From an uncultured Gammaproteobacteria bacterium (GTDB taxonomy: Bacteria > Pseudomonadota > Gammaproteobacteria > SZUA-229): a stretch of 64,000 nucleotides of DNA. Positions 1 through 64,000 of this stretch are shown piece after piece. Positions within the stretch are counted from its first letter, which is position 1, and every line of letters begins with the position of its first letter. The notes under the pieces are model-generated. The model worked only from the letters and a program-made list of their open reading frames with translations. It was not told the origin of the DNA and searched no databases. Position numbers and translations under genes: made by a program. The stretch lies in NCBI GenBank assembly GCA_963803185.1, contig CAWDMF010000013.1, forward strand, positions 12,067 through 76,066, read 5' to 3'.

Positions 1-409
1 AAAATTACGCGATATGTACCAGGACTGGCCCTATTTCAAAGCCTTACTAAGTAACACTGAAATGGCTTTATATAAAGCGGATATGCGAACTGCAAAAGAG
101 TATTCAGAGCTGTGCCTTTCGAAAGAAACCGGTCAGCGCATCTATGAAATGATAAGAGATGAACACGACCGCACACTGGAAATAACACTAAAAGTAGCAA
201 ATATGGAACACCTGCTGGATGACATCCCGCCGTTAGCGCTATCATTAATGCGTCGTGACCCTTATCTCGATCCATTGAACCATATACAAATCAGACTGTT
301 AAAACGCTATCGGGATGAGTCATTAGACAAGGAAGAGCGCGAGAAGTGGCTGAAACCCTTATTGCGCAGCATTAATGCCATTGCTGCCGGGATGCGCAAC
401 ACCGGTTAA
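1..409 (+). CDS. ppc: phosphoenolpyruvate carboxylase, C-terminal fragment (5' end outside window)
   Basis: ORF ends ...INAIAAGMRNTG, the conserved PEPC C-terminus; DWPYF...LEMALYKAD block matches PEPC. Confidence 0.85.
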   Translation, partial: KLRDMYQDWPYFKALLSNTEMALYKADMRTAKEYSELCLSKETGQRIYEMIRDEHDRTLEITLKVANMEHLLDDIPPLALSLMRRDPYLDPLNHIQIRLLKRYRDESLDKEEREKWLKPLLRSINAIAAGMRNTG

Positions 410-494
410 ACACAACGTAGCCAGTGCCACCCTAAAACCGAGTTTCATGACATAAATCAATAGTATTGCTTTCTGTCATTGTTATCATCGAAAA

Positions 495-878
495 ATGGAT
501 ACAATAACAATGATTGTAGGGGGCGCGCTTGTACTTTTAGTTACGCTATTCGCATTACGCCTGTCATATACTATCCTGATAAACCTGATCAATGGCCGTA
601 AATTTCACCATGCACTCGAACAGGAATTCAGCAAATTGCGTTTGAGCAATATGCTCACTGCACTGGGCATCAGTAAAACTGATTACATTTATCAGACCAG
701 CGTCAAAGACATAAACCAGCAAATGAAGAGTTGCTCGGACTGTAGAAATACCGGTGAATGTGACGAAAAATTAGCTGCGCCCAACGTCGATATAACTGAG
801 ATTGAGTTCTGTAATAATGAAGAACAGCTTAAAGAAATAAAGCATCTTCAATCGAAAAAAGAATCCGCCCACGAATAG
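495..878 (+). CDS. hypothetical membrane-anchored protein with CxxC-containing C-terminal region
   Basis: 127 aa ORF, N-terminal TM helix, CSDCRNTGEC motif; no recognisable family. Confidence 0.4.
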   Translation: MDTITMIVGGALVLLVTLFALRLSYTILINLINGRKFHHALEQEFSKLRLSNMLTALGISKTDYIYQTSVKDINQQMKSCSDCRNTGECDEKLAAPNVDITEIEFCNNEEQLKEIKHLQSKKESAHE

Positions 879-1007
879 TGCGAAAAGAGCAAAAAAGCCT
901 TATAACTTCAAGCAAGGTATGCATTTTTATACTGCACACGTGTAATAACACCAGAACCTGGTAACCGCGTGAGCATAACAACACCTGCCCACCCGTATGG
1001 ACACTAT

Positions 1008-1388
1008 TTACGCTACCTGAACAGGTATTTGATTCGAGGTACGAATAACCTGATTCGCGCCATCAAGGTAAACCAGTGTCGGTTTAAAATTGGCCACCTC
1101 ATGCTGAGACAATCGAGCATAACAACAGATAATCACCCGGTCACCTTTATTGGCTTTATGCGCCGCCGCGCCATTCACTGAAATCACACCACTGCCTGCT
1201 GCTGCCTGAATAGCATAGGTGGTAAAACGTTCACCATTGTTTAAATTATAAATATGAATCTGCTCATACTCATTGATGCCCGCCGCAGACAGCAAGTCTG
1301 AGTCAATTGCGCAGGAGCCTTCATATTCCAGTTCGGTGAGTGTTACCGTCGCCTGGTGAAGCTTTGATTTTAAAAGTGTAATTTCCAT
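1008..1388 (-). CDS. panD: aspartate 1-decarboxylase
   Basis: LHxATVT..[10 protein letters not shown]...ISVNGAAAH motifs typical of PanD; 126 aa. Confidence 0.9.
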
Positions 1389-1655
1389 AGATTTATGATC
1401 TTTGGCCTAATCTGTTAATTCATGTGAGTGCCGTAATACAGCATAGTCACCATCAATACCTGTATTATCGGCTATCCACGCTATTGCTTCAAGTCCAGTC
1501 CGGGGAGGCTGTCCGGGAACAATAAACTATAAAATGCCCCGCGCCGGGGGTGGAGGAGTCAATTTACAACATTTTGTGGCTGATATTCGATATTCTTTGT
1601 CTTGTGAGGCCAGGCCCAGGCCCGAAAGAAGTTGATTCAAGCCCAGTCGCGCAAC

Positions 1656-2519
1656 TCAGGAATCGATGGTAAATATTATATTATCGATTAATCGTGTTTT
1701 ACCTAATTTTGCCGCCGCCAGTATGACCAGTTCCTGATTTAGAGTTATCTCATCATTTGATACTTTTTCCAGCCGGCTGGTTTCCCTGAGCGTTACATAA
1801 TCCACAATAAAGCCATGGCTTTCTAAGGCTTCAACACAGGCATTTTCCGCCTGTACTATGTCTGCACCCTGCTCAATTTGACAACGACAGAGCATGAGAG
1901 ATTCTGACAAAATCCGACTAGTTTCTCTTTCAGCAGGACTCAGATAATTATTACGAGAACTTTTCGCCAGTCCATCTGCTTCACGTTTCGTCTGACCACC
2001 TATAATTTCAATCGGTAAATTCAAATCATTGACCATCTGCCGAATAACAAGTAATTGCTGAAAATCTTTTTCACCAAAAACAGCAATATCCGGCTGCACC
2101 ATGTTAAACAGTTTTAAAACAACCGTGGCCACCCCTTTAAAAAAACCAGGACGAAACTCGCCTTCAATGATATGAGACAAAACCGGCACTTCAACATAAG
2201 CACTGTGCTGTTCACCATCAGGATAAATTATCGCGTCATCCGGGGTAAAAACTAAATCAACACCCATGGCCTGCAGATTTTTTAAATCCTGTTCCAGCGT
2301 GCGCGGATAACTCGCAAAATCTTCACCCGGTGAAAACTGTAAAGGATTGACATAAACACTGACCACAACACGTGATGCTTTTTGTTGGGCAATTTCTACC
2401 AGAGACAAATGACCTTGATGCAAATTACCCATCGTAGGGACAAACGCAATGGTCTCATTGTCGCTATGCCACTCGCTAATCTGCTTGCGCAATTGCCCTA
2501 TGTTTTGACAGCTTTGCAT
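1656..2519 (-). CDS. panC: pantoate--beta-alanine ligase
   Basis: VPTMGNLHQGHLSL motif, 287 aa, adjacent to panB/panD. Confidence 0.9.
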   Translation of the reverse strand: MQSCQNIGQLRKQISEWHSDNETIAFVPTMGNLHQGHLSLVEIAQQKASRVVVSVYVNPLQFSPGEDFASYPRTLEQDLKNLQAMGVDLVFTPDDAIIYPDGEQHSAYVEVPVLSHIIEGEFRPGFFKGVATVVLKLFNMVQPDIAVFGEKDFQQLLVIRQMVNDLNLPIEIIGGQTKREADGLAKSSRNNYLSPAERETSRILSESLMLCRCQIEQGADIVQAENACVEALESHGFIVDYVTLRETSRLEKVSNDEITLNQELVILAAAKLGKTRLIDNIIFTIDS

Positions 2520-2539
2520 TGTCTTATAAAGAAGTATTG

Positions 2540-3358
2540 TTAATTGAACACATGTTCAGCAGCAGGAAACTCTGCCTTTTTAACAGCTGAGACATACTGT
2601 TGAATGGCTTGTTCAATACTGTTTGAAGATATCATAAAATTTTTACTGAACTTTGGTCGCATACCCAGGCTAATGTCAAGAATGTCATATAACACTAAAA
2701 TTTGACCATCACAGTTAAGACTTGCGCCGATACCTATAACTGGAATATCCAGGGCTTCGGTTATTTTACTGGCCAGAATATCCGGCACACATTCAAGCAA
2801 CATTAAATCCGCGCCTGCCTGCTGCAAAATTAATGCATCTTTTAGTATTTTATCGGCCGCCCCTGCATCACGACCCTGTACCCGATAGCCGCCAATTTTA
2901 TGCACATATTGCGGTTGCAAACCCAGGTGCGCACAAACAGGAATACCATTTTTATTTAAAGCAGAAACGGTTTCTGCCTGGTCCACACCGCCTTCAAGTT
3001 TAACCATATGGGCACCACCCTGTTTCATAAACAGACCTGCATTCAATACCGCCTGTTCTTCAGAGGTGAAACTTAAAAAAGGCATGTCCGTAACTAACAG
3101 TGCATTTTTCAGCCCTTTAGCAACGCATTGCGTGTGATACAACATATCGTCAACAGAAACCGGTAAAGTCGTTTCTTCACCCTGAATAACCATGCCTAAA
3201 GAATCACCAACAAGCACAACATCAACACCTGATTTTTCCAGCAATTGCGCAAAGCTGGCATCATAAGCCGTTAAACAGGCAATTTTTTCTTTAGCCTGTT
3301 TCATTTCCGCTAATCGACGGACAGTTACTTTTTTTCTGCTATCTGTTTGTGCGCTCAT
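2540..3358 (-). CDS. panB: 3-methyl-2-oxobutanoate hydroxymethyltransferase
   Basis: CLTAYDASFA ... VLVGDSLGMV motifs, 272 aa. Confidence 0.9.
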   Translation of the reverse strand: MSAQTDSRKKVTVRRLAEMKQAKEKIACLTAYDASFAQLLEKSGVDVVLVGDSLGMVIQGEETTLPVSVDDMLYHTQCVAKGLKNALLVTDMPFLSFTSEEQAVLNAGLFMKQGGAHMVKLEGGVDQAETVSALNKNGIPVCAHLGLQPQYVHKIGGYRVQGRDAGAADKILKDALILQQAGADLMLLECVPDILASKITEALDIPVIGIGASLNCDGQILVLYDILDISLGMRPKFSKNFMISSNSIEQAIQQYVSAVKKAEFPAAEHVFN

Positions 3359-3372
3359 TAGTTACTCAAATA

Positions 3373-3445
3373 TTAGTTGTATGTTTTAAGTTGTATGTTA
3401 TAGGTTTTTAACTGCTAACTTAAAACTTTCAACTTATAACTAATG
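3373..3445. repeat. AT-rich inverted-repeat element (family 2: AAGTTGT/AACTTAT heptamer arms)
   Basis: gttgtatgttttaagttgtatgtta ... taacttaaaactttcaacttataac arms flanking short spacer; related copy at 7479-7608. Confidence 0.6.
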
Positions 3446-3447
3446 TT

Positions 3448-4137
3448 TTATAAAGCGACCTGTGTCGGGTTAAAATAATGCCGTCCCGACTGCACTTCAA
3501 TAATTTGCTGGTGTAATAATAAATAATCTGCATCATTATTTGCAAAATCAATGTCTGCTGCATTAACGATTAATAATGGTGCATTATTATACAAATAAAA
3601 AAATTGAATGTAAGCGTCACATAATCGTTGTAAATATGCAGCCTCTATAAAGCGCTCATGCTTTAAACCTCGCTTTTGAATTCGTTCCAGCAATACTTCC
3701 ACCGGTGCCTGCAAATAAACTACAAGGTCAGGTCTTGGCATATCAATGGTTAAACTGGCGTAAACCTGTTCATACAAATCAAGTTCATCAGAACTTAAAG
3801 TGAGTTCTGCAAATAATCGGTCTTTCTCAATAAGATAATCAGCGACACGCACAGGGTTAAACATATCCCCCTGTTTCATTGCTTTTAACTGACGTGCCCG
3901 TTGCAACAAAAAAAACAACTGCGTTGGCAGTGCCGCCGCAGCGGGGTTTTCATAAAACTTTTCCAGAAAAGGGTTTTCATCTGCGCCTTCAAGTAGTAGA
4001 TCACTACCAAATGAAGATGCGAGTTTATTAGCCAGTGTTGTCTTACCGACACCTATCGGGCCTTCGATAACAATAAAACCGGGGACTTCACGCTTTAAAG
4101 CTAATTCAGATTCACTATGTTCGAGCTGAGAACCCAT
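3448..4137 (-). CDS. deoxynucleoside kinase family protein
   Basis: P-loop IVIEGPIGVGKTT, dNK-family ERF/ lid motifs, 229 aa. Confidence 0.7.
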   Translation of the reverse strand: MGSQLEHSESELALKREVPGFIVIEGPIGVGKTTLANKLASSFGSDLLLEGADENPFLEKFYENPAAAALPTQLFFLLQRARQLKAMKQGDMFNPVRVADYLIEKDRLFAELTLSSDELDLYEQVYASLTIDMPRPDLVVYLQAPVEVLLERIQKRGLKHERFIEAAYLQRLCDAYIQFFYLYNNAPLLIVNAADIDFANNDADYLLLHQQIIEVQSGRHYFNPTQVAL

Positions 4138-4143
4138 ACAATT

Positions 4144-4665
4144 TTACCTGTTTATACTGCCAACAAACTGGCAGGCAAAATCAGAGCTTACATCGCCCGT
4201 TAATTTCACCATGCTATTTAATTTTCCTTTGCCAGGCAAATCTATCTCAGGCTTTATTTTCAACAACGGCAGATAAACAAAGTCACGTTGACAAATACCC
4301 GGATGCGGCACGCACAATTCCCGGGTATTAATTTGCTGGTCAGCATATAACAAAATATCCAGATCAATAGTACGCTCACCCCAATGACGCCTTTTAACGC
4401 GGTGTTGCTGTTTTTCTATTTGCTGGCAATGTTTCAATAATTGACTAACACCTATTGTAGTTTCTAACTCAATAACAGCATTCACATAATCCGGCTGATC
4501 TTCAGGCCCCATCGGCTTGCTTTTAAAATAGCCTGAGTCTGTTTTCACTTCCGTGCCCGCTAAATTATTTAATGCGATGATCGCATTTTTTATTTGCTGA
4601 TATGGCTGCTCTAAATTACTGCCCAGTCCAATGTAAGCAATTTTGGTTTTGTGGCTTAAAGGCAC
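4144..4665 (-). CDS. folK: 2-amino-4-hydroxy-6-hydroxymethyldihydropteridine pyrophosphokinase
   Basis: YIGLGSNL ... RTIDLDILLY ... motifs of HPPK; downstream of pcnB as in E. coli. Confidence 0.85.
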   Translation of the reverse strand: MPLSHKTKIAYIGLGSNLEQPYQQIKNAIIALNNLAGTEVKTDSGYFKSKPMGPEDQPDYVNAVIELETTIGVSQLLKHCQQIEKQQHRVKRRHWGERTIDLDILLYADQQINTRELCVPHPGICQRDFVYLPLLKIKPEIDLPGKGKLNSMVKLTGDVSSDFACQFVGSINR

Positions 4666-4690
4666 CTCTATTCAATCCTGCTGTTCTGGC

Positions 4691-6169
4691 CTACTGAGCT
4701 GGTTTATTAGCTTTTTTCCTGCCTGGCGAGCGGCGAGACCTGGCACCACTTGCCGATCGTTTTTTCGGCGTGGAAAACAGTAGCTTTCTCTGTTGCTCTG
4801 CTGTCTGTTGCTGTATCTCCGTCCACCATTGACAGTCCTGTTGTAAATTGTCATCCGCAGTGTCTTCAACTGCTTGCGCACGAATACATAAAAAATCATA
4901 TCCCGCGCGAAATTTTTCGTGCTCTAATACAGCTATTGCACGTTTTCCTGCACGATAATGAAACCGGGTTTGCAAGCCCCAGATATCCCGCATGGTTGAA
5001 GTAAATCGCTTGGGTATCGAAACACTGGCCGCTTGTTGGCTTAATATTTTAGTCGCTACCTTTTGTATGGCAACAGAGTACGGCATACCCTTAGCAACAA
5101 TTTCTTTGGTGCGTGAGTTCACTGGCTGCCATAACAATGCTGCCAGTAAAAAGGCAGGTGTAACACGCATGTCATTTTTAATACGATCATCGGTGCTTTT
5201 CATGGCGATGAACAGCACCTTTTTAACACTTTCATCCTGCTTGATCGATTTATCTGCCTCGGGAAACAAATATTGAAGTAAATCAAATTCCAGTAGCAAT
5301 TCAAAACTACGAACAGCGTTGCCCGAATGAAACAGTTTTAATACTTCTTCATACAACCTGGCGGCGGGAATATCATTCAATAAATGGCCCAATTCGTAAA
5401 TCGGTAATTTACTGGCTTCATCAATAGCAAAATCCAGCTTGGCTGAAAAACGAAGCGCACGTAACATTCTTACCGGATCTTCTCGATAACGGGTTTCTAC
5501 ATCACCAATTAAATGCAACCGCTTCTGCTTTATGTCCTCAAATCCACCAACAAAATCGATTACACTAAAATCGGAAATATCGTAATACAGGGCATTGGCG
5601 GTAAAATCCCGACGCCAGACATCTTCCGCCAGTTCACCAAAAACATTATCTCGAACAATACGACCGCTTTCATTCTGGATACCCGATGGTGTGAGATCAT
5701 GACTAGCGCGATAGGTGGCGACTTCGATAATCTGCCGGCCAAAATGAACATGTGCAAGTCGAAAACGACGACCAATTAATCGACAGTTACGAAATAATTT
5801 ATTTACCTGCTCCGGTGTGGCATCAGTCGCCACGTCAAAATCTTTTGGTGTAAGACCCAACAATAAATCACGGACCGCACCACCAACCAGGCAGGCGTGG
5901 TAACCGGCTTTATGCAAACGATACAAAACTTTTAACGCGTGATCATCGATGTTGTCGCGCGAGATGCCATGCTCGCCACGACTAAAAATAACCACATCAT
6001 GGCTTACCGAATTTTTCGCTGTACTGCTTGCTGTAGTGCGCTTTGTTTTACTTGCCGTCTTGCTTTTTGCCTTTCTTTTATTCGGACGATCACCGGCAGC
6101 ATGCGGCACTGAAGGTGACCGCTTAGATGACGAGTGTTTTTTCTTTAATGACTTTATCCAGTTCAGCAT
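4691..6169 (-). CDS. pcnB: poly(A) polymerase I (start codon uncertain)
   Basis: LVGGAVRDLLLG...DFDVAT nucleotidyltransferase head, basic C-terminal tail, 492 aa. Confidence 0.85.
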   Translation of the reverse strand: MLNWIKSLKKKHSSSKRSPSVPHAAGDRPNKRKAKSKTASKTKRTTASSTAKNSVSHDVVIFSRGEHGISRDNIDDHALKVLYRLHKAGYHACLVGGAVRDLLLGLTPKDFDVATDATPEQVNKLFRNCRLIGRRFRLAHVHFGRQIIEVATYRASHDLTPSGIQNESGRIVRDNVFGELAEDVWRRDFTANALYYDISDFSVIDFVGGFEDIKQKRLHLIGDVETRYREDPVRMLRALRFSAKLDFAIDEASKLPIYELGHLLNDIPAARLYEEVLKLFHSGNAVRSFELLLEFDLLQYLFPEADKSIKQDESVKKVLFIAMKSTDDRIKNDMRVTPAFLLAALLWQPVNSRTKEIVAKGMPYSVAIQKVATKILSQQAASVSIPKRFTSTMRDIWGLQTRFHYRAGKRAIAVLEHEKFRAGYDFLCIRAQAVEDTADDNLQQDCQWWTEIQQQTAEQQRKLLFSTPKKRSASGARSRRSPGRKKANKPAQ

Positions 6170-6247
6170 GTTTATATCAATCTTTCTTAATCAGCATCTT
6201 TAATCCAGCTTTTTTTATTAATCCCGCTTCTATTAATCCCGCTTCTA

Positions 6248-6916
6248 TTAATCAATTTCTTTCAATATCAAGGTTAAGCCATCACCGATGGTGAGCAGAC
6301 TTTGACTGACACGATCATCATCTTTTAGCATGTCGTTAAAACGGCGAATGGCGCGCGTTCCAGGTTCCTTATTTTCAGTATCTGCAACTGCACCCGACCA
6401 CAAGGTGTTATCGACAGCAATGATTCCACCTTTTCTCAACAGGCGTAGTGCCATTTCATAATACATGATGTAGTTTTGCTTATCGGCATCAATAAAAATA
6501 AAGTCAAATGACTTTTCGCCGCCATCATCAAGCAACATCTGTAATGTCTGCTCTGCCGGCTGGATATGTAAATCAATTTTATTCTCTAGCCCAGCCAAAA
6601 CCCAGTACTTTTTGGCAATGTCTGTCCACTGTGGTGATATATCACAACAGATCAGCTTGCCATTTTCAGGCATGGCGCTGGCGACACAGATTGAGCTATA
6701 ACCGGTAAAAGTACCAATCTCGATGGCACATTTTGCCCCCATCAATTTAATCAACAATGACATAAACTGACCCTGCTCAGGCGAAATTTGCATCACAGAA
6801 TACTCTATTTTTGCGGTTTCTTCACGCAACTGTCGCAACAGCTCTGGCTCATTAATAGAAACGTCACAAAGATAGTCGTAGATGCGGTCATCAATTGACA
6901 GCGTTCGATTGCTCAA
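6248..6916 (-). CDS. class I SAM-dependent O-methyltransferase (caffeoyl-CoA OMT-like); likely TTG/alternative start near 6916, long ORF to 7000
   Basis: IEIGTFTGYSS ... FDFIFIDADK motifs of O-methyltransferase family 3. Confidence 0.7.
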   Translation of the reverse strand: MSNRTLSIDDRIYDYLCDVSINEPELLRQLREETAKIEYSVMQISPEQGQFMSLLIKLMGAKCAIEIGTFTGYSSICVASAMPENGKLICCDISPQWTDIAKKYWVLAGLENKIDLHIQPAEQTLQMLLDDGGEKSFDFIFIDADKQNYIMYYEMALRLLRKGGIIAVDNTLWSGAVADTENKEPGTRAIRRFNDMLKDDDRVSQSLLTIGDGLTLILKEID

Positions 6917-7039
6917 GAAAAAACACCCTGAAAAAACTCGATTTATAATTAATCGAAAATTATACCAAAAACAGAGACTTATAACACGGCGTAGTGCCAA
7001 TATTTGTTATATATACTCAGCCGAAACGCTTTATGACTA

Positions 7040-7474
7040 TTACAAAGGTAATTTTATTGTACCATTCAGTCGATATTCACAGTAATCCTGCAGAATCTGC
7101 CGATGATCAAATGCCAGTTCAACATCGACATTAAATGGATCAAACAACGCAATATCTTTAGCATCATCAGCTGCAACAGGTTTTCCAGCGGCACTGCCAA
7201 CAAATACAGCACAGGCCGTATGCCCTCTAAAGTCACGCTTGGGGTCTGAATAAATACCAAGCAAAATATCAAGATCGACTTCCAGGCTGGTCTCTTCAAG
7301 CGCCTCACGCTGTGCTGCAGTTGCAATGGTTTCCCCGACTTCAACAAACCCACCTGGAATTGCCCAGCCATAAGGTTCGTATTTCCGTTCAATAAGGACA
7401 ATCGGCTTATCATCGAACATTGGTATTTCAATGATGACATCGGCGGTAATGAGTGGCGTGACAGGTTTGGTCAT
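7040..7474 (-). CDS. NUDIX hydrolase
   Basis: [24 protein letters not shown] Nudix box, 144 aa. Confidence 0.75.
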
Positions 7475-7478
7475 TTTA

Positions 7479-7608
7479 TTAGTTGTAAGTTTTAAGTTTT
7501 AAGTTCATTGTAAAAAAACCGTTATAATTATCAAGCAGTTTTATATTATTAACTTGCAACTTTTAACTTACAACTTAAAACTTATAACTTATAACTTATT
7601 TTTAAAGT
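7479..7608. repeat. AT-rich inverted-repeat element (family 2), overlaps last codons of hslR
   Basis: gttgtaagttttaagttttaagtt ... aacttacaacttaaaacttataacttataac inverted arms around 60-bp spacer. Confidence 0.6.
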
Positions 7609-7975
7609 TTCGCAACTGCTCGCGTTCATGCTTACCGGGTTTACGCTTTGGCACCGGTCTCGTGGCTGAAGCCAGTTTTTTCATTTTCTGTTCCTGCTCA
7701 CGTTTTAACCGACTTAGCTCAGATTCTTCATAGCTTAAACAAGCTTCTTTCGCCGGTCGCCGCGTTTTATTGATGCCGGTAATGGTCACTTCATATAAAT
7801 CATAATTTTTCTGAATAGATAAAACATCACCTATTTTGACCAGCCGCCCGGCTTTAACGCGCTGTCCATTTAAATGAACCTTACCACCATTAACAGCATT
7901 ACTAGCCAATGCCCGAGTTTTAAAAAATCGAGAGGTCCACAACCACTTATCAATTCTAATTCCGTCTTTTGTCAT
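7589..7975 (-). CDS. hslR: ribosome-associated heat shock protein Hsp15 (S4 domain)
   Basis: IRIDKWLWTSRFFKTRALA S4 RNA-binding N-terminus, basic C-terminal tail. Confidence 0.75.
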   Translation of the reverse strand: MTKDGIRIDKWLWTSRFFKTRALASNAVNGGKVHLNGQRVKAGRLVKIGDVLSIQKNYDLYEVTITGINKTRRPAKEACLSYEESELSRLKREQEQKMKKLASATRPVPKRKPGKHEREQLRNFKNKL

Positions 7976-7989
7976 ATGCCGTTATTTTG

Positions 7990-8952
7990 TCAGATTAATA
8001 AAGCTATCCCAACGATGCCTAATAGCCACCACCAAAGACTGCTACTTTCCTGTTCAGGCTTTTCAGGCTCTTTAAGCTCTGTTTTTACCACAGGTTTAAT
8101 CACACCCGGTTTAATTTTCATTTTCCTGGGCACCGCTTTTGGCAATGGCACATAAGCGGTTTCACCTTTGGCGATGACTTCATTTCCCGCTTCATTATGC
8201 ACATTAACCAGGCCTTTGATCACTTCCAGATAAAGCCCGTCATCTGCATCAATGGTACCGCCACAGCCTTTGGACTGGAATACTCGCAAGGCATATTCTG
8301 TGCCACGCACACCAACACTGGCTAGCGGTGTTTTTAACTCATAAACATCTTCTGTCATTTTCCCGATCTTGCCGGTTATTTTTTTCAAACTGCCCTGTAG
8401 TAAATTCAGGATACTTTTGCGATTGCTGTTATTTAACGCGTATTCTTCAATCACCATAATACTGAAACACCTCAAATCCAGTATGGCTTCATCAATCATA
8501 CGAAGACGCACAGAACCGTTTTCGCCAGTAACAACCTTGTCACCTAAAAAGACCGGGGAACCAGTTGATAATTCTCGTGACACTTTCCTTTTATCAACCG
8601 CAATCACACTACCACTGTTTTCTACGACAATCCCTACCTGTTGTCTTTTTACCGGTTTTACCGGCTCAGAACGAACCACAACTTTTTGCGGTAAAGTCAG
8701 GCGCACACCTGCTTTCATCTGCGTTGGATCATTATTGATAAACGCATGTGGATTTTGTCGTACGATATCGTTAGTTATTTTCGGCCACTGTTTTACCCGA
8801 TTGGGATATAACTGTTTAACGATATTATGCAGTGTTTGCCCTTTTTGCACATGCAGATAGCGGATATCAGTGTTATAGGCTTCTTTGGCGAATGAGACCG
8901 ATGGATGAAAACCGAGTACAAATAAAAAAATCAATAACTTAACTAGGAACAT
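7990..8952 (-). CDS. secreted LysM-like/FecR-domain protein with C-terminal TM anchor
   Basis: Signal peptide, LHVQKGQTLHNIV LysM-like segment, FecR-like core (GDKVVTGENGSVRLRM), C-terminal hydrophobic helix. Confidence 0.5.
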   Translation of the reverse strand: MFLVKLLIFLFVLGFHPSVSFAKEAYNTDIRYLHVQKGQTLHNIVKQLYPNRVKQWPKITNDIVRQNPHAFINNDPTQMKAGVRLTLPQKVVVRSEPVKPVKRQQVGIVVENSGSVIAVDKRKVSRELSTGSPVFLGDKVVTGENGSVRLRMIDEAILDLRCFSIMVIEEYALNNSNRKSILNLLQGSLKKITGKIGKMTEDVYELKTPLASVGVRGTEYALRVFQSKGCGGTIDADDGLYLEVIKGLVNVHNEAGNEVIAKGETAYVPLPKAVPRKMKIKPGVIKPVVKTELKEPEKPEQESSSLWWWLLGIVGIALLI

Positions 8953-9076
8953 CTTTACTTTGGAGAGGTAGTTTGAATACTCAAAGTATAGCTATAGATG
9001 TTCTGTTTTTGAGAAATTCTTTACAATAATGCTAAGGAACCTCTGAATAAGTCATGAATCGACATCTTGTGATTAA

Positions 9077-9153
9077 AATGGCCTGCTTCAAGGCGTGTAA
9101 CGCGCGTAATAGCAGGGCTATTGCGAAGTTTCACAACGATGAAGCAGGCCATT
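9077..9153. repeat. hairpin (14-bp stem aatggcctgcttca / tgaagcaggccatt, about 45-nt loop)
   Basis: seen directly in sequence downstream of htpG. Confidence 0.5.
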
Positions 9154-9198
9154 TAACCGACAATCTGTTCGAACCAGACTTAATCAGAGATTCCCTAA

Positions 9199-9407
9199 AA
9201 CTTATTTAGTCCACGAAGCACGCACTAAAATGCCGGGAGCATTTTGAACGTACGCTAGTACGGTCCGAAGGACGTAGCACAGGAGGCGCGTAGTAAAACA
9301 CGCAAATATTTTTAAGCTAAAAAAAGCTTTTATCTGTGTTGACATGCAGGGATAGCGCTAATGTAGCCTGCGCATGGAGCGCAGGAGCTACCATCTGCGT
9401 GCATCTG
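9199..9407. repeat. degenerate copy of family-1 palindromic element (GAACGCAAAT-type)
   Basis: left arm ttatttagtccacgaagcacgcac, right arm catctgcgtgcatctgtggac resemble arms of copies at 14381, 22848, 53418. Confidence 0.45.
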
Positions 9408-9423
9408 TGGACTGCTATTTTCT

Positions 9424-11328
9424 TTATTTGTCTAACAGTTTATTCACTCGTTTCACAAAACCAGCTGCATCTTCCAGAGGCGCACCGGCTGCAAGCTGTG
9501 CCTGCTCAAATAACAGATGCGTATAATCTTCAAACTGGTCATCGTCTGTTATATCGTTAAGTTTTTTAACCAGACTATGATCTGGATTTAACTCCAGTAT
9601 TGGTGCTGATTTTGGCGCATATTGCCCCGCCGCCTCCATAATCTGCTGCATTTGTGCACTCATGTCGTTTTCTTCTAATACCAGACACGACGGCGAATCT
9701 GTTAAGCGTTGCGATAAACGAACTTCTTTGACTTTATCACCCAGCACTTTAGTCGCATGTTCAATAACCGAGGTAAAAGTTTTTTCTGTTTCTGCAAGTT
9801 CCTTCTTATCTTCTTCCTCGTCAATATCAAGCGTACCACGAGCTACTGACTGCAGTTTTTTACCGTCCACTTCAGTCAGGTGTGATACCAGCCATTCATC
9901 AACACGGTCACTCAATAACAATACTTCAATGCCTTTTTTCTTGAACACTTCCAGGTGCGGGCTATTTTTTGCTGCCGTGTAATTATCTGCAACAATGTAA
10001 TAAATTTTCTCCTGGTTATCAGGCATACGCGAAATATAATCATCCAGAGTAACGTTCTGTTCATCATTGCCATTATGTGTACTGGCAAACAACAATAGTT
10101 TTGCAATACGCTCTTTGTTTACCATGTCTTCGATTGGACCTTCTTTCAGCACCTGGCCAAAAGATTTCCAGAAAGTCGCATATTTTTCAGCATCCTTTTT
10201 CTGCAGAGACTCAAGCAAACCCAGCACTTTCTTCACTGAAGCACCGCGAATTCGATCGATTACCTTGTTCTGCTGCAATATCTCACGTGATACATTTAAT
10301 GGTAAATCATCTGAATCGATAACACCTTTAACAAAACGTAAATAGGTAGGCATCAACTGTTCTGCATCGTCCATAATGAAAATACGTTTTACATACAGTT
10401 TTACCCCGCGTTTATGGTCACGGTCGAATAAATCAAACGGTGGATTGGTTGGTATGTAAAGCAACGATGTATAACTTTGATTGCCTTCTACTTTTGAGTG
10501 TGTCCAGCTCATCGGGTCGGCAAAATCCATGCTGACGTGTTTATAAAATTCCTTATAGTCTTCGTCAGAAATATCACTTTTATCACGAGCCCACAATGCA
10601 GATGCGCTGTTTACGCGCACCTCTTTGGTGATGACGTTACCATCAGCATCTTTTTCAGGCTTGCCTTCATCATCCAGCGCTGCTTCAGTCATCATTACTG
10701 GAATTGAAATATGATCAGAATACTGCTTGATTATGCTTTTCAGGCGATAGGGGCTGGCGAATTCGGTTTCGCCCTCTTTCAGATGCAGGGTAACTTTGGT
10801 GCCGCGTGTTTCCTTGTCAATATTTTCCAGCGAGAAACTGCCTTCGCCATCAGATTCCCAACGAACAGCTTCATCGGAAGCAACACCTGCACGGCGTGTC
10901 TCCAGGGTAACTTTATCTGCTACGATGAAACTGGAATAAAATCCCACACCAAACTGACCGATCATCTGAGCGTCTTTAGCCTGATCACCACTCATCGCCT
11001 CAAGGAATTTTCTTGTTCCTGAACTGGCAATTGTGCCTACATTATCAATCACTTCCTGACGCGACATACCAATACCATTATCACTAATAGTGATGGTTTT
11101 AGCTTCTTCATCAAAAGCAACGTGGATCGATAATTCAGAATCGCCGTCATACAGACTATCGTCGGCCAAAGCCTCAAAACGAAACTTATCACAGGCATCA
11201 GATGCATTCGATACAAGTTCCCGCAGGAATATTTCTTTATTTGAATACAGTGAATGGGTCATCAAATGCAGGATTTGACGGGCTTCTGTTTGAAATTCGA
11301 GGGTTTCTTTACTCGCTTCGACGCTCAT
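9424..11328 (-). CDS. htpG: molecular chaperone HtpG (Hsp90)
   Basis: [16 protein letters not shown] ... GIGMSRQEV ... GQFGVGFYS motifs, 634 aa. Confidence 0.95.
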
Positions 11329-11378
11329 TTTTTACTCCAAAAAATAGAAAATTAGTAATAATTTTGCTGGTTCTGTTG

Positions 11379-11407
11379 AATATGGGAATGAAAAAGCTAT
11401 TATCAAG
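11379..11407 (-). promoter_or_regulatory. candidate sigma-32 heat-shock promoter of htpG (-35 CTTGATA, 13-nt spacer, -10 TCCCATATT)
   Basis: minus-strand reading cCTTGATAatagctttttcatTCCCATATT about 45 nt upstream of htpG ATG; matches CTTGAAA/CCCCATNT consensus. Confidence 0.5.
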
Positions 11408-11585
11408 GCATAGTATGGGAAGTAATTAAAAAAATACTCTCTCTTTATAAACTATCTAAATGTCAACAATACGGCTCAGCACTACTTCACTCGAGCCTTC
11501 TTAATACTCAAAAAATAAATTTATAAAAAGGGATAAAGTCCAAGCTAACTCAAGTATTTACCGACTTATTACGGGGCACCCTGTT

Positions 11586-12386
11586 TTGAAAAAGTATTTT
11601 ATTTCACGCATTATATATGCCTTACTGCTATCTTTATTTTCAGTGAACGCCTCAGCTGAAAAATACAATCTGTCCATACAGCCCGTATTACCTGCTAATC
11701 AGATAAAGGCCAATTATCAGCCTCTTTCAGACTATCTTGCTAAAAAGACCGGTCACGAATTCACTATTATTGCTTACAGGGATTTTCTGACTTACTGGAT
11801 ACGCATGAAAAAGGGCAAAAACCTGCACTTCATCCTGGATGCCGCACATTTTACCGATTTCCGCATTCAGCGGAAAGATTACCAGGTACTGGTAAAAATA
11901 CCTGATACGGTTAGTTTTACTGTAGTAACCAATGAAGAAAATTTTGTTTTTGATATGGATGAGCTGATTTCAAAAAGGATAGCATCAATGCCTTCCCCGG
12001 GCCTGGGTGCAATAAGATTAAATCAAATGTTTCCTAATCCATTACGGCTACCGATTAGTATCCAGGCCAGTGACTCAATTGATGCCGTAAACAAAGTACT
12101 GGATGGTTCTGTTGTTGCGGCCATTATCCCGAGCCCACTGGTAGGAAGATTTGAAGGTTTAAACTCTGTCATTTCAACAGAACCCGTTCCTCATATGGCA
12201 TTATCCGCCTCTCCACAAGTTCCTGATGATGTTGCAAAGGCTGTTAAAAAAGCATTAATGGAAGCAGCCAGCTCGGCTGAGGGTAAAAAGATGCTTGCAG
12301 ACATAAAACTTGCCGGCTTCGAGGATACCAACAGCAAGACATACGCAGGTTATGCAGACATGCTCGATGGAGTTTTTGGTTATTAA
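11586..12386 (+). CDS. PhnD/SsuA-like periplasmic substrate-binding protein (TTG start), orphan (no adjacent ABC permease/ATPase)
   Basis: Signal peptide, phosphonate-binding SBP-like fold motifs; 266 aa. Confidence 0.55.
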   Translation: MKKYFISRIIYALLLSLFSVNASAEKYNLSIQPVLPANQIKANYQPLSDYLAKKTGHEFTIIAYRDFLTYWIRMKKGKNLHFILDAAHFTDFRIQRKDYQVLVKIPDTVSFTVVTNEENFVFDMDELISKRIASMPSPGLGAIRLNQMFPNPLRLPISIQASDSIDAVNKVLDGSVVAAIIPSPLVGRFEGLNSVISTEPVPHMALSASPQVPDDVAKAVKKALMEAASSAEGKKMLADIKLAGFEDTNSKTYAGYADMLDGVFGY

Positions 12387-12428
12387 GCCCGTCATCACCT
12401 TCGCGGCTAAAACAGATCTCTTCGCTAA

Positions 12429-14315
12429 TTATTCACTATTCACTGTTTTCAACAAGCGTATTTTTTGCAGGTTCTGATTAATTATTGCCTTCCGTGAGTC
12501 ACTGGCAGTAACAACCAATAAATCGGAGAATACTTTTTTAGCATCATCATAGATCTTTGCCAGCATTAAAGCACTACCTGCTTTGAAACGTGCAGATTGT
12601 CCCCACAATTCATGCTCTTCCCCGGCTACTGCGCGTGCAGATTCCAGGTAAAATAATGCGGCCTGGTCATATTCTTGCAGTGAGAAATAGGACTCTGCTT
12701 TCCAGAAATAAATCTCTCGCTGTAGTTTTTCATCCAGCTTTTCTAAAGAGACTAGATCAAATAATTGAATAGCCTGCTGATGTTGTTGCACGGTTTGAAA
12801 ATCAAAAACCACCTGAATAAATCGATCCAGCTCTGCGCGGGTAATGCTTGTTTTTTCTGCAAAGGTTTTACGTATTAAATCTTCACTTTGCTGGTATTCA
12901 CCCTGCAAAATAAGAACACGTGCTTTTCGCATACGCCAGTCAAAAAACGATTTCCCCTGCGGAGGTTCTTTCAGGCTTTGCATTATTGTTGCTGCCTCAA
13001 AGTAGCTACCTTCTGACAAAGCATAATCAACCAGGCGATAACGCACTTCATCAGGCAACACATTTACATCCGTCACTTTATTACTGTGCAGGTAAAGCTG
13101 ATTGATTAATTCAAGACCATTTTTTCGACGCTCCAGTATTTCTACAATTGTTTTATGCTGTTGCTGCCTGGTGACAAATTTATCTGTATGCAATACCAGT
13201 GCAACATTTAGAGCCAGGGCTTTTTCTGGATCTTTATTGATTAACTGTTCTGACAATTTTTGCCATTGCTCATCATTGCCAAATAAAAGGCCGCTATCGT
13301 TGGCAGCCATTAAACCCTGCTTATTATACAAATCCCATAAGTCATCGGCAGTGACCTGATAATTATCATCAAACAGCGGGTATTCAATTCCCAGAGACAA
13401 CATCACTTCCAGGTTTGAAATTTGTGCTGAATTATCTGATAAGACTTTTGCTGCAAGATAAGCAACGTAAGAATATGCCCAACGTGCTGACTGACTTAAT
13501 ACCTGCCCATCAAGTTTTTCCCGCATTTGCTGGTTAATTTTTTTCGCACTTTTCGGATCATTTTGTAATTTCGCAATTAACAACAAGGCTTCAATATCAA
13601 CTGCATTTTCAACAGGGATCTTCTCTAATAGCTGAATGGCCTGCTGTGGCCGCTGGGTTTTGAGCAGCAACTGCGCCTGCAGCAAAACCCAGTCTATATT
13701 TGATTCATCTGTTTTATAGTCACGCTCATATTTAACCAGTGCTCTTCGCGCATCATCGTCTGCTTCTAGCTGCAAATAAGCACGAATAACCAGTCGTCGC
13801 CAGACAACAGGCAATGATGGGTCTCGATGTTCCGGCTCGGTGCTCCACAACAGATATTGCAGCTGGTTTAATGCCTGCTCACTTTGTTTTAATTGCAATC
13901 TTGCTATCACCTGCTGAGTTTCGAACCATAAACGAATTTTTCGTGTGATATGCCCTTCACTTTTAGCAGTATCAAATAACCATTGTGTTCGTTCGACAAT
14001 TTTGTTCCAGCGTTCAAGTGCTGACATTAATACGATACGTTTATACTCAAAGGTATACCAGTCCGCAGAAAACGCGGGCCGTTTATTCTGCTCGCCATCT
14101 AACAGGCTTAATGCTAACGCTGGCACCCCGAGCTCAATCAGCTCATTCATTTGAGCTAAAGATTTGAAAGTGACTGACTGTTTATTTTCAGCAGGAGTTG
14201 CAGCATTATTTGGCGTTGCTGGCACTGTAGCAGGAGAATCATTCTGCTCTGCCCAGGTTTTGGCAAAAACACCAAATATCAGTAAAACAGAGAATAAGAT
14301 ACGCATCGATAACAA
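12429..14315 (-). CDS. secreted tetratricopeptide-repeat protein, function unknown
   Basis: Signal peptide MLSMRILFSVLLIFGVFAKTWA, repeated helical TPR-like segments, 628 aa. Confidence 0.55.
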   Translation of the reverse strand: MLSMRILFSVLLIFGVFAKTWAEQNDSPATVPATPNNAATPAENKQSVTFKSLAQMNELIELGVPALALSLLDGEQNKRPAFSADWYTFEYKRIVLMSALERWNKIVERTQWLFDTAKSEGHITRKIRLWFETQQVIARLQLKQSEQALNQLQYLLWSTEPEHRDPSLPVVWRRLVIRAYLQLEADDDARRALVKYERDYKTDESNIDWVLLQAQLLLKTQRPQQAIQLLEKIPVENAVDIEALLLIAKLQNDPKSAKKINQQMREKLDGQVLSQSARWAYSYVAYLAAKVLSDNSAQISNLEVMLSLGIEYPLFDDNYQVTADDLWDLYNKQGLMAANDSGLLFGNDEQWQKLSEQLINKDPEKALALNVALVLHTDKFVTRQQQHKTIVEILERRKNGLELINQLYLHSNKVTDVNVLPDEVRYRLVDYALSEGSYFEAATIMQSLKEPPQGKSFFDWRMRKARVLILQGEYQQSEDLIRKTFAEKTSITRAELDRFIQVVFDFQTVQQHQQAIQLFDLVSLEKLDEKLQREIYFWKAESYFSLQEYDQAALFYLESARAVAGEEHELWGQSARFKAGSALMLAKIYDDAKKVFSDLLVVTASDSRKAIINQNLQKIRLLKTVNSE

Positions 14316-14380
14316 CCCGTTTTTATGTTTATTGTTTTAATTGTATCAGCAACACGAAAACAAAAAGAAAAACTTTTTTT

Positions 14381-14519
14381 AGTCCACAGATGGACGCAAA
14401 TGAACGCAAATATAAAACCTGGTATGGATCTGTGTATTTGGCATTCATAAGGTGTTAATCAAGTGGGTTTGGTATTACAAAGATTTTTCTTTGCGTTCAT
14501 TTGCGTTCATCTGTGGACA
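14381..14519. repeat. family-1 palindromic element (arms agtccacagatggacgcaaatgaacgcaaat / atttgcgttcatttgcgttcatctgtggac)
   Basis: about 30-bp inverted arms containing tandem GAACGCAAAT decamers around 78-bp spacer. Confidence 0.8.
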
Positions 14520-14548
14520 ATATTTTTTGGACTACTATTTTTCAGACG

Positions 14549-14577
14549 AAAAAAAAGCGGCACACTAAGCACCGCTC
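14549..14577 (-). terminator. rho-independent terminator downstream of rplS
   Basis: minus strand: agcggtgcttagtgtgccgct hairpin followed by T8. Confidence 0.55.
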
Positions 14578-14601
14578 TTAAAAAATTATAAATATGCCTG
14601 A

Positions 14602-14964
14602 TTATTTTTTATCAGACAGTTTAAGCTTTTCGGTAATACGTGCCGCTTTACCCGTTCTACCACGTAAGTAGTAAAGTTTTGCGCGACGTACTTTACCGCT
14701 GCGTTTAACGGTGATATCACCAATTGCATTACTGTACGTCTGGAATACACGCTCAACACCTTCACCGTGCGACATTTTACGTACGGTAAATGCAGAGTGT
14801 AAACCACGGTTGCGTTTTGCAATTACTACGCCTTCGAAAGCCTGTAAACGCTCACGATCACCTTCCTTTACACGTACCTGAACCACAACGGTATCACCAG
14901 GATAAAATGCTGGTACTTCACGTGTCATTTGTTCAGCTTCAAGCTGTTGAATTATGTTGCTCAT
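14602..14964 (-). CDS. rplS: 50S ribosomal protein L19
   Basis: 120 aa, [13 protein letters not shown]...[13 protein letters not shown]19 signature. Confidence 0.9.
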
Positions 14965-15098
14965 ATCATTACTCCGCTTTCGCGCCTTAATCTGTGTTGT
15001 TATCTCTAATGTATATCTTTATTCTGCTATTTAGCATGTTAAGTCCTTTTCACTGTAACCTGCACTTTAGCTAACCCTATGGACAGTACGGTTTGTAT

Positions 15099-15893
15099 TC
15101 ATCCATTATAATCAGCTATAAACTCAGCTAACAGGTCTGCTTTTTCAGCATCCCAGTGTATCGCATCTTTTTTCACCGCTTCCAGCAGATCCGGCCTTCT
15201 TAACCAGGTTCGACCCAACGACTGCTTTAAACGCCAGCGTTGTATCGCCTTATGGTCACCGCTTAATAAAACATCCGGCACATCCTGACCATTAACCGTT
15301 TCAGGCCGGGTGTAATGCGGACAATCCAGCAAACCCTGCATGAATGAATCCTGTATCGCCGATTCATCATCACCTAACACACCGGGTATTAAGCGAGTTA
15401 TGGCATCAACTACAACCAGTGCAGCAAATTCGCCGCCACTTAACACATAATCACCAACTGACCATTCTTCATCAACCAGTGATTCGATTAATCGCTCATC
15501 GATACCTTCGTATCGACCAGCAATCAAAATTAAATCCCTTTCCAATGTCGTGGCCTGTGCAGCGGTCTTCACTACCAGCTGCTGATTTAACTGTTGACCC
15601 TGCGGACTCAGGTAAACCACTTTGACCGACTTCTTCGCCGACAATCCAGCGACTACCCCTGCCGCTTCCCTGGCTGCCATTATTGCTTTCGCTAATGGTT
15701 CGACTTTCATCAGCATACCGGGGCCACCACCGTAAGGCCGGTCATCTACCGTGTGATGTCTGTCTTTTGTATAATCTCTTGGATTAAAACATTGCAGCTT
15801 AAGCTGCTGCTGTTTTATCGCTCTACCCAACACGCCAAATGTTACGGCCTGCTGTATTAATTCTGGAAACAGAGTAATGAGATAAATATTCAC
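15099..15893 (-). CDS. trmD: tRNA (guanine37-N1)-methyltransferase
   Basis: LITLFPE...VLGRA...GGGPGMLM...GRYEGIDER motifs. Confidence 0.9.
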
Positions 15894-15920
15894 AGTGCTG
15901 TTTCGCGTTTTTAACCCTGA

Positions 15921-16541
15921 CTAAAACTCAGGATCCCAGTCAACTTCAATAACTTTGCGTACCATATCAACCGCAATAATCGCGTTATTCATCGTCCATG
16001 GAATCAAACGTTCTCTGACTTCCGCTTTAGAGCCTACTGCAGGCTCTATTTCAGAAGCGACCACCAGTACATCATTAGCACCCGTTTCCAGCAAACCTTT
16101 TACCACACCCAGCTCAACATTTTGCTGGTTGATTACCCGCAAGCCAATCAGGTCTCGCCAGTAATATTCATTTTTTTCTTTTAATGATTCAAGCTGTTCA
16201 AGTTCTATTGCAATTTCAGTTCCAATGTAAGCCATCGCAGCATCACGATCATTACACTGTTCAAGTTTTGCAACCACTGTTTTAGCCTGGCGTTTGCCTG
16301 CTTTCAGCTGCACCCGGGTCCATGGTGCCTTTTGTCGACCCTCAGCCCTTATATACCAGGGATTGTAATCAACAATAGCTTCCATCGGCTCGGTGTATGA
16401 AAAAACTTTAACCCAGCCTTTTACACCGTAAACTCCAGTAATTCGTCCTAATATGACTTTTTCCGAAGCCTCATCCTGCTGCGTATCTTCTAGCCGCTCT
16501 TCATCTTGTGTGTATACCATGTCCTTAACAATAAGGCTCAT
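15921..16541 (-). CDS. rimM: ribosome maturation factor RimM (start possibly internal)
   Basis: ILGRITGVYGVKGWVKV ... PRC-barrel C-term, position between rpsP and trmD. Confidence 0.85.
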   Translation of the reverse strand: MSLIVKDMVYTQDEERLEDTQQDEASEKVILGRITGVYGVKGWVKVFSYTEPMEAIVDYNPWYIRAEGRQKAPWTRVQLKAGKRQAKTVVAKLEQCNDRDAAMAYIGTEIAIELEQLESLKEKNEYYWRDLIGLRVINQQNVELGVVKGLLETGANDVLVVASEIEPAVGSKAEVRERLIPWTMNNAIIAVDMVRKVIEVDWDPEF

Positions 16542-16560
16542 TCAACAAGACAGGAAATTA

Positions 16561-16827
16561 TTAAGCAGAAGCTTCCAGGTTTGTATTAGCTTTGGCCTGT
16601 TTAATCAGTGTAGAAACACGATCAGATGTTTGCGCACCCAGAGATTTCCAGTGTGTTACACGATCAATGTCAACCACCAGTCGTTGCTCACCACCGGTAG
16701 CACCCGGATTAAAATAGCCTAAACGCTCAATATAACGACCATCACGAGATCGTCGTGAGTCTTTAACATCAATATGATAAAAAGGCTTTTTCTTGGCACC
16801 GCCTCTTGATAAACGTATTGTTACCAT
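16561..16827 (-). CDS. rpsP: 30S ribosomal protein S16
   Basis: [21 protein letters not shown]... Confidence 0.9.
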
Positions 16828-17045
16828 TAGTCACTCTCAAAATTCTTTAAATAAATGACCTTTCGGTCACAGGAAACCGCGCATTTTACGTGATTATTTC
16901 GCTAGATGGAAGCCTGATTTACGGATAAAAACAAGAATGATTAACCGCCGAGACGCAGAGGCATAGAGAAAAACCTTAAATAGTCGGCGAATAAAGCTTC
17001 CGCATCCTGCTCACGCCCCTTACCTACGTACATCTAGGCAACGCG

Positions 17046-17211
17046 AAAGGCGCAAATGAACGCAAACAAATGCAAATTAAAAATTTCTTTTATTCTTTTG
17101 CAGGTTGGGCGCTGCCCACCGAAATGCCGGCAGTATTTATAGAGAAGGCGCACAATGCCCGCCTTACCAATCTACGCTTTTAAATATTGGCGTTCATTTG
17201 CGGACTACTAG
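17046..17211. repeat. degenerate family-1 palindromic element between ffh and rpsP
   Basis: gcgcaaatgaacgcaaacaaatgcaaat ... ggcgttcatttgcggactac. Confidence 0.55.
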
Positions 17212-17229
17212 TTTTTTACGATTTTCCTT

Positions 17230-18612
17230 TTAAAACCCCATACCACCCGGACCGCCCATGCCCGGCGGCATACCGCCACCGCCTTTCATGGCGCGCATCA
17301 TTTTTGCCATGCCGCCTCCAGACATTTTTTTCATCATTTTCTTCATCTGCATTTGCTGCTTGATGAGCCGGTTTACGTCCTGTACCTGCAGGCCACATCC
17401 TGCTGCTATGCGGCGTTTTCGTGATCCTTTGATAATATCCGGGAAGGCCCTTTCTTTCGGCGTCATGGAGTTGATAATACCAACCATGCGACTCATTTCT
17501 TTGTCATTGACCTTATCCTTGATCTTGTCTGCCATACCCGGCATACCGGGAAGTTTATCCATCAAGCCGGCCATGCCGCCCATGTTCTGCATTTGTTCAA
17601 ACTGTTCTTTCAGGTCATTGAAATTAAAACTTTTGCCTTTCTGAATTTTTTTCGCCAGTTGCGTGGCTTTTTTATGGTCAACTTTCTGCTGGACTTCTTC
17701 CACCAGTGAAAGCACATCCCCCATACCCAATATACGTGACGCTACCCGGTCGGGATGAAAAGCCTCAAGCGCTTCAACTTTTTCACCGGAACCCATAAAT
17801 TTAATGGGTTTGCCGGTAATCTGGCGAATCGACAAAGCGGCACCGCCACGGGCGTCACCGTCAGTTTTAGTCAGCACGACACCGGTTAGTGGCAATGCTT
17901 CATTGAAAGCCTGCGCTGTAATAGCGGCATCCTGGCCGGTCATACTATCCACCACAAACAGGGTTTCTACCGGCTTAACCGTCGCGTGAATGGCTTTAAT
18001 TTCATCCATCATCTTGCTATCGATATGCAAACGACCGGCGGTATCCACCAGCAGCACATCGATAAAATGTTTACGCGCATAATCAAGCGCAGCGCTGGCT
18101 ATATCGGTGGGTTTTTGATCGCTACTGCTGGGGAAAAATTCTGCGCCAACCTGTGCTGCAAGTGTTTTTAACTGCTGTATCGCCGCTGGTCGATAAATAT
18201 CACAACTCACCAGTAGTGATTTTTTCTTATCTTTTTCGCTGAGCATTTTTGCCAGTTTGGCAACCGTGGTGGTTTTACCGGCACCCTGCAGGCCCGCCAT
18301 TAACACCACCGCTGGTGGTTGTGCGCTTAAATCGAGCGACTCGTTCTGCGCACCCATCACCTTAACCAGTTCTTCCTGAACGATATTAATGAAGACATGG
18401 CCCGGTTTCAGGCTGGTTAAAACTTCTTCACCCAATGCACGCTGTTTTACCTCATCGATAAAGCTGCGAACGACTGCCAGCGCGACATCGGCTTCTAACA
18501 AAGCCATGCGGACATCACGCAGCGCATCCTGAATATTATTTTCGCTTAATCGGCCTTCACCACGCAATTTCTGCGCGGTACTGGCAAGGCGGTCACTTAG
18601 TCCATCAAACAT
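17230..18612 (-). CDS. ffh: signal recognition particle protein Ffh
   Basis: GLQGAGKTT, DTAGRL, M-domain Met-rich C-terminus; 460 aa. Confidence 0.95.
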   Translation of the reverse strand: MFDGLSDRLASTAQKLRGEGRLSENNIQDALRDVRMALLEADVALAVVRSFIDEVKQRALGEEVLTSLKPGHVFINIVQEELVKVMGAQNESLDLSAQPPAVVLMAGLQGAGKTTTVAKLAKMLSEKDKKKSLLVSCDIYRPAAIQQLKTLAAQVGAEFFPSSSDQKPTDIASAALDYARKHFIDVLLVDTAGRLHIDSKMMDEIKAIHATVKPVETLFVVDSMTGQDAAITAQAFNEALPLTGVVLTKTDGDARGGAALSIRQITGKPIKFMGSGEKVEALEAFHPDRVASRILGMGDVLSLVEEVQQKVDHKKATQLAKKIQKGKSFNFNDLKEQFEQMQNMGGMAGLMDKLPGMPGMADKIKDKVNDKEMSRMVGIINSMTPKERAFPDIIKGSRKRRIAAGCGLQVQDVNRLIKQQMQMKKMMKKMSGGGMAKMMRAMKGGGGMPPGMGGPGGMGF

Positions 18613-18794
18613 GGCTTACCTGTTAATAAAAGAATTAGTTATAAAGGGGAATTATAACGAATTATGGAAGCGGTCGTTAGTCGTTTGTGATGCAGAAGGT
18701 ATCAGATCGATTTTCTGCGACTCCAGTAGCTGGACACCCCGGTTATTGTGGTATCAGAATCAGTGAAACCTTAACGCCGACAATGTCAGCTTAC

Positions 18795-19044
18795 AGATCA
18801 AAAATATCGCCGCTTTTCAGTTGATGAAGCTCCCAGCCCGGCAAAGCCGCTTTACATTGCGTCATAATTTGCTGTTCAAGTCCGGGCTTAAGATGTGAAA
18901 TACAGACTTTGGTTTTATGCATTAATATGCTCAAATCCTGCGCCAATAATGAAACGCTATTTTTGCCAGTGCTAAATCTTTATCCAGAAAAGCAGACTCA
19001 ACTTGCTTTATTCCGCCGCTACATCCTAATACACGCACTTTCAT
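18795..19044 (-). pseudogene. possible degraded gene remnant (two short frames: MKVRVLGCSGG... then MHKTKVCISHLKPGLEQQIMTQCKAALPGWELHQLKSGDIFDL)
   Basis: two short consecutive reading-frame pieces in different frames in a 600-bp gap that is empty in E. coli; N-terminus resembles MBL-fold hydrolase starts. Confidence 0.2.
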
Positions 19045-19226
19045 TTTGTAATGGCCTAACTCAACTTGGACAACTATATGATAATATGTCACACAAGGGA
19101 AAAGTATACGTCGACAGATTAGCTCGAATGTGAAAAAACTCACATTTTTTTCAGCATCAAATCCAGTTAGCAAACTTTTTATTGTTACTCATTATCAATA
19201 AGTATAAACCAGCAATTTAATTCAGT

Positions 19227-20048
19227 ATGAATAATTACATCCTAACTTTCAGCGCCATTATTCTTTATCTTACCTGTTCTGCTCTATTGTTAATTAACAT
19301 CAATAAAGCAGGGATACTAGCCACGATAAAAAAGGGAATACTGTCAAAAAAACATATCATCTTCATTGGTTTAGCCGGTTTGATTTTGCACGGCCTGACT
19401 TTGTATAACAGTACATTTAGCAGTATTGGTGTCAACCTGGGCTTTTACAATGCCATTTCACTGGTCAGTGCTTTTATTGTTCTATTCACCCTGATCGCAA
19501 CCTGGCGCCACCCGGTTGAAATACTGGCCATCATTCTGTTACCCATTGCCGTTGTCGCCATGCTAATTGAATTAGCTAGCACAAGCAGCCATTTACTTGC
19601 GGCAGGCACTTCAAAGGCGTTGATCTTTCATATATTAACCTCGATCATCGCCTACAGCCTGCTGGCACTGGCTGCTTTGCAGGCCATTTTACTCTCGGTA
19701 CAGAATAAATTTCTTCATGCACACCAGCCTGGTGGAATAATCAAACTGTTGCCACCATTAAAAAGCATGGAAGCTTTATTATTTGAAATTATTGTTGCCG
19801 GTTTTGTAACATTAACCATATCCCTTGGTAGCGGCCTGATTTTTCTGGAAGACATGTTCGCACAGCAACTGGTACACAAAACAATTTTATCCATACTGGC
19901 CTGGCTGGTATTTCTGATTTTGTTAGTCGGGCACTGGAAACTCGGCTGGCGTGGTCGCACGGCTATTCGTTGGACCTTAAGTGGTTTTGCCAGCCTGATG
20001 CTGGCCTATTTCGGCAGTAAATTTGTGCTGGAAATATTATTAAAATGA
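19227..20048 (+). CDS. ypjD: inner membrane protein, cytochrome c assembly (CcsA-like) family, YpjD homolog
   Basis: polytopic membrane protein, conserved divergent position next to ffh and upstream of CBS/CorC transporter. Confidence 0.7.
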   Translation: MNNYILTFSAIILYLTCSALLLININKAGILATIKKGILSKKHIIFIGLAGLILHGLTLYNSTFSSIGVNLGFYNAISLVSAFIVLFTLIATWRHPVEILAIILLPIAVVAMLIELASTSSHLLAAGTSKALIFHILTSIIAYSLLALAALQAILLSVQNKFLHAHQPGGIIKLLPPLKSMEALLFEIIVAGFVTLTISLGSGLIFLEDMFAQQLVHKTILSILAWLVFLILLVGHWKLGWRGRTAIRWTLSGFASLMLAYFGSKFVLEILLK

Positions 20049-20092
20049 AGTTTGCTTACTCTTCTATCGCCTAAATCAAGAGACTTTTCTGC

Positions 20093-21409
20093 TTGAACGA
20101 ATTATCGATAACCACGCTATTTATCCTCCTTGTCATACTGATTTTTCTTTCCGGTTTCTTTTCGGGATCGGAAACCGCATTGATGACGCTGAATCGTTAT
20201 CGGGCAAAAAGTCTTGCCGACAAAGGCCATAAAGGCGCGCAACTTGCCCTTAAATTACTCGACCGACCTGATCGATTACTGGGTTTAATACTGCTCGGCA
20301 ACAACATCGTAAATATTTTTGCAGCAACCATTGCGACTATCATCGCATTACGACTGTATGGTGAAATCGGACTGGCGCTGGTCCCTTTCGCTTTAGCTTT
20401 CGTCATTTTAGTTTTTGCTGAAGTCACGCCTAAAACGCTGGCCGCATTAAAACCTGAAAAACTTGCCTTTCCGTCAGCATTTATCTATACGCTAATTGCC
20501 GCACCACTTTACCCTTTTGTCTGGTTAGTTAATATTTTTTCCAATGGTCTTTTACGACTCATTGGTATTTACCCTGACAGGGAAAAAAGGCAGGAGCTCA
20601 GCGCTGACGAATTGCGCGCGGTGGTGATAGAAGCGGAACACTTTATGCCACAGGCCCACTCTGATATGTTGCTCGGCATTCTCGACCTGGAACAGGTCAG
20701 TGTGGAGGATATTATGATTCCACGCAATGAAATTACCGGCATCGATTTAAACGATGACTGGAATGACATTGTGCACCAGATCACCCATAGCCAACGCACA
20801 CGTGTTCCTGTTTTTCATGACAGCATCGATAACACGATTGGCGTTTTGCATTTACGCAAAGTGCTTAACCTGTTTTCGCGCGATGAACTCAACATGAAAA
20901 CGCTTAAAGGGCTAATTGCCCAGGCTTATTTTATTCCAGCCGGCACCCCACTCACCCACCAGTTATTAAGTTTTAAAGATAATCGTCGACGCTCCGGACT
21001 GGTCGTTGATGAGTACGGCAGTATTCAGGGGCTGGTAACACTGGAAGATATTCTGGAAGAAATTGTTGGCCAGTTCACCACCGATTCACCGACGCGTAGT
21101 CTTGGCATCCACAAACAGGATGACAACAGCTATCAAATTGACGGCAATACACATATTCGGGAGATTAATCGCGCATTAAACTGGAAACTGCCGGTTAATG
21201 GCCCAAAAACGCTAAATGGTTTAATTCTGGAACACATGGAAATTATTCCACAAAACGGCACCAGCTTGATGATCAATAACTACACTATTGAAATAACACG
21301 TACCACCAATAATGCAGTACAAACTGCAAGGGTGAAAAACACCAGAACCGTTGCCAGCAATAATAAGTTAACTGAGCCAACGAACCCGGGCATTTCACAA
21401 AACACATAA
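20093..21409 (+). CDS. HlyC/CorC family transporter (DUF21 + CBS pair + CorC_HlyC), YfjD homolog
   Basis: GSETAL DUF21 start, CBS domains, C-terminal transporter-associated domain. Confidence 0.8.
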   Translation: MNELSITTLFILLVILIFLSGFFSGSETALMTLNRYRAKSLADKGHKGAQLALKLLDRPDRLLGLILLGNNIVNIFAATIATIIALRLYGEIGLALVPFALAFVILVFAEVTPKTLAALKPEKLAFPSAFIYTLIAAPLYPFVWLVNIFSNGLLRLIGIYPDREKRQELSADELRAVVIEAEHFMPQAHSDMLLGILDLEQVSVEDIMIPRNEITGIDLNDDWNDIVHQITHSQRTRVPVFHDSIDNTIGVLHLRKVLNLFSRDELNMKTLKGLIAQAYFIPAGTPLTHQLLSFKDNRRRSGLVVDEYGSIQGLVTLEDILEEIVGQFTTDSPTRSLGIHKQDDNSYQIDGNTHIREINRALNWKLPVNGPKTLNGLILEHMEIIPQNGTSLMINNYTIEITRTTNNAVQTARVKNTRTVASNNKLTEPTNPGISQNT

Positions 21410-21411
21410 AG

Positions 21412-22782
21412 ATGGCTAAAGCAAAAATACAATATTCCTGCACCTCCTGCGGTGCCAGTCATTCTAAATGGGCCGGTCAATGCGGTGACTGTGGCGAATG
21501 GAACACCATGAGTGAAACCATTACCGCCATCACAACAAATAACCGCCAGGGGTTTGCTGGCAAAAAAGGCAGTGCAAAAATTCAGGCATTAGAAGATATA
21601 CAAATGCACGCTGAAATGCGCACAGCAACCAATATTAGTGAACTTGACCGGGTACTGGGCGGTGGCCTGGTGCATGGTTCCGTCACCTTAATTGGTGGCG
21701 ACCCCGGCATTGGCAAATCGACCCTGTTAACACAAACCCTGGCCAGCTTAAGTCAGTCTTTGCCCTGCTTGTATGTAACCGGTGAAGAATCGCTGGAACA
21801 GATATCCATGCGTGCGCACCGACTGGGGCTGGAAGACAGGGGGTTGAAATTACTCTCCGAAACCTGTGTCGAAAACATCATCACCCTGTCCAGCGAGTCA
21901 AATCCAAAAGTTATTGTCATTGATTCCATTCAAACCATTTACACTGAAGCGTTGCAGTCAGCTCCCGGTGCAGTTGCACAGGTTCGAGAAAGCGCAGCGC
22001 AACTGGTGCGTTTTGCCAAACAAACCGGCACCGCGTTATTCCTGGTCGGCCATGTAACCAAAGAAGGCACCCTCGCCGGTCCTCGTGTGCTTGAGCACAT
22101 GGTCGATACGGTACTTTATTTTGAAGGCGACCCCGGTGAACGCTACCGCATGATTCGCGCCATAAAAAATCGTTTTGGCGCAGTCAATGAGCTTGGTATT
22201 TTCGCGATGACCGATGAAGGTTTAAAAACGGTCAGCAATCCATCGGCGATTTTTCTTTCCCGTCACGAACAGCCCGTACCCGGCAGCATTATTACCGTGA
22301 CCCGCGAAGGCAGCCGGCCCATGCTTATCGAACTACAGGCACTGGTGGATGAAAGCCACAGCAACAATCCGCGACGTGTTTGCCTGGGATTAGACCCCAA
22401 CCGCCTTAACATGCTGCTCGCTGTGATGCACCGGCACGCTGGCATCGCCATGTTTGATCAGGACGTATTTATCAATATTGTTGGCGGTGTCCGCCTCACC
22501 GAAACCTCGGCCGACACTGCACTGATGCTTGCCGCACTATCCAGCTTTCGTGACAGACCTTTACCAAACAACGTTTTTACCTTTGGCGAAGTCGGCCTGG
22601 CCGGTGAAATCCGCCCCGTGCCCAACGGTCAGGAACGATTACGCGAAGCCGCCAAACACGGTTTTAAAACCGCAATTATCCCAAAAGCCAATAAACCAAG
22701 AAAAGGCGAAACCATTGAAGGGCTAAATATCATTGCCGTACAACGGGTTAGTGAACTGATAGAAACCGCTATTACACTATAA
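21412..22782 (+). CDS. radA: DNA repair protein RadA/Sms
   Basis: C4 zinc finger CTSCGASHSKWAGQCGDCGEWNTM, Walker A GGDPGIGKSTL, KNRFG, Lon-like C-term. Confidence 0.95.
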   Translation: MAKAKIQYSCTSCGASHSKWAGQCGDCGEWNTMSETITAITTNNRQGFAGKKGSAKIQALEDIQMHAEMRTATNISELDRVLGGGLVHGSVTLIGGDPGIGKSTLLTQTLASLSQSLPCLYVTGEESLEQISMRAHRLGLEDRGLKLLSETCVENIITLSSESNPKVIVIDSIQTIYTEALQSAPGAVAQVRESAAQLVRFAKQTGTALFLVGHVTKEGTLAGPRVLEHMVDTVLYFEGDPGERYRMIRAIKNRFGAVNELGIFAMTDEGLKTVSNPSAIFLSRHEQPVPGSIITVTREGSRPMLIELQALVDESHSNNPRRVCLGLDPNRLNMLLAVMHRHAGIAMFDQDVFINIVGGVRLTETSADTALMLAALSSFRDRPLPNNVFTFGEVGLAGEIRPVPNGQERLREAAKHGFKTAIIPKANKPRKGETIEGLNIIAVQRVSELIETAITL

Positions 22783-22796
22783 AAACCCTGAAACTA

Positions 22797-23037
22797 TTTT
22801 GCCGCGAAAAACGAAAAGAACGCGAAAGACGCAATAAAAGCTTATTTAGTCCACAGATGAACGCAAATGAACGCAAATCGAAAACTAGAGGATTTGTAAG
22901 GACTAAATCGTTTGATTTTTACAGGTGGTGCTAAAAAAGATTTAGATTTTACAAAAGGTTTATTTGCGTTCATTTGCGTTCATCTGTGGACAATATTTCT
23001 TTTGTTTTTCGCGCACTTTGCGTTTTTCGCGGCAAAA
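22797..23037. repeat. composite family-1 palindromic element: inner GAACGCAAAT-type arms (22848-22991) nested inside outer inverted repeat (gccgcgaaaaacg / cgtttttcgcggc)
   Basis: agtccacagatgaacgcaaatgaacgcaaat ... atttgcgttcatttgcgttcatctgtggac plus outer 13+ bp IR. Confidence 0.8.
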
Positions 23038-23085
23038 CAGTTTTTAATGTTCATTTCTACATGACTATATCAAGTCTCGAATAGT

Positions 23086-23331
23086 TTGCTAAAATGCGTT
23101 ATGACTAAAAAGATCCCCAATTTTGAAAAAGCATTAACCGAGCTGGAAACCCTGGTCGAAGAGATGGAACAGGGCAATCTCAGCCTCGAAGAATCACTAA
23201 AACGTTTTGAAAAAGGCATCGCTTTGAGCACAGAATGCCAGCAGGCACTGCAAAATGCTGAGTTAAAAATCAAGGAGCTGGTCGAAAAAAACGGTAAGTT
23301 ACTGGAACAGGACATCGAACTTGATAGTTGA
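23086..23331 (+). CDS. xseB: exodeoxyribonuclease VII small subunit
   Basis: 81 aa, FEKALTELETLVEEMEQGNLSLEESLKRFEKGIAL. Confidence 0.9.
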   Translation: MLKCVMTKKIPNFEKALTELETLVEEMEQGNLSLEESLKRFEKGIALSTECQQALQNAELKIKELVEKNGKLLEQDIELDS

Positions 23332-23455
23332 TGAGTTCGCATTTCTCATCAGCAGACAACATAGAACACAAGCGAATGATTTATAAACAACCATCTTGTT
23401 ATTTCAACCCAGGCACCGCTGCTGCAGCTGAAAACCTGGTGGGAAATGCAAACTG

Positions 23456-24352
23456 ATGCCTCATGTATTCCAATCCCGTCTACTCACTTACCAGAAACGA
23501 GTCAATACTGCTTTAGACAAGTACCTGCCAACAGACGATCCGCCAGAACATAATCTCGCTGAAGCGATGCGTTACTCTGTCATTGGCGGTGGTAAACGTA
23601 TTCGCCCGGCAATGGTTTACGCTGCCGGTGAAGCGCTGGGGGTATCACCGGATCTGCTGGATATTCCTGCCTGTGCGATTGAAATGATCCATGCCTACTC
23701 ATTAATTCATGATGATCTGCCAGCAATGGATGACGATGACCTGCGTCGCGGTCGGCCTACCTGTCACAAAGCGTTTGATGAAGCCACTGCAATATTAGCC
23801 GGTGATGCACTGCAGGCTTTGGCTTATGAAATTCTGGCAAAAGATGACCACAAAGAATTAACAGCGGAACACCGTGTCAGGATGTTAAGCCTGTTAACCG
23901 AAGCCAGTGGCGCACATGGCATGGCCGGTGGACAGGCCGTTGATCTGGCATCAGTCGGAAAACAGCTTACACTTGAACAGCTGGAACACATGCATCAGCT
24001 TAAAACTGGGGCATTGATTCGAGCCAGCATCCTGCTTGGCGGCATGTGCAAACAGCATGTCAGCAAGGATGAAATTGATATGCTTGGCGAATACGCCTTA
24101 AGCATCGGTCTTTCTTTCCAGATTCAGGATGATATTCTTGATGTTGTCAGTGACACTAAAACACTAGGAAAACCACAAGGTTCTGATGAAAAACAGAAGA
24201 AACCGACTTTTCCTGCAATCATTGGTCTTAAAGAATCACAACAACGTGCACTAGAGCAGCATCAACGTGCACTAAAAATACTTGAACCTATGGACAAAAA
24301 AGCGGATAGTTTACGCCAGTTATCTGCTTATATTGTTGAAAGACAGTTTTAA
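23456..24352 (+). CDS. ispA: (2E,6E)-farnesyl diphosphate synthase
   Basis: LIHDDLPAMDDDDLRRG and FQIQDDILD aspartate-rich motifs. Confidence 0.9.
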   Translation: MPHVFQSRLLTYQKRVNTALDKYLPTDDPPEHNLAEAMRYSVIGGGKRIRPAMVYAAGEALGVSPDLLDIPACAIEMIHAYSLIHDDLPAMDDDDLRRGRPTCHKAFDEATAILAGDALQALAYEILAKDDHKELTAEHRVRMLSLLTEASGAHGMAGGQAVDLASVGKQLTLEQLEHMHQLKTGALIRASILLGGMCKQHVSKDEIDMLGEYALSIGLSFQIQDDILDVVSDTKTLGKPQGSDEKQKKPTFPAIIGLKESQQRALEQHQRALKILEPMDKKADSLRQLSAYIVERQF

Positions 24353-24435
24353 CCAGCAACCCATACGAGCGTCATTAGTAACCATGCCCGATACTTATAC
24401 CATCTAGCCCGGCCCATTGCCCATGCCCTTTCCCC

Positions 24436-26358
24436 ATGCCATTTTCTAACTCCAACTGGTCGCTGCTAGAGTCGATAAACTCGCCGGCGGATGTTCGCAA
24501 GCTTAACAGCATGCGGCTAAAAGAACTGGCTCGCCAACTGCGTGAGTTTTTGCTGGAAAGCGTATCTTCCACTGGTGGTCACTTATCTGCCGGTCTTGGT
24601 ACCGTCGAGCTCACCATTGCACTGCACTATGTATTCAACACCCCTTACGATCGACTGGTGTGGGATGTTGGCCATCAAACCTACCCGCATAAGATCCTCA
24701 CCGGTCGCCGTGAAGAGATGGCCGGGTTACGCCAGAAAGGGGGTATCGCAGGCTTTCCAAAACGCAATGAAAGTGAATATGACTGTTTTGGTACCGGCCA
24801 TTCGAGCACATCGATTGCCGCTGCTTTAGGCATGAGTTTTGCTGCTAAACAGAACCATGAAAGCCGTCATTGTGTGGCAGTGATTGGTGATGGCGCGATG
24901 ACTGCAGGCATGGCATTTGAAGGACTGAATCATGCCGGTGACAGTGATGCTAATTTGCTGGTCATTTTAAATGACAATGACATGTCAATTTCAGCCAACG
25001 TTGGCGCACTATCCAACCACCTCACCCGGATATTATCCGGTGATCTGTTCTCAACGCTACGGGAAGGCAGCAAAAAAGTGCTGGAGAACATCCCCCCGGC
25101 ACTGGAACTGGCACGACGCACCGAAGAACATGTCAAAGGCATGGTCGCACCGGGCACACTTTTTGAAGAACTGGGCTTTACTTATTATGGACCTGTTGAC
25201 GGCCATGATCTTGACACGCTGATTCCGGTATTAAAAAATATCAATCAACAAACCGGGCCGAGACTGCTACATATTAGAACGCAAAAAGGCAAAGGTTATT
25301 TTCCAGCCGAAGATGCGCCGGTTAAATACCACGGCGTCGGCGCATTTGATCTAAGCACCGGTAAGTCACACGCCACCGGCAAAACCAGACCACAAACTTA
25401 TACTGAAATTTTTGGTCAATGGTTATGCGACATGGCTGAGCAGGACAAACGACTTGTTGGCATCACGCCGGCAATGAGCGAAGGCTCAGGCATGATTGAT
25501 TTTTCCAAACATTTCCCGAAACGCTATTTTGATGTTGGCATTGCAGAACAGCATGCTGTGACACTCGCTGCAGGTATGGCGTGCGAAGGTATAAAACCTG
25601 TTGTTGCCATCTATTCCACGTTCTTACAACGCGCTTATGATCAACTTATTCACGATGTCACCATACAGAATTTATCAGTGATGTTTGCGATTGATCGTGC
25701 CGGTATTGTTGGTGCAGATGGTCCCACCCACACTGGTGCTTATGACATCAGCTTTTTACGCTGCATACCCAACATGGTAATAATGACACCTGCCGATGAA
25801 GTCGAATGTCGCGGCCTGTTAACCACTGCATTTTTACATGACGGTCCCAGCGCAGTTCGTTATCCTCGTGGATCGGTGCATGATTTATCCATGGCTTTGA
25901 GCACAGGTGATGAGCCCGGCAACCGTAAATCCAGTAATAATAAATTGCAGGCGCTGCCCTTTGCTCAGGCAAAACAATACCGGCAGGGCAACAAAATCGC
26001 AATACTGGTGTTTGGCTCTTTGTTATCAACAGCCATTGTGGTTGCTGAAGAACTCGATGCCAGTGTTTACAGTATGCGCTTCGTCAAGCCACTGGATACA
26101 AACGCCATCAAAGCAGCTGCAGAGCAACATGACCTGTTGGTGACGATTGAAGATAATGCCATTGCAGGCGGTGCCGGCAGTGCCGTATCCGAGTACCTCA
26201 ACGAGCAAAATATCAGCACAGGACTGCTGCAGATAGGTTTTCCTGACGAATTCATCAATCATGGCAACCCCGATGAGTTATTGTCTGACTGGAAACTTGA
26301 TAAAACCGGCATATTACAGACCATACAGGCTCGAGTTAACGCAAATGTTTCACGCTAG
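24436..26358 (+). CDS. dxs: 1-deoxy-D-xylulose-5-phosphate synthase
   Basis: TPP motif [18 protein letters not shown], 640 aa, xseB-ispA-dxs synteny. Confidence 0.95.
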
Positions 26359-26391
26359 TACGCGCTCTCGAAAAAACCAGGCAATATCAGA

Positions 26392-26432
26392 AAATGAATA
26401 TATATCAATAACTTGATATATATTATTCATTT
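26392..26432. promoter_or_regulatory. 40-bp near-perfect AT-rich palindrome (aaatgaatatatatcaataacttgatatatattattcattt): candidate operator (Zur/Fur-type) for queD-folE2 or dxs terminator hairpin
   Basis: seen in sequence 34 bp after dxs stop, 200 bp before queD. Confidence 0.35.
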
Positions 26433-26633
26433 CCTTGATAACACTTAGCGCTTCGAAGCCTGCACAAAACACCACTCCAGCTGATGTTTTCAATGAAAAT
26501 TTTACCGGAGAAATCCTTTCTTAGTGAGGTCACCACACTAATGTAAAACATTTGAGTGTAGAAATTGCTTATATAAGGAAAACAGGATAAAATCCCTACT
26601 GTTTTACTCAGGTATTATTTAGGACTATAAATA

Positions 26634-27011
26634 ATGGCAGCTCGCTACCAGCTGAAAGTGGTGACCGAATTTGCTTCAGCTCATACTTTACGGGATTATC
26701 CCGGCGCATGCAGCCGTATGCATGGCCACAACTGGAAAGTTGAACTGGAAGCGGTGGCTACCCGGCTCGATAATGTCGGCATGGGCATTGATTTCAAAGT
26801 AATGAAAAACGCTGCCAATGAAATCGGTGATGAACTTGACCATCGTTATCTAAATGATCTTGAGCCGTTTAAAGAAGTTAACCCAACGGCAGAAAATATA
26901 GCAGCGTACATGTATAAAGCTATCTCTGCCCGTATAAACAGTGACAGCATTAAAGTGACTGCAGTTACGCTCTGGGAAACCGAACGCGCCTGCGTTCGTT
27001 ATAGTGAATAA
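26634..27011 (+). CDS. queD: 6-carboxy-5,6,7,8-tetrahydropterin synthase
   Basis: CSRMHGHNW and EL(E/D)H catalytic motifs of PTPS/QueD family, 125 aa. Confidence 0.8.
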   Translation: MAARYQLKVVTEFASAHTLRDYPGACSRMHGHNWKVELEAVATRLDNVGMGIDFKVMKNAANEIGDELDHRYLNDLEPFKEVNPTAENIAAYMYKAISARINSDSIKVTAVTLWETERACVRYSE

Positions 27012-27030
27012 AAAGTGAAGAGAATATACG

Positions 27031-27843
27031 ATGACAGACGTCCTTGATAAGAAAACCAGAACCACAAACACCTTACCCGATGTTCAGAACAGTGAGGACA
27101 CCCGTGCGATTGCGATTAATAAAGTAGGCATTAAGGATATTCGTCATCCGGTACAGGTAAAAGACCGTACCGGGCAGATTCAACATACCATCGCAAACTT
27201 CAACATGTACGTTGATTTGCCACATGAATTCAAAGGCACCCATATGTCGCGATTTGTTGAAATTCTCAACAATCACGACTGGGAAATCACCGTTGACTCG
27301 TTCAAAATCATGTTAACCGAGATGACCAGCCTGCTGGATGCTGAAGTAGGTCATATTGAAATGAGCTTCTATTTCTTTATTAACAAAACCGCCCCCGCTT
27401 CCGGGGTAAAAAGTTTGCTGGATTACGAAGTCAGTTTTATTGGCGAACGTAAAAATAACGAAAATAAAATCAACATAAAAGTTGTAGTGCCGGTCACCAG
27501 CTTATGTCCTTGCTCGAAAAAAATATCAGACCGCGGTGCTCACAATCAACGCTCTCATGTCACTGTTGATGTCGAAACAGAAGATTTTATCTGGGTAGAA
27601 GAAATTATTGACCTGGTTGAAGCACAGGCTTCCTGTGAATTATACGGCTTATTAAAACGCCCGGACGAAAAAATTGTTACCGAACGTGCCTACGATAATC
27701 CAAAATTTGTCGAAGACATGGTGCGCGACATTGCCCATCAATTAAACATTGATAAACGCATACTTTCCTATACCGTAGAATCAGAAAATTTTGAATCCAT
27801 TCATAACCATTCGGCTTATGCGCTGATTGAGAAAACACGATAG
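27031..27843 (+). CDS. folE2: GTP cyclohydrolase FolE2 (type IB, COG1469)
   Basis: 270 aa, [21 protein letters not shown] conserved FolE2/MptA motif. Confidence 0.8.
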
Positions 27844-28448
27844 ACGTAGCTAATACAAAAAAAACATATGTGTTAAGCCCGCTTTTTTATCAGCTGGCAA
27901 GCAATGCTACGATAAACCATTGCTAATGCCTGATGCATTGCTTTTGCATAACGGGCAAACAAATAGCGCTGCTCACAAGGAAAGCTGATACCCCATTGGT
28001 GTCCAGGCTCATCAGCTTATACTTCATCGACGAGTAAAGTGGCACTCTCAGGCATATGCCTGGCGCCAACAGAAAGCACAACAGAAAGGGAAAGCTCAGT
28101 GCCACGTGATGTTCGGCGTGGCAGGTCTCGCAGCACAACCGCAGCAAGCCCTGTTCCAGGTAGCTGCATTTCAGTAGTCGCCGATCCATACCCGCTGGAC
28201 GTAACCGGGCAAATCCTGGATATGCCATAAAAAGGTCGCGGGCAGTGTACCGCTGGCATTTTAATCTTATGTTGCTGCCGTACCAGTACTCTTGCAAAGT
28301 GATGCTAACCTGCTCTACTTCAGGCTTCCGGGCTTTCGCCTTTCGGGCCAACCATTGGTTGTTCAAAATCGCTGCCGACGATTTTGTCGCGGCAATGACA
28401 GCTAAGCGGTAAAGCAGTGCGGGAATTCCTTTTTTATTCGCTGCCGGT

Positions 28449-28878
28449 TTACCTGTGGCAGTCCCGGCAGCTGTCATGCGGGCCCGTGGGGAGGCTCTGC
28501 TCATGCCGATGTTTATGGCAGCCGGTGCAAAGGCCATGGAATGCTTGCTGCGCGTTGCGCACCGGTGGTTCAGCGTCGTTCACCGAATCGGGCTCGGCTT
28601 TCCTGATATTGGCGATGCTGAAATACCTGGCCTGGTGGCAGGCTATAACAGCTGCGAACAGGCTCGTCCTTAGTGCGCAACGTATGGTGGCAGGTGACGC
28701 AGCGTACACCTTCGAGGTCACTGTGGCGCTGGTGGGCGAAGGTTACCGGACCGAACTTGGGCGTCAGGGTGATCTCGGCCTTTTCGGGCGGGATAGCGTC
28801 AGTCGCGGTCACCAGCGCCGGCGCAAGCCCAAAAAATAGAACGAACCAGCGCAACCGATTTGGGGCAGCTGGCCGCAT
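28449..28878 (-). pseudogene. c3-type tetraheme cytochrome c with Sec signal peptide, interrupted by an apparent 1-nt insertion near 28640 inside the second heme motif (CYSCH)
   Basis: Frame A (28878->28570): MRPAAPNRLRWFVLFFGLAPALVTA...VTFAHQRHSDLEGVRCVTCHH...RSCYS; frame B (->28449): ...AFHGLCTGCHKHRH...DSCRDCHR; deleting one C restores CYSCH giving four CxxCH. Confidence 0.5.
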
Positions 28879-28894
28879 CTGCACGCAGCTCGGG

Positions 28895-30277
28895 CTAGAA
28901 GTAATAACGAACACGGAATTCCAGCTTGTAGTTGTTGGGCTTTTCTCCCCACTCGGTGAGCTGATCGCCAATAGGCGCAATCAGTCGTAGCCGTAGGTCC
29001 AGGTTATCGACGCCTTCGTAGTTCAGCTCAGGCGAAACCGAGTAGCTGTTATCCAGCAAGTTGTAGAGCACCTGGAAACCCGGCGTGAAATAAAGGATGT
29101 TGTAGGGCTCTCTCCACCAGGCACGCAGGTGAAAATACTGGCGCATGGGATTGGGTTTGGTGAATGGACCCTTGTCGACGTCTTCGTCGAGGGGCAGTCC
29201 GGCCAGCAGGTCCGGATCGCCGGCGTCCCAGGCGCGGTGAACGCATTCGTAAAACTGCCGCTGATCCTGTTCCCGGTTTCCGGCGCCGTTGTAATAATAT
29301 TCAGCGATCCAGGTGACATCGTTCTCGGTTCGGTAGCGCAGCCCGAGTAGAGAGCTGATTTTGTCATCTGGCGCCTCCCGTGTGAATTTGCAATCCGGGG
29401 TTATGTTGTGCAGCGACACATCGGTGAGGTAAGCGAGTTCGCCGTGGACCGCAAAATTGGTGGTGATGTTACTGGCAAAATCCATGCCGTAGCGTGCTGT
29501 CTTGCTGCCTTCACTGAGGAACAGGAAATCGATGTCAGTGTTCTGGTACAGCAGGTAAAGCTTGGCCGCGTAGTTGGTGAAGCCTTCCTTGCCGAAGTCA
29601 TTATTGATGCTGCCGCGGTTCGGCAGTACCAGTGGCGTTAAGGCAACGGTCTTCAGCCGGCCGCCGAAGGTCTTTATATAATCGAAGCCGGCGATCCAGA
29701 AGCCCTCGCGCGCAAGATCGGGATTACCGGCGTCCTTGGCCCGTTCAACAAATGCGACGGGGTTCCACGCGTAGCCGGTGCCCCAGCGATAGGCCTTCTT
29801 GCCCATGTCAAAGCTGAAGCCGGGATCAGGCTGCAGGTTCAGCAGGCCCTCGTACAATATGGTTTCGCCGCTTTCGTCGGTGTAATCCCAGGTCTTGCTG
29901 GTATGAGTGCGGAAAGACAGGGTGGTGATGCCCCGCCGGTAGCGACCATCGAGTTCGAGTACGGCCGGCAGGCGGGAGATGCTGTCGCGCGGCTGTTCGT
30001 CGAAGAACTGCAGCTGGTACAGCGCACCATCCTGGTTGCTCTGTGCATAATTCGGCTCGATCTCGGCGTAACCGCGCAGCACGAATGGTTTGGCCTCAAA
30101 TTTTTCGACGTCGAAGGTGAACTCGTCGGCACCCAGACCCGGCATCGACGTCACCACACAGGCGGTGGCAATCAAGACTCCTGCATGCCGACGGAGGCTA
30201 GCTCGTGTCAATAGCCCAGTCGCCCGCCCCCCTCTTTCCATACCGCTAAGAACCATGGGTGCTGGCAGTTGAGTCAC
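28895..30277 (-). CDS. outer-membrane beta-barrel protein (GTG start overlapping upstream stop; mature start probably internal after signal peptide)
   Basis: 460 aa, signal-like LIATACVVTSMPGLGA, alternating amphipathic strands rich in Y/W/G, C-terminal ...EFRVRYYF aromatic terminus typical of OM barrels. Confidence 0.55.
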   Translation of the reverse strand: MTQLPAPMVLSGMERGGRATGLLTRASLRRHAGVLIATACVVTSMPGLGADEFTFDVEKFEAKPFVLRGYAEIEPNYAQSNQDGALYQLQFFDEQPRDSISRLPAVLELDGRYRRGITTLSFRTHTSKTWDYTDESGETILYEGLLNLQPDPGFSFDMGKKAYRWGTGYAWNPVAFVERAKDAGNPDLAREGFWIAGFDYIKTFGGRLKTVALTPLVLPNRGSINNDFGKEGFTNYAAKLYLLYQNTDIDFLFLSEGSKTARYGMDFASNITTNFAVHGELAYLTDVSLHNITPDCKFTREAPDDKISSLLGLRYRTENDVTWIAEYYYNGAGNREQDQRQFYECVHRAWDAGDPDLLAGLPLDEDVDKGPFTKPNPMRQYFHLRAWWREPYNILYFTPGFQVLYNLLDNSYSVSPELNYEGVDNLDLRLRLIAPIGDQLTEWGEKPNNYKLEFRVRYYF

Positions 30278-31014
30278 CGCAGCTCCTTCACCTTCGGCAT
30301 GTAGTTGAGCGTGAACACCTCGTCCGGAAAATCGCGGGCCTGGACTTTTGCAAACAGCATGACCGCCTTGTAGCCCTTGTACAGAGGGCTGTCGGTCTCG
30401 AGCATGGAAGGCCGCCGGATACCGTCGCCGAAGTCCTTGATTTCGCTGTAACGGAGCCGCTTGATCAACAAACCGCTGGCAGCGAAAGCCTCAATCGACA
30501 GCGGTAGCAGGGAACTTTTATCCACCACCATAGCCAGGCGATCATAGGCCACGGAGCCCGTCCTGGCCTTCAGTGACAGCTTGTAGTTGTCAGCCACTTC
30601 CTCGATGGTCTCGACGTTGTATTCAGTGCTGAACTCCAGTCGCATCAAGTCGGAATTATTGAAGATGCCGCCAACGACCGATTGCAGGCTGGTGATGCGG
30701 ATCGGTTTGCCCACATCGGGGATGAACAGCCACATGTTGTCGCCACGGCGAAGGGTGGTGCGACCGGCGTCGGTGGACGGCTCCAGGAACAACGCAACCA
30801 TGCTGTCACGACCTTTTTTGGCGGTATATAAGACGAATTCCTTGCGCTTACCGTCCGGTTCAACATTGATGAGTTTGCGATACATCTCGTACGACTCGGG
30901 GGCCAGGTTGCGATCCACCTGTTGCAGAATCGACTGCCCGTCAACAGCGTGGACACTGGCGGCGGCGCACAGCAGGATCACTACAGCCAGCAAGATTGGT
31001 CGCCTCATGTTCAC
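30274..31014 (-). CDS. periplasmic LolA-like (outer membrane lipoprotein-sorting protein family) carrier protein
   Basis: 246 aa with signal peptide MNMRRPILLAVVILLCAAASVHA; size/composition and operon context with MacB-type ABC typical of LolA-like proteins. Confidence 0.4.
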   Translation of the reverse strand: MNMRRPILLAVVILLCAAASVHAVDGQSILQQVDRNLAPESYEMYRKLINVEPDGKRKEFVLYTAKKGRDSMVALFLEPSTDAGRTTLRRGDNMWLFIPDVGKPIRITSLQSVVGGIFNNSDLMRLEFSTEYNVETIEEVADNYKLSLKARTGSVAYDRLAMVVDKSSLLPLSIEAFAASGLLIKRLRYSEIKDFGDGIRRPSMLETDSPLYKGYKAVMLFAKVQARDFPDEVFTLNYMPKVKELR

Positions 31015-31409
31015 TCGCCCCTCAATTCCTTGGCGACATCTTCGACAGTGCCACTGCGGCGGACAAAGCGTACTTTGCGTGCAACCATGACGTCCTCCAT
31101 CTTGGGCCCGACCATACCGCCGACGAGCACTGAGACACCCTTGTCGGCGAGTGTGGTGGCTGCCGCCGGTCCGATGCCGAACTCGAGATCAAGGTGGGGA
31201 TTGGCAAGGACCTCGATGGCTTTACCGTTGATATCGTAGAGGTGGAAATAGGGCGAAATGCCTGACAGCTTGCTGATCGACGACGTCAGTTCGGCACCCT
31301 CTGCCGCTATAGCGAAGTTATCGGCTTTGTAGGCGTCGGCTTCTTCGGCCGCAAAGGTCGACGTCAGCGTAAGGGTGACTAATGCGAAAAAGGAAAGTAC
31401 TCTGATCAT
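31011..31409 (-). CDS. secreted NifX/NafY-like dinitrogenase FeMo-cofactor-binding domain protein
   Basis: Signal peptide MIRVLSFFALVTLTLTSTFA; APYFHLYD...GKAIEVLAN and FGIGPAAATTLADKGVSVLVGGMVGPKM match PF02579 consensus (apyfliyd / ggaGi.aa.lL...gvdvv.tg.iGp). Confidence 0.55.
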   Translation of the reverse strand: MIRVLSFFALVTLTLTSTFAAEEADAYKADNFAIAAEGAELTSSISKLSGISPYFHLYDINGKAIEVLANPHLDLEFGIGPAAATTLADKGVSVLVGGMVGPKMEDVMVARKVRFVRRSGTVEDVAKELRGE

Positions 31410-31468
31410 AATGTTTCTCCTGGTGAAGACACAAACTCGCCGCTATCCAGCATGTTCGTATCCGGGGT

Positions 31469-32905
31469 TCATACGTGCCTTAATGCCTTGATCGGGTTCA
31501 TCCGCGAGGCCTTCCAGGCGGGCTGTAAACTTGCCAGGACCGCGACGAGTATGGTCAGCAGCCCGGTGATAATGACATCGGAGGCGGATATTGAGGGTAC
31601 CAGGATGAGATTATCCTGGCGCCCGAAGGCGATAGTGAAGGTCATCCGGTTGGCGATCCCAATGGCAGCAAGGCTGATCGCGGTCCCGATCACCGTCCCG
31701 ACGAAACCAAGAAGGAAACCCTCGCTGACGAACAGCGCCAGGATCGTAGCAGGTTTTGTGCCAATGGCGGAGATGGTGCCAATCTCCCGGATGCGTTCAT
31801 ATACTGCCATGATTAACACGTTCATGACGCTGATCAATACCACAGAAATCAGGATAATCCGGATGAACAGGGTCATCAGGTCTATCATGTCAGCAATCTT
31901 GGAAAACGGCACGAATTTCTGCCAGGGGTGTATCTGAAAAATGGTCAGCCCACGGCGGTTTTTCAATTCAGCGACTTTGGCCTCGAGACTGGCGAGCGTA
32001 ATTTCCTGCATGCCGCGATCACGCAATCGGATCGCGATCTCACTGACCTCGGAAGGTTGTCCCCAGCCTCTTTCGCTGAACAGCTTGCGCGTTGCGGGCA
32101 AAAACTCGTCGGTATCAGTGAGCGGAACCGGTGGTTGCTCGGCCAGTGCCGCGTCTCGCTTCAATTTGAGGCTGTCAACGGGGGCTTCGGCCGGCGCCTC
32201 GGCATAACCAAGACCCGCAAGTAATTCCTGTTCGACCGCCTGTTCCTCTATGCGCAGGAGTTCGCGCGCGTCGTCGATATGGAGGTAGCCGTCTCGACCG
32301 CCCGGACCGGAGATACTCTCAAGGATGCCCTGTACCACAAAGGTCTTGCCATTGACCGAACCGTCCTTGTTGGTTGCCACCAGCACAACGGTATCACCCA
32401 CCTTGACTTTCATGCCGTTGGCGATGAGCTCCGGGACCTGGATTTTGCCTTTTTCCACCAGGGGTGAGGACGTGCCGCCGGCGAACACCCGCTGGGTGAC
32501 CTGTGGCACGGTGGCGACCTCGCGATCGGGGTAGACGCCGTTGAGTCGGATGCTGGTGGTGCTGGCGAAATTGCTGAACATGGCCATCAACTTGATCCGC
32601 GGCGACCACGCCTCGATCTCGTCGGTTTCGTCAAGGCTCTGGTAAAGCTTGACCAGCATTCGTGGCCGCATGTTGCGATCGACGGGCAGGCTTTCCATGG
32701 CACCGACATAACCGCGACGGTGAACCTGGAGGTGTCCCACCATGGAGTCGGTGAATTGCGATACCATCATGGTCTTGAACGAGCCGGCAACCGCGATAAA
32801 TAGTAACACGGCTACCAGGCCCACGGTGATCAGAAGCGAGGTCAGAATAGTGCGTCGCTTGTAGCGCAGCAGGTTGCGACCCGCGATCTTGAGTACGTCA
32901 TTCAT
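31469..32905 (-). CDS. ABC transporter permease, FtsX/MacB/LolCE-type with about 300-aa periplasmic domain (ORF extends to 33028 but probable start MNDVLKIAGRNLLRYKRR at 32905)
   Basis: N-terminal TM, large periplasmic domain, C-terminal 3 TM helices ending ...SLQPAWKASRMNPIKALRHV typical of FtsX family. Confidence 0.75.
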   Translation of the reverse strand: MNDVLKIAGRNLLRYKRRTILTSLLITVGLVAVLLFIAVAGSFKTMMVSQFTDSMVGHLQVHRRGYVGAMESLPVDRNMRPRMLVKLYQSLDETDEIEAWSPRIKLMAMFSNFASTTSIRLNGVYPDREVATVPQVTQRVFAGGTSSPLVEKGKIQVPELIANGMKVKVGDTVVLVATNKDGSVNGKTFVVQGILESISGPGGRDGYLHIDDARELLRIEEQAVEQELLAGLGYAEAPAEAPVDSLKLKRDAALAEQPPVPLTDTDEFLPATRKLFSERGWGQPSEVSEIAIRLRDRGMQEITLASLEAKVAELKNRRGLTIFQIHPWQKFVPFSKIADMIDLMTLFIRIILISVVLISVMNVLIMAVYERIREIGTISAIGTKPATILALFVSEGFLLGFVGTVIGTAISLAAIGIANRMTFTIAFGRQDNLILVPSISASDVIITGLLTILVAVLASLQPAWKASRMNPIKALRHV

Positions 32906-33602
32906 GGCTTGCACCCTCATCTTTTGTCTGCCGTCGCACATGGCCGTCCTCGAGTACGAAGGTCTCCTCAGCCTCGGCCATGATCTTGGGATCGTGCGTC
33001 GAGAACACGAAGGTGGTACCAAATTCATCCCGGAGTTGTCGCATCAGCCCGATGATCCGGAGGGCCGTTGAGCGATCGAGATTCGCGGTTGGCTCGTCGG
33101 CAAGCACCAGCCTGGGATTCGTCACCAGGGCGCGGGCCACGGCGACCCGCTGCTTCTGGCCACCGGACAGCTGATCGGGACGTTTATCGGCCTGGTCAGA
33201 GATACCCGCTGCGGCCAGCAGGCTAAGGATCCGCTCGCGGCGACGCTGCAGGGGCCATTTCTGCACCATGATCAGCGGGTATTCCACATTCTCGTATACC
33301 GTAAGCACAGGAATAAGATTGAAGTCCTGAAAGACGAAGCCGATGTTCTCTCCACGGAATACCGCTGCTGCGTGATGGTCGAGTGTCGATACGTCCGTGC
33401 CGCTGACGGTGAGGCGGCCATCGGTCGGTGGATCGAGGCAGCCGATCATGTTGAGCAGCGTACTCTTGCCGCTTCCGGAGGGCCCGACGAAGCAAACGAA
33501 TGATGCCGGCTCGATGCTAAAGTCGACGCCGCGAATCGCGTGGACCGTCACATCGCCGGTGCGGTAATCCTTAACCAGATTTTCTGCGGTCACCAGGCTC
33601 AT
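32898..33602 (-). CDS. ABC transporter ATP-binding protein (MacB/LolD-type)
   Basis: Walker A GPSGSGKSTLLN, signature LSGGQKQRVAVARAL, Walker B LVLADEPT, H-loop; 234 aa. Confidence 0.85.
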   Translation of the reverse strand: MSLVTAENLVKDYRTGDVTVHAIRGVDFSIEPASFVCFVGPSGSGKSTLLNMIGCLDPPTDGRLTVSGTDVSTLDHHAAAVFRGENIGFVFQDFNLIPVLTVYENVEYPLIMVQKWPLQRRRERILSLLAAAGISDQADKRPDQLSGGQKQRVAVARALVTNPRLVLADEPTANLDRSTALRIIGLMRQLRDEFGTTFVFSTHDPKIMAEAEETFVLEDGHVRRQTKDEGASHE

Positions 33603-33706
33603 TGCCTGTCTCTCCTGTCTATCTGCGCGTCAGCCTTTTTCCTGCCCGTGGATCCCGCCTGCGGAGGTGCAAAGTCCAGTATCTCATCCAGGGCCCTCAT
33701 TACCGG

Positions 33707-34357
33707 CTATTTCTTCAGCTTTAACGGGTGTAACTGCTTGAGCAAGCCGGGTTCAGGTTCTTCGTCGTGGAGGTAACCTGGCGGCGGATAGATGGTCTCA
33801 CAAGTCCCCTCTTTGACCTCGGCCAATTCCCGCTGCGTCATGCAGACGTCGTAATTGCCAGGGCCACCATCCAGCTTGCCGTATCCGGGTCCATCCCACA
33901 ATACGTCAAAATCGCCCTCTCCGCCATAGAGCTGGTCGTCACCCGGCGCGCCAAACAGCCAGTCGTCACCGGGGCCGCCGTAAATGATATCAACACCGCG
34001 CGCGCCAAACAGGGAGTCAATGCCGGGGCCACCGCACAGGATGTCGTCCCCTGCGTCGCCGTGGACGACGTCGTTGCCAGGACCGGCGACGATGACATCA
34101 TTTTCGTCGCTACCCAGTATCAGGTCATGACCGGTAGTGCCCACACAAGTGGCTTTCTCGCCATGACAGAGCGGCACTTCGCTCAGGCCTGGCGGAAGAT
34201 AGGGGCACTTGATTACAGTATGAGCGGTCGTGTAGTCGGGGAAGGCTTCCTTGGTCACTTCGGGGCCCGCCGCCGTGGACATCGCGGCTAACGCGACGCT
34301 GATCGCAACAGCGATTTCGAAAAGACAAGAAACTCGGGATGATGATAAAACGCACAT
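33707..34357 (-). CDS. secreted RTX-like calcium-binding beta-roll protein (hemolysin-type GGxGxD repeats) with N-terminal Sec signal and Cys-containing flanks
   Basis: tandem nonapeptides GGPGIDSLF GARGVDIIY GGPGDDWLF GAPGDDQLY GGEGDFDVL; N-terminal hydrophobic signal, no C-terminal T1SS-type signal evident. Confidence 0.6.
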   Translation of the reverse strand: MCVLSSSRVSCLFEIAVAISVALAAMSTAAGPEVTKEAFPDYTTAHTVIKCPYLPPGLSEVPLCHGEKATCVGTTGHDLILGSDENDVIVAGPGNDVVHGDAGDDILCGGPGIDSLFGARGVDIIYGGPGDDWLFGAPGDDQLYGGEGDFDVLWDGPGYGKLDGGPGNYDVCMTQRELAEVKEGTCETIYPPPGYLHDEEPEPGLLKQLHPLKLKK

Positions 34358-34708
34358 TTTTTTATTCTCCTAATGTCATTTTTATTATTGTCCTTACAGT
34401 TGTTAAGTATACTCCCACTTTTCTAACGACATCAACCCTTCGGCTTCATTCTTTTGCAAAATTCAACCAATGCTCATCAGCTTTATTGCTGGTCAACAAT
34501 TTGTCGTACGAATACCCGATGTGCAGCTGACAGAATTCACCGATGCATTAACGCACGGCGAGATATTGCTGATGGCCGATGTATCACTTTTCGTGTTGCT
34601 GAAATTGAAAATCTTGTTCATAAGCAGCATCCAGAAGCGGCAGTTAGTGGTATAAGCTGGACAATGGATGGTTTCGGTATTTAACCTGGAGATTTTAAAA
34701 TAGCCGGG

Positions 34709-36058
34709 TTAAATAACCAAAAAATAGCCTGAACCAACAGCAGCGCATGCAGCAATTACGGAAACAATACCCGCTTTATATCTAAACAGGGCAATAAACG
34801 CTGCCGCACCGATGAAAGCTGAAAACCACTCAAAGTGGCCATCAAAACCTTGCGGCCAAAGCACATGGTAAGCAAAAAAAGTGGCAAGATTAAGAATGAC
34901 ACCAACCACCGCTGCGGTTATGCCGGTTAACGGGGCCGTAAACTTAACATCATCTCTGGTCGCTTCAACAGCGGGACCACCTAACAAAATAAAAAGAAAA
35001 GAAGGTAAAAAAGTAAACAAGGTGGCAATGCCTGCGCCTGCCGCGCCAGCTAAAAGTAACGAGTCAGGTCCAAAAATTTCTTTTGTCCAGGCGCCAACAA
35101 AACCCACAAAAGCCACAACCATAATCAGCGGTCCGGGTGTGGTTTCACCCAGGGCCAGGCCATCAATCATCTGGCTTCCGGTTAGCCATTGATATTGCTC
35201 AACACCACCTTGATAAACATAAGGTAAAACCGCATAAGCACCACCAAAAGTCACCAGTGCGGCTTTAGTAAAAAACCAGCTCATTTGTGTAAGCGTGCCC
35301 TGCCAGCCGTAAGCATTGATCAACATGATCATTACCGCGCCAGCAATGAACAGACCTATCAAAGAAAAAACCAGAAACCGGCCCCACTTAAACTGTGCAT
35401 GTTCAGGTGCGGGTGTGTCGTCATCAATAATGGCAGGCCCGTATGTCTCCTTCGAGGCACCATGGCCTGCACCCGCTTTAAAATGCTCAGGCGAAACATA
35501 GGACCCTATATAGCCGATTAAACCTGCCGCTAATACAATGTAAGGAAAAGATATCTCAAAAGCAAAAATAGCAATGAAGGCCAGTACAGCCATGAGACGC
35601 AGCACATTATTTTTTAACGCCCTGGAACCAATGCGGTAAGCAGCAAAGACCACTATCGCGGTAACAGCTGGTTTAATGCCGTATAAAACACCTTCAACCA
35701 CCGGCACATCACCATAAACCAGGTAAATCCATGTCAGACCAATAAGAATAAAAAGTGACGGCAGCACAAATAAAACACCCGCAGCAATACCACCCCAGAC
35801 ACCATGCATTAACCAGCCGATATAAGTTGCCAGCTGCTGCGCTTCTGGTCCAGGCAGTACCATGGTGTAATTAAGAGCATGCAAAAAACGATGTTCAGAA
35901 ATCCACCGGCGCTTTTCTACCAGCTCCTGATGCATCATGCTTATCTGGCCCGCTGGTCCACCAAAACTGATAAATCCTAACTTAAGCCAGTACATAACGG
36001 CTTCGAAAAATGAAACGGGCTCAGGTTGCCCTGTTAATTCCTTTGTATTTGAAGCCAT
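34709..36058 (-). CDS. chrA: chromate ion transporter ChrA (CHR family, two-domain); ORF extends to GTG at 36112
   Basis: FISFGGPAGQISMM...LPGP and second-half FGGAYAVLPYV motifs. Confidence 0.8.
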   Translation of the reverse strand: MASNTKELTGQPEPVSFFEAVMYWLKLGFISFGGPAGQISMMHQELVEKRRWISEHRFLHALNYTMVLPGPEAQQLATYIGWLMHGVWGGIAAGVLFVLPSLFILIGLTWIYLVYGDVPVVEGVLYGIKPAVTAIVVFAAYRIGSRALKNNVLRLMAVLAFIAIFAFEISFPYIVLAAGLIGYIGSYVSPEHFKAGAGHGASKETYGPAIIDDDTPAPEHAQFKWGRFLVFSLIGLFIAGAVMIMLINAYGWQGTLTQMSWFFTKAALVTFGGAYAVLPYVYQGGVEQYQWLTGSQMIDGLALGETTPGPLIMVVAFVGFVGAWTKEIFGPDSLLLAGAAGAGIATLFTFLPSFLFILLGGPAVEATRDDVKFTAPLTGITAAVVGVILNLATFFAYHVLWPQGFDGHFEWFSAFIGAAAFIALFRYKAGIVSVIAACAAVGSGYFLVI

Positions 36059-36224
36059 TAGATTCACTCTGAAAAACAAGCCGTTATTGTACACAACAGG
36101 CAGTTGAGACACTATTTAAGGAAGAAATATATGATTAATCCGGGCATTGAAGTAAATAGTGCAGCCTAACTGTATAACGACACTTTATGCTCAGCGGCGG
36201 AGTGAAAATTCTTTATCATTCCTT

Positions 36225-36255
36225 CCGCAAATGAACGCAAATACACGCAAATAAT
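36225..36255. repeat. solo half-arm of family-1 element (ccgcaaatgaacgcaaatacacgcaaat)
   Basis: matches arm motif without a partner arm nearby. Confidence 0.5.
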
Positions 36256-36390
36256 AATCTTTTTAACAACCACAAAAGTTATTTTTCTATACTTAAGCCG
36301 AATTTAGCATGGCTATGCAATATCCGGCGTAAGCAGACAATAAATAGCACCATCATGATGCACTTCTGTTCCACAAATAATATCTAGAGA

Positions 36391-36700
36391 CATGGATCGG
36401 AAGCACCTTGCTGAGACCGTCAGCCACAGGGCAGGTGTTTTGCTCCTGCAAAACCTGCACTTCCACCGTCCGTGGTGGTCGGATGTGGCTGCCGAGCCCC
36501 CATGGATGGGTTTACGGCGTGTCTCAGCAAGGTGCTTACGGTTCATGTCGGTTGTAAACAATGCTTTTAAGCAGATACACTGGCACCGAGACATGAATTG
36601 TGTGTTACCGCCAAAGACACGCCGTAAACCCATCCATGGGGGCTCGAACCCCGCATCCATGCGTGATACGGTCTTTGGCGGTAACACGCAACCCATGCCT
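36391..36700. repeat. complex block of interleaved GC-rich inverted repeats (three or more overlapping hairpin pairs)
   Basis: catggatcggaagcaccttgctgagac / gtctcagcaaggtgcttacggttcatg; gagcccccatggatgggtttacggcgtgtc / gacacgccgtaaacccatccatgggggctc; tgtgttaccgccaaagac / gtctttggcggtaacacg. Confidence 0.7.
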
Positions 36701-36790
36701 CTCATATTTGTGAAACCGAAGTGCATCATGATGGTGCTATTTATAAATCAGACCCTGTCGCAGATATCAGGGTTAAAATATTTAATGATG

Positions 36791-37942
36791 CTATTCCAGG
36801 TGCTCCGCCAAAACGTTTCTTAACTGCTCAGCCAGGGCGGTACTGTATACATCACCATCATCATCGGTTGCTTGTGAATTTTCGGCATCTTTAACTTCGA
36901 TTTGAATAACACCACCCATGTCGGTGAACTCAAGACGATATTGTCGGTTTTTATTTAATGCAATATTTTTTTCATCTGAATCAGTGAATAATTGCATTAA
37001 CCAGCTGGATTGGGACAAATCATCATCGTCTTCTTCTATCTTAAGTTCTTCTGAAGAAATTTTGCTAACACCAAAGTTAATCATATTGTTGGCTTTATCT
37101 TCAATAATATTCTGCATTCGCATGCGATCCAGTGCACGCATCGACCGGCGCCAGACAAAATCCATACTGCCCTTCATGGTCAACGCGATTGTATTTGTGC
37201 TATCAATTTTTATCAGTGAACTATAAGGACGATAGTTTTCCAGCAATGCTACAGACTGCTCTTTGCTTAAACCGGCAAATACAGCCATGCGAGAAATAAT
37301 CTCGCGCTCCGCTTCTAAATTGCTTGGTTGCGATACCCAGATATATTCATCAGCAAATTCACCACGAACCTGGCGCTCGATTCTCGAATGTGCAACGTAT
37401 ATGCGCGTTTTACGGTCAAGATCAAAACGTTCAACACGGAGGCGAAATTTATCTTTTACGTCCGGTTCAAATTTCTGGAACATCGATCTGAAAAAGCCTT
37501 TTTCATCACCTAGCCGTTCTGTCCAGTCGGTTTCCATAAAACCAAGTAATGGGCGCTTCTCCACCAGCTCTATACCTTCTGCCTCCCAGAATTCAAGCAA
37601 TCTTGGCCACACTTTTTCGACCTCGTTATCAACTTCAATCCAGCTGCTGCCGGCAAAACTCACCATGCGTACGCCATCAAATTTCGGCGTGATCACGGTA
37701 TCCAGCTTGTTATTATCACGAAATTGCTGCAGCGCTTCTTCTGTAGGTTTCGCCACTCTAAGCTCATCAGCGGTATCCGGTTCGGTTAGATCAGGCGGCA
37801 CTTCCAGATTTTTATAATATTCTGCTCCCTGATAAACCGGGCGCTCATCACCACCGAACAGGCCACAGGATGCGCTGCTTAGTGCCATCAAAACCAAACC
37901 GAGATACTTCAACGTATCAAACATCGTACTATATAACCTCAT
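36791..37942 (-). CDS. bamC: outer membrane protein assembly factor BamC (NlpB lipoprotein)
   Basis: lipobox LSSASC after signal, downstream of dapA as in E. coli, 383 aa with acidic linker. Confidence 0.75.
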   Translation of the reverse strand: MRLYSTMFDTLKYLGLVLMALSSASCGLFGGDERPVYQGAEYYKNLEVPPDLTEPDTADELRVAKPTEEALQQFRDNNKLDTVITPKFDGVRMVSFAGSSWIEVDNEVEKVWPRLLEFWEAEGIELVEKRPLLGFMETDWTERLGDEKGFFRSMFQKFEPDVKDKFRLRVERFDLDRKTRIYVAHSRIERQVRGEFADEYIWVSQPSNLEAEREIISRMAVFAGLSKEQSVALLENYRPYSSLIKIDSTNTIALTMKGSMDFVWRRSMRALDRMRMQNIIEDKANNMINFGVSKISSEELKIEEDDDDLSQSSWLMQLFTDSDEKNIALNKNRQYRLEFTDMGGVIQIEVKDAENSQATDDDGDVYSTALAEQLRNVLAEHLE

Positions 37943-37972
37943 TAATGATGTACTCCGACCGGCTTTGCTGGT

Positions 37973-38848
37973 CTATTGTGTCGCCTGCTGCATGGCTTCC
38001 CGCAGTGGCTGATGGAATTCTTCTGCAAATTCTATCAACGGCAGACGTATGCCAGGGAGAATAAGTTTCATTTCAGACAGCGCCCATTTTACGGGGATCG
38101 GGTTGGCTTCAAGAAATAACCGGGTATGCAACCCGGTTAAAGGCTGGTTTATGGATTCCGCTAGCGCACGATCACCTGCCAATGCAGCTTCGCACATTGC
38201 CGCCATGGCTTTAGGCGCAACATTGCTGGTCACTGAAATAACCCCATGACCACCACGCAGCAAAAACTCGGTCCCGGTTGCATCATCACCACTGTACAAA
38301 CCAAATGCCGCACCATCCAGCAATGCCTGGGTCTCGGCGAGACGATCCAGATCGCCAGTGGCATCTTTAAGGCCGACGATGTTATCAATTTCAGATAGTC
38401 GCTTAACCGTTTCAGGCAACATGTCTACCGCGGTACGGCCTGGGACGTTATACAGGATTTGTGGGATATCAACCGTCTCAGCAATTTTTTTATGGTGTAA
38501 ATACAGGCCCTGTTGCGGTGGTTTATTGTAATACGGCGTGACCAGTAAACAGGCATCTGCACCACCTTGCTGGGCACAGCGCGTGAGTTCTATCGCTTCC
38601 CAGGTTGAATTAGCACCGGTACCGGCAATAACAGGAATACGGCCTTTAACCATTTCCACTGTGCGAGCCATCACCTCGCAGTGTTCGTCCATATTCAGTG
38701 TCGCAGATTCACCCGTCGTGCCCATTGACACAATCGCCGAGGTGTTATTTTCTATATGAAATTCAACCAGTTTAGCCAAACTTTGATAGTCGACACTGCC
38801 GTCAAGATGCATCGGCGTAACCAATGCAACCATACTGCCACGAAACAT
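37973..38848 (-). CDS. dapA: 4-hydroxy-tetrahydrodipicolinate synthase (ORF extends to 38890; probable start [12 protein letters not shown])
   Basis: [10 protein letters not shown]...GTTGES...Schiff-base Lys region, 292-305 aa. Confidence 0.9.
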
Positions 38849-39087
38849 GCCAAGAGTATTCATTAAAGGCCCCAAGAAAAGAAGGCGCACAGTTAATCAA
38901 TATTTCAGCTTTATTTCAATGATTTATCTTGCCAAATACAATTATTTTACTAGTCTTTATTTGAGGCCTTTAAGCGACATACTTTGGATAGTGACAAATC
39001 CATTGCAATACTTAGCCTATGCATAGCACCTGATTTTTCAGGTCAGATACAGAGTCATTCAAAAATTGAACAAAATGGGACACACAA

Positions 39088-39459
39088 ATGAATACAACAA
39101 TGCAAACACAGTCAGAACGCCGTAGTTACAATCGTATCCCTTTTAATGCAGAAATTCTAATGCAATGTGGCCATGAGGAATGGAGCTGCAACCTGCTCGA
39201 TATTTCGCTCAAAGGCATGCTGGTAGAACCACCAGATAACCTTGACATCAACATGGACAACCCCTGTGGCATGGCACTATTTCTTGGTGAAGACATCTCT
39301 ATCCATGCAAGGGTAAATATCATTCGTAGCAGCGATGACAACTGGGGGCTGAAATGGTTACAGATTGACGACAACAGCTTGCAACATTTACGGCGTTTGA
39401 TTGAATTAAACACCAGCAACCCTGCAATGTTGATGCGCGAACTTTCAGAACTCGGATAA
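39088..39459 (+). CDS. PilZ domain protein (c-di-GMP binding)
   Basis: ERRSYNRIPF (RxxxR) and DISLKGMLV (D/NxSxxG) PilZ signature motifs; 123 aa. Confidence 0.7.
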   Translation: MNTTMQTQSERRSYNRIPFNAEILMQCGHEEWSCNLLDISLKGMLVEPPDNLDINMDNPCGMALFLGEDISIHARVNIIRSSDDNWGLKWLQIDDNSLQHLRRLIELNTSNPAMLMRELSELG

Positions 39460-39500
39460 TCTTTTATCCAGGCAGTATAATCTGCCCGTCACTGCCGTAA

Positions 39501-39543
39501 GTCCAGGGAATCTCAAATCAACTAAATTAGAGATTCCCTGGAC
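39501..39543. repeat. perfect 14-bp stem hairpin (gtccagggaatctc / gagattccctggac, 15-nt loop) 42 bp after PilZ stop, no U-tract
   Basis: seen directly. Confidence 0.6.
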
Positions 39544-39824
39544 GACACTTTCACAGCCAAACTTATCTCACCATAGCCACGCTGCCACCAGCAATGACAA
39601 TTATGTGCGGCTCGACAACCATTGCATGGTAGTGCCGAAAAGGAAATATCTACCCGTACTTCCTTGTACAACTGCGTTATCCTGCTGCCATCCATCCTGA
39701 CCATATGGCAAGGAGCGATTATCCACCATGGAGACCGGTTTTGCCTTTAATGTTTTGCGTTTAAGCATTTTTTGTTTACACTGTGCCCCTGTAAAACTGC
39801 TACCTGAAAATATCAAACAAAAAC

Positions 39825-40355
39825 ATGACTACTAAACTTGTTATCTCCGCACTGGGTGCTGACCGTGCCGGCATTGTCGACGAACTGAGTAATATTATTT
39901 ATACCCATGAACTCAATATTGAAGACAGCCGCATGACTGTACTCGGCGGGGAGTTCGCCATCTTACTTCTGGTCAGCGGCGAACAGTCTGCAATAGAGCA
40001 ACTACAGGCACAGGCAACGGACATTGAACAGGCGCTACAAATGCGACTACTGATCAAACCGACGACGGAGTCTGCACCTGCTGTCAACAGTATTCCCTAT
40101 TCTGTTGAAGTTGCGGCAATAGACCATCCGGGTATTGTGGGTAATATTTCCCGTTTTTTCTCCAGTCGCAATATTAATATCGTCAACCTGCAAACCGAAC
40201 GTTACGCTGCGCCGCATACCGGCTCACCCATGTTTGCCCTGCACATGACCATTGGCCTTTCTGCCGATACCAACATTGCACGGCTACGCGATGCTTTTAC
40301 CGAGGTTTGTGATGATCTTAACCTCGATGCCGAATTGAAAAAACATATAAAATAA
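39825..40355 (+). CDS. gcvR: glycine cleavage system transcriptional repressor (tandem ACT domains)
   Basis: LVISALGADRAGIVDELSNII and second ACT repeat; gcvR-bcp synteny divergent from dapA. Confidence 0.8.
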   Translation: MTTKLVISALGADRAGIVDELSNIIYTHELNIEDSRMTVLGGEFAILLLVSGEQSAIEQLQAQATDIEQALQMRLLIKPTTESAPAVNSIPYSVEVAAIDHPGIVGNISRFFSSRNINIVNLQTERYAAPHTGSPMFALHMTIGLSADTNIARLRDAFTEVCDDLNLDAELKKHIK

Positions 40356-40372
40356 AATTTCTGGAAACTGAC

Positions 40373-40837
40373 ATGGTAAAAACAGGCAAAAAAGTTAACA
40401 ACTTCTCAGCTACAGCAACAGGTGACAAAACAATCAGCCTGAAACAGCTAGCGGGTAAAAAGGTGGTACTTTATTTTTATCCAAAAGACAATACGCCTGG
40501 CTGCACTACAGAAGGCCAGGACTTCCGTGATGCTAAAGCAAAATTTACCCGACAGAACACGGTCATACTTGGTGTTTCACGCGACAGCATAAAAAAACAC
40601 GAAAACTTCAAGGCCAAACAAAATTTCAATTTTGACCTGCTCTCCGATGAAGATGAATCACTATGTAAACAATTCGATGTGATCAAACTTAAAAAATTGT
40701 ATGGCAAAGAATATATGGGTATCGAGCGCAGTACATTCTTAATTAGTGAAGACGGCGTACTACTGAAAGAATGGCGCGGTGTTAAAGTAAAAGGCCACGT
40801 TGATGACGTATTGGCTGAATCTAAAAAACACAAATAA
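40373..40837 (+). CDS. bcp: thiol peroxidase Bcp (peroxiredoxin Q)
   Basis: YFYPKDNTPGCTTEGQDFRD peroxidatic Cys motif. Confidence 0.9.
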   Translation: MVKTGKKVNNFSATATGDKTISLKQLAGKKVVLYFYPKDNTPGCTTEGQDFRDAKAKFTRQNTVILGVSRDSIKKHENFKAKQNFNFDLLSDEDESLCKQFDVIKLKKLYGKEYMGIERSTFLISEDGVLLKEWRGVKVKGHVDDVLAESKKHK

Positions 40838-40855
40838 GTACCGCGATTTCAAGCC

Positions 40856-41473
40856 ATGTTCACCAATATCAAGCCCTATCCTGTCATATGGACAGGTTTA
40901 TTTTTCACTGTTTTCATCTGGTCTGCCATTGCACCAAAAGATTACTATACCTGGATACTTGAGACGGCACCGGCCGTCATTGGATTCATTGTATTAGTGC
41001 TCACACGCAAGAAATTTCCGCTGACAACATTATGCTATTCACTTATTTTGCTACATTGCTGGATACTTTTCATCGGTGGTCATTATACCTATGCCGAAGT
41101 CCCTTTTTTCGATACCATTAAAGAAGTGTTTAACCAGTCAAGAAATAATTTCGACAAAGCCGGCCATTTTGCACAGGGCCTGGTACCAGCGATCATCTGC
41201 CGGGAAATAGTTATCCGTTTGAACATTATATCCGGCAAATATTTCACGCATTTTTTCACACTATGTTTTTGCCTCGCCCTCAGTGCATTTTACGAGTTAC
41301 TCGAATGGTGGGTCGCACTGCTGAGCGAAGAGGCCGCTGAAGCGTTTCTCGGCACACAAGGTTATGTCTGGGACACGCAGTCTGATATGGCATGGGCTTT
41401 ACTGGGCGCTATTATCGCGCTGACTCCTGCTTTCCAGCAGTCACAACAAACAAATTCGGCAAATACAAAATAG
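40856..41473 (+). CDS. DUF2238-like inner membrane protein
   Basis: 205 aa polytopic membrane protein, no catalytic motif. Confidence 0.45.
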   Translation: MFTNIKPYPVIWTGLFFTVFIWSAIAPKDYYTWILETAPAVIGFIVLVLTRKKFPLTTLCYSLILLHCWILFIGGHYTYAEVPFFDTIKEVFNQSRNNFDKAGHFAQGLVPAIICREIVIRLNIISGKYFTHFFTLCFCLALSAFYELLEWWVALLSEEAAEAFLGTQGYVWDTQSDMAWALLGAIIALTPAFQQSQQTNSANTK

Positions 41474-41478
41474 ATACC

Positions 41479-43248
41479 ATGAACAATAAAACCTACATCA
41501 AGGGGAAAGACGCGGCACTGGAAGAATCCATTACCTCTATGCAAAAAAAACTAATGGATCTAAATTTTGATATTGAAGAAGCCTCCTGGCTAAACCCGGT
41601 ACCCAATGTTTTTTCTGTGCATATAAGAGACAAAGACTGCGGTCTAATGTTTACCAATGGCAAAGGCACAACAAAAAAATCCTGTCTTGCCAGTGCTCTG
41701 GGTGAATACTTTGAACGTTTAAGCTGTAATTATTTTTTTGCTGATTTTTATCTGGGCCAGGATTTTGCAAATGATGAATTTGTGCATTACCCTGATGAAC
41801 GCTGGTTTAAAAACAAAGATGAGGATGACGATAGCATTCATAAAGAATTACTCGATGAAAAACTCTGGAATTATTACGATCCGGAACAGGCACTAAGTGC
41901 TTCAAAAATATTTGATACCAATTCAGGTACCGGCGAACGCGGTATCTGCGCCTGCCCGTACCACCGGCAACGTGATGGTAAAACCATCTGGTTTCCGATT
42001 AATATTATCGGTAACTGTTATGTCAGTAATGGCATGTCAGCGGGCAATACCAAAAATGAAGCCCGCGTGCAAAGTTTGTCAGAAGTTTTCGAGCGTTATA
42101 TTAAAAACAAAATTATTGCCGAAGGCATCTGTTTGCCCGAAGTACCTGATGCTGTTTTGCAGCGTTACCCGCAAATCACTGAAGCCATTAAAAAACTGGA
42201 ACAGCATGGTTATCAATTGCGTATAGCCGATGCGTCACTTGGTGGGCGTTACCCGGTAATGAGTGTCACTTTAATTAATCCCACAAACGCAACTGTGTTT
42301 GCTTCTTTTGGCGCACACCCGAGTTTTGAAGTTGCACTGGAACGCACGGTAACCGAACTATTACAGGGTCGCGACCTGAATCAGCTTGATGGATTTCAAT
42401 CACCCAGTTTTGACCTGGATGAAGTTGCAGAGCACCATAATCTCGAAACACACTTTATTGATTCCAGCGGTTTAATTGCTTACGACTTCTTCAAGAACAA
42501 ACCCGACTATGAATTCATTGACTGGGATCATGATGCATCAACCACTGATGAATTCAGTTATCTTTGCGACATTATTCATGATTTAGGTTTTGATATTTAT
42601 ATCGCTGACTATGAACATTTAAATGTGTACTCCTGCCGAATAATTGTACCGGGAATGTCGGATATTTACCCGGTAGACGATCTGCTCTGGAACAACAATA
42701 ATGAAGGTGCTTTATTTCGCGAAGAAATTCTTTCATTAAAACATCTTGATCAATCCGCCTGGCAATCCATCCTCGATCGACTGGAAGAAGGCGGTTACAA
42801 TGACTACCAGCGTGTTGCAGAATTCATTGGCATAGCGCCAGATGCCGGAACGACCTGGGCAAGGCTGCGTATCGGTGAACTAAAAGCCATGTTGTGCCTT
42901 GCCTTAAAAAATGATGAAGCTATTGAATGGGTCAACTGGAGCATACACATCGATCAGCTTGACAAGAACTCCACCCGTTTTTATTTATGCCTTCAGGCAT
43001 TGCTCGAGATCAACAGTGATCCACAGCGAAACCTGGACGATTACATGGCTAGCCTTAAATTAATGTTTGATCAACAAACCTTGTCAGATTGTCTTGATGT
43101 TATTTCCGGTAAAGAAAACTTCTTTGGCCTGCACAGCCCGGGATTGAGTCTGGATGGTTTTGCAACGCACCAGAAGCTTCTGCATGGATATAAAAAACTA
43201 CACCTTGCCAAGCAGAATAACTGGCAGAACAGAACTGAACAACAATAA
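41479..43248 (+). CDS. ycaO: YcaO-type kinase domain protein (ribosomal protein S12 methylthiotransferase accessory factor); long ORF begins 41392 but conserved start MNNKTYIKGKDAALE at 41479
   Basis: N-terminus nearly identical in pattern to E. coli YcaO (GKDAALE..SI...Q.KL.DLGF.IEEASWLNPVPNV.SVHIRDK.C.L.FTNGKG.TKK..LASALGEYFERLS.NYFFADF). Confidence 0.85.
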   Translation: MNNKTYIKGKDAALEESITSMQKKLMDLNFDIEEASWLNPVPNVFSVHIRDKDCGLMFTNGKGTTKKSCLASALGEYFERLSCNYFFADFYLGQDFANDEFVHYPDERWFKNKDEDDDSIHKELLDEKLWNYYDPEQALSASKIFDTNSGTGERGICACPYHRQRDGKTIWFPINIIGNCYVSNGMSAGNTKNEARVQSLSEVFERYIKNKIIAEGICLPEVPDAVLQRYPQITEAIKKLEQHGYQLRIADASLGGRYPVMSVTLINPTNATVFASFGAHPSFEVALERTVTELLQGRDLNQLDGFQSPSFDLDEVAEHHNLETHFIDSSGLIAYDFFKNKPDYEFIDWDHDASTTDEFSYLCDIIHDLGFDIYIADYEHLNVYSCRIIVPGMSDIYPVDDLLWNNNNEGALFREEILSLKHLDQSAWQSILDRLEEGGYNDYQRVAEFIGIAPDAGTTWARLRIGELKAMLCLALKNDEAIEWVNWSIHIDQLDKNSTRFYLCLQALLEINSDPQRNLDDYMASLKLMFDQQTLSDCLDVISGKENFFGLHSPGLSLDGFATHQKLLHGYKKLHLAKQNNWQNRTEQQ

Positions 43249-43371
43249 AAAATTCACCATTCTCATCCTGAGGCACAAAAGGTCTTGCTCTTGCTTTTTC
43301 AACACAAGATTCTTCACTATTGTTCAGAATGCCCCCACCTGTAACCCTGAGGTAATAAATACTGTCGAACC

Positions 43372-43947
43372 ATGCTTAAATTATTTTCAAAAATAATATT
43401 GAAACTTATTGGCTGGCATGTAGATGTTACCCTGCCAGAAGAAAAAAAATTTGTTTTAATTGGGGCGCCACATACGACAAACTGGGACTTACCGATAGGC
43501 CTGCTTTGTCTCTGGTCTGTTCCGATACATCTGACCTGGATTGCAAAAAAACAGCTATTTATCGGCCCACTTAATTATTTTTTTCGTGCATTGGGTGGCG
43601 TACCCGTTGATCGATCCATTGCTACTGGTTTTATTGAACAAATTGCTCATCAATTTGATTGTCGTGAAGAAATGATCTTCGGGCTTACGCCTGAAGGTAC
43701 ACGTTCAAAAACAGAGTACTGGAAGACCGGTTTCTATTACATTGCGCTGAAAGCAAACGTCCCTATCTGTTTAGCCTACGTCGACTACCCAAGCCGCACA
43801 TTCGGCTTAGGTGAAATGCTTTATCCAAGTGGTGATATCGAGAAAGATTTTGAATTAATAAGAACATTTTATCGGGGAAAAAAAGGCAAACACCCCGAAG
43901 AACAGGGGCCTGTACACATAAAAAAACGTCAGAGAAACTCAGATTAA
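43372..43947 (+). CDS. lysophospholipid acyltransferase family protein (PlsC-like)
   Basis: HxxxxD motif APHTTNWD, FGLTPEGTRS motif. Confidence 0.65.
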   Translation: MLKLFSKIILKLIGWHVDVTLPEEKKFVLIGAPHTTNWDLPIGLLCLWSVPIHLTWIAKKQLFIGPLNYFFRALGGVPVDRSIATGFIEQIAHQFDCREEMIFGLTPEGTRSKTEYWKTGFYYIALKANVPICLAYVDYPSRTFGLGEMLYPSGDIEKDFELIRTFYRGKKGKHPEEQGPVHIKKRQRNSD

Positions 43948-43948
43948 G

Positions 43949-44791
43949 TTACCGCTGCTGATACTGTCGCATCATTTCCTGGCCGCGGCGCATCTGCCCC
44001 AGCATCTCAGGAGACATTTGTCCTGACTGCTGCATCTGCCTGGCCATTTGCTGTATTTGTGGCTGTTGCCCATGATAACCACGCCGCTGTATTTTCTGCT
44101 GTACATTTGTCATGTCTTTTGCCACCGTCTTCATCTTGTCCTGCATAGTCACGTCTGTGTAGTTGGCAGGGATAACAAAGGTATTAGCAGGCAAGACCAC
44201 ATCCATATTAATACTTTTTATTTCGTTCTCAACACGGCCGTTTTTTTCGGTGCGCATCGGCATGCCTATAGTGTTTACATGATCAGCCACCTGCATATCA
44301 GCCAGCGTACAGTCATCCACAAATGCGGCAAAACCACCCAGTAGCGCACGTTGATTTTCCAGCATGGTTTTTATCGCAGTTAACAGGACTTTTATCTCCC
44401 TGGCCTGGTAGGCATCGGTAGAACCATAGATAACACCGCATGACTTGCCGTTTGCTGTGTAACTGTATTTTTGCGTTTTATAACCCGCTATCATCTGCCC
44501 GGGGCTTAATCGTTTAACTGAAGTTCGAACCAGGGGCGCACTATTAGCCGTAGCGGTTTCACCCACATTGAGCAGCATCACCTGCTGTTTTTGTGGATCA
44601 ACAACGCTGACATTATTATTCTTATAATCGACAATAATATAGTCTGCCCCTGACATATTGATGCGTGCCTGCTGGCCATCAGTCATGATGCTCACGCGTT
44701 CGTTATTATTTTTCATTTCAATGACAGTTCCTGCCATTACAGATGAGCTGAGAAACAGGGTAATCAGCAAAAATTGTATCGCTTTATTCAT
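43949..44791 (-). CDS. secreted hypothetical protein with Gln/Met-rich C-terminal tail
   Basis: signal peptide MNKAIQFLLITLFLSSSVMA; C-terminus QQKIQRRGYHGQQPQIQQMARQMQQSGQMSPEMLGQMRRGQEMMRQYQQR. Confidence 0.5.
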   Translation of the reverse strand: MNKAIQFLLITLFLSSSVMAGTVIEMKNNNERVSIMTDGQQARINMSGADYIIVDYKNNNVSVVDPQKQQVMLLNVGETATANSAPLVRTSVKRLSPGQMIAGYKTQKYSYTANGKSCGVIYGSTDAYQAREIKVLLTAIKTMLENQRALLGGFAAFVDDCTLADMQVADHVNTIGMPMRTEKNGRVENEIKSINMDVVLPANTFVIPANYTDVTMQDKMKTVAKDMTNVQQKIQRRGYHGQQPQIQQMARQMQQSGQMSPEMLGQMRRGQEMMRQYQQR

Positions 44792-45040
44792 TAAACACTC
44801 CCAAAAATTCTGACTGAATTATACCTGTTCTGCTCACGGTTAAAACTGTTGATAACAGTTTTCTACCTATTATGAGCACTATCTCTACCCAATAACGCAT
44901 ATGATAATCTACATGAGAATCATTTGCATTTGCGTTAACATTGCTTATAATGTGCCGAAAACATGACTAATTCCGGTGGCTGCGTTTTAACACACTCAGC
45001 ATCGCATCCGCTAACGAATTATCAAGCACCATTTAGTTAA

Positions 45041-46228
45041 ATGACTTTGGAGAAATCCGTGAAATACCCATCTATTATTAAAAACGCACTGCTTAGTGCT
45101 ATTACATTCGGCATAGCACAATCGGCCCTTGCGGTAACAGACGACGAATTTAATGCTTTAAAGGAGCAATTTAATCAGCTGGCTGACCAGGTTGACGATA
45201 ACAGTAAAAATAGTAGCAGCGCTACCACGGTCGGTGGCTATGGTGAATTACACTATAATAATTGGAGTGACGGCCAGGGCAAGACAAAAAGAGAATTGGA
45301 TTTTCACCGTTTTGTTTTATTCGTGAATCATGAATTCAATGACCACATCCGCTTATTCACTGAACTTGAAATTGAACATGCATTTGTAGAAGATACCGAA
45401 GATGGCTCCAATGAGGGTGCAGTCGAACTCGAACAGGCCTATGTCCAGTTTGACCTGAGCGAACACACAAAAGCCAATGCCGGCCTGTTTTTGATCCCGG
45501 TCGGTATCCTTAACGAGACACACGAACCCCCTACTTTCTACGGTGTTGAACGTAACCCGGTAGAGCAGAACATCATCCCGACAACCTGGTGGGAAGGCGG
45601 TGCGATGTTGTCAGGCAATAATGACTCAGGTTTTAGTTATGATATCGCCTTAACCAGTGGCCTGGATGGTGGCACCAATATCCGTGGTGGACGTCAAAAA
45701 GTATCCAAAGCCACTGCAAGAAACCTGGCTGCAACCGGTCGCGTAAAATACACTGGCATAAACGGATTAACACTTTCTGCTACCGCACAATATCAGGACG
45801 ACATGACACAGGACTCAACGGATGACGTCGGCAGCGCCATCTTGCTTGAAGCACACGCACGCTGGAATATTGCTGATTTCACTCTGACCGCTTTATACGC
45901 GAACTGGGATATCGATGTGAAGGACACCGCAGCTCAGGAAGATAAAGATAAAGACACTCAAAACGGTGGCTATCTCGAAGCTTCATACAAACTTAACCCG
46001 GCATGGGGCGTGTTTGTTCGCCAGAACCAATGGGACAATGGCGGCGCAGGTGATACTAAAAAATCACAGACTGATATCGGTATCAACTACTGGCCACATG
46101 AAAACGTTGTAATCAAAGCCGATTACCAGGTGCAATCTGATTACGATAAATTCGATTACGATGAGGGTACAACTAAAACCATCGCTGGCTTCGATGGCTT
46201 TAACCTTGGTATAGGTTACCAGTTCTAA
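45041..46228 (+). CDS. outer membrane porin-like beta-barrel protein (probable GTG start at 45059 after GGAG)
   Basis: signal peptide, N-terminal coiled segment, C-terminal ...GFNLGIGYQF aromatic terminus. Confidence 0.55.
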   Translation: MTLEKSVKYPSIIKNALLSAITFGIAQSALAVTDDEFNALKEQFNQLADQVDDNSKNSSSATTVGGYGELHYNNWSDGQGKTKRELDFHRFVLFVNHEFNDHIRLFTELEIEHAFVEDTEDGSNEGAVELEQAYVQFDLSEHTKANAGLFLIPVGILNETHEPPTFYGVERNPVEQNIIPTTWWEGGAMLSGNNDSGFSYDIALTSGLDGGTNIRGGRQKVSKATARNLAATGRVKYTGINGLTLSATAQYQDDMTQDSTDDVGSAILLEAHARWNIADFTLTALYANWDIDVKDTAAQEDKDKDTQNGGYLEASYKLNPAWGVFVRQNQWDNGGAGDTKKSQTDIGINYWPHENVVIKADYQVQSDYDKFDYDEGTTKTIAGFDGFNLGIGYQF

Positions 46229-46312
46229 AGACGCCTTAGAACCATGTTGCCGGGGTGCCTGATGAATATCAGGGGCGCTCCTTTTTGCCTTTATGATGTA
46301 AAATTCGCCGCT

Positions 46313-46843
46313 ATGACCATGCATATAAATATCACCGCCCTCTTCCTGTTCAGCCTGATTTTCAGCGCTGTTACTGTTGCCGGCGGTGTTTATCAGGAAC
46401 CGGATGATTTTATTAATGAGGTTTTTGACAACAAACCACCGAAAGCCGAAGCGTTATGGCTGAACAAAGATTTAAAAGAACAGATCGTTAAAATTCTTGA
46501 TCACAAATACAAAGGCCTGCGTGTTCGTTACTGGCGTAAGCAAGAAAGGTCTGCATGGATACTGGATGAAATCGGCAAAGAAAAGCTGATCACCACTGGT
46601 ATCGTTATTAATAACGCTCATGTCGAACAGGTTAAGGTACTGGTATTCCGGGAAAGCCGAGGCTGGGAAGTGCGCCATGACTTTTTCACTGATCAATTTA
46701 AATCGGTAGCACTTAAAGATGACCACCAACTGGATAAGACCATTGATAATATATCCGGTGCTACATTATCAGTACGCGCAATTAGGAAACTTGCCACCAT
46801 TGCCCTGTTGCTTGATCAGGAAATTCAAAAGAAACTGGATTAA
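46313..46843 (+). CDS. FMN-binding domain protein (ORF begins 46244; probable start MTMHINITALFLF)
   Basis: NISGATLSVRAIRKL FMN_bind-like motif, N-terminal signal/anchor. Confidence 0.5.
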   Translation: MTMHINITALFLFSLIFSAVTVAGGVYQEPDDFINEVFDNKPPKAEALWLNKDLKEQIVKILDHKYKGLRVRYWRKQERSAWILDEIGKEKLITTGIVINNAHVEQVKVLVFRESRGWEVRHDFFTDQFKSVALKDDHQLDKTIDNISGATLSVRAIRKLATIALLLDQEIQKKLD

Positions 46844-46878
46844 TCAGCACAACATTATGACTCAGAATAAACTTTCGA

Positions 46879-46949
46879 CATTGCGAGGTACGAAGCAATC
46901 TTATGATTTTGGGTATACGCTAATAGAGATTGTTTCGTACCTCGCAATG
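46879..46949. repeat. hairpin with about 20-bp stem (cattgcgaggtacgaagcaatc / gattgtttcgtacctcgcaatg)
   Basis: seen directly between FMN-binding and PepSY genes. Confidence 0.55.
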
Positions 46950-46987
46950 CCGTTTTATATAAAGCAGACAGTATTCAGGAGTCATTA

Positions 46988-47785
46988 ATGACCAACCGAA
47001 GACCTAAACGATTTACCGCTTTTTTATGGCACCGGCGCATCGGTTTGTTTGCACTGGTACTGGTTGTCATTCTTGCTATTACCGGCATCATGTTAAATCA
47101 TACCGAAAAACTAAATCTCGATAACACTTTCATAAACAACTCGTTATTGCTTGGCTGGTATGGTATCGAACCGGAAGATGAACCAGTTTCCTTTCGCATA
47201 AAAAACAGCACGCAGGATCACATTATCAGTGCCTGGCAAAAACAACTTTTTTTTGATAACACCGCTATCATTAATCTTGAACAAATGATGCATGGTGCGA
47301 TTGCTGCAGAACAGTTCATCGTTGTCGCCCTGGAGAATGAAATCATCCTGTTATCTTATGAAGGTGAATTAATTGAACGCATCTCCACCGGTATAAGTTT
47401 CGGCAACATCCAGCGCCTGGGCAAGAAATACAAACGTCCCGTTATCGAAACCAGTGGACCACTGTATTACATAGCAGATGAACATATTCTGGACTGGGAT
47501 GTCATCATCAACGAAGGTGTCGAATGGACAGAAGAATACACACTAAATAATAAGGAAAGAGAACAACTACTGATAGCATACCGTGGCAATGGGCTTAAAC
47601 TGGAACGCGTTATTCTTGACCTGCACAGTGGTCGTATATTCGGGCACTATGGCATATACCTGATGGATGCCGCTGCCATCGCCCTGCTCTGGTTATCGTT
47701 AAGTGGTTTGTGGGTATGGAGCAGCCGGCGCAGAAAAATGCGCAAGAAGAAGCATTATCAGAAACACCACAGAAAAACCTTATAA
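46988..47785 (+). CDS. PepSY-associated TM helix domain protein
   Basis: WHRRIGLFALVLVVILAITGIML start and C-terminal TM typical of PepSY_TM family. Confidence 0.55.
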   Translation: MTNRRPKRFTAFLWHRRIGLFALVLVVILAITGIMLNHTEKLNLDNTFINNSLLLGWYGIEPEDEPVSFRIKNSTQDHIISAWQKQLFFDNTAIINLEQMMHGAIAAEQFIVVALENEIILLSYEGELIERISTGISFGNIQRLGKKYKRPVIETSGPLYYIADEHILDWDVIINEGVEWTEEYTLNNKEREQLLIAYRGNGLKLERVILDLHSGRIFGHYGIYLMDAAAIALLWLSLSGLWVWSSRRRKMRKKKHYQKHHRKTL

Positions 47786-47794
47786 AAATTATTA

Positions 47795-47960
47795 TCCGCA
47801 AATGAACGCAAATAAAAAATTTACGAGTGTTTTTTAAAGTTATTTGCCTCTTGTATTTTAATCAAGCGATGCAGATGCATTTCATAAATTTATTAAAAGG
47901 CTTCACCTAGTAACGCAAATGCAATTCTATTTTTGTTTTTATTTGCGTTCATTTGCGGAC
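47795..47960. repeat. family-1 palindromic element between convergent genes
   Basis: tccgcaaatgaacgcaaat ... atttgcgttcatttgcggac. Confidence 0.75.
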
Positions 47961-48019
47961 CAATAAGGCTTTTAACCCGGATATTTCATAGGAATGCAGA
48001 ATTTTGGAGAAATATCGGG

Positions 48020-49078
48020 TTAAGCTTCTTGATTTTGAATCGACGGCCAGGAATGAATCACTGCCTGTATGAGAGTTGCCAGTGGAATCGCAAAAAACAC
48101 GCCCCACACGCCCCAGAGGCCACCAAAAAACAAAACAGCGATAATTATTGCCGCCGGGTGCATATTTACAACTTCAGAAAACAGTAGCGGTACAAGAATA
48201 TTGCCATCCATAAACTGCACAACAAGATACGCCACCATTAGATAAACAAAGTCACTACTGGCGCCCCACTGGAACCATGCGATCATCGCCACAGGTATTG
48301 TTACCGCAACGGCACCGACGTAGGGAATAATAACAGACAGTCCGACCAGTAAACTCATGGTTGCGGCATAATTCATGCCCATGACTTTCAACGGAATAAA
48401 GGTTGCTACGCCGACAATCGCGATTTCCAGTAATTTACCGCGAATGTAGTTACCCATCTTGACATCAACTTCTTTCCATACGGAATAAGCAAGGCCACGA
48501 TCTTCGGGTAAGAAACGCCTGAACCAGCCTATTATTTCAGCTTTATCTTTTAGTAGAAAAAATACCAGTAACGGAACAACCACCAGGTAAACCAGTACAG
48601 TAAAAACATCAACGACAGATGACAGCGATACTGAAACCAGCTTCTGTCCAACACCAACCAGTTCTGTTGAAAAACTGCCAAGCATTTTTTCTATTTCCTG
48701 ATCGGCGAATACAGGGTAGCGTTCAGGAATAGTAAGTATCAGTTGCTGAATCTTATCTAAAATTTTAGGGAAATCTGTAATTAGCTGTGATAGCTGACTT
48801 ATCACCAATGGCACCAAACCAAATAAGATCAGTGCCAGTACAGTCACAAACAAAGTGAAACTGAATAAAAATGCTGCAAATCGCGGCACACCAAGATGAT
48901 TAAGTCTACAAACAAGACCTTCTAAAACATAAGCAATAATAATACCGGCTAAAACCGGGGTAAGGATACGGCCCCAGTACAATACCAGTATTGCGCCCAG
49001 TACCAGAATACTGACAAGCATAATGGCCTGCGGATCTGAAAAGTGTTTTTCAAACCAGTCTTTAATTACATCAATCAT
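48020..49078 (-). CDS. AI-2E family transporter (PerM/UPF0118)
   Basis: 352 aa, 8 TM, conserved AI-2E core region. Confidence 0.7.
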   Translation of the reverse strand: MIDVIKDWFEKHFSDPQAIMLVSILVLGAILVLYWGRILTPVLAGIIIAYVLEGLVCRLNHLGVPRFAAFLFSFTLFVTVLALILFGLVPLVISQLSQLITDFPKILDKIQQLILTIPERYPVFADQEIEKMLGSFSTELVGVGQKLVSVSLSSVVDVFTVLVYLVVVPLLVFFLLKDKAEIIGWFRRFLPEDRGLAYSVWKEVDVKMGNYIRGKLLEIAIVGVATFIPLKVMGMNYAATMSLLVGLSVIIPYVGAVAVTIPVAMIAWFQWGASSDFVYLMVAYLVVQFMDGNILVPLLFSEVVNMHPAAIIIAVLFFGGLWGVWGVFFAIPLATLIQAVIHSWPSIQNQEA

Positions 49079-49452
49079 TATCCTTGCTGCTCACCATTTC
49101 TATTACTTTCCTGTACTAACTTTTTATAAGCATCCTCGAATAAAACTTCCATTTCATCGATAACTTCTACCACATCACGGCCTTTCACCATATGGTCTGT
49201 CATTAAAGCTGAAGCTTCTGAAAAAACTGACATACTGCCAACCATGTGATAAGTCGCTTTAAGGCGTTTTATTGCGCCCACCACCGTTTCCTGCTCAGGA
49301 CGTGGAATATCATCCGGTGCCTGTACTTCTTTTGCAACAGGCTCCGCCTGTGCATACAAAAAATCAGCGAAGTCAGACAAACTTTTCTTACGGCTGTCGT
49401 CCAATGCCTGGTAAAGATCAATTAGATCCTGACTACTTTTAAGTTTATTCAT
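49078..49452 (-). CDS. hypothetical cytoplasmic protein
   Basis: 124 aa ORF translationally coupled (ATGA overlap) with AI-2E transporter gene. Confidence 0.4.
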   Translation of the reverse strand: MNKLKSSQDLIDLYQALDDSRKKSLSDFADFLYAQAEPVAKEVQAPDDIPRPEQETVVGAIKRLKATYHMVGSMSVFSEASALMTDHMVKGRDVVEVIDEMEVLFEDAYKKLVQESNRNGEQQG

Positions 49453-49640
49453 TCGTAGCTACTCAGTTACAGTTACGCGGAACTACTCACTGAGTAGTTA
49501 CATTCATTATTCACTTCTTGTGGTAACCGACTGGTGACATCGCTGGAGGTTGGAGTCACTAAGCAATCGGTGTATGGAATAAAAGACCACCGCTTATTTA
49601 GTGATTCCACCCCGGTAGCGGTAGCTAAATATTCTTACCA

Positions 49641-49691
49641 GGACACCTCCGCATAAGTATCAGAACTTATGATACTTATGCAGAGGTGTCC
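49641..49691. repeat. about 21-bp stem hairpin overlapping LysR stop codon (ggacacctccgcataagtatc / gatacttatgcagaggtgtcc)
   Basis: seen directly; candidate terminator or REP-like. Confidence 0.5.
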
Positions 49692-50587
49692 TAGGCCATA
49701 TTTTTACAGAATTCCTGAGCAAAACCTAACAGCTCATCGGCAGCACGCGATTTAAATTTATAACGCTGACGAACGAATGAAAAAGGTCGTTCCAGCTTGG
49801 GGGATAACTCTACTGCAGTTAAAGTACCTAGTCGTAACTCTTTATCGATACTGGCGCGAGATACAATCGAAATGCCCATACCCGCTTCTACCGCGCCTTT
49901 AATCGCTTCCGGGCTACTTAACTCGAAACACACATTCAATAGACTGTCAGGACTTTGTTGTTCAACATAATTGGTAATAGCTTCCTGGGTACCTGAACCA
50001 CTTTCACGGCAAATAAACGGATGACTGATAATGTCTCTGACATGCAGTGTGCTTTCTTTCGCCAACTGATGACTATTAGGCATAATCACCACCAGCTGAT
50101 CAACCCGGCACTGCTCAACAATTAAATTTTTGTTATTGACCGAGCCTTCTACAATAGCTAAATCAACCACATTATTTTCCACCATGGTAATAATGTCTTC
50201 AGAGTTAGACTCTTTCAGACTGATGTTCACCTCAGGATACTTAACTTTAAACTCCCCTATCAGCAATGGCAGCATGTATTCAGCAATAGTCGTACTCGCG
50301 CCAAGCGATACTCCGCCACTGACATCCCCTGTCATCTCGGTTATGCTGTGATTCATATCGTCATATAGCTTCAAAATACGATCGGCATACATATAAACCT
50401 GTTTACCGGCATCGGTAAGTGTCACTTTATTATGCGTACGATCGAATAACCGGGTATTAAACTGGTCTTCTAACTGACGTATCTGAAAAGTTACCGCTGG
50501 CTGTGTCATATGCAGTTGCTCACCTGCTTTAGTAAAATTAAGCAAGCGTGCAACAGTGTGAAATATTTTTAGTCGACGATCAGCCAT
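49691..50587 (-). CDS. LysR family transcriptional regulator
   Basis: N-terminal HTH LKIFHTVARLLNFTKAGEQLHMTQPAVTFQIRQLE, LysR substrate-binding domain. Confidence 0.85.
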   Translation of the reverse strand: MADRRLKIFHTVARLLNFTKAGEQLHMTQPAVTFQIRQLEDQFNTRLFDRTHNKVTLTDAGKQVYMYADRILKLYDDMNHSITEMTGDVSGGVSLGASTTIAEYMLPLLIGEFKVKYPEVNISLKESNSEDIITMVENNVVDLAIVEGSVNNKNLIVEQCRVDQLVVIMPNSHQLAKESTLHVRDIISHPFICRESGSGTQEAITNYVEQQSPDSLLNVCFELSSPEAIKGAVEAGMGISIVSRASIDKELRLGTLTAVELSPKLERPFSFVRQRYKFKSRAADELLGFAQEFCKNMA

Positions 50588-50697
50588 TATTTAATTTTGC
50601 AACCTTGTTGGTGAAAATAAATTTTAAGATGCCGCATCAAAGTTGATTTTATGGCCATTAACCGCTATTTTAACACTACGACTAAGCAATAGGTAAC

Positions 50698-51165
50698 ATG
50701 GATATTATGTGCACTAAAACACTCATCAACAGTATTATCACAACATTTTTGTGTCTATTATTTCAAGCATCATCCTATGCTGAGATTTATAAATGGACAG
50801 ACGAAAATGGCCAGGTTCACTATGGTGAACATCCTGGTAATACCGGTGCTGAAAAAGTCAGTATTCGCCAGAATGAAACAACCAAGCCACGCCCCATTAA
50901 TAAAGCTGAAGAGGACACGGCGGAATCTGACAAAAAAAATTCAGGCCAGCAAGCTGAAGCGTCTGGCGAACTGGTAGAAGTACCACCATCCAAAAAAGAA
51001 AAACGCAAATTGTGCAATCAAGCCAAAAGTGATATTGCCGCGATCAATAACCGGGGCCGCATGCGGGAAATCAATAAAAAAGGCGAATACGTGTACTTAA
51101 CAGAGCAACAACGCCAGCAACGGCTTTCTGCTGCCAGAAAAAAACAAGGTGAATTTTGCCGGTAA
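50698..51165 (+). CDS. DUF4124 domain secreted protein
   Basis: IYKWTDENGQVHYGE motif characteristic of DUF4124. Confidence 0.55.
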   Translation: MDIMCTKTLINSIITTFLCLLFQASSYAEIYKWTDENGQVHYGEHPGNTGAEKVSIRQNETTKPRPINKAEEDTAESDKKNSGQQAEASGELVEVPPSKKEKRKLCNQAKSDIAAINNRGRMREINKKGEYVYLTEQQRQQRLSAARKKQGEFCR

Positions 51166-51186
51166 TGTAAAACAACAGGAAACACC

Positions 51187-51525
51187 ATGCCATTATTAGA
51201 GATCACTACCAACACAGCCATCGTTAACATCCAGGGTGTCGCCTCACAGGCCTCAAAGCTCACCGCCGAGATGTTAGCTAAGCCGGAAAGTTACGTCATG
51301 GTAAAAATCCTGCCAGAACAGACACTGATTTTTGCAGGAAATAATGAACCTGCCGCGCACATTAAATTAAAAAGCCTGGGCCTGGCTGAGGATAACACAG
51401 TCGATTTCTCAAAAAAAATCTGCTCTTTCATTAACTCACAGCTTCATATAAACAGCGCACGTATTTATATTGAATTTTCCAGTCCTGCACGGCATATGTG
51501 GGGTTGGGACGGAAAGACGTTTTAG
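51187..51525 (+). CDS. tautomerase/MIF superfamily protein (N-terminal Pro1)
   Basis: MPLLEITTN... start with Pro after Met, 112 aa. Confidence 0.5.
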   Translation: MPLLEITTNTAIVNIQGVASQASKLTAEMLAKPESYVMVKILPEQTLIFAGNNEPAAHIKLKSLGLAEDNTVDFSKKICSFINSQLHINSARIYIEFSSPARHMWGWDGKTF

Positions 51526-51559
51526 GCTGGCCGTTTATTTTAAATACCACTGTAAATTT

Positions 51560-51610
51560 CAAGGTTTTTTCTGCTAACAGCAAACTTATAACTGCCAACT
51601 TATCTTTTCC
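51560..51610. repeat. partial family-2 AT-rich element (ctgctaacagcaaacttataactgccaacttatc)
   Basis: shares ctgctaac...aacttataact motif with copy at 3373-3445. Confidence 0.35.
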
Positions 51611-51694
51611 TGATAACTTTCTTTTCGTCGCATAAATCTAATTAGTTGGTAGAATGCGCACATTCTACCCAGTGCCTCATCAAGGTTAAACAAT

Positions 51695-53398
51695 ATGTAT
51701 TTATCAAAGTTTCAATTAACCACTTTAAAAGAAAACCCGTCCGACGCAGAAATTGCCAGCCACCAGTTAATGTTGCGTGCCGGACTCATTCGAAAACTTG
51801 CTTCTGGACTTTATAGCTGGCTACCACTGGGTTTGCGCGTAATGCGTAAAGTGGAAAAAATCGTTCGTCAGGAAATGGACAAAAGCGGCGCACTGGAACT
51901 GCTTATGCCCGCAGTACAGCCCAGTGAATTATGGCAGGAATCAGGTCGCTGGGAACAATATGGCCCTGAACTATTACGTTTAAAAGACCGCCATGGACGT
52001 GAATTTTGTTTTGGCCCAACGCATGAAGAAATTATTACCGATATAGCACGCAAGGAACTTTCCAGCTATAAACAGTTGCCGGTAACCTATTACCAGATCC
52101 AAACCAAGTTCCGCGATGAAGTGCGGCCACGCTTTGGCGTGATGCGTGCGCGTGAATTTATTATGAAAGATGCCTATTCATTTCACACCAGCCAGGATAG
52201 CCTGCAGGCAAGTTATGAAGTGATGTACCAGGCTTACAGCAATATCTTTACCCGATTGGGCCTGGAATTTCGCGCAGTAATGGCTGACAGCGGTTCTATT
52301 GGTGGCAACAGTTCACACGAATTTCACGTGCTTGCCGACTCTGGCGAAGACGCCATCGCTTTTTCCAATGAAAGTGATTATGCCGCTAATGTGGAAAAAG
52401 CAGAGACGCTGCCACCTACCACACCTCGCCCGGCAGCGACTACCGATATGGCTAGCGTTGATACGCCAAATCAACATAGCATTGAAGAGATCAGCCGGTT
52501 CCTCTCCGTAGCACCAAGCCAATGCCTTAAAACCTTGCTGGTCGAAGGCAGTGAAGAGAACACCATCATTGCACTGGTTTTACGTGGTGACCATGAACTA
52601 AATGAAATCAAAGCCAGTCACCTGCAAGCCGTCGCAGAGCCACTGTGTTTTGCCAGTGATGAGCAGATAAAACAGGTTGCCGGTTGTTCGGCGGGATCGT
52701 TAGGCCCCGTCGATTTAAAGATAACAGTCATTGCCGATTATGCAGCACTGCAATGTGCTGATTTTGTCTGTGGCGCCAATGAAGATGGTAAACATTTAAC
52801 CGGGGTCAACTGGGAACGTGACTGTGCTATACCTGAATCGGCCGATATAAGAAACATTGTTGAAGGTGATGTCAGCCCTGACGGCAAAGGTACTCTGTCT
52901 ATTGTACGCGGTATCGAAGTTGGCCATATCTTCCAGCTCGGTAAGAAATACTCCGAAACCATGAAAGCAACGGTACTGGATGAAAACGGTAAAGCCAGCA
53001 CCATGACCATGGGCTGCTACGGCATCGGTATAACGAGAACTGTTGCCGCTGCCATTGAACAAAATCATGATGACAACGGCATTATCTGGCCGGATAGTAT
53101 TGCGCCATTTGATGTCGCTATTGCACCGATAAATATGCAAAAGTCCGAAGACGTTAGCAATACCGCAATCAAACTACATGATGAACTCACTGCTGCAGGA
53201 CTGGATGTTTTACTTTATGACGAAAAATCCCGTTTGGGTGGTATGCTGGCTGATCTTGATTTAATTGGCATACCGCACCGTATCGTCATTGGTGATCGCG
53301 GCCTGAAAGAAAATAAGGTGGAATATAAAAAGCGCGATGCAGAACAAAGTCAGGATATTGCCGTTGATGAAATCGTTAATTTTTTAACAGACAAATAA
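51695..53398 (+). CDS. proS: proline--tRNA ligase
   Basis: N-terminus [39 protein letters not shown] matches ProS; 567 aa with editing domain. Confidence 0.95.
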
Positions 53399-53417
53399 AA
53401 TATCAAAGCTTAAATTC

Positions 53418-53599
53418 GTCCGCAGATGAACGCAAATGAACGCAAATAATAACAAAACAGTAAAACTGTCATACTGGACGACAGTGAAAGATCTAACACT
53501 TTAATATGCCACCAAGGTTGCAAGATCCTTCACCGTCGTTCAGGATGACATAAAATTATATATTATTTTTTTTGCGTTCATTTGCGTTCAACCGTGGAC
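53418..53599. repeat. family-1 palindromic element
   Basis: gtccgcagatgaacgcaaatgaacgcaaat ... ttgcgttcatttgcgttcaaccgtggac. Confidence 0.8.
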
Positions 53600-53628
53600 T
53601 AAATTTCTTTTATGTATATATTTAATAC

Positions 53629-54207
53629 ATGATTAAACGCTTAGCCATCGCACTCTTTTTATTCCTTTTCAATACATTTGCTATCACGCAGTTGTATGCC
53701 GACAGCCAGCCTGTCGATCCGAAGCTCCGCCAGTTACTTACCGAAGCAATCAACTCATCAGAAAGTTTTGAAGACCGCTTCCATGCAGAAGTCTGGCTTG
53801 TAGATATGTCTAATCGCCTGAAACGTTTTATTAAAGATGAAAAAACCCGTCTTTCCATGCTCAAACATATCCACCAGGAAGCGACTCGCGTTAAATTACA
53901 ACCAGAACTGGTACTGGCACTCATCGAAGTTGAAAGTCATTTTGATAGCTACGCCATTTCAAAATCTGGCGCTCAGGGCATGATGCAGATAATGCCCTTC
54001 TGGTTAGATGAAATCGGACATCACGACGACAACCTGATTAATATGAAAACTAATCTGCGGATGGGATGCACCATATTAAAATACTACATGGACATGGAAA
54101 GCAATGACCTGCACAAAGCCCTGGCAAGATACAATGGCAGTCGTGGATCAAAAGTTTATAGCAATAAAGTACTGACCGCTTTACATGACCACTGGTATCA
54201 ATCATGA
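53629..54207 (+). CDS. lytic transglycosylase domain (SLT) protein
   Basis: IEVESHFDSYAISKSGAQGMMQIMP (ES...GA.GLMQ) SLT catalytic motif, signal peptide. Confidence 0.75.
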   Translation: MIKRLAIALFLFLFNTFAITQLYADSQPVDPKLRQLLTEAINSSESFEDRFHAEVWLVDMSNRLKRFIKDEKTRLSMLKHIHQEATRVKLQPELVLALIEVESHFDSYAISKSGAQGMMQIMPFWLDEIGHHDDNLINMKTNLRMGCTILKYYMDMESNDLHKALARYNGSRGSKVYSNKVLTALHDHWYQS

Positions 54208-54838
54208 CCAGGGAACCTCTATCTATATGATCATTGCGAATTCAATTAAAAGAAATGGAATCAAAGGGATATATAGAAATCAAACGTGGCAATATTAAAA
54301 TTAATGATACACCTGCGTTACAGAACGAACATAAGCAGCAACTAAAACACTACTGAAATCCGCTTAAGTACGCTTATTTCAAATCGTCCAAAATGACGAA
54401 GATTTTCTCGAGCTGATTTTAAGGTGAAAAACAATTAATTGAGGCGCCCTTAAACAACGTTATCAGAAGTTTTCTGACCATAACTTACCCATATTCACAT
54501 TTCTCATTATGGAGATTCATGTTTTTCCACCTGAAAAAGTTTATAAGCCCTTAAATCGAGTAGCAACATGTTAATTTAAAAAAATATTATTCCTATAAAT
54601 TTCAATAAGATAGAGTACACTCCAAAATAAACTCTTATATTTCCTCTGAATTATTTACCTTTCACATAATTAATATAATATATTTAGCATTGCATTTGCT
54701 GTGGATATTCCCTAAAAATGCAACTAGTGATAAACTATTGTGTAATTAACATGAGATGGTGCTTAAAATTTAAAAACATGTTTCTCCTGCTGCATCAAAC
54801 TGACAGCAGATACCATAATAAAAACGTAGAGTAAAACT

Positions 54839-55696
54839 ATGAACAATAAAATTTCTTCCATGGAGTATAGCGCTGCTTCACAGAAGAAAAGGATTTCTGA
54901 AGACCAGCACCATACATTTATTTCCAATCTCAGGCATGCAATTGATAATGATGAACTAAGTCTTCATTTCCAGCCTCGTTTTAATGCGATATCCGGTAAA
55001 GCAGATATTCTCGAAGCACTTGTCCGCTGGCACCGACCCGGTATCGGACGATATTATCCTGGCGTTTTTATTCCAGATGCAGAAGAAAATGGGTTGATAT
55101 TCTCACTCGATCTATGGGTATTTGAGCGTTGCTGCAAAGATTTAAAGCACCTGCAAACAACCGTTAATCCGCATACTAAAATAGCCATCAACCTTTCAAT
55201 ACTTACCTGCGAGAGCATTTATTACGCTCAAAAAATTATTGAAATCAGTAAAAAGTACGATATATTTCTATCTGATTTTGAATTTGAAATTACAGAAAAC
55301 GCACAGGTTCGTGATATTCGAAAAGTCGTTTCATTTTGTGAAACATTAAAAAGCTATGGTGCCGAATTTAGTCTGGACGATTTTGGCACCGGACAGTCCC
55401 CATTAGTTAATTTAAACATTCTGCCGGCAAACACAATAAAGATTGATAACTGCTTTATTCATGGCATCGGCAATTCAAAACGCAGTGAAATCATCATTCG
55501 CTCGCTGGTTAATATGGCAAAAGAGTTAGACATGCAAGTTGTTGCTGAAGGCATAGAAAGCAATGAACAGTACTGGTTTATGCGTGATACAGGTTGTGAT
55601 CAGCTTCAGGGTTTTCTACTTTGCAGACCAATAGAGCTTAGCCGAATAGAATCATCAAAGTTATATGCCCCGGAAGTAAAATATTCTGGCACCTAG
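54839..55696 (+). CDS. EAL domain c-di-GMP phosphodiesterase (stand-alone EAL)
   Basis: EALVRW, DDFGTG, QVVAEGIE motifs. Confidence 0.8.
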   Translation: MNNKISSMEYSAASQKKRISEDQHHTFISNLRHAIDNDELSLHFQPRFNAISGKADILEALVRWHRPGIGRYYPGVFIPDAEENGLIFSLDLWVFERCCKDLKHLQTTVNPHTKIAINLSILTCESIYYAQKIIEISKKYDIFLSDFEFEITENAQVRDIRKVVSFCETLKSYGAEFSLDDFGTGQSPLVNLNILPANTIKIDNCFIHGIGNSKRSEIIIRSLVNMAKELDMQVVAEGIESNEQYWFMRDTGCDQLQGFLLCRPIELSRIESSKLYAPEVKYSGT

Positions 55697-56138
55697 GGAA
55701 ACGCTGTTACAGTGTAATTCTATTAGACTTGTTAATATCATCATACCTGTGCTCTCATCATTAGCTCAACGGTACCTGTGCCAAGTGTCATATGGATGCT
55801 TGAGCCAAACTGCTCACTTAGTAAAATATATAAACAAAATTCATGCGCACCTATCTACATCATAGATTCACTGGTGACAAATAATTCACCCAGTGAAAAG
55901 AACATCTGAAAAATAACGATTACCCATCAGAGTGCATCCGCCACAGGAACCGCTGTGGCGAAACGTTTTTTAACATCAATTTACATGTTCCATGCAAACT
56001 CATGCAATCGCGTGATGTGCCGGATGAATATCTTATATGCCTTTTTCAGGTTTTTCGGGATAATGTGACAATGTCACTGACATACAAATAGCAATAACAT
56101 AGTATAAGCACACTATTTAAACTCATTGGAGAACTATT

Positions 56139-56339
56139 ATGTGTAACGTTGGTGGAATCGATCGTATTATCCGTATTATTGCAGGTGCTTTTTTAATTAG
56201 CCTGGTATTTTTTGGTGATCAGATTATAGGTCAAAATGTTGTCTGGGGCTGGGTTGGTGTTGTGCCTTTAGCTACCGGTATTTTCAAATTTTGTCCTGTT
56301 TATAGCCTTTTGGGATTAAAAACCTGCACAACCAAGTAA
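56139..56339 (+). CDS. DUF2892 (YgaP-like) small membrane protein
   Basis: GxDRxIRxxxG ... GxCPxYxLLG motif. Confidence 0.55.
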   Translation: MCNVGGIDRIIRIIAGAFLISLVFFGDQIIGQNVVWGWVGVVPLATGIFKFCPVYSLLGLKTCTTK

Positions 56340-56412
56340 AATTATTCAGCAACCTTTGACCACCTATGGACGAAGCAGTTTGCAGTCTAGACATTCAAAT
56401 TTAAAACGTGAA

Positions 56413-56443
56413 CTCCCTGCAATAACACGTTATTGCAGGGAGG
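56413..56443. repeat. perfect 13-bp stem / 3-nt loop hairpin (ctccctgcaataac acg ttattgcagggag)
   Basis: seen directly 74 bp after first DUF2892 gene. Confidence 0.55.
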
Positions 56444-56757
56444 GCATACGGTAGCAGGGTAACGCATGTAGCGATACCTGTGGGCAATTGCCGAGAATGC
56501 TGGCTTTGTGAAGGTTAACAACGCTGAGGCTGAGTATCCGGTTAGCTTAAAAAATGCTATTTCATGTGACGTGCCACATAGATGTTGCGCATTAACAAAT
56601 CTAAGGATGAAACTGATCAAAGGCTCTTTAAATAGAAAGGTAGAAGACAACAGCCCTGGCAAAAAGCATTGGCGCTGTGCATTTATAGCGCATTGTGCGA
56701 AACTTTTAACACAACATAGCAGACTAATATATTATAATTAATCTATATCGTGTTTAT

Positions 56758-56991
56758 TTGCTGCGTGTTTTTTTGATGTGTAATTTAAATATTTTTAGCC
56801 AGCTGTTAAGAATTATCCTCGGGATAATTCTTCTCGCTGCTGCCTGGTTTGGTCCACAAACATCACTATTAAGCCTGGAATGGATGAGTTTATGGCGTTT
56901 GGGCTGGTTAGGTATAATCCCGCTGATCTCAGGCATTGCTGCCTTCTGCCCAATCTATGCAGTTTTAGGTTTCGATCATAAAAAAAAATAA
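56758..56991 (+). CDS. DUF2892 small membrane protein paralog (start probably internal, about 56776)
   Basis: GIAAFCPIYAVLGF C-terminal motif shared with 56139-56339 product. Confidence 0.5.
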   Translation: MLRVFLMCNLNIFSQLLRIILGIILLAAAWFGPQTSLLSLEWMSLWRLGWLGIIPLISGIAAFCPIYAVLGFDHKKK

Positions 56992-58182
56992 TTAACGCAT
57001 ACCACGTAACAGGTCTGCCTTAATATCTTCAATATCTTCCAGCCCCACTGCAATACGAATTAAACCATCTGATATACCCGCCTCGCTACGTTGCTCAGGT
57101 GTTAAACGACCATGTGTGGTTGTTGCCGGGTGGGTAATGGTTGTCCTGGTGTCACCCAGATTAGCAGTAATCGAAAGCAACTGAGTAGCATCAATCAAAC
57201 GCCAACCTTCTGCTTTGCCACCGTTTAATTCAAACGACAATAAACCGCCAAAAGCTGATTGCTGTGTTTTAGCCAGAACATGTTGTGGATGACTTTCCAG
57301 TCCGGGGTAAAATACTCTTTTAACCTCAGGCAGTTGTTCTAACCATTCTGCAAGTTCCTGTGCGGCCGCAGAATGCGCCAGCATGCGTAACTTCAATGTC
57401 TCCAGGCCCTTTAGAAAAACCCAGGCATTAAAGGCACTCATGGTAGGGCCTGCGCTGCGTAAAAAACCAAATACACCATCACCTACCACATCATTAGTAC
57501 CGCAAACTGCTCCACCCATACAGCGGCCCTGACCGTCAATATATTTCGTCGCAGAATGAATAACAATATCAGCACCTAAGACTATCGGCTGTTGTAAAGC
57601 CGGTGTACACAAACAATTGTCAACGGCCAACAGGCAGCCATGTTTATGGGCAATTTCAGCTAGAGCAGTTATGTCAACCAATTCCGTCAGTGGGTTAGAC
57701 GGTGTCTCCAGAAACAGCAATTTTGTTTCTGGTTTTATTGCTTTTTCCCATGCTGATAGTTCTGATAGCTCGACGAACGTTGTATCTATACCTAACCTGG
57801 CAATAATATTGGTCAACAAAACGGTGGTGGTACCAAAAATGCTGCGAGACGAAACAATATGGTCACCCGTTTTCAGCAATCCTAAAATGGTTGCGGTAAT
57901 TGCAGACATACCTGATGCAGTGGCCACGCAACATTCAGCCATTTCCAGTGATGCCAGCCGATTTTCAAACGTTCTTACTGTCGGGTTAGTAAAACGCGAG
58001 TATATATTGCCCGGTTCTTCACCAGAAAACCTTGCGGCAGCTTCTGCTGCTGATGCAAACACATAACTGGAGGTGGGAAATATTGGTTCACTGTGTTCAT
58101 TTTCATTAGTACGCACCTGTCCTTCACGTACAGCACGTGTTGCAAAACTTAAGCCGGATGTATCAATCTTTTTATTTGTCAT
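56992..58182 (-). CDS. metZ: O-succinylhomoserine sulfhydrylase / cystathionine gamma-synthase family PLP enzyme
   Basis: Cys/Met-metabolism PLP-dependent enzyme family; 396 aa; RFTNPT-type motif near N-terminus and SATKY-type Lys motif. Confidence 0.7.
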   Translation of the reverse strand: MTNKKIDTSGLSFATRAVREGQVRTNENEHSEPIFPTSSYVFASAAEAAARFSGEEPGNIYSRFTNPTVRTFENRLASLEMAECCVATASGMSAITATILGLLKTGDHIVSSRSIFGTTTVLLTNIIARLGIDTTFVELSELSAWEKAIKPETKLLFLETPSNPLTELVDITALAEIAHKHGCLLAVDNCLCTPALQQPIVLGADIVIHSATKYIDGQGRCMGGAVCGTNDVVGDGVFGFLRSAGPTMSAFNAWVFLKGLETLKLRMLAHSAAAQELAEWLEQLPEVKRVFYPGLESHPQHVLAKTQQSAFGGLLSFELNGGKAEGWRLIDATQLLSITANLGDTRTTITHPATTTHGRLTPEQRSEAGISDGLIRIAVGLEDIEDIKADLLRGMR

Positions 58183-58217
58183 CGCATAAACAAACCTGTT
58201 AACTATTCTTCCCTCTA

Positions 58218-58721
58218 CTACTCTTCTATGAGTACTTCACTGCCAACCTCAACCAGTCGAAACAAATCGACCACATCCTGGTTACACATTCGAATGCAGC
58301 CAATTGAAGCAGGTGTACCTATGCTTTCCTCATGATTGGTACCGTGAATATAAATATAACGTTGATAAGTATCCACGTACCCTCCCTGATTACGCCCCGG
58401 CTCCATTCCTTCCAGCCACAAAATACGGCTCATTATTACATCATCGGGTAAATCCACACCCCGTTCAGTACATTCTTCAAGATTGCCATGTGGCACCCGA
58501 CCGATAAACACTTCATTAACCGGCATAGCGCCACCTAATTTATCTTTAATACGGTGTAAACCCAACGGGGTTTGTTCACTGCCATTCTGGTTGCCCGTAC
58601 CGTATTTGGAAGTGGATACTGGATATTGTTGAAGCAGGTTTCCGCCTTCATCAAACAGCTTTAGCTGTTGCTGTGTTAGATTTATTTTTATTGAATTCAC
58701 ACACTTACCCGCTAATGGCAT
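58218..58721 (-). CDS. L,D-transpeptidase (YkuD domain)
   Basis: IHGTNHEESIGTPASIGCIRMCNQDVVDL catalytic His/Cys motif. Confidence 0.75.
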   Translation of the reverse strand: MPLAGKCVNSIKINLTQQQLKLFDEGGNLLQQYPVSTSKYGTGNQNGSEQTPLGLHRIKDKLGGAMPVNEVFIGRVPHGNLEECTERGVDLPDDVIMSRILWLEGMEPGRNQGGYVDTYQRYIYIHGTNHEESIGTPASIGCIRMCNQDVVDLFRLVEVGSEVLIEE

Positions 58722-59130
58722 TTCTATTCATATTATGAACTCAAAGTATCACACAGTTGAAGCGATAATCAATAGCCCATCACAATTTACTAAACCGCAG
58801 AACTTTATGATAGCTAAACAGAATTACCCTATGTTAGGGTAGTGTCTCATATTAAGTGTCCATATAAAAAATCATTATATATTCAGGTACAAGACGTAGT
58901 CCACAATGAATGGTATTCCCTTGACAAGGTCTACAACGTAGTAATCATGCATTTAAGGATTCCCTTCGGCGAGACCAGGGCAATTACCTGCGTTACTGCG
59001 ATCTCCTGAGGTAGAATTACTATCCCTACAAGGTGTACCTGGCAGATAACTGCTCTCGTCTATATGTGCATTTAAAATGAGACACCACAGTAAAATCTAA
59101 GCGCTTTGGCAAAAAAATGGGAATAGGCTG

Positions 59131-59757
59131 ATGAATGAAACTGATGCAAAAACTGAAACAGATCTCAATCAAGCTAAGATTCAGACGGAACCAGCAGGTG
59201 AAAACGAAACACCTTTCTTTCCGGTTTCAGAAGGTAAACTCATCACACTGTATATATTAAGTTTTGGTTTATACGGTATTTACTGGTTCCAGCAAAACTG
59301 GAAACGACAGCAACCAATGATGGATAAAAAAATCTATCCGGTATGGCGTGCTATTTTCTCAATATTTTTTACTCACTCATTATTTAAACGTATCGACCAG
59401 CAAGCTGTTCATTTGCCACAACAACATAAATTTAATGCTAATGCACTTGCCACCTTTTTTGTCGCCGCTATTGTTGCCAGTAATGTTATAGACCGTTTAT
59501 CAATCAATACTGACATGGCTCAAAGCATTACAAACACTATATTAATAATCACATCGTTAGTTTTATTCTTGTTTAGCGCATACCCACTGGCCAAAGTTCA
59601 GGCTACCGTCAATCGAATAAACAATGATATGCTTGGCTATTTAAATCACAAATACAGCGTATGGAATTATGTATTAATAATTCTTGGCACTGTTTCCTGG
59701 CTGATGCTTGCGATGGGATTACTGGCTGAATCAATAGGACTGGTTGTACCCCAGTAA
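59131..59757 (+). CDS. hypothetical inner membrane protein (DUF4234-like)
   Basis: LYILSFGLYGIYWF motif, 4 predicted TM segments. Confidence 0.4.
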   Translation: MNETDAKTETDLNQAKIQTEPAGENETPFFPVSEGKLITLYILSFGLYGIYWFQQNWKRQQPMMDKKIYPVWRAIFSIFFTHSLFKRIDQQAVHLPQQHKFNANALATFFVAAIVASNVIDRLSINTDMAQSITNTILIITSLVLFLFSAYPLAKVQATVNRINNDMLGYLNHKYSVWNYVLIILGTVSWLMLAMGLLAESIGLVVPQ

Positions 59758-60061
59758 GTCATTGTGAATAAAAAATTCGTAGATACTGGCATTATTTTAG
59801 TACTACTGAAAGGTTTTGAAAAACAGCGGCTACCAGGGTTTATTGAAATCAAACTTTAGCTGGATAACGGTGAAACTATAAATGAATTTGAACCTGTGTT
59901 GAAGAATATCAGACATTTTCTTAAGGCAGCTGACAAGTATAGTGGCTAAATCCTTGCGCTAGAGTACCTGGTTTTGACTAGCGAATTAAACATATTTAAC
60001 CTCAATGGCTGGATCTTCCGCTTTTGCAGCCAGACATGAAATAAATCAGGAACTTTCAGGT

Positions 60062-61597
60062 TTATCGCTGAGAGCCGACTTTACTGTTCTTATTCTTGTT
60101 CTTATTCTTATTCTTGTTCTTATTCTTGTTTTTTTTCTGTTTTGCTACATCATTACGCTGATCTGATAAGCGCTCAAAATATGCCGCATCAACATCTTGC
60201 GTCACATAAATACCATCAAAACAGGAGCTATCAAAAGCGGTTATTTTTTCATTACCTTTACGTACAGCAGTAATTAAATCTTCCAGGTCCTGATAAACCA
60301 GCCAGTCGGCACCAATAATTTTGGTTATCTCTTCAACCGTTCTGTTATGCGCAACAAATTCAGCATGTGATGCCATATCAATGCCATAAACATTTGGATA
60401 GCGCACGGGTGGGGCCGCTGACGCCATGTATACTTTTTTTGCACCGGATTCCCTTGCCATCTGTACAATTTGCTTGGAGGTAGTACCACGCACAATAGAG
60501 TCATCGACCAACAATACATTTTTACCAGCAAATTCCAGTTCAATAGGATTGAGCTTTTGGCGCACCGACCGTTTACGCTCCTGTTGCCCAGGCATAATAA
60601 AGGTACGCCCGATGTAGCGGTTTTTGATGAAGCCTTCACGATATTTCACGTTCAGATGATAGGCAACTTCCAGTGCAGTACTACGACTGGTATCAGGAAT
60701 AGGAATAACAACATCGATATCATGATCGGGCCTTTCGCGCAGGATTTTCTGCACCAGTGTTTGCCCCATACGTAAACGAGCTTTATAAACCAGCACACCA
60801 TCCAGAAGTGAATCCGGCCGTGCAAAATAAACATATTCAAATATACAGGGCGATAGCTTAGAATTTTCTGCACATTGCTTGCTAAAAAAATCACCCTGTT
60901 CACTTATAAAAACTGCCTCGCCCGGTGCAACGTCACGTACCAGTTCAAAACCCTGTGCCTGTAATGCAACACTTTCAGATGCCACCATATAGTCAGTGCC
61001 CTGTGCAGTTTCGCGAACACCATAAACCAGTGGTCGAATACCATTGGGATCACGTATCGCTAAAACACCCTTACCTGCGACCATGGCAACCACAGCATAA
61101 CCACCACGACAGCGGCGATGAATAGCAGACACAGCGGTAAAAATATCTTCGTGATCAAAATCCGGCTTAGCGATTATCTGTAATTCATGAGCAAAAATAT
61201 TAAGCAGGGCTTCTGTATCTGAATCAGTATTTAGGTGACGTAAGTCAGACAGAAACAATTGCTCTTTGAGTTCATCGGCATTGGTCAGGTTGCCATTATG
61301 TGCCAGTGCGATACCATACGGCGAGTTCACATACAAAGGTTGCGACTCTGCTGACGACGAGGTACCCGCTGTAGGGTAACGAACATGAGCAATGCCCATT
61401 TTCCCCGGTAAATTTTCCATGTGTTTTTTGTAAAACACATCACGCACCAGTCCATTACTTTTGCGCATATAAAAACGGCCGTTTTCACACGTTGTTATAC
61501 CTGCCGCGTCCTGACCACGGTGTTGCAAAACAGACAATGATTCGTATAGATCAAGATTAACTGCGCTATGCGCAACAATACCGGCAATACCACACAT
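60062..61597 (-). CDS. purF: amidophosphoribosyltransferase with unusual C-terminal (Lys-Asn)8 tail
   Basis: MCGIAGI N-terminal nucleophile, PRTase motif [12 protein letters not shown]; dedD-cvpA-purF synteny. Confidence 0.95.
60086..60130. repeat. hexanucleotide microsatellite (gttctt/attctt)x7-8 inside purF 3' end
   Basis: seen directly; encodes [16 protein letters not shown] on minus strand. Confidence 0.85.
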
Positions 61598-61608
61598 ATG
61601 AAAGCTCT

Positions 61609-62118
61609 TTAGGGTGCTGGTGCAGGTTTATAGGAAAGATTCAGGTCTTCAGGAATATATTCCTGGATAACAATAGCGCTGCTTTCAAACCATTGCAATA
61701 ATGTTGATGACTGCCACCACTCCGTTTCAGGCAAGGGTGTCATGCCGCCGATAACAACAAAAACAATAATAATTAAGCCACCGCGTAAGATGCCAAAAAC
61801 CACACCAAAAACACGGTCGGCGCCTGACAGCCCCGTCTTTTTCACTACCTGGGACACTAGCATATTAACTAAAGCACCTACCATCAGCGTGAGTACAAAT
61901 AACACACCAAAACCGATGGCCTGGCGCACGGCTTCTGATTCAATATTACTGGGTAAAGCGTCGGCTAATTGAGGGGCAAAGGTAGCTGCCAGCCAGATAG
62001 CAATAATCCAGGTCGCCAGTGAGATAGCTTCTTTAACAAACCCTCTGAGCAAACTAAATAAAGCTGACAGGAAAATTACAAATATTACGACTACGTCTAC
62101 AACTGTCATGAAGATCAC
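61609..62118 (-). CDS. cvpA: colicin V production protein CvpA
   Basis: 4-TM protein, upstream of purF. Confidence 0.85.
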
Positions 62119-62219
62119 ATGTGTTTTTCTAAAGGGGTATTATACGCTTTTGTAAGCACTCTGAAAATGCAGTGAAATAACATAGTTTCACTAAGCCGGA
62201 TATTTCATTGGAACACAGA

Positions 62220-62711
62220 TTAAGGATGATTGACAACGTAAGCATCTATTTTGTGTGATTTTTTGAGATCTTTTTTCCATTTTTCTAGAACACTATGCTC
62301 TAGTTCCGGCCCCACTCTTACCTTATAGCTGGTTTTCCCCCTGGACTGCGACTTCTGAACAAAGGTGGTATAACCGGCTTTTCTCAAGGTATTACGCAAT
62401 TTTTCCGCGTTCTCCTTGCTACTGAAGGTGCCAACTTGCAAAGCAAATGATTTAATCGCTTTTTTATGCGATTTTTCCGGGTCAGACTTAATCGCTTTCT
62501 CCTGTTGCGCTTTGATTTCTACTAATGGTGTTGCAATAGGCTTAAGCTTTTTCTGTTTTAACGGGGGGAACTCAGGTTTATCCTTGATTTCAATATCCTT
62601 TACCTGCCTGGATTTATAACCGGAGCCATCTAATAGTGCCGGTATAAAAATAACACCCAGGGTAACCAGGACAATGGCTCCGACAATACGTTGCTGGAAT
62701 TGCACTTCCAT
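62220..62711 (-). CDS. dedD: cell division protein DedD (SPOR domain)
   Basis: N-terminal TM, C-terminal SPOR FALQVGTFSSKENAEKLRNTLRKAGY. Confidence 0.75.
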   Translation of the reverse strand: MEVQFQQRIVGAIVLVTLGVIFIPALLDGSGYKSRQVKDIEIKDKPEFPPLKQKKLKPIATPLVEIKAQQEKAIKSDPEKSHKKAIKSFALQVGTFSSKENAEKLRNTLRKAGYTTFVQKSQSRGKTSYKVRVGPELEHSVLEKWKKDLKKSHKIDAYVVNHP

Positions 62712-64000
62712 TTATTTTATAGACTCCACAACGTTTGTATTTACCTCAGAGAAAAATTGCATGGCTTGTGCTACTGTATAGAACGAACCAAAAATTATAA
62801 TACGGTCATTTTTATTAGCTTTAGACAGCACAAGGGCACAGGCCTGTTTCACCGATTTTGCTGACAGAACTGTATCGTGCAATATTTTACACTGATTTTC
62901 CTCATTTGTTGCCTTAATAAAATCAACAGGCAGATTTTCTATCAATGCCTGCACAGACAAACCACGTGACGTGTTTTGCAGACCCGCAAAACACCATTTG
63001 TCGATGTCTGCTGCGACGCTTTTTATAACGCCTTTTATGTCCTTATCTGACAGCATCGCCATAATAGCCCAGGTAGTAGACTGCCCGCTGGTATTATCGA
63101 CGGAACCGGATTTTAATTGTGATGCCAGGGCCTGTGCAGCTTGCAGGTTATGCGCCACATCAACATAGACCCGTGGGTTTGTATGTATTAGCTGAAAACG
63201 GCCAGATAACTTTATTTGCTTTAATGCCCTGCTTATTACTGTTCTAAATGATTTCGTCAATTGCAAACAGGGCAAGGAAGGTAACATTTTTTTAGCCTGC
63301 AAAGCTTGTAAAGCCAGTATAGCTGTGGCCGCATTTAAATATTGAAAGTCTCCAGCCAAACAGGGTTTTGCTAACTCAGATATATCTGCATAGCAACTTT
63401 TCAGATTCCAGCTAGCATCTGAATGATTAATATAAACCTCATAATCACAACCCGCCCGAATTAATTTACACTGTAATTTTTCTGCGTGCTGTAGCACACT
63501 GGCAGGGACATCACGTTCGCCACATATCACCGCTCTGCCCTGGCGAAAAACACCGGCTTTTTCATAACCAATAGATTCTCTATTATCACCCAGCCAGTCA
63601 ACATGATCGATTGCCACAGAGGTTAACACACAAACATCAGAATCCATGATGTTCACTGCATCCAGTCGACCACCAAGTCCAACTTCCAGTATAACCAGGT
63701 CAGGCTGCTGTTTAAAAAACAACTCAATTGCGGCAAGCGTGCCGAACTCAAAATAGGTGAGCTGGATATTGCCACGCGCCTGATCTATACGTTCAAAAGC
63801 TTGACACAATACATCATCATCAACCGGCTGCGCATTGATTTTAATTCGTTCATTATATTGAAAAATATGTGGAGAGGTATAACTGCAAACTTTTAAGCCC
63901 GCTGCTTTTGCTATTGCTTCAAGCGTGGCAACAACAGAGCCTTTTCCATTAGTACCAGCAACCGTTATCAGTGGACAGTTGAATGAACTTGATAAGCCTG
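62712..64000 (-). CDS. folC: bifunctional folylpolyglutamate synthase/dihydrofolate synthase, N-terminus beyond window end
   Basis: reading frame continues upstream of listed Met through ITVAGTNGKGS P-loop to window end; C-terminus GSFYTVAQAM. Confidence 0.85.
   Translation of the reverse strand, partial: GLSSSFNCPLITVAGTNGKGSVVATLEAIAKAAGLKVCSYTSPHIFQYNERIKINAQPVDDDVLCQAFERIDQARGNIQLTYFEFGTLAAIELFFKQQPDLVILEVGLGGRLDAVNIMDSDVCVLTSVAIDHVDWLGDNRESIGYEKAGVFRQGRAVICGERDVPASVLQHAEKLQCKLIRAGCDYEVYINHSDASWNLKSCYADISELAKPCLAGDFQYLNAATAILALQALQAKKMLPSLPCLQLTKSFRTVISRALKQIKLSGRFQLIHTNPRVYVDVAHNLQAAQALASQLKSGSVDNTSGQSTTWAIMAMLSDKDIKGVIKSVAADIDKWCFAGLQNTSRGLSVQALIENLPVDFIKATNEENQCKILHDTVLSAKSVKQACALVLSKANKNDRIIIFGSFYTVAQAMQFFSEVNTNVVESIK

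Follow-up and report, generated by a model that had tools for sequence, protein, structure and literature searches.

A signal-bearing PF02579 protein encoded within a widespread Lol-like envelope module

Type VII ABC motors act on substrates that are periplasmic or lie in the outer leaflet. The nitrogenase cofactor carriers NifX, NafY and NifY, which belong to Pfam family PF02579, are cytoplasmic proteins. ORP, the orange protein of Desulfovibrio and a further member of the family, binds a Mo-Cu-S cluster and is encoded in an operon with Mrp/MinD-type ATPases, and to our knowledge the characterised ligands of PF02579 are all anionic metal-sulfur clusters. The ligand of NifX is NifB-co and that of NafY is FeMo-co (PMC11938142); binding of NifB-co/FeMo-co requires the His of the HFG motif, H35 in NifX and H121 in NafY (PMC11938142, PMC6428710). 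Among envelope systems, the Borrelia BBJ23–29 cluster was described computationally in 2026 and proposed to export a non-polar ligand (PMC13078400). This cluster was the sole similar architecture found in our literature search, which returned nothing on secreted PF02579 proteins or on the module analysed here.

The window, a 64,000-nucleotide stretch from an uncultured gammaproteobacterium, contains a cassette that lies entirely within a high-GC island (28000–34400; GC 55–60% versus 42–48% in the flanks). All genes of the cassette are on the minus strand. The first gene of the cassette (33707–34357) encodes a secreted RTX-repeat protein of 216 residues, a Ca-binding β-roll with an N-terminal signal, four stretches matching Pfam HemolysinCabind and six Cys that are conserved; the gene is present only in the gammaproteobacterial clade of the window. 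It is followed by a LolD/MacB-like ABC ATPase of 234 residues (32898–33602; Pfam and NCBIfam), the stop codon of which overlaps the start of a MacB-type permease of 477 residues (31469–32905). Homologue alignment placed the true permease start at 32905 rather than at position 33028 of the open-reading-frame list. The permease carries both MacB_PCD (PF12704) and FtsX (PF02687) and the ATPase carries PF00005, which assigns the pair to the type VII ABC (MacB) superfamily. Next is the NifX-like gene (31011–31409), and 2 nt after its stop codon, at 31008, lies the ATG of a LolA-like periplasmic carrier of 244 residues (30274–31008; start set by homologues). The latter matches PF17131 (TP_0789-like) with 132.6 bits, has its own signal peptide (…SVHA↓VDG) and has NE2245 (3buu, 3e-28) as its top solved-structure match. 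The NifX-like gene thus lies between an ABC permease and a LolA-like gene, as the sequence-only reading had proposed.

The cassette continues with an outer-membrane β-barrel protein of ~440–448 residues (28895–30241), whose start is uncertain (Met at 30241) and whose C-terminus reads …RVRYYF. It has no Pfam family and no PDB sequence match, and its more than 1000 homologues are, every one, annotated as hypothetical. Its AlphaFold2 model comprises 16–18 strands at a pLDDT of 79 and was matched by Foldseek to OmpF, chitoporin, OprD and AlgE at ~1e-11. A search of a plasmid collection for barrel homologues found none. Adjacent is an apparently disrupted tetrahaem cytochrome c3-like gene (28449–28914; Pfam Cytochrom_CIII), whose second CxxCH motif is interrupted at 28643 by a 1-nt insertion, with a frame switch visible by tblastn; DNA alignment showed the gene of the nearest relative (L038) to be intact. 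Elsewhere, the cassette was found in unrelated genomic contexts, and on sequence grounds it is a horizontally acquired, conserved unit. A repeat scan found no convincing repeats at the island boundaries, and a scan for promoters and terminators gave no excess over chance.

In common with LolCDE–LolA–LolB, the module has a LolD-like ATPase with a MacB_PCD/FtsX permease, a carrier of the LolA superfamily and no membrane-fusion protein, but it differs in its single permease gene, a porin-like barrel in place of LolB and the additional NifX-fold subunit. Scores against the NCBIfam Lol equivalogs were far below the cut-offs (lolCE TIGR02212, partial matches to the permease, 88.8 versus 362.45; LolD TIGR02211, 212.6 versus 307.75), and NCBIfam returned no family for the LolA-like, NifX-like or barrel proteins. 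A bona fide Lol system was rejected on account of these scores and of the 16–18-strand barrel found instead of a LolB-type receptor. With MacAB–TolC the module shares the permease architecture of MacB and a MacB-like ATPase. Pfam detected neither a MacA/HlyD-family adaptor (membrane-fusion protein) nor a TolC-family channel in the cassette, and a MacAB–TolC-type pump was rejected because both are missing and the structural matches of the barrel are to porins, OprD and AlgE, not to TolC. The Borrelia cluster likewise combines a MacB-like ABC transporter, a LolA-like protein, a dedicated outer-membrane β-barrel and extra periplasmic 'chaperones', but its barrel is of Omp85 type and its accessories are TPR proteins, whereas the module has a porin-like barrel and a PF02579-fold accessory. 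As a functional analogy only, the NifX-like protein may be likened to CusF in CusCFBA, a small secreted ligand-binding protein inside an envelope export operon. Neither is present in every operon, and each is at times fused to a partner; fold and transporter class are unrelated, and metal binding by the NifX-like protein is hypothetical.

The NifX-like gene has an ATG start preceded by an AGGAG Shine-Dalgarno sequence 7 nt upstream and encodes a PF02579 (MTH1175-like) protein of 132 residues, with 73 homologues of ~131 residues. The PF02579 match (Nitro_FeMo-Co) spans residues 45–129 (31023–31277) and scored 48.3 bits (E-value 1.3e-12), above the gathering cut-off of 26.3, so the domain assignment made from the sequence alone holds. 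One of the two strings quoted in its favour, GIGPAAATTLADKGVSVLVGGMVGPKM, is exact in the translation; the other, given as APYFHLYD, actually reads SPYFHLYD. Residues 31–130 of the AlphaFold2 model have pLDDT values above 90 and adopt the α/β fold of the NafY core and MTH1175. Foldseek matched the model to TM1816, PH0822, ORP, TM1290, the NafY core and NifX (1o13, 2yx6, 2wfb, 1rdu, 1p90 and 9ian, respectively), with values of 5e-5 for the NafY core and 3.5e-4 for NifX within the NifEN complex. By sequence, the nearest solved structures are MTH1175 (1.4e-12), TM1290 (3.5e-10) and ORP (2.5e-4).

The family and the ribonuclease-H-like fold are therefore shared with NifX, NafY and NifY, from which the protein differs by its Sec-type signal, its non-nif context and a substitution at the ligand position. 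When the protein was aligned with the chains of NifX and NafY, Leu48 (31266–31268) took the place of NifX His35 and NafY His121; this position is Leu in all nine aligned members of the close clade and L/V/K/M/F/R across the wider signal-bearing set. The mature domain contains no Cys, and its conserved residues, with His56 and His72 as the only His, include no obvious metal ligands. No nif genes were found in the Pfam-annotated flanks or among the recurrent neighbour families of 109 loci. The label of a NifX/NafY-type FeMo-cofactor-binding domain, which the sequence-only reading had attached, consequently does not survive: the ligand His is replaced by Leu, Cys and nif neighbours are absent and the predicted export is by Sec. 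A true FeMo-co/NifB-co carrier was rejected for the missing His, the Sec export and the lack of nif context, and the cytoplasmic location of such carriers is at odds with the predicted signal and with relatives fused to a presumptively periplasmic LolA-like domain. MTH1175, TM1290, TM1816, PH0822 and ORP, in contrast, are the nearest solved relatives by both sequence and fold; all lack the NifX His and have the NP…GxG and GPK loops in common with the NifX-like protein, from which they differ in having no signal peptide. Signal-less relatives that were looked up occur in unrelated contexts (DUF134/metal-transporter) and not in ABC/LolA-like modules. From sequence comparison, placement on the MTH1175-like rather than the NifX/NafY branch of PF02579 is the best explanation.

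The N-terminus consists of MIR, a 16-residue uncharged h-region, VLSFFALVTLTLTSTF, and TFA↓AEE. By a heuristic alone, this agrees with a Sec SPI signal, which has a positive n-region, an h-region of at least 7–15 residues and small residues at −3/−1. The predicted signal peptide comprises residues 1–20 (MIRVLSFFALVTLTLTSTFA↓AEE; 31350–31409), as judged from the heuristic and from family-wide conservation of hydrophobicity. Among 26 aligned homologues, the N-terminal 20–25 residues vary in sequence but keep their hydrophobicity, whereas the mature domain is highly conserved, and a signal was called by the crude heuristic in 71 of 73 close homologues. The AlphaFold2 model shows this region as a low-confidence helix. 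Signal-positive PF02579 relatives have a median length of ~131 residues versus ~105 for signal-negative ones, which begin exactly at the domain, and some relatives of the NifX-like protein bear lipoboxes. Together with the LolA-like fusions described below, these N-termini lend support to the earlier proposal of a cleavable-type Sec signal and a periplasmic location, although the exact cleavage site is a prediction and the segment might, less probably, be an uncleaved signal anchor. The idea that the protein is a cytoplasmic NifX whose start was mis-called was rejected, given the strong Shine-Dalgarno sequence at the first in-frame start and homologues that align from residue 1.

Twin-arginine-like motifs occur in only 8 of 232 signal-like relatives and not in the NifX-like protein, which argues for Sec rather than Tat export; Tat export of a pre-loaded holo-protein was rejected because the protein has no such motif. 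Export by Sec implies passage through the membrane in an unfolded state that carries no cofactor, and that any ligand would be gained only in the periplasm. The sequence-only reading had further implied that signal-bearing PF02579 proteins are rare, which overstated the case, since they form a large group. When the family was clustered at 50% identity and the best 150 cluster representatives were taken, 147 were full-length proteins, and 87 of these were signal-bearing. Neighbourhoods were looked up for six distant signal-bearing relatives (30–45% identity): five, including a Thiohalophilus record, a Burkholderiales MAG and a Thermodesulfobacteriota MAG, lie in the same module of ATPase, permease, NifX-like, LolA-like and barrel genes, and one stands alone with no module around it.

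In gammaproteobacterial genomes, the order RTX, ATPase, permease, NifX-like, LolA-like, barrel was identical at 21 of 21 loci, contig permitting, and loci L001–L007 show the RTX-to-barrel order of the window. The RTX gene keeps its position in all RTX-type loci that extend far enough upstream to show it and is missing from broad-family modules. With the barrel gene as anchor, 52 loci were compared. A separate NifX-like gene is present at 20 of them, in 19 cases between the permease and LolA-like genes. Four further loci encode in-frame NifX–LolA fusions (one of the four confirmed by Pfam), in which a single signal peptide is followed by the NifX-like domain and the mature LolA-like domain. At the remaining 28 the gene is absent, which makes the NifX-like protein an optional partner rather than part of the core; an obligate core subunit was rejected for this reason, and such modules either function without it or rely on a gene encoded elsewhere in the genome. 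Conserved synteny across more than 100 loci, along with the natural fusions, upholds the proposed membership of an ABC/LolA-like envelope module. When the flanking ORFs of 109 loci were clustered, no family occurred in more than 10 loci, so an additional conserved cargo gene was rejected.

We therefore favour, with a probability of roughly 0.6, the reading that the NifX-like protein is a soluble periplasmic PF02579-fold protein serving as the fifth and optional subunit of an envelope module that is widespread and mobile and works on the Lol principle. The LolD-like ATPase and the MacB/LolCE-type permease would form a type VII ABC motor, the LolA-like carrier would ferry the cargo through the periplasm, and the dedicated porin-like barrel would provide the exit at the outer membrane. 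Cooperation of the NifX-fold protein with the LolA-like carrier is suggested by a gene that is nearly always directly upstream and that in some lineages is fused to the carrier gene, the NifX fold then making up the N-terminal part of a single chain. The protein probably provides a second domain for ligand binding or docking: it might hold whichever portion of the cargo is polar, anionic or metal-bearing or, alternatively, might link the carrier with permease or barrel in a presumed outward hand-off. A carrier function of its own, direct contact between the parts and the outward direction of transport are what we infer from this arrangement, as is the nature of the cargo.

A different and unlikely reading, though the best placed of the alternatives, is that the NifX-like protein is a CusF-like periplasmic metallochaperone, which would feed a metal-sulfur, thiometallate or metal(loid) species to detoxifying export through the ABC transporter, LolA-like carrier and barrel. 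It draws on the anionic metal-sulfur ligands known for PF02579, with ORP matching in both sequence and fold, on c-type cytochromes found alongside the module and on its surroundings. Metal(loid)-type neighbours (ArsR, a CDF transporter, LMW ArsC-type, ZraP-like Metal_resist, ChrA and Thioredoxin_3) occur at 22 of 42 broad-family loci with a flank of at least 3 kb; at locus L084 a ChrA gene lies within the operon, and in the window one lies directly upstream. However, such neighbours occur at none of 42 RTX-clade loci, where the ChrA gene of the window is the only exception to a neighbourhood devoid of metal genes and is located outside the GC island, and they are equally frequent around modules without the NifX-like gene. 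Conserved Cys, moreover, are absent from the mature domain and His are few, and a hydrophobic cavity of the LolA type is an odd fit for ionic species. The broader proposition that secreted PF02579 proteins in general are chaperones for metal-sulfur, thiometallate or metal(loid) complexes, feeding a Lol-like, ABC-driven extrusion through LolA-like carriers and porin-like barrels, is speculative and quite improbable. If true, it would add to the metal(loid)-extrusion systems of the envelope a type that has so far gone unrecognised and is widespread among sulfur-cycle and sediment bacteria; in the window clade, this system would have gained a tetrahaem cytochrome and a secreted RTX protein that binds Ca.

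We also consider it rather doubtful that the module is a Lol paralogue delivering lipids, lipoproteins or other non-polar molecules to the outer membrane, with the NifX fold as a ligand-free adaptor or docking domain. Such a role would accord with the LolD-like and LolCE-like character of ATPase and permease, the LolA-superfamily carrier, the like interpretation of the Borrelia BBJ cluster, and a NifX-fold protein that has lost the cofactor-ligating His and is optional in the modules. On the other hand, the glycine-rich loops that line the pocket (NP…GxG and GPK) are among the best conserved positions, which argues for a retained binding site, and the Lol equivalog scores and the porin-like barrel in place of LolB set the module apart. 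Export of periplasmic proteins by MacB-type pumps has precedents in MacAB–TolC, which exports enterotoxin STII, and in the Aat system, which exports dispersin; yet it is most improbable that the window-clade cassette secretes its co-encoded RTX protein via Sec and then the ABC motor and barrel, with the NifX fold as periplasmic chaperone. In favour are the constant first position of the RTX gene in this clade and, in its product, the N-terminal signal and the six Cys that are conserved; against it, core modules and NifX-like proteins are widespread where no RTX gene occurs, and a 16–18-strand porin-like barrel is narrow for a folded β-roll protein.

The finding corrects a misleading annotation: PF02579 proteins are automatically labelled 'NifB/NifX family molybdenum-iron cluster-binding protein', a name implying that they help to assemble nitrogenase in the cytoplasm. 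It reveals instead a large, predicted extracytoplasmic branch, to which no fewer than 87 of the 50%-identity clusters among the best 150 representatives belong, in which the cofactor-ligating His has been lost and which is tied genetically, and sometimes physically, to the LolA-like carrier of a hitherto uncharacterised envelope module of MacB type. The five-gene system is thereby defined and testable, and the natural NifX–LolA fusion offers a direct handle on how its parts interact. A link to metal(loid) stress is hinted at. Identification of the ligand would show what many non-nif PF02579 proteins bind, a question that dates from the first structural-genomics structures of the family.

The NifX-like protein (132 residues) is encoded on the minus strand of the window at 31011-31409 according to the ORF listing. 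Its frame opens at the first in-frame ATG, preceded at a distance of 7 nt by an AGGAG Shine-Dalgarno sequence. The PF02579 match proposed by the sequence-only reading was confirmed with Pfam, which placed Nitro_FeMo-Co over residues 45-129 (E-value 1.3e-12; 48.3 bits, cut-off 26.3), and the protein matched no NCBIfam family. One of the two motif strings quoted in that reading is exact, while the other reads SPYFHLYD, not APYFHLYD. An AlphaFold2 model computed with 26 homologues as input yielded pLDDT values above 90 for residues 31-130, and presented residues 1-18 as a helix of low confidence, with a disordered linker after it. Foldseek matched this model to TM1816, PH0822, ORP, TM1290, Ta1041, the NafY core and NifX in the NifEN complex, and the nearest solved sequences to the family profile were MTH1175 (1.4e-12), TM1290 and ORP.

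Signal calls were heuristic and drew on several kinds of evidence. The N-terminus comprises MIR, 16 uncharged residues and TFA followed by AEE. In the 26 homologues, sequence varies freely over the first 20-25 residues, which nevertheless stay hydrophobic and end in small residues, and the mature domain contains 31 invariant positions. A crude heuristic assigned a signal or lipobox to 71 of 73 close homologues. Of the top 150 cluster representatives, 147 are full-length proteins, and it was positive for 87 of these. Positive relatives have a median length of ~131 aa versus ~105-110 aa for negatives, which begin exactly at the domain (MKIAIA…). The RRx## motif occurs in just 8 of 232 signal-like relatives, which argues for Sec export; the protein would thus be unfolded during membrane crossing, so no ligand could be loaded in the cytoplasm. 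The strongest support for export comes from in-frame fusions at four metagenomic loci (L090:5922-6980, L109:5874-6950, L110:360-1436 and L116:2371-3429), in which a single N-terminal signal peptide precedes the PF02579 domain and the mature LolA-like protein (PF17131). Pfam confirmed both domains in one of the fusions, and the LolA-like part has lost its own signal. These fusions lie on four different metagenome contigs. Together, the N-terminal pattern, homologue hydrophobicity, lengths and single-signal fusions bear out the previously claimed Sec signal, within the limits of heuristic calls.

NifX His35 and NafY His121 are essential residues for NifB-co and FeMo-co binding (PMC11938142, PMC6428710). 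The NifX (9ian) and NafY-core (1p90) sequences, taken from the PDB search, were aligned with the NifX-like family, which positioned their HFG-motif histidine at Leu48. This position is Leu in 9/9 aligned close-clade sequences, and L, V, K, M, F or R in the wider signal-bearing group. FeMo-cofactor binding of the NifX/NafY type, as initially claimed, was therefore discarded. A cytoplasmic function, or one related to nif, is practically ruled out. The mature domain contains no Cys and two His, with a pI of 5.0. The family-wide glycine-rich loops (N70-P71, GxGP and G101-P102-K103) are conserved, and a pocket has probably been kept.

The surrounding cassette is encoded on the minus strand and starts with an RTX-repeat protein (33707-34357), followed by a LolD/MacB-like ATPase (32898-33602), a MacB_PCD+FtsX permease (31469-32905), the NifX-like protein, a PF17131 LolA-like protein (30274-31008), which starts 2 nt past the NifX-like stop, and a ~440-aa barrel protein without a Pfam family (28895-30241). 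The permease start at 32905 was set by homologues and overlaps the ATPase stop codon, the mechanical ORF (31469-33028) being 42 codons too long. Permeases of the RTX clade (477-507 aa), that is, the window's gammaproteobacterial clade, carry a ~60-90-aa insertion in the periplasmic domain compared with those of the broad family of distant modules (412-417 aa). The top solved-structure match of the LolA-like protein was NE2245 (3e-28). The barrel protein, which ends in …RVRYYF, was modelled by AlphaFold2 as a 16-18-strand barrel (pLDDT 79) matching OmpF, chitoporin, OprD/Occ and AlgE at ~1e-11, and it has >1000 homologues, every one annotated as hypothetical. The cassette ends with a frameshifted tetrahaem cytochrome c3-like gene (28449-28914, minus strand), broken into two frames by a 1-nt insertion at 28643, inside its second CxxCH motif. 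It is uninterrupted in the closest relative, L038, and at other loci, so the window copy either is a pseudogene or reflects an error of assembly.

A profile search over 1.8 billion cluster representatives returned 990 matches, five of them at ≤1e-30, with many ~130-aa signal-bearing proteins between 1e-20 and 1e-10. The close family comprises 73 clusters (~131 aa) and, among GTDB species genomes, is restricted to uncultured gammaproteobacterial MAGs (Chromatiales, Chromatiaceae and Thiotrichales). There, the order RTX-ATPase-permease-NifX-like-LolA-like-barrel is kept in 21/21 loci, as far as contigs reach, and a subset has a cytochrome gene 3' of the barrel gene. Inspection of the neighbours of signal-bearing relatives, as the sequence-only reading had suggested, revealed the ATPase-permease-NifX-like-LolA-like-barrel module around five of six distant ones (30-45% identity), namely in a Thiohalophilus record, one MAG each of Burkholderiales and Thermodesulfobacteriota, and two metagenome contigs; the sixth has no such module around it. 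Two signal-less relatives have a different context, with DUF134 or metal-transporter genes. Paired signal-less relatives accompany DUF134 and metal transporter genes (ArsP-like, CDF) at L034:4329-6303 and L035:3380-6294, on contigs that look archaeal, in a separate conserved setting of the fold that likewise has a metal flavour. Four matches (P0080, P0086, P0104 and P0193) are giant proteins of 1000-1500 aa. In P0080, P0104 and P0193, analysed with Pfam, 3-4 tandem PF02579 domains accompany two PDZ domains and an N-terminal TM helix, a further and apparently extracytoplasmic architecture of the fold.

The entire cassette forms a GC island (55-60% versus 42-48% in the flanks; window 28000-34400) and is found elsewhere in unrelated genomic contexts, once beside an IS200-type transposase gene, so it was likely acquired horizontally. 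The island is bordered by folE2/queD-like genes on one side and a chromate-transporter gene on the other, and neither flanking repeats nor a tRNA or integrase gene were found for it in the window. An IS200-type Y1 transposase gene adjoins the cassette in L001-L003, one MAG contains two cassette copies (L015 and L028), and an additional LolA-like gene lies 5' of the cassette at L025:4355-6562, there with a second RTX gene, and at L026:5724-6392.

A barrel-anchored search provided 80 metagenome loci, which were scored with HMMs for each cassette protein, and the permease-to-LolA junction was seen in 52. A separate NifX-like gene is present in 20 of these, 19 times flanked by the permease and LolA-like genes, once before the ATPase gene; four have the fusion. 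In the remaining 28, absence being judged at the locus only, the permease abuts the LolA-like gene, the distance from one stop-to-stop ORF to the other ranging from -246 to +185 nt. The core thus consists of ATPase, permease, LolA-like protein and barrel, and the NifX-fold protein is, as far as gene order indicates, an optional accessory tied to the LolA-like carrier by constant position and fusions. Based, like all functional statements here, on sequence, predicted structure and gene context, our preferred reading (probability roughly 0.6) is that of a Sec-exported periplasmic accessory subunit, partner of the LolA-like carrier in a type VII ABC-driven trans-envelope module, where it would probably act as a second ligand-binding or docking domain. 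The periplasmic side of the carrier role originally envisaged within an export module is thereby kept.

A periplasmic metallochaperone of a metal(loid) extrusion system is a possible but rather unlikely alternative. To our knowledge, the known ligands of the PF02579 fold are anionic metal-sulfur clusters, with which the recurrent, Pfam-confirmed neighbour families of the broad group agree: ArsR regulators (8 loci), CDF transporters (5), LMW ArsC-type phosphatases (5), ZraP-like Metal_resist (5), ChrA (4) and Thioredoxin_3 (4). At least one occurs in 22 of 42 broad-family loci with ≥3 kb of flank but in 0/42 RTX-clade loci, and the window's own clade fits poorly; the association, drawn from metagenome contigs of unknown taxonomy and detectable only for families recurring across loci, is equally strong with and without the NifX-like gene. 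These neighbours are leads to the cargo, not proof. Clustering of all flanking ORFs from 109 loci yielded no universally conserved extra partner, the biggest family covering 10 loci. ChrA-like genes recur beside distant modules (L062:2938-4122, L084, L086 and L089), that of L084 inside the module between the LolA-like and barrel genes (L084:5816-6829). The ChrA-family gene directly upstream of the window cassette (34709-36112, minus strand) may be there by coincidence, as it is outside the GC island. Class II cytochrome c'-like proteins, small ferredoxins and MamS/X-like proteins likewise recur in the neighbourhood; the first (C-terminal CxxCH) and last (GWxGSGGWGMG) are small secreted proteins adjoining broad-family modules (L030, L053, L070, L084, L093, L107; L032, L069, L089, L098, L101).

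Somewhat less probable still is an adaptor that binds no ligand and serves a Lol-like route for lipids or lipoproteins. With neither a membrane-fusion protein nor TolC, the cassette resembles the Lol pathway (ABC motor, soluble carrier, outer-membrane acceptor) rather than MacAB-TolC, yet all its Lol equivalog scores fall far under the cut-off. Type I secretion with a C-terminal signal is the usual route for RTX proteins; the one in the cassette is unusual in having its own N-terminal Sec-type signal and six conserved Cys. The RTX gene, the first of the cassette, is confined to the window's clade. A chaperone for RTX secretion in that clade is very improbable.

In a full-text literature search, neither this module nor secreted PF02579 proteins were found to be described. 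The sole similar architecture found was the Borrelia BBJ23-29 cluster (PMC13078400), described computationally, in which a MacB-like ABC transporter and a LolA-like protein are combined with TPR chaperones and an Omp85-type barrel. The individual parts of the module are all of known kind; their combination is new, as are the extracytoplasmic PF02579 branch and its fusion to a LolA-like domain.

Follow-up and report, generated by a model that had tools for sequence, protein, structure and literature searches.

The locus

The window, i.e. the whole 64-kb stretch of DNA that was analysed, contains a GC-rich island at 28000..34360 that coincides in the composition profile with a cassette of seven genes. 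GC content of the island is 54–61% (58% is stated for the cassette) as compared to about 44% in the flanks and the chromosome. The genes follow each other in the order RTX-like protein, ABC ATPase, MacB-type permease, NifX-like protein, LolA-like protein, porin-like barrel and, sometimes, tetraheme cytochrome c3. In a 97.5%-identical strain (locus L036) the same GC-rich island lies between chrA and folE2. At its left end the island is GC-rich and non-coding (27.9–28.45 kb); a remnant of an IS91-type transposase was considered here and rejected, as Pfam gave no match even at E 10.

The first gene of the cassette, encoding the RTX-like protein, occupies 33707..34357 on the minus strand (216 aa plus stop) and is defined by the ORF list, the PF00353 match and the homologues. 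A Shine–Dalgarno sequence AGGAG can be read at 34367..34371 (minus strand) with a 9-nt spacer to the ATG. The AT-rich spacer 5' of the gene holds two overlapping sigma-70-like promoters at 34378..34435 (minus strand), which are candidates only, the consensus scan having returned 6 sites where 4.1 are expected. An earlier note on this DNA had placed here a small RTX-like protein as the first gene of an ABC operon. The 216-aa ORF with its ribosome-binding site and Pfam match confirms a real gene. Moreover, it does open the ABC operon: the genes are co-directional and tightly packed, and synteny ties the RTX-like gene to them. Opposite-strand ORFs over the gene, e.g. 33767..34291 on the plus strand, are unsupported and were set aside as by-products of the GC-rich repeat. 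Exact-sequence look-ups found neither the 216-aa protein nor P0258 on record, and an Rfam scan of the window gave zero matches.

The ATPase (234 aa, LolD/MacB-NBD-like; 32898..33602, minus strand; PF00005 at 7e-34) starts 104 nt past the stop codon of the RTX-like gene. A terminator or a stabilising hairpin was looked for between the two genes and none was found (fold z-score +1.06). The best NCBIfam matches of the ATPase are LolD, MacB and DevA, each below its own cut-off. The MacB-type (type VII) permease (31469..32905, minus strand) has MacB_PCD and FtsX domains and, read from the ATG at 32905, a length of 478 aa. Its gene shares 8 nt with the ATPase gene, and both the 478-aa call and the 8-nt overlap are repeated in L036. 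Next come a periplasmic NifX-like protein of 132 aa (31011..31409, minus strand; Nitro_FeMo-Co, PF02579 at 1.3e-12), which carries a signal peptide of its own, and a LolA-like/TP_0789-like periplasmic protein of 246 aa (30274..31014, minus strand; PF17131 at 1.7e-38), whose gene has 4-nt overlaps with its neighbours. The outer-membrane porin-like beta-barrel (460 aa, ending ...RVRYYF; 28895..30277, minus strand) has no Pfam match, and all of its 780 homologues are annotated as hypothetical. It was assigned by AF2 and Foldseek: the model (pLDDT 72.6) has about 18–20 strands and finds OmpF, OmpC and OprD at E about 1e-10. The tetraheme class III cytochrome c gene (28449..28878, minus strand) is disrupted in the window by a one-base insertion at 28643 and is split over two frames, while the L036 allele is intact, has four CxxCH motifs and matches PF02085 at 2.3e-10. 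Judged by its sequence, the ABC adjoining the RTX-like gene is a MacB/LolCDE-like type VII system that is accompanied by a LolA-like protein and a porin-like barrel.

A capped beta-roll

PF00353 (HemolysinCabind) matches four stretches of the RTX-like protein (E 7.5e-31, 106 bits against a cut-off of 23). Six frames of the whole 64 kb contain nine matches to GxxGxDxUx. Six of them are inside the RTX-like ORF, and five stand back to back at aa 100–144. Register analysis extends the array: the 9-residue register is unbroken over aa 73–153, giving nine RTX nonapeptides, and two degenerate units come next. The five consecutive nonapeptides reported earlier are therefore present, yet they are an undercount. 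The Asp at position 6, in RTX repeats a Ca2+ ligand together with the turn carbonyls, is invariant in eight repeats (D78, D87, D96, D105, D114, D123, D132 and D141) among 42 homologues (alignment A1), and we infer that the nonapeptides bind Ca2+.

The AF2 model has a pLDDT of 85.5 overall and above 90 through the repeats, with a short strand every 9 residues. Foldseek places it on RTX block V of CyaA with an rmsd of 1.6–2.2 Å over ~90 residues and a probability of 1.00. As modelled, the protein is a parallel beta-roll, and the fold that had been proposed from the repeats is borne out by the prediction and by the superposition on CyaA. At the level of sequence, too, CyaA is matched, at up to E 5.7e-49. 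Outside the repeats the RTX-like protein matches no solved structure.

Three segments can be distinguished in the mature protein. The N-terminal cap, aa 30–72 (AGPEVTKEAFPDYTTAHTVIKCPYLPPGLSEVPLCHGEKATCV; 34142..34270, minus strand), is defined by alignment A1 and has invariant C51, C64 and C71; AF2 pLDDT is above 90 from about aa 45. The beta-roll, aa 73–173 (33839..34141, minus strand), is delimited by the register analysis, the invariant Asp residues, the predicted strands and the match to CyaA block V, and C108 and C172 fall within it. The C-terminal cap and tail, aa 174–216 (QRE...C186 ETIYPPPGYLHDEEPEPGLLKQLHPLKLKK; 33710..33838, minus strand; alignment A1), has invariant Q175, R176, C186, PPPGY and H197 in the 42 homologues. 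This region of about 45 aa past the repeats is strongly conserved and Pro-rich and contains one Cys, and over its last 20 residues pLDDT falls to 60 and then to 39. The C-terminal PLKLK was considered as a transporter-docking mark and discarded, as the variants PLKLK and LKLGKPK both accompany the full cassette.

The Cys-containing flanks to which the earlier note drew attention are present as quoted (aa 50–71, KCPYLPPGLSEVPLCHGEKATC; aa 170–190, DVCMTQ...EGTCETIY). They are also conserved: all six Cys residues (C51, C64, C71, C108, C172 and C186) are invariant in 42 homologues. Probably the caps are held by three disulfides. Six invariant Cys residues agree with an oxidising compartment.

The N-terminal signal

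In textbooks, RTX beta-rolls mark a protein as a type I secretion substrate, and in the current view they fold only on arrival at the Ca2+-rich exterior. The RTX-like protein begins with a predicted signal peptide, aa 1–29 (MCVLSSSRVSCLFEIAVAISVALAAMSTA; 34271..34357, minus strand), which was judged by hand-made rules on the basis of its hydrophobic core, the −3/−1 rule and family variability. Specifically, the n-region carries R8, the core of the h-region spans aa 12–26 (best 10-residue Kyte–Doolittle mean 2.76 at aa 15–24) and the cleavage context is S-T-A↓A at positions 27–30, so that signal peptidase I is predicted to cut after A29. AF2 draws the region as a helix at 9–27. The n/h/c architecture is found in all 42 aligned homologues. 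Across the family a variable n/h region is followed by a conserved AxA↓AGP site, at which the −3/−1 rule holds in 40/42 and 41/42 sequences, and identity is 17.5% in the signal region versus 71% in the mature part. A motif check of the signal region found no lipobox and no Tat motif; the lipobox pattern [LVI][ASTVI][GAS]C occurs by chance in a single homologue out of 42, inside the h-region.

Thus the hydrophobic N-terminal signal noticed earlier is real, with its Kyte–Doolittle mean of 2.76 and its conserved n/h/c design and AxA site, and these same features bear out a Sec-type signal in place of the type I arrangement. C-terminal signals of type I substrates share no sequence consensus. An HlyB-type ABC, an HlyD-like adaptor and a TolC-like gene were found neither in the operon nor in the other scanned ORFs of the window. 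On these sequence features, the RTX-like protein is not a type I substrate. The earlier note had called this atypical for an RTX protein. The Sec signal stands, but the situation is less paradoxical than it seemed, the adjoining ABC being of type VII. Substrates of MacB/LolCDE-like type VII systems are periplasmic or membrane-embedded, and because these systems act on such substrates, a Sec signal is what is expected of a partner of this ABC.

Distribution and gene order

The family comprises about 335 full-length homologues with 56–95% identity, which come only from metagenomes and MAGs: Chromatiales, Thiotrichales, Thiobacillus and unclassified Gammaproteobacteria. When the A1 profile was run against 1.84 billion representative proteins, the 233,393 matches were swamped by giant multi-block RTX proteins. 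For nearly all of the 150 matches listed, the best stretch covers the repeat core only (about aa 70–170), which indicates that the caps are family-specific and does not indicate the breadth of the family. The literature on Sec-dependent or periplasmic RTX proteins and on LolA-like/MacB/NifX-like cassettes yielded general precedents only, with the family and the cassette undescribed. Divergent RTX-like paralogues also occur off-cassette, adjoining ankyrin-repeat proteins (L033, L041).

The neighbour census of the RTX-like gene covered 107 distinct loci. The gene that accompanies it most constantly is the NifX-like one, downstream in 52/53 loci. The ATPase is directly downstream in 65 of 75, and over the census the permease is found in 52/58, the LolA-like protein in 45/51 and the outer-membrane protein in 40/45. 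The order RTX, ATPase, permease, NifX, LolA-like, outer-membrane protein is preserved in Gamma- and Betaproteobacteria despite differing flanks, and a search begun from the outer-membrane protein recovers the identical order in 3/3 cases. The RTX-like gene thus belongs to a conserved envelope cassette that is found only in uncultured sulfur-oxidising bacteria. Conservation of the mature RTX-like part (about 71%) is akin to that of the machine parts of the cassette. The six cassette proteins co-diverge (mirror-tree r 0.64–0.88). After removal of the ATPase signal, the partial r of the RTX-like protein is 0.37 with NifX, 0.32 with the permease, 0.13 with the LolA-like protein and 0.16 with the outer-membrane protein, values that are weak and confounded by shared ancestry.

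In five loci (L032, L034, L100, L115 and L116) the NifX-like gene immediately follows the RTX-like gene and the ABC is absent. Moreover, in L106 intact RTX-like and NifX-like genes lie between a fragment of the permease (aa 419–462) and a fragment of the LolA-like protein (aa 213–246), a decayed cassette in which transporter loss is seen in progress. It is important to note that MAGs are incomplete and the transporter could be elsewhere in genomes having only the RTX and NifX pair.

Function of the RTX-like protein

Our favoured explanation, to which we give a probability of roughly 55%, is that the RTX-like protein is not a cargo but a periplasmic partner, stabilised by Ca2+ and disulfides, of the NifX-like protein and the type VII ABC. 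The 216-aa precursor would be exported by Sec and cut by signal peptidase I after Ala29, leaving a mature protein of 187 aa, 19.6 kDa and pI 4.2. After export, Ca2+ would be taken up in the periplasm by all of the nonapeptides, nine canonical and two degenerate, and these would form a beta-roll about 5 nm long, the ends of which would be shut by the family-specific N- and C-terminal caps, probably by means of three disulfides. The protein would not leave the periplasm and would serve there as an accessory subunit; the envelope cassette to which it belongs would be self-contained and consist of the MacB/LolCDE-like ABC, the NifX-like protein as a putative small-ligand binder, the LolA-like carrier, the porin-like barrel and, in some lineages, cytochrome c3. 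At the core of the cassette would be the RTX-like and NifX-like proteins as a pair, to which the ABC, LolA-like and porin genes would add a dispensable transport arm; the ligand may be hydrophobic or inorganic. We favour a partner because the NifX-like gene is the most faithful neighbour and because the RTX and NifX genes outlive the transporter. All type VII ABC systems characterised so far work with a periplasmic protein that is exported by Sec, namely EnvC, LolA, MacA or TesA (PMC12646458). We infer that the RTX-like protein resides in the periplasm and is in physical contact with the NifX-like protein or the permease. That it acts there as a component of the cassette is plausible.

It is possible, but doubtful, that the RTX-like protein is instead the cargo of the cassette, exported by Sec and then taken by the MacB-type ABC to the outer membrane or the cell surface. 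Precedents are dispersin, which passes through the Aat system, and heat-stable enterotoxin II (STII), a client of MacAB-TolC. The Sec signal and the position of the gene, first and directly 5' of the ABC genes in 65/75 loci, agree with this proposal, and the C-terminal tail, which is conserved and flexible, could serve in recognition. A cargo made in large amounts would also be in keeping with first position in the operon and the 104-nt spacer. Periplasmic substrates are known for MacB-type pumps (review PMC5985334). However, the cassette lacks both a TolC-like duct and a membrane-fusion protein, and a porin-like barrel of 16–20 strands would be too narrow for a folded, disulfide-locked beta-roll of ~20 kDa. 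With neither lipobox nor acyltransferase there is no handle for the LolA-like carrier. Furthermore, RTX and NifX are intact where the ABC, LolA-like and outer-membrane protein genes are deleted, and the mature RTX-like part is as well conserved (about 71%) as machine parts are. The earlier note had suggested a cargo or an extracellular component of the adjacent transporter. Its link to the ABC is upheld by synteny, but a cargo is made less likely by the missing lipobox, the NifX-like neighbour in 52/53 loci and the loci without a transporter.

An independent periplasmic Ca2+-binding protein (a Ca2+ buffer or sensor, or an envelope stabiliser) that is merely co-transcribed and makes no contact with the transporter is unlikely. 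The RTX-like protein is acidic (pI 4.2) and has about 8–10 predicted Ca2+ sites, which agrees with this, and the divergent paralogues beside ankyrin-repeat proteins away from the cassette (L033, L041) are in line with it. However, a fixed gene order across Gamma- and Betaproteobacteria between unrelated flanks, with NifX-like company in 52/53 loci, is hard to account for without a shared function, and the caps and the C-terminal tail are conserved beyond the needs of Ca2+ binding.

We regard as very unlikely an exoprotein (an adhesin, or a mineral- or surface-binding protein) that is passed on, after Sec export, to type II secretion or some other route out of the cell. Substrates of type II secretion typically have a Sec signal plus disulfides, a profile into which the RTX-like protein fits. 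Beta-rolls mostly work outside cells (PMC3034196). Yet none of the loci examined has linked T2SS genes, and the genes to which it is linked in a conserved manner encode periplasmic proteins that all carry signal peptides of their own. Finally, a classical RTX exoprotein of a type I system, with a C-terminal signal and an incidental N-terminal hydrophobic stretch, has the RTX repeats alone in its favour and is hardly credible in view of the signal architecture conserved in 42/42 homologues, the lack of an HlyB-type ABC, HlyD-like membrane-fusion protein or TolC-like gene in the cassette and the scanned ORFs of the window, the six invariant Cys residues and a mature size of 20 kDa as compared to 40 to >600 kDa for RTX exoproteins (PMC3034196).

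Extending the periplasmic-partner explanation, we tentatively suggest that the RTX/NifX pair together with the ABC, LolA-like protein, porin-like barrel and cytochrome c3 might be an undescribed type VII ABC machine of sulfur-oxidising Proteobacteria. The beta-roll would then be a new class of partner, and the machine might carry a redox-relevant ligand of hydrophobic or inorganic nature through the periplasm, e.g. zero-valent sulfur/polysulfide or a metal–sulfur cofactor. It is the periplasmic partner that defines each type VII ABC system. The RTX cassette would bring in a partner of a new type and, probably, a substrate of a new class. A Sec-exported RTX family with invariant cysteines would show that the fold has been reused as a periplasmic building block. 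Its fixed tie to a type VII ABC, to LolA-like and porin-like proteins and, most of all, to an exported NifX-like protein marks out a complete, portable and uncharacterised envelope module, known only from uncultured sulfur oxidisers. For annotation, the names "RTX toxin-like" or "hemolysin" mislead in the case of such genes.

Comparison with known systems

The RTX-like protein shares tandem GGxGxDxUx repeats, Ca-ligand Asp residues and the parallel beta-roll with CyaA block V, the C-terminal domain of serralysin/AprA, HlyA and NodO. It differs from them by its cleavable N-terminal Sec signal, its 20-kDa mature form, six invariant Cys residues, N- and C-terminal caps without a solved match and linkage to a MacB-type rather than an HlyB-type ABC with no HlyD or TolC gene nearby. 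RTX exoproteins secreted by type I systems have no cleavable N-terminal signal peptide and no periplasmic intermediate (PMC3034196). Folding of the RTX-like protein most likely takes place in the periplasm, a compartment through which classical RTX proteins never pass (PMC3034196).

With EnvC (FtsEX), LolA (LolCDE), MacA (MacB) and TesA (YbbAP) it has in common that it is Sec-exported, soluble and encoded beside a MacB-fold permease and a separate ATPase. Its fold is different, and to our knowledge the beta-roll has not been seen so far among periplasmic partners of type VII ABC systems. Contact with the permease is putative here, three candidate partners (RTX-like, NifX-like and LolA-like) occur in one cassette, and the RTX-like gene can outlive its transporter. 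Dispersin Aap (Aat) and STII (MacAB-TolC) are likewise small proteins with a Sec signal that are linked to a MacB-type ABC, and STII is disulfide-bonded. However, Aat and MacAB-TolC need a TolC-like duct and an adaptor, where the RTX cassette has a porin-like barrel and a LolA-like carrier; in addition, the RTX cassette is without acylation machinery and the RTX-like protein is retained after loss of the ABC.

Characterised NifX/NafY/NifB-C proteins are cytoplasmic carriers of the nitrogenase cofactor. Their domain (Nitro_FeMo-Co, PF02579) is common to the constant neighbour of the RTX-like gene, but the NifX-like protein of the cassette is made with a signal peptide, and its gene is part of an envelope cassette in sulfur oxidisers. 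The Borrelia cluster BBJ23–BBJ29 also combines a type VII ABC with separate ATPase, a LolA-like protein and an outer-membrane beta-barrel. Its barrel belongs to the Omp85 family as compared to the porin-like one in the RTX cassette, and the cluster, from a different phylum, is without RTX-like or NifX-like genes.

Results

Anatomy and family of the RTX-like protein

The RTX-like gene (33707..34357, minus strand) is an ORF of 216 aa, with an AGGAG sequence (34367-34371, minus strand) at a distance of 9 nt from its ATG. The protein matches the Pfam RTX model PF00353 with an E-value of 7.5e-31 and 106 bits, the cut-off being 23. A six-frame scan of the 64-kb window found nine GxxGxDxUx strings, six of them in this ORF and in phase. 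The five consecutive repeats described in the earlier note are present at aa 100-144 and, if anything, this count is too low: the nine-residue register runs without a break over aa 73-153, i.e. nine units, and after a one-residue slip it is followed by two degenerate units. Cys-containing segments flank the repeats on both sides, as had been quoted.

The ORF is a real, conserved gene. Searching 5.8 billion proteins gave 335 relatives, the best 120 of which are all full-length, 56-95% identical to the window protein and, except for five shorter or longer ones, 205-248 aa long. In an alignment of 42 family sequences the first ~30 residues vary freely and conservation is good after the junction of AxA and AGP; on average, the sequences share 17.5% identity with the window protein ahead of this junction and 71% beyond it. 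The position-6 Asp of eight repeats (D78 through D141), six cysteines (C51, C64, C71, C108, C172 and C186) and the C-terminal motif Q-R-E...C-x-T-x-Y-P-P-P-G-Y-x-H are invariant. All homologues come from uncultured organisms, and the source records label them just 'hypothetical', 'calcium-binding protein' or 'RTX toxin-like'. Scanning one genome per GTDB species gave 28 full-length members, every one in a MAG and none in a cultured isolate. They belong to unclassified Gammaproteobacteria, Chromatiaceae/Chromatiales, Thiotrichales, Thiobacillus/Thiobacillaceae and unclassified Pseudomonadota, with one bin labelled Acidobacteria.

The AF2 model built with this alignment has a pLDDT of 85.5 overall and >90 from about aa 45 to 170. 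It predicts a beta-roll with one short strand per nine residues, which superposes on RTX block V of CyaA (Foldseek against the PDB, rmsd 1.6-2.2 A over about 90 residues, probability 1.00); serralysin, lipase and AlgE R-modules follow. A profile search of PDB sequences returned the same proteins, with matches mostly confined to aa 71-179; one lipase alignment reaches to aa 35 and two alkaline-protease alignments to aa 190. The caps showed no resemblance to any solved structure in this search. Fold and repeat are classical.

Export signal

The signal peptide was judged directly on its defining features: n-region, hydrophobic core, positions -3 and -1, lipobox and twin-arginine motif. All family members examined combine a basic n-region with a hydrophobic core, whose best Kyte-Doolittle mean over 10 residues is 2.40 on family average; for the window protein it is 2.76. 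At the aligned site that follows A29, 40 of the 42 sequences have A, V, T or S at position -3, and 41 have A or S at position -1. Neither a lipobox nor a twin-arginine motif is present in the signal region, and residues 9-27 form a lone helix in the AF2 model. Judged by these sequence features, the N-terminus looks like that of a protein exported by Sec and cleaved by signal peptidase I, in agreement with the Sec signal proposed in the earlier note. The mature protein has 187 aa, 19.6 kDa and a pI of 4.24. Because six invariant cysteines occur in an exported protein, the presence of three disulfides is suggested.

The operon and its GC island

The gene order is tightly packed and co-directional, and the RTX-like gene opens the ABC operon, as had been claimed. 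Neither a terminator nor an unusually stable hairpin was found between the RTX-like and ATPase genes. The ATPase is closest to LolD, the MacB NBD and DevA, below all curated cut-offs. The permease has MacB_PCD and FtsX domains and its gene overlaps that of the ATPase by 8 nt. Its periplasmic domain (gene at 31469-32905, minus strand) exceeds that of LolC, LolE or MacB by ~80-100 aa and contains an Ala/Glu/Pro-rich insert (...EQAVEQELLAGLGYAEAPAEAPVDSLKLKRDAALAEQPPVPL...). The operon also encodes a NifX-like protein of 132 aa (Nitro_FeMo-Co domain, own signal peptide), a LolA_like/TP_0789-like protein and a 460-aa protein ending ...RVRYYF. The latter has no Pfam family, and its 780 homologues are all annotated 'hypothetical'. 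Its model (pLDDT 72.6) is a barrel with some 18-20 strands, resembling the porins OmpF, OmpC and OprD (E about 1e-10, TM-scores 0.39-0.58). The last gene, for a tetraheme class III cytochrome c (28449-28878, minus strand), is split by one extra base at 28643 (tatAGcctgcc, tatA-cctgcc in metagenome contig L036). In L036 the gene is uninterrupted and encodes four CxxCH motifs; the split means either that this strain carries a pseudogene or that the assembly is wrong here.

The seven-gene cassette forms a GC island (28.0-34.36 kb) with 54-61% GC versus about 44% in the flanks, where housekeeping genes have about 41-50%. It is flanked by chrA/bamC/dapA and, at the opposite end, by folE2/queD/dxs, and it looks horizontally acquired. 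No integrase, transposase or other mobility gene was identified at its edges. L036 is 97-98% identical over 20 kb, and since it carries the same insertion at the same place, between chrA and folE2, the island is fixed in this population. In the GC-rich island tail beyond the cytochrome gene (27900-28450) neither a convincing ORF nor a Pfam match was found, and L036 differs there by small indels of 7 and 12 bp. A ~405-bp element of nested inverted repeats (36340-36744) occupies the spacer between chrA and bamC. Its outer arms are 40 nt long and 95% complementary, with three more inverted-repeat pairs inside, and it gives mirror-image spurious ORFs on both strands. This element resembles a MITE, and nowhere are the window and L036 less alike (87% identity, inverted match).

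Conservation and reduction of the cassette

On contigs with homologues the same six genes stand in the same order, with unrelated flanks, for example on a 229-kb contig, on a 1.36-Mb contig (with dsrC nearby) and in 'Candidatus Kentrum eta'. Tblastn over 35 loci gave this order again, and a search begun from three outer-membrane-protein homologues found the RTX-like gene first in all three loci. By gene order, the conserved unit is the cassette. With 80 metagenome loci added there were 107 distinct loci, and neighbours were counted only where the sequence extended far enough downstream. Downstream of the RTX-like gene are NifX-like in 52 of 53 loci, the permease in 52 of 58, LolA-like in 45 of 51 and the outer-membrane barrel in 40 of 45; the ABC ATPase, present in 65 of 75, upholds the link to the ABC genes that the earlier note had drawn. 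In five loci (L007, L008, L013, L036 and L038) the barrel gene is followed by one for a tetraheme cytochrome c3, and other multihaem cytochrome genes are close to the cassette in L005, L021 and L041. Just upstream of the Ca. Kentrum cassette (L005) lie genes for a NapC/NirT cytochrome and a DUF4405 protein. The locus on L041 is expanded (4604-16000): upstream of the RTX-like gene are a second LolA-like gene and two others that lack annotation (261 and 449 aa), and genes for a 445-aa cytochrome c7-like protein and a 145-aa class III cytochrome c are downstream.

In five loci (L032, L034, L100, L115 and L116, the first two from Thiobacillus) the ABC, LolA-like and porin genes are absent and NifX-like directly follows the RTX-like gene; the reduced cassette of L032 spans 8962-10267. 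Locus L106 (1727-3900) is a transition, in which the transporter arm is deleted and the RTX-like/NifX-like pair kept. More specifically, both genes are intact and both encode a signal peptide; between them, 44 aa remain of the permease C-terminus (aa 419-462), and NifX-like is followed by 36 aa left over from the LolA-like C-terminus (aa 213-246). The sole locus without a NifX-like gene is L033, which carries a divergent paralogue. Such paralogues, at L033 3036-3725 and L041 873-1478 (minus strand), have no FPDY...HTVIK segment, end ...GVIGPR or ...GIIGPR, and lie away from any cassette, adjoining genes for exported ankyrin-repeat proteins.

Distance matrices from 22 complete cassettes indicate that the six proteins co-diverge (r 0.64-0.88). 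With the ATPase regressed out, the RTX-like protein correlates with NifX-like at 0.37, the permease at 0.32, the barrel at 0.16 and LolA-like at 0.13; LolA-like and the barrel correlate at 0.72. These partial correlations agree in direction with the gene-loss data, a weak signal confounded by phylogeny.

Discussion

The anatomy and comparative genomics of the RTX-like gene are solid; its function we infer. The most economical reading is that the protein would be a periplasmic accessory subunit to which Ca2+ and disulfides lend stability. It would be tied most closely to the NifX-like protein, with the ABC, LolA-like and porin genes as a transport arm that some lineages may have given up. The earlier note regarded the protein as a plausible cargo or extracellular component of the adjacent transporter. 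MacB-type systems with cargo have precedents in Aat/dispersin and MacAB/STII, but we disfavour cargo here because the protein lacks a lipid by which a LolA-type carrier could hold it, the cassette has no TolC-like duct, the porin-like barrel is narrow and the RTX-like gene outlives transporter loss. As to the ligand of the cassette, we speculate that it is hydrophobic or inorganic and redox-related, a guess prompted by the NifX-like domain and LolA-like cavity, by the multihaem cytochromes that recur near the cassette and by its occurrence only in sulfur oxidisers.

A type I secretion substrate fails as a reading because of the signal peptide, the wrong ABC class, the 20-kDa size and the fact that no MFP/OMF was identified. 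Neither in the operon nor among the other scanned window ORFs was an HlyB-type ABC, membrane-fusion protein or TolC-like gene identified; the large scanned ORFs outside the operon are housekeeping (pcnB, htpG, ffh, radA, proS, purF, dxs and dapA).

New in the RTX-like family are the export route, the small size and the Cys-locked caps, and also the partnership with a type VII ABC and NifX-like cassette, as well as the cassette itself. While RTX type I exoproteins have a C-terminal signal, no periplasmic intermediate and a size of 40 to over 600 kDa (PMC3034196), the RTX-like protein has a signal peptide and 20 kDa. Type VII (MacB-fold) ABC systems act by mechanotransmission on things outside the cytoplasm, and all that have been characterised possess a periplasmic partner exported by Sec, namely EnvC, LolA, MacA or, as the newest example, TesA (PMC12646458). 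Like the cassette, a Borrelia cluster combines a MacB-like ABC, a LolA-like protein and an outer-membrane barrel, and for it transfer of a non-polar ligand to the outer membrane has been proposed (PMC13078400).

Follow-up and report, generated by a model that had tools for sequence, protein, structure and literature searches.

A probable IS4-family MITE carrying two convergent TwoAYGGAY-like units in the palindrome downstream of bamC

Overview of the element

The GC-rich inverted-repeat block between bamC and chrA in the window (the whole stretch of 64,000 nucleotides that was analysed) very probably represents a non-coding 363-bp IS4-family MITE, which was inserted into the bamC palindrome and carries two mirror-image TwoAYGGAY-like units. 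The cargo consists of two convergent paralogous units of the TwoAYGGAY type, each with a basal stem of ~30 bp and two hairpins with C-AUGGAU-G loops. A preliminary description of the block is supported in part, and of the options that it offered the structured-RNA one fits best, the block being built from a motif of the structured-RNA type. TwoAYGGAY RNAs have formed an orphan family since 2010, and the locus offers one concrete vehicle by which it spreads, namely a 312-bp doublet with IS4-family ends, target duplications and an identifiable transposase family. The features of the block are collected in Table 1.

Table 1. Positions of the features in and around the element (window coordinates; a dot marks features to which no strand applies)
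Feature	Position	Strand	Remarks
Spurious 138-aa ORF	36313..36729	-	no family match above noise; wholly inside repeat structure
Host palindrome, left half (ATAAATAGCAC + CATCATGATG)	36340..36360	.	duplication copy 1 = 36351-36360
A-end terminal inverted repeat CACTTCTGTTCCACAAATA	36361..36379	+	decayed; 16/18 match to IS4-family end CACTGCTGTCCCACAAAT
Unit 1 (A-type, TwoAYGGAY-like)	36389..36549	+	inverted repeat; R1 core match
Spurious 143-aa ORF	36392..36823	+	no family match
Nested 51-nt module	36430..36480	-	inside unit 1 hairpin 1 loop; absent from L001
Spacer between convergent units	36550..36587	.	conserved in 312-bp doublet MITEs L164, L202, L208, L181
Unit 2 (B-type, TwoAYGGAY-like)	36588..36701	-	RF01731 and R1 matches; inverted repeat
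B-end terminal inverted repeat CACTTCGGTTTCACAAATA (- strand)	36705..36723	-	decayed; 14/18 match to IS4-family end
Host palindrome, right half (CATCATGATG + GTGCTATTTAT)	36724..36744	.	duplication copy 2 = 36724-36733

Inverted repeats and folding of the block

A repeat search of the window yielded four nested and overlapping inverted-repeat pairs between 36340 and 36744, which include A/A' (36389-36417 with 36521-36549; 29 nt, 90%), B/B' (36481-36524 with 36615-36658; 44 nt, 89%), C/C' (36588-36618 with 36671-36701; 31 nt, 87%) and an outer pair (36340-36379 with 36705-36744; 40 nt, 95%). The inverted symmetry that the preliminary description had made its touchstone is therefore present in four arm pairs, its own three among them, whereas its A' arm had been placed ~10 nt too far to the left and its limits of 36391-36700 were too narrow, since the outer pair had been overlooked together with the terminal inverted repeats and the target-site duplication. 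The A/A' and C/C' arms are the ~30-bp basal stems of the two units and B/B' is homology between the units, so that two convergent paralogous units with their own stems and shared homology account for the three arm pairs; the pairs are real, but what had been taken for interleaving is simply this arrangement. When both strands were folded, the block exhibited minimum free energies (MFE) of -230 and -226 kcal/mol, compared with ~-130 +/- 6 for shuffled sequences (z = -16 on both strands), and its G+C content is 0.53 against 0.35 in the flanking spacer. The alternative foldings that had been suspected were also observed, namely local folding of each unit and core-to-core pairing between the two.

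Terminal repeats, target site and IS4-family relatives

The element spans 363 bp including both ends (36361-36723), which corresponds to a canonical 312 bp plus the 51-nt module, and a single copy is found in the 64-kb window. Its B-end has its counterpart in those of L164, L202 and L208, and both cores lie ~81 nt from their own end, as in the 312-bp MITEs. Removal of the element and one CATCATGATG copy reconstructs an empty site in which TTGT follows a perfect palindrome of 32 bp, with the insertion point at the centre of this host palindrome, ~45 nt past the bamC stop codon. The split palindrome is most likely the dapA-bamC intrinsic terminator, and terminator-like half-sites face outward at both ends of the element. 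The window BamC has no exact-protein record and close homologues were used for the comparison, in which the more diverged L246 (BamC 86% identical) lacked the element and had a hairpin and T8 terminator in the corresponding place, while all closer relatives carry the element. The 10-bp CATCATGATG duplication is itself palindromic and could equally be a pre-existing repeat.

Elements of ~1.27 kb with a gene for an IS4-family transposase are delimited by the end CACTGCTGTCCCAYAAAT, and MITEs of 112-330 bp terminate in it as well, with 18/18 matches in the ends of the relatives. The transposase has DUF4372 and DDE_Tnp_1 domains and reaches 247 bits with NF033592, for which the cut-off is 115. CACTGCTGTCCCA ends are likewise shared by the 1.27-kb IS copies and many MITEs. 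A search of the window and the L001 loci with the IS4 transposase (tblastn) gave no match. Perfect 9-bp flanking repeats were observed for 13 of 32 MITE-size elements, 10-bp duplications occur in some IS copies, with 10 bp seen in L222 and L224, and some duplications agree with the symmetric hot-spot consensus of IS10, NGCTNAGCN, such as AGCTAAGCT in L187. Like IS10/Tn10 and other members of the IS4 family, the elements combine a DDE_Tnp_1 transposase with 9-bp target duplications, whereas the subgroup differs from IS10/Tn10 in its DUF4372 N-terminal domain, its CACTGCTGTCCCA ends and its duplications of 9-10 bp.

Different cargoes were observed between these ends. The 312-bp MITEs L164, L202, L208, L181 and L183 carry the same convergent doublet at different sites and with different flanks, L178, L131, L030 and L088 represent single-unit versions, and MITEs with IS4 ends but no unit also exist, which indicates that the units are not needed for transposition. 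Around the units of Microbulbifer and Marinobacter, IS4-type ends were absent and genus-specific termini were found instead; the MITE vehicle is thus lineage-specific and not a property of the whole unit family. An origin of the variable arms as host hairpins that had received a core was rejected for the doublet, because members of the element family share the outer arm ends. The closest parallels are the IS-derived MITEs R0 and R2 of P. fluorescens SBW25, whose inverted repeats agree with the ends of insertion sequences (Silby et al. 2009, PMC2718517); these are also short, non-coding and highly structured, with the terminal repeats of a full-length IS, target-site duplications, many sites and likely mobilisation in trans. 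The interior described here differs in that it is not a deleted IS remnant but two copies of a structured unit that is widespread independently and is also found without such ends.

Anatomy of the two units and the nested module

Read on the plus and the minus strand, respectively, unit 1 and unit 2 can be aligned over their whole length, and their arm sequences differ while complementarity is kept. In both units the two hairpins emerge from the basal stem, which comprises 29 bp in unit 1 (36389-36417 pairing with 36521-36549) and 31 bp in unit 2 (36671-36701 pairing with 36588-36618). The stem of unit 1 hairpin 1 is formed by 36423-36428 with 36484-36489, and its loop, AGGGAU in L001, is split by the 51-nt module in the window; the core of hairpin 2, CGAGCCCCCATGGATGG, occupies 36493-36509 with the AUGGAU loop at 36502-36507. 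In unit 2 the core lies at 36630-36646, and the loops of hairpin 1 (36655-36660) and hairpin 2 (36632-36637) both read AUGGAU on the minus strand.

The module, of which the boundary is uncertain by +/-2 nt owing to a GG repeat, contributes two hairpins on the minus strand, one with an AYGGAY loop (36463-36478, CCACC-ACGGAC-GGUGG) and one with a GGA tetraloop (36431-36458, loop AGGA). L001 lacks the module and is otherwise 311/312 identical, whereas the same module, in the matching position and antisense orientation and with a covarying stem, was observed in L057, L061, L074, L081, L115, L150 and L234.

A hairpin noted earlier as T-arm-like, GGGGCTCGAACCCC with flanking CATCCATG, does exist at ~36632-36662, but its likeness to a T-arm is an incidental alternative pairing. 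In its stem, which only B-type units have and which overlaps both conserved hairpins, the 3' strand of hairpin 1 pairs with the 5' strand of hairpin 2; each of the two CATCCATG words is one of the two CAUGGAUG loops of the unit 2 hairpins read in reverse complement.

Family membership and covariation

The Rfam search proposed in the preliminary description did return the TwoAYGGAY motif (RF01731; Weinberg et al. 2010, PMC2864571) for unit 2, over the whole model and with both AUGGAU loops aligned (36581-36708, minus strand, E = 0.0017), but its 36.1 bits fall below the curated gathering score of 43 bits. Unit 1 was not reported by this search, a whole-window Rfam scan with an E-value filter did not return the match, and neither close nor distant relatives (L164, L009 and others) were detected by RF01731, even in 500-nt searches. 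As the model misses the relatives, Rfam membership is not claimed, and the proposed equation with TwoAYGGAY draws on the architecture and one sub-threshold match. Weak Rfam matches of the hairpins to miRNA families and Ysr224 were discarded as generic long-stem noise.

A model (R1) built from 50 non-redundant gammaproteobacterial units, with the lineage of the window excluded, matched unit 2 at full length (36591-36698, minus strand, 94.5 bits, E = 1.7e-20, model positions 1-108) and the core of unit 1 (36465-36522, 35.5 bits, E = 3e-6, model positions 27-82); in unit 1 the 51-nt module interrupts what would otherwise be a match over the full length. The L001 orthologues scored 101 and 96 bits, with the module-free orthologue of unit 1 reaching 101 bits over the full length. 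Both window units thus match the unit family GACCGT...CGAGCCCCCATGGATGGGTTYACGGCGTGTC as defined here, unit 2 at full length and unit 1 in its core. A genome scan with the 17-nt core detected 119 loci in many gammaproteobacterial genera, nearly all with the same architecture.

In the 50-sequence alignment, 94.8% of the cells were paired, as compared with 63% when shuffled and ~42% when slid, and double-change cells numbered 648 versus 200. Covarying pairs amounted to 26/31 in the basal stem and 4/4 in hairpin 1, while the invariance of hairpin 2 in this alignment was forced by the search pattern. Counted without gaps, G.T pairs in the variable arms outnumbered A.C mismatches by 50 to 14 (p = 7e-6), and by 173 to 15 when counted in the MFE structures. 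This G.U-over-A.C asymmetry fits RNA and single-stranded DNA alike and does not discriminate between them.

The units share with TwoAYGGAY the two adjacent AYGGAY-loop hairpins on a common elongated basal stem, an intergenic, multi-copy occurrence with variable copy number and frequent doublets, the existence of variants with additional AYGGAY hairpins, and loops that match a CsrA-site model (PMC4333381). Apart from the sub-threshold score and the relatives missed by RF01731, they differ in that neither the 5' GMTBT repeats nor the 3' pseudoknot were seen here. An extended Pseudomonadota form has been described by Li et al. (preprint 10.64898/2026.09.22.753630), with doublets that are mostly divergent in Pseudomonas at a median of 249 bp, whereas the present doublet is convergent with ~130 bp between cores and lies enclosed by IS4-family ends that are flanked by a target duplication; the text of that preprint contains none of the terms 'MITE', 'inverted repeat' and 'target site'.

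Proposed mobility and RNA role

The element may have been mobilised in trans by an IS4-family DDE transposase recognising the CACTGCTGTCCCAYAAAT ends, and the window copy would be old and, given its decayed ends, has probably lost its mobility. The units are proposed to act single-stranded and on their own sense strand; since they are convergent, a transcript arriving from either side would meet a sense unit first, and the convergent doublet between IS4 ends would deliver a sense copy whichever way the element lands. Each sense unit would display two GGA-loop hairpins ~20 nt apart, a spacing suited to one CsrA dimer, and the AUGGAU loops match the CsrA/RsmA consensus CANGGANG, with CAUGGAUG present twice in unit 2. 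On the minus strand, which is the sense strand of bamC and chrA, the nested module, with its loops ACGGAC and AGGA, could supply two further GGA hairpins. Judged from these loops, the most likely activity of the units is CsrA/Rsm binding, either as a decoy or as local 3'-end control of the host transcript, an idea already put forward for TwoAYGGAY from an RMfam CsrA-site match (PMC4333381) and in the preprint 10.64898/2026.09.22.753630; stabilisation of RNA ends or termination might serve as a fallback activity, and B/B' core-to-core pairing would act as a competing fold that masks the GGA loops. CsrB/RsmY/RsmZ-type sRNAs are similar in their GGA-in-loop hairpins of the CANGGANG consensus, of which four occur on the minus strand of the window element, but here the element is multi-copy and mobile and has a long perfect basal duplex, a dedicated promoter or terminator was not found, and binding is predicted. 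A promoter scan found none in or next to the element, crude ORF calls at 67 family loci revealed no bias of unit orientation relative to the neighbouring genes, and both neighbouring genes of a separate 'naked' unit in L002 run antisense to it, so transcription of the sense strand is putative.

A broader reading, which is doubtful though worth stating, is that TwoAYGGAY units, rather than being passive RNA genes, form a self-spreading structured module that travels as doublets between IS4 ends and by naked insertion into terminator-hairpin loops of the host, seeding host 3' UTRs with predicted CsrA/Rsm sites as it goes; the units would also accept the nested antisense 51-nt module with its two GGA hairpins precisely within their own AYGGAY loops. 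If true, the units would constitute a mobile layer of post-transcriptional rewiring or a genomic parasite that titrates CsrA. Both a transposition assay and a CsrA-binding test are feasible with the 312-bp doublet as a defined substrate, and near-identical strains provide natural contrasts, namely inverted versus non-inverted elements and those with versus without the 51-nt module.

Alternative explanations

A rather improbable alternative to the MITE with RNA-type cargo is purely selfish DNA, in which an IS4-derived MITE would carry internal hairpins without any RNA role, the AYGGAY loops being just conserved transposon sequence and the complementarity of the arms being kept at the DNA level, for example by template-switch correction of quasi-palindromes or cruciform repair. 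Terminal repeats, target duplications, many insertion sites, the missing promoter and the unbiased orientation relative to genes all accord with it, and covariation in a DNA palindrome is by itself no proof of RNA structure. However, the strong G.T-over-A.C asymmetry in the variable arms is tied to unit orientation and is not predicted by maintenance of double-stranded DNA; the AYGGAY loops and stems persist with compensatory changes where transposon ends have decayed, such as in the B-unit of L247 (GUAC-AUGGAC-GUAU) and at the window's own ends (14-16/18); and since unit-free MITEs bounded by these ends exist, the units are dispensable for transposition. The same asymmetry suits single-stranded DNA as well as RNA, and the units might instead be self-mobile through a single-stranded intermediate in the manner of REPIN or IS200-like elements, the sense-strand structure being a DNA hairpin recognised by an HUH/RAYT-type enzyme and the IS4 ends an occasional vehicle. 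That explanation, distinctly unlikely, draws on the naked 134-nt unit in L002, which sits inside a host hairpin loop without IS4 ends and is absent at the orthologous site in L001 and the window, on units in other genera that lack IS4 ends, and on a fixed position relative to REP arrays, as reported for SBW25 (preprint 10.64898/2026.09.22.753630); yet the surroundings of the examined copies showed no HUH or RAYT gene, a conserved cleavage tetranucleotide was not identified, and the naked insertion in L002 has only an imperfect 9-bp flanking repeat (7/9). REP/BIME and REPIN elements are likewise extragenic palindromes that recombine readily and frequently lie at the 3' ends of genes, whereas the present units are 3-5x longer, with a ~75-nt conserved core (GACCGT...GTGTC) and no REP consensus, and differ from REPINs in that no RAYT was seen.

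The relatives also raise the very improbable case of an invertible regulatory switch, in which the 40-bp inverted repeats would flip the segment and alter the expression of chrA or bamC. In L001, a 97%-related strain, the whole element is inverted, its interior being 311/312 identical to the opposite strand while the flanks are 119/120 identical to those of the window, and both orientations were observed among relatives (L122 and L002 versus L001 and L247). Nevertheless, no promoter-like site was found inside the segment, the neighbours are chrA, bamC and dapA with no adjacent recombinase gene, the segment is nearly symmetric so that a flip changes little, and short-repeat recombination suffices as an explanation; the whole element may still flip through recombination within the flanking palindrome. 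What is left of the earlier options, namely a BIME-like REP cluster, a relic attachment site or tRNA fragment, or genuine overlapping genes, had been suggested by a GC-rich, palindromic block holding the T-arm-like GGGGCTCGAACCCC, and is hardly credible. A REP/BIME array would consist of palindromes of 20-40 nt with one consensus and alternating orientation, whereas no such short units are present and the block contains only two units of ~110 nt with a distinct, complex conserved core; ARAGORN detected neither tRNA nor tmRNA in the block and no integrase lies nearby; and overlapping genes are opposed by the lack of Pfam or NCBIfam homologues for the ORFs. The block gave no BLAST match to E. 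coli genomes, plasmids or phages, and a scan of viral contigs with the core gave none either.

Open reading frames and annotation

Both ORFs on the opposite strands are artefacts. As the preliminary description had proposed, they are by-products of palindromic DNA and not genes, and the significant protein homology that it had named as counter-evidence was found for neither in Pfam or NCBIfam, a HOK_GEF match at E = 0.069 being noise. For annotation, this means that 'genes' of 138-200 aa called over such elements are spurious. One of this kind has been called in the ENA contig behind L001. Metagenome contigs also tend to break at such elements.

Organization of the palindromic block

The block at 36340–36744 is housed in a 680-bp intergenic gap and reaches a G+C of 0.53 against 0.35 in the flanking spacer, in agreement with the preliminary description of a GC-rich block in an AT-rich spacer. 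The three inverted arm pairs reported there were recovered by repeat search with slightly corrected coordinates, along with a fourth, outer pair (table below), and folding of 36330–36755 on both strands gave energies about 95 kcal/mol below those of dinucleotide shuffles (z = −16). The 138-aa and 143-aa opposite-strand ORFs, previously considered non-coding, indeed displayed no significant family matches, and no tRNA was found in the block by ARAGORN.

Features of the locus, in window coordinates
Feature	Coordinates	Strand	Remarks
216-aa ORF	33707–34357	−	RTX/hemolysin-type calcium-binding repeats
Chromate-transporter gene	34709–36112	−	One flank of the gap
Outer arm pair	36340–36379 with 36705–36744		40 nt, 95%; repeat search
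A-end (left terminal inverted repeat)	36361–36379		Decayed, 16/18 matches
Arm pair A/A′	36389–36417 with 36521–36549		Repeat search
51-nt module	36430–36480		In hairpin 1 loop of unit 1; absent from L001
Arm pair B/B′	36481–36524 with 36615–36658		Repeat search
Arm pair C/C′	36588–36618 with 36671–36701		Repeat search
B-end (right terminal inverted repeat)	36705–36723		Decayed, 14/18 matches
bamC	36791–37942	−	Other flank of the gap; comes after dapA

The sole meaningful Rfam match within 2 kb around the block was TwoAYGGAY (RF01731) at 36581–36708 (−), which spans the full model and aligns both AUGGAU loops with its conserved loops, but at 36.1 bits (E = 0.0017) falls short of the 43-bit gathering score. 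Alignment of the left half (+) to the right half (−) revealed two paralogous, convergent units (unit 1, 36389–36549; unit 2, 36588–36701). The parts common to both run from a leader and GAGRCATGG through a variable 5′ arm, then GACCGT and hairpin 1, to CGAGCCCCCATGGATGGGTTTACGGCGTGTC, a likewise variable 3′ arm and lastly TTCATGTC. The block is thus a doublet, in which A/A′ and C/C′ are the basal stems of units 1 and 2, respectively, and B/B′ and the outer pair represent the homology of two facing units; the interleaving noticed earlier is real, with B/B′ reflecting inter-unit homology. The arm sequences differ between the units while complementarity is kept within each arm pair, including two G.U pairs in unit 1 and three in unit 2, each of which would become an A.C mismatch if the opposite strand folded. 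The 216-aa RTX-type ORF, unrelated to the element, adjoins a LolD-like ATPase and a MacB/FtsX-like permease that make up an ABC transporter pair.

An IS4-family MITE carrying the units

Two loci of the same Pseudohongiellaceae genome (L030 and L088) have about 270 bp in common, terminated by CACTGCTGTCCCATAAATC and its inverted complement, with 9-bp direct repeats outside. Scanning metagenomes with the end CACTGCTGTCCCATAAATC returned at least 120 loci, and among those listed the partner end lay either about 1.27 kb off (IS) or 112–330 bp off (MITEs). The 1.27-kb elements enclose an IS4-family transposase of 384–396 aa (NF033592, 247 bits with a cut-off of 115; domains DUF4372 and DDE_Tnp_1). 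Perfect 9-bp flanking duplications were observed for 13 of the 32 MITE-size elements among the listed loci, and duplications of 10 bp for some IS copies. Five MITEs of 312 bp (L164, L202, L208, L181 and L183) contain convergent doublets collinear with the window element, sharing its A-end, B-end, arm sequences and spacer at different insertion sites; the window element measures 363 bp end to end, equal to 312 + 51, and no transposase was found in the window. The window element is therefore a decayed IS4-family MITE with a convergent pair of TwoAYGGAY-type units. Full-length IS copies and some MITEs with identical ends are without units, indicating that the units are cargo and dispensable for transposition. 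Neither the RNA motif class nor the IS-derived MITE is new; what the literature searched does not describe is the two together, the inversion or the nested module reported below. The 1.27-kb IS (L187, L222, L224, L139 and about 12 more among L126–L245), with ends CACTGCTGTCCCAYAAAT and 9–10-bp target duplications, is apparently an uncharacterised insertion sequence, and has many MITE derivatives of 69–330 bp in marine and sediment metagenomes.

In a less likely rival reading, the units would move independently of such a MITE, perhaps as ssDNA. Two observations are compatible with it. A naked single unit of 134 nt that lacks IS4 ends (L002:2267–2400, in a related genome) is inserted in the loop of a host hairpin, GTCCAGGGAATCTC...GAGATTCCCTGGAC, with an ACT-domain gene on one side and a pilZ gene on the other, and is missing from the empty sites at 39450–39835 of the window and L001:2110–2495; the 9-bp repeat around it is an imperfect one (AATTACTAA / CATTAGTAA). 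The units of other genera likewise lack IS4 ends.

Conservation and covariation of the unit family

A 17-nt core scan covering one genome per species detected at least 119 loci, nearly all of those listed sharing the unit architecture, in Stenotrophomonas, Halieaceae, Rheinheimera, Marinobacter, Microbulbifer, Saccharospirillum, Pseudohongiellaceae and others. From a non-redundant alignment of 50 unit sequences (A3), with the lineage of the window excluded, RNAalifold predicted 41 pairs; paired cells amounted to 94.8%, against 63% when shuffled and about 42% with partners slid, and double-change cells to 648 against about 200. Covariation was observed for 26 of the 31 basal-stem pairs and all four pairs of hairpin 1, the invariance of hairpin 2 being imposed by the fixed search pattern only. 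G.T pairs exceeded A.C mismatches in the variable arms, both in an ungapped, structure-free count (50 and 14; p = 7e-6) and on MFE structures (173 and 15). The unit structure is therefore under selection on the single-stranded sense strand, which could be RNA or ssDNA. The A3 covariance model retrieved unit 2 at full length (94.5 bits, E = 1.7e-20), the core of unit 1 (35.5 bits, E = 3e-6) and both units of L001, the orthologous locus, at full length (101 and 96 bits), placing the units in a gammaproteobacterial family. RF01731 missed relatives of this family, 500-nt searches included, so the units are named TwoAYGGAY-type by architecture and curated Rfam membership is not claimed. One Microbulbifer elongatus genome (L037, L049, L051, L073) contains five copies that agree throughout the core and hairpin 1 (about 60 nt), except at one or two positions after hairpin 2, where two copies also carry an insert of 14 nt. 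Divergence is very uneven: the middle of the basal-stem arms differs by about 40% (estimated from the alignment), yet every pair remains perfectly complementary.

Predicted function of the units

The CsrA/RsmA hairpin consensus known from RsmE–RNA structural work is CANGGANG, with which the C-AUGGAU-G reading of both loops is compatible, and CsrA/Rsm binding is the predicted function of the units. Transcripts from either side encounter a sense unit first owing to the convergent layout; (−) strand RNA, the sense of bamC and chrA, would display four GGA hairpins, with core–core pairing between units as a competing fold. Three results count against an RNA role: scanning of the element revealed no promoter, unit orientation showed no bias relative to neighbouring genes across the family, and the naked unit of L002 is antisense to both its neighbours. 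Strong CsrA-site matches for TwoAYGGAY were reported by RMfam (PMC4333381), and a TwoAYGGAY preprint (10.64898/2026.09.22.753630) again raises the sponge idea and describes doublets, varying copy number and an expansion that it calls 'mobile-element-like'. The terms 'MITE', 'target site' and 'inverted repeat' do not occur in the text of the preprint, which mentions transposases once, regarding general intergenic-structure enrichment.

Insertion history and rearrangements

The element is bordered by ATAAATAGCAC-CATCATGATG at its left side and by CATCATGATG-GTGCTATTTAT at its right. Taking it out together with one CATCATGATG copy leaves a palindrome of 32 bp without a mismatch, directly before TTGT. 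Each half of the split palindrome scores as a terminator-like hairpin with a T-tract, and the equivalent place in L246 (BamC 86% identical), where the element is absent, harbors a GTGAC-ATG-GTCAC hairpin followed by T8, suggesting that the insertion most likely occurred at the centre of the bamC terminator. The element occupies the orthologous site in L247, L123, L002, L122 and L001, with BamC identity down to 85%, indicating an old insertion.

In L001 (BamC 97% identical), the element is exactly 312 bp (L001:5220–5531) and matches the window (+) strand at 311 of 312 positions apart from a single gap of 51 nt. Its flanks, in contrast, agree with the (−) strand at 119 of 120 positions, indicating that the whole element is inverted between the two. 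The end-specific variants move together with the inverted element, which places the exchange point either within the 21 nt of the flanking palindrome or at the extreme ends of the element. Both orientations are found among relatives, with the B-end towards bamC in L122 and L002, as in the window, and the A-end in L001 and L247. At L123:4243–4400 the core of a single unit is turned round with respect to the unit's leader and terminal repeat, suggesting that recombination between the basal-stem arms of about 30 bp can flip the unit core.

On the (−) strand the 51-nt module folds into two hairpins, one with an AYGGAY loop and one with a GGA tetraloop, the stem of the latter covarying. The module recurs in the same position and antisense orientation in unrelated taxa (L057, L061, L074, L081, L115, L150, L234), with versions in hairpin 2 in L002, L150 and L234. 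It could be gained or lost through gene conversion, with another copy as donor, or through insertion at a specific site. Metagenome contigs often stop at or within the elements, such as L122–L125 (150–300 bp past bamC) and many of L126–L245, and spurious ORFs are called across them, such as a 200-aa call at L001:5049–5651.
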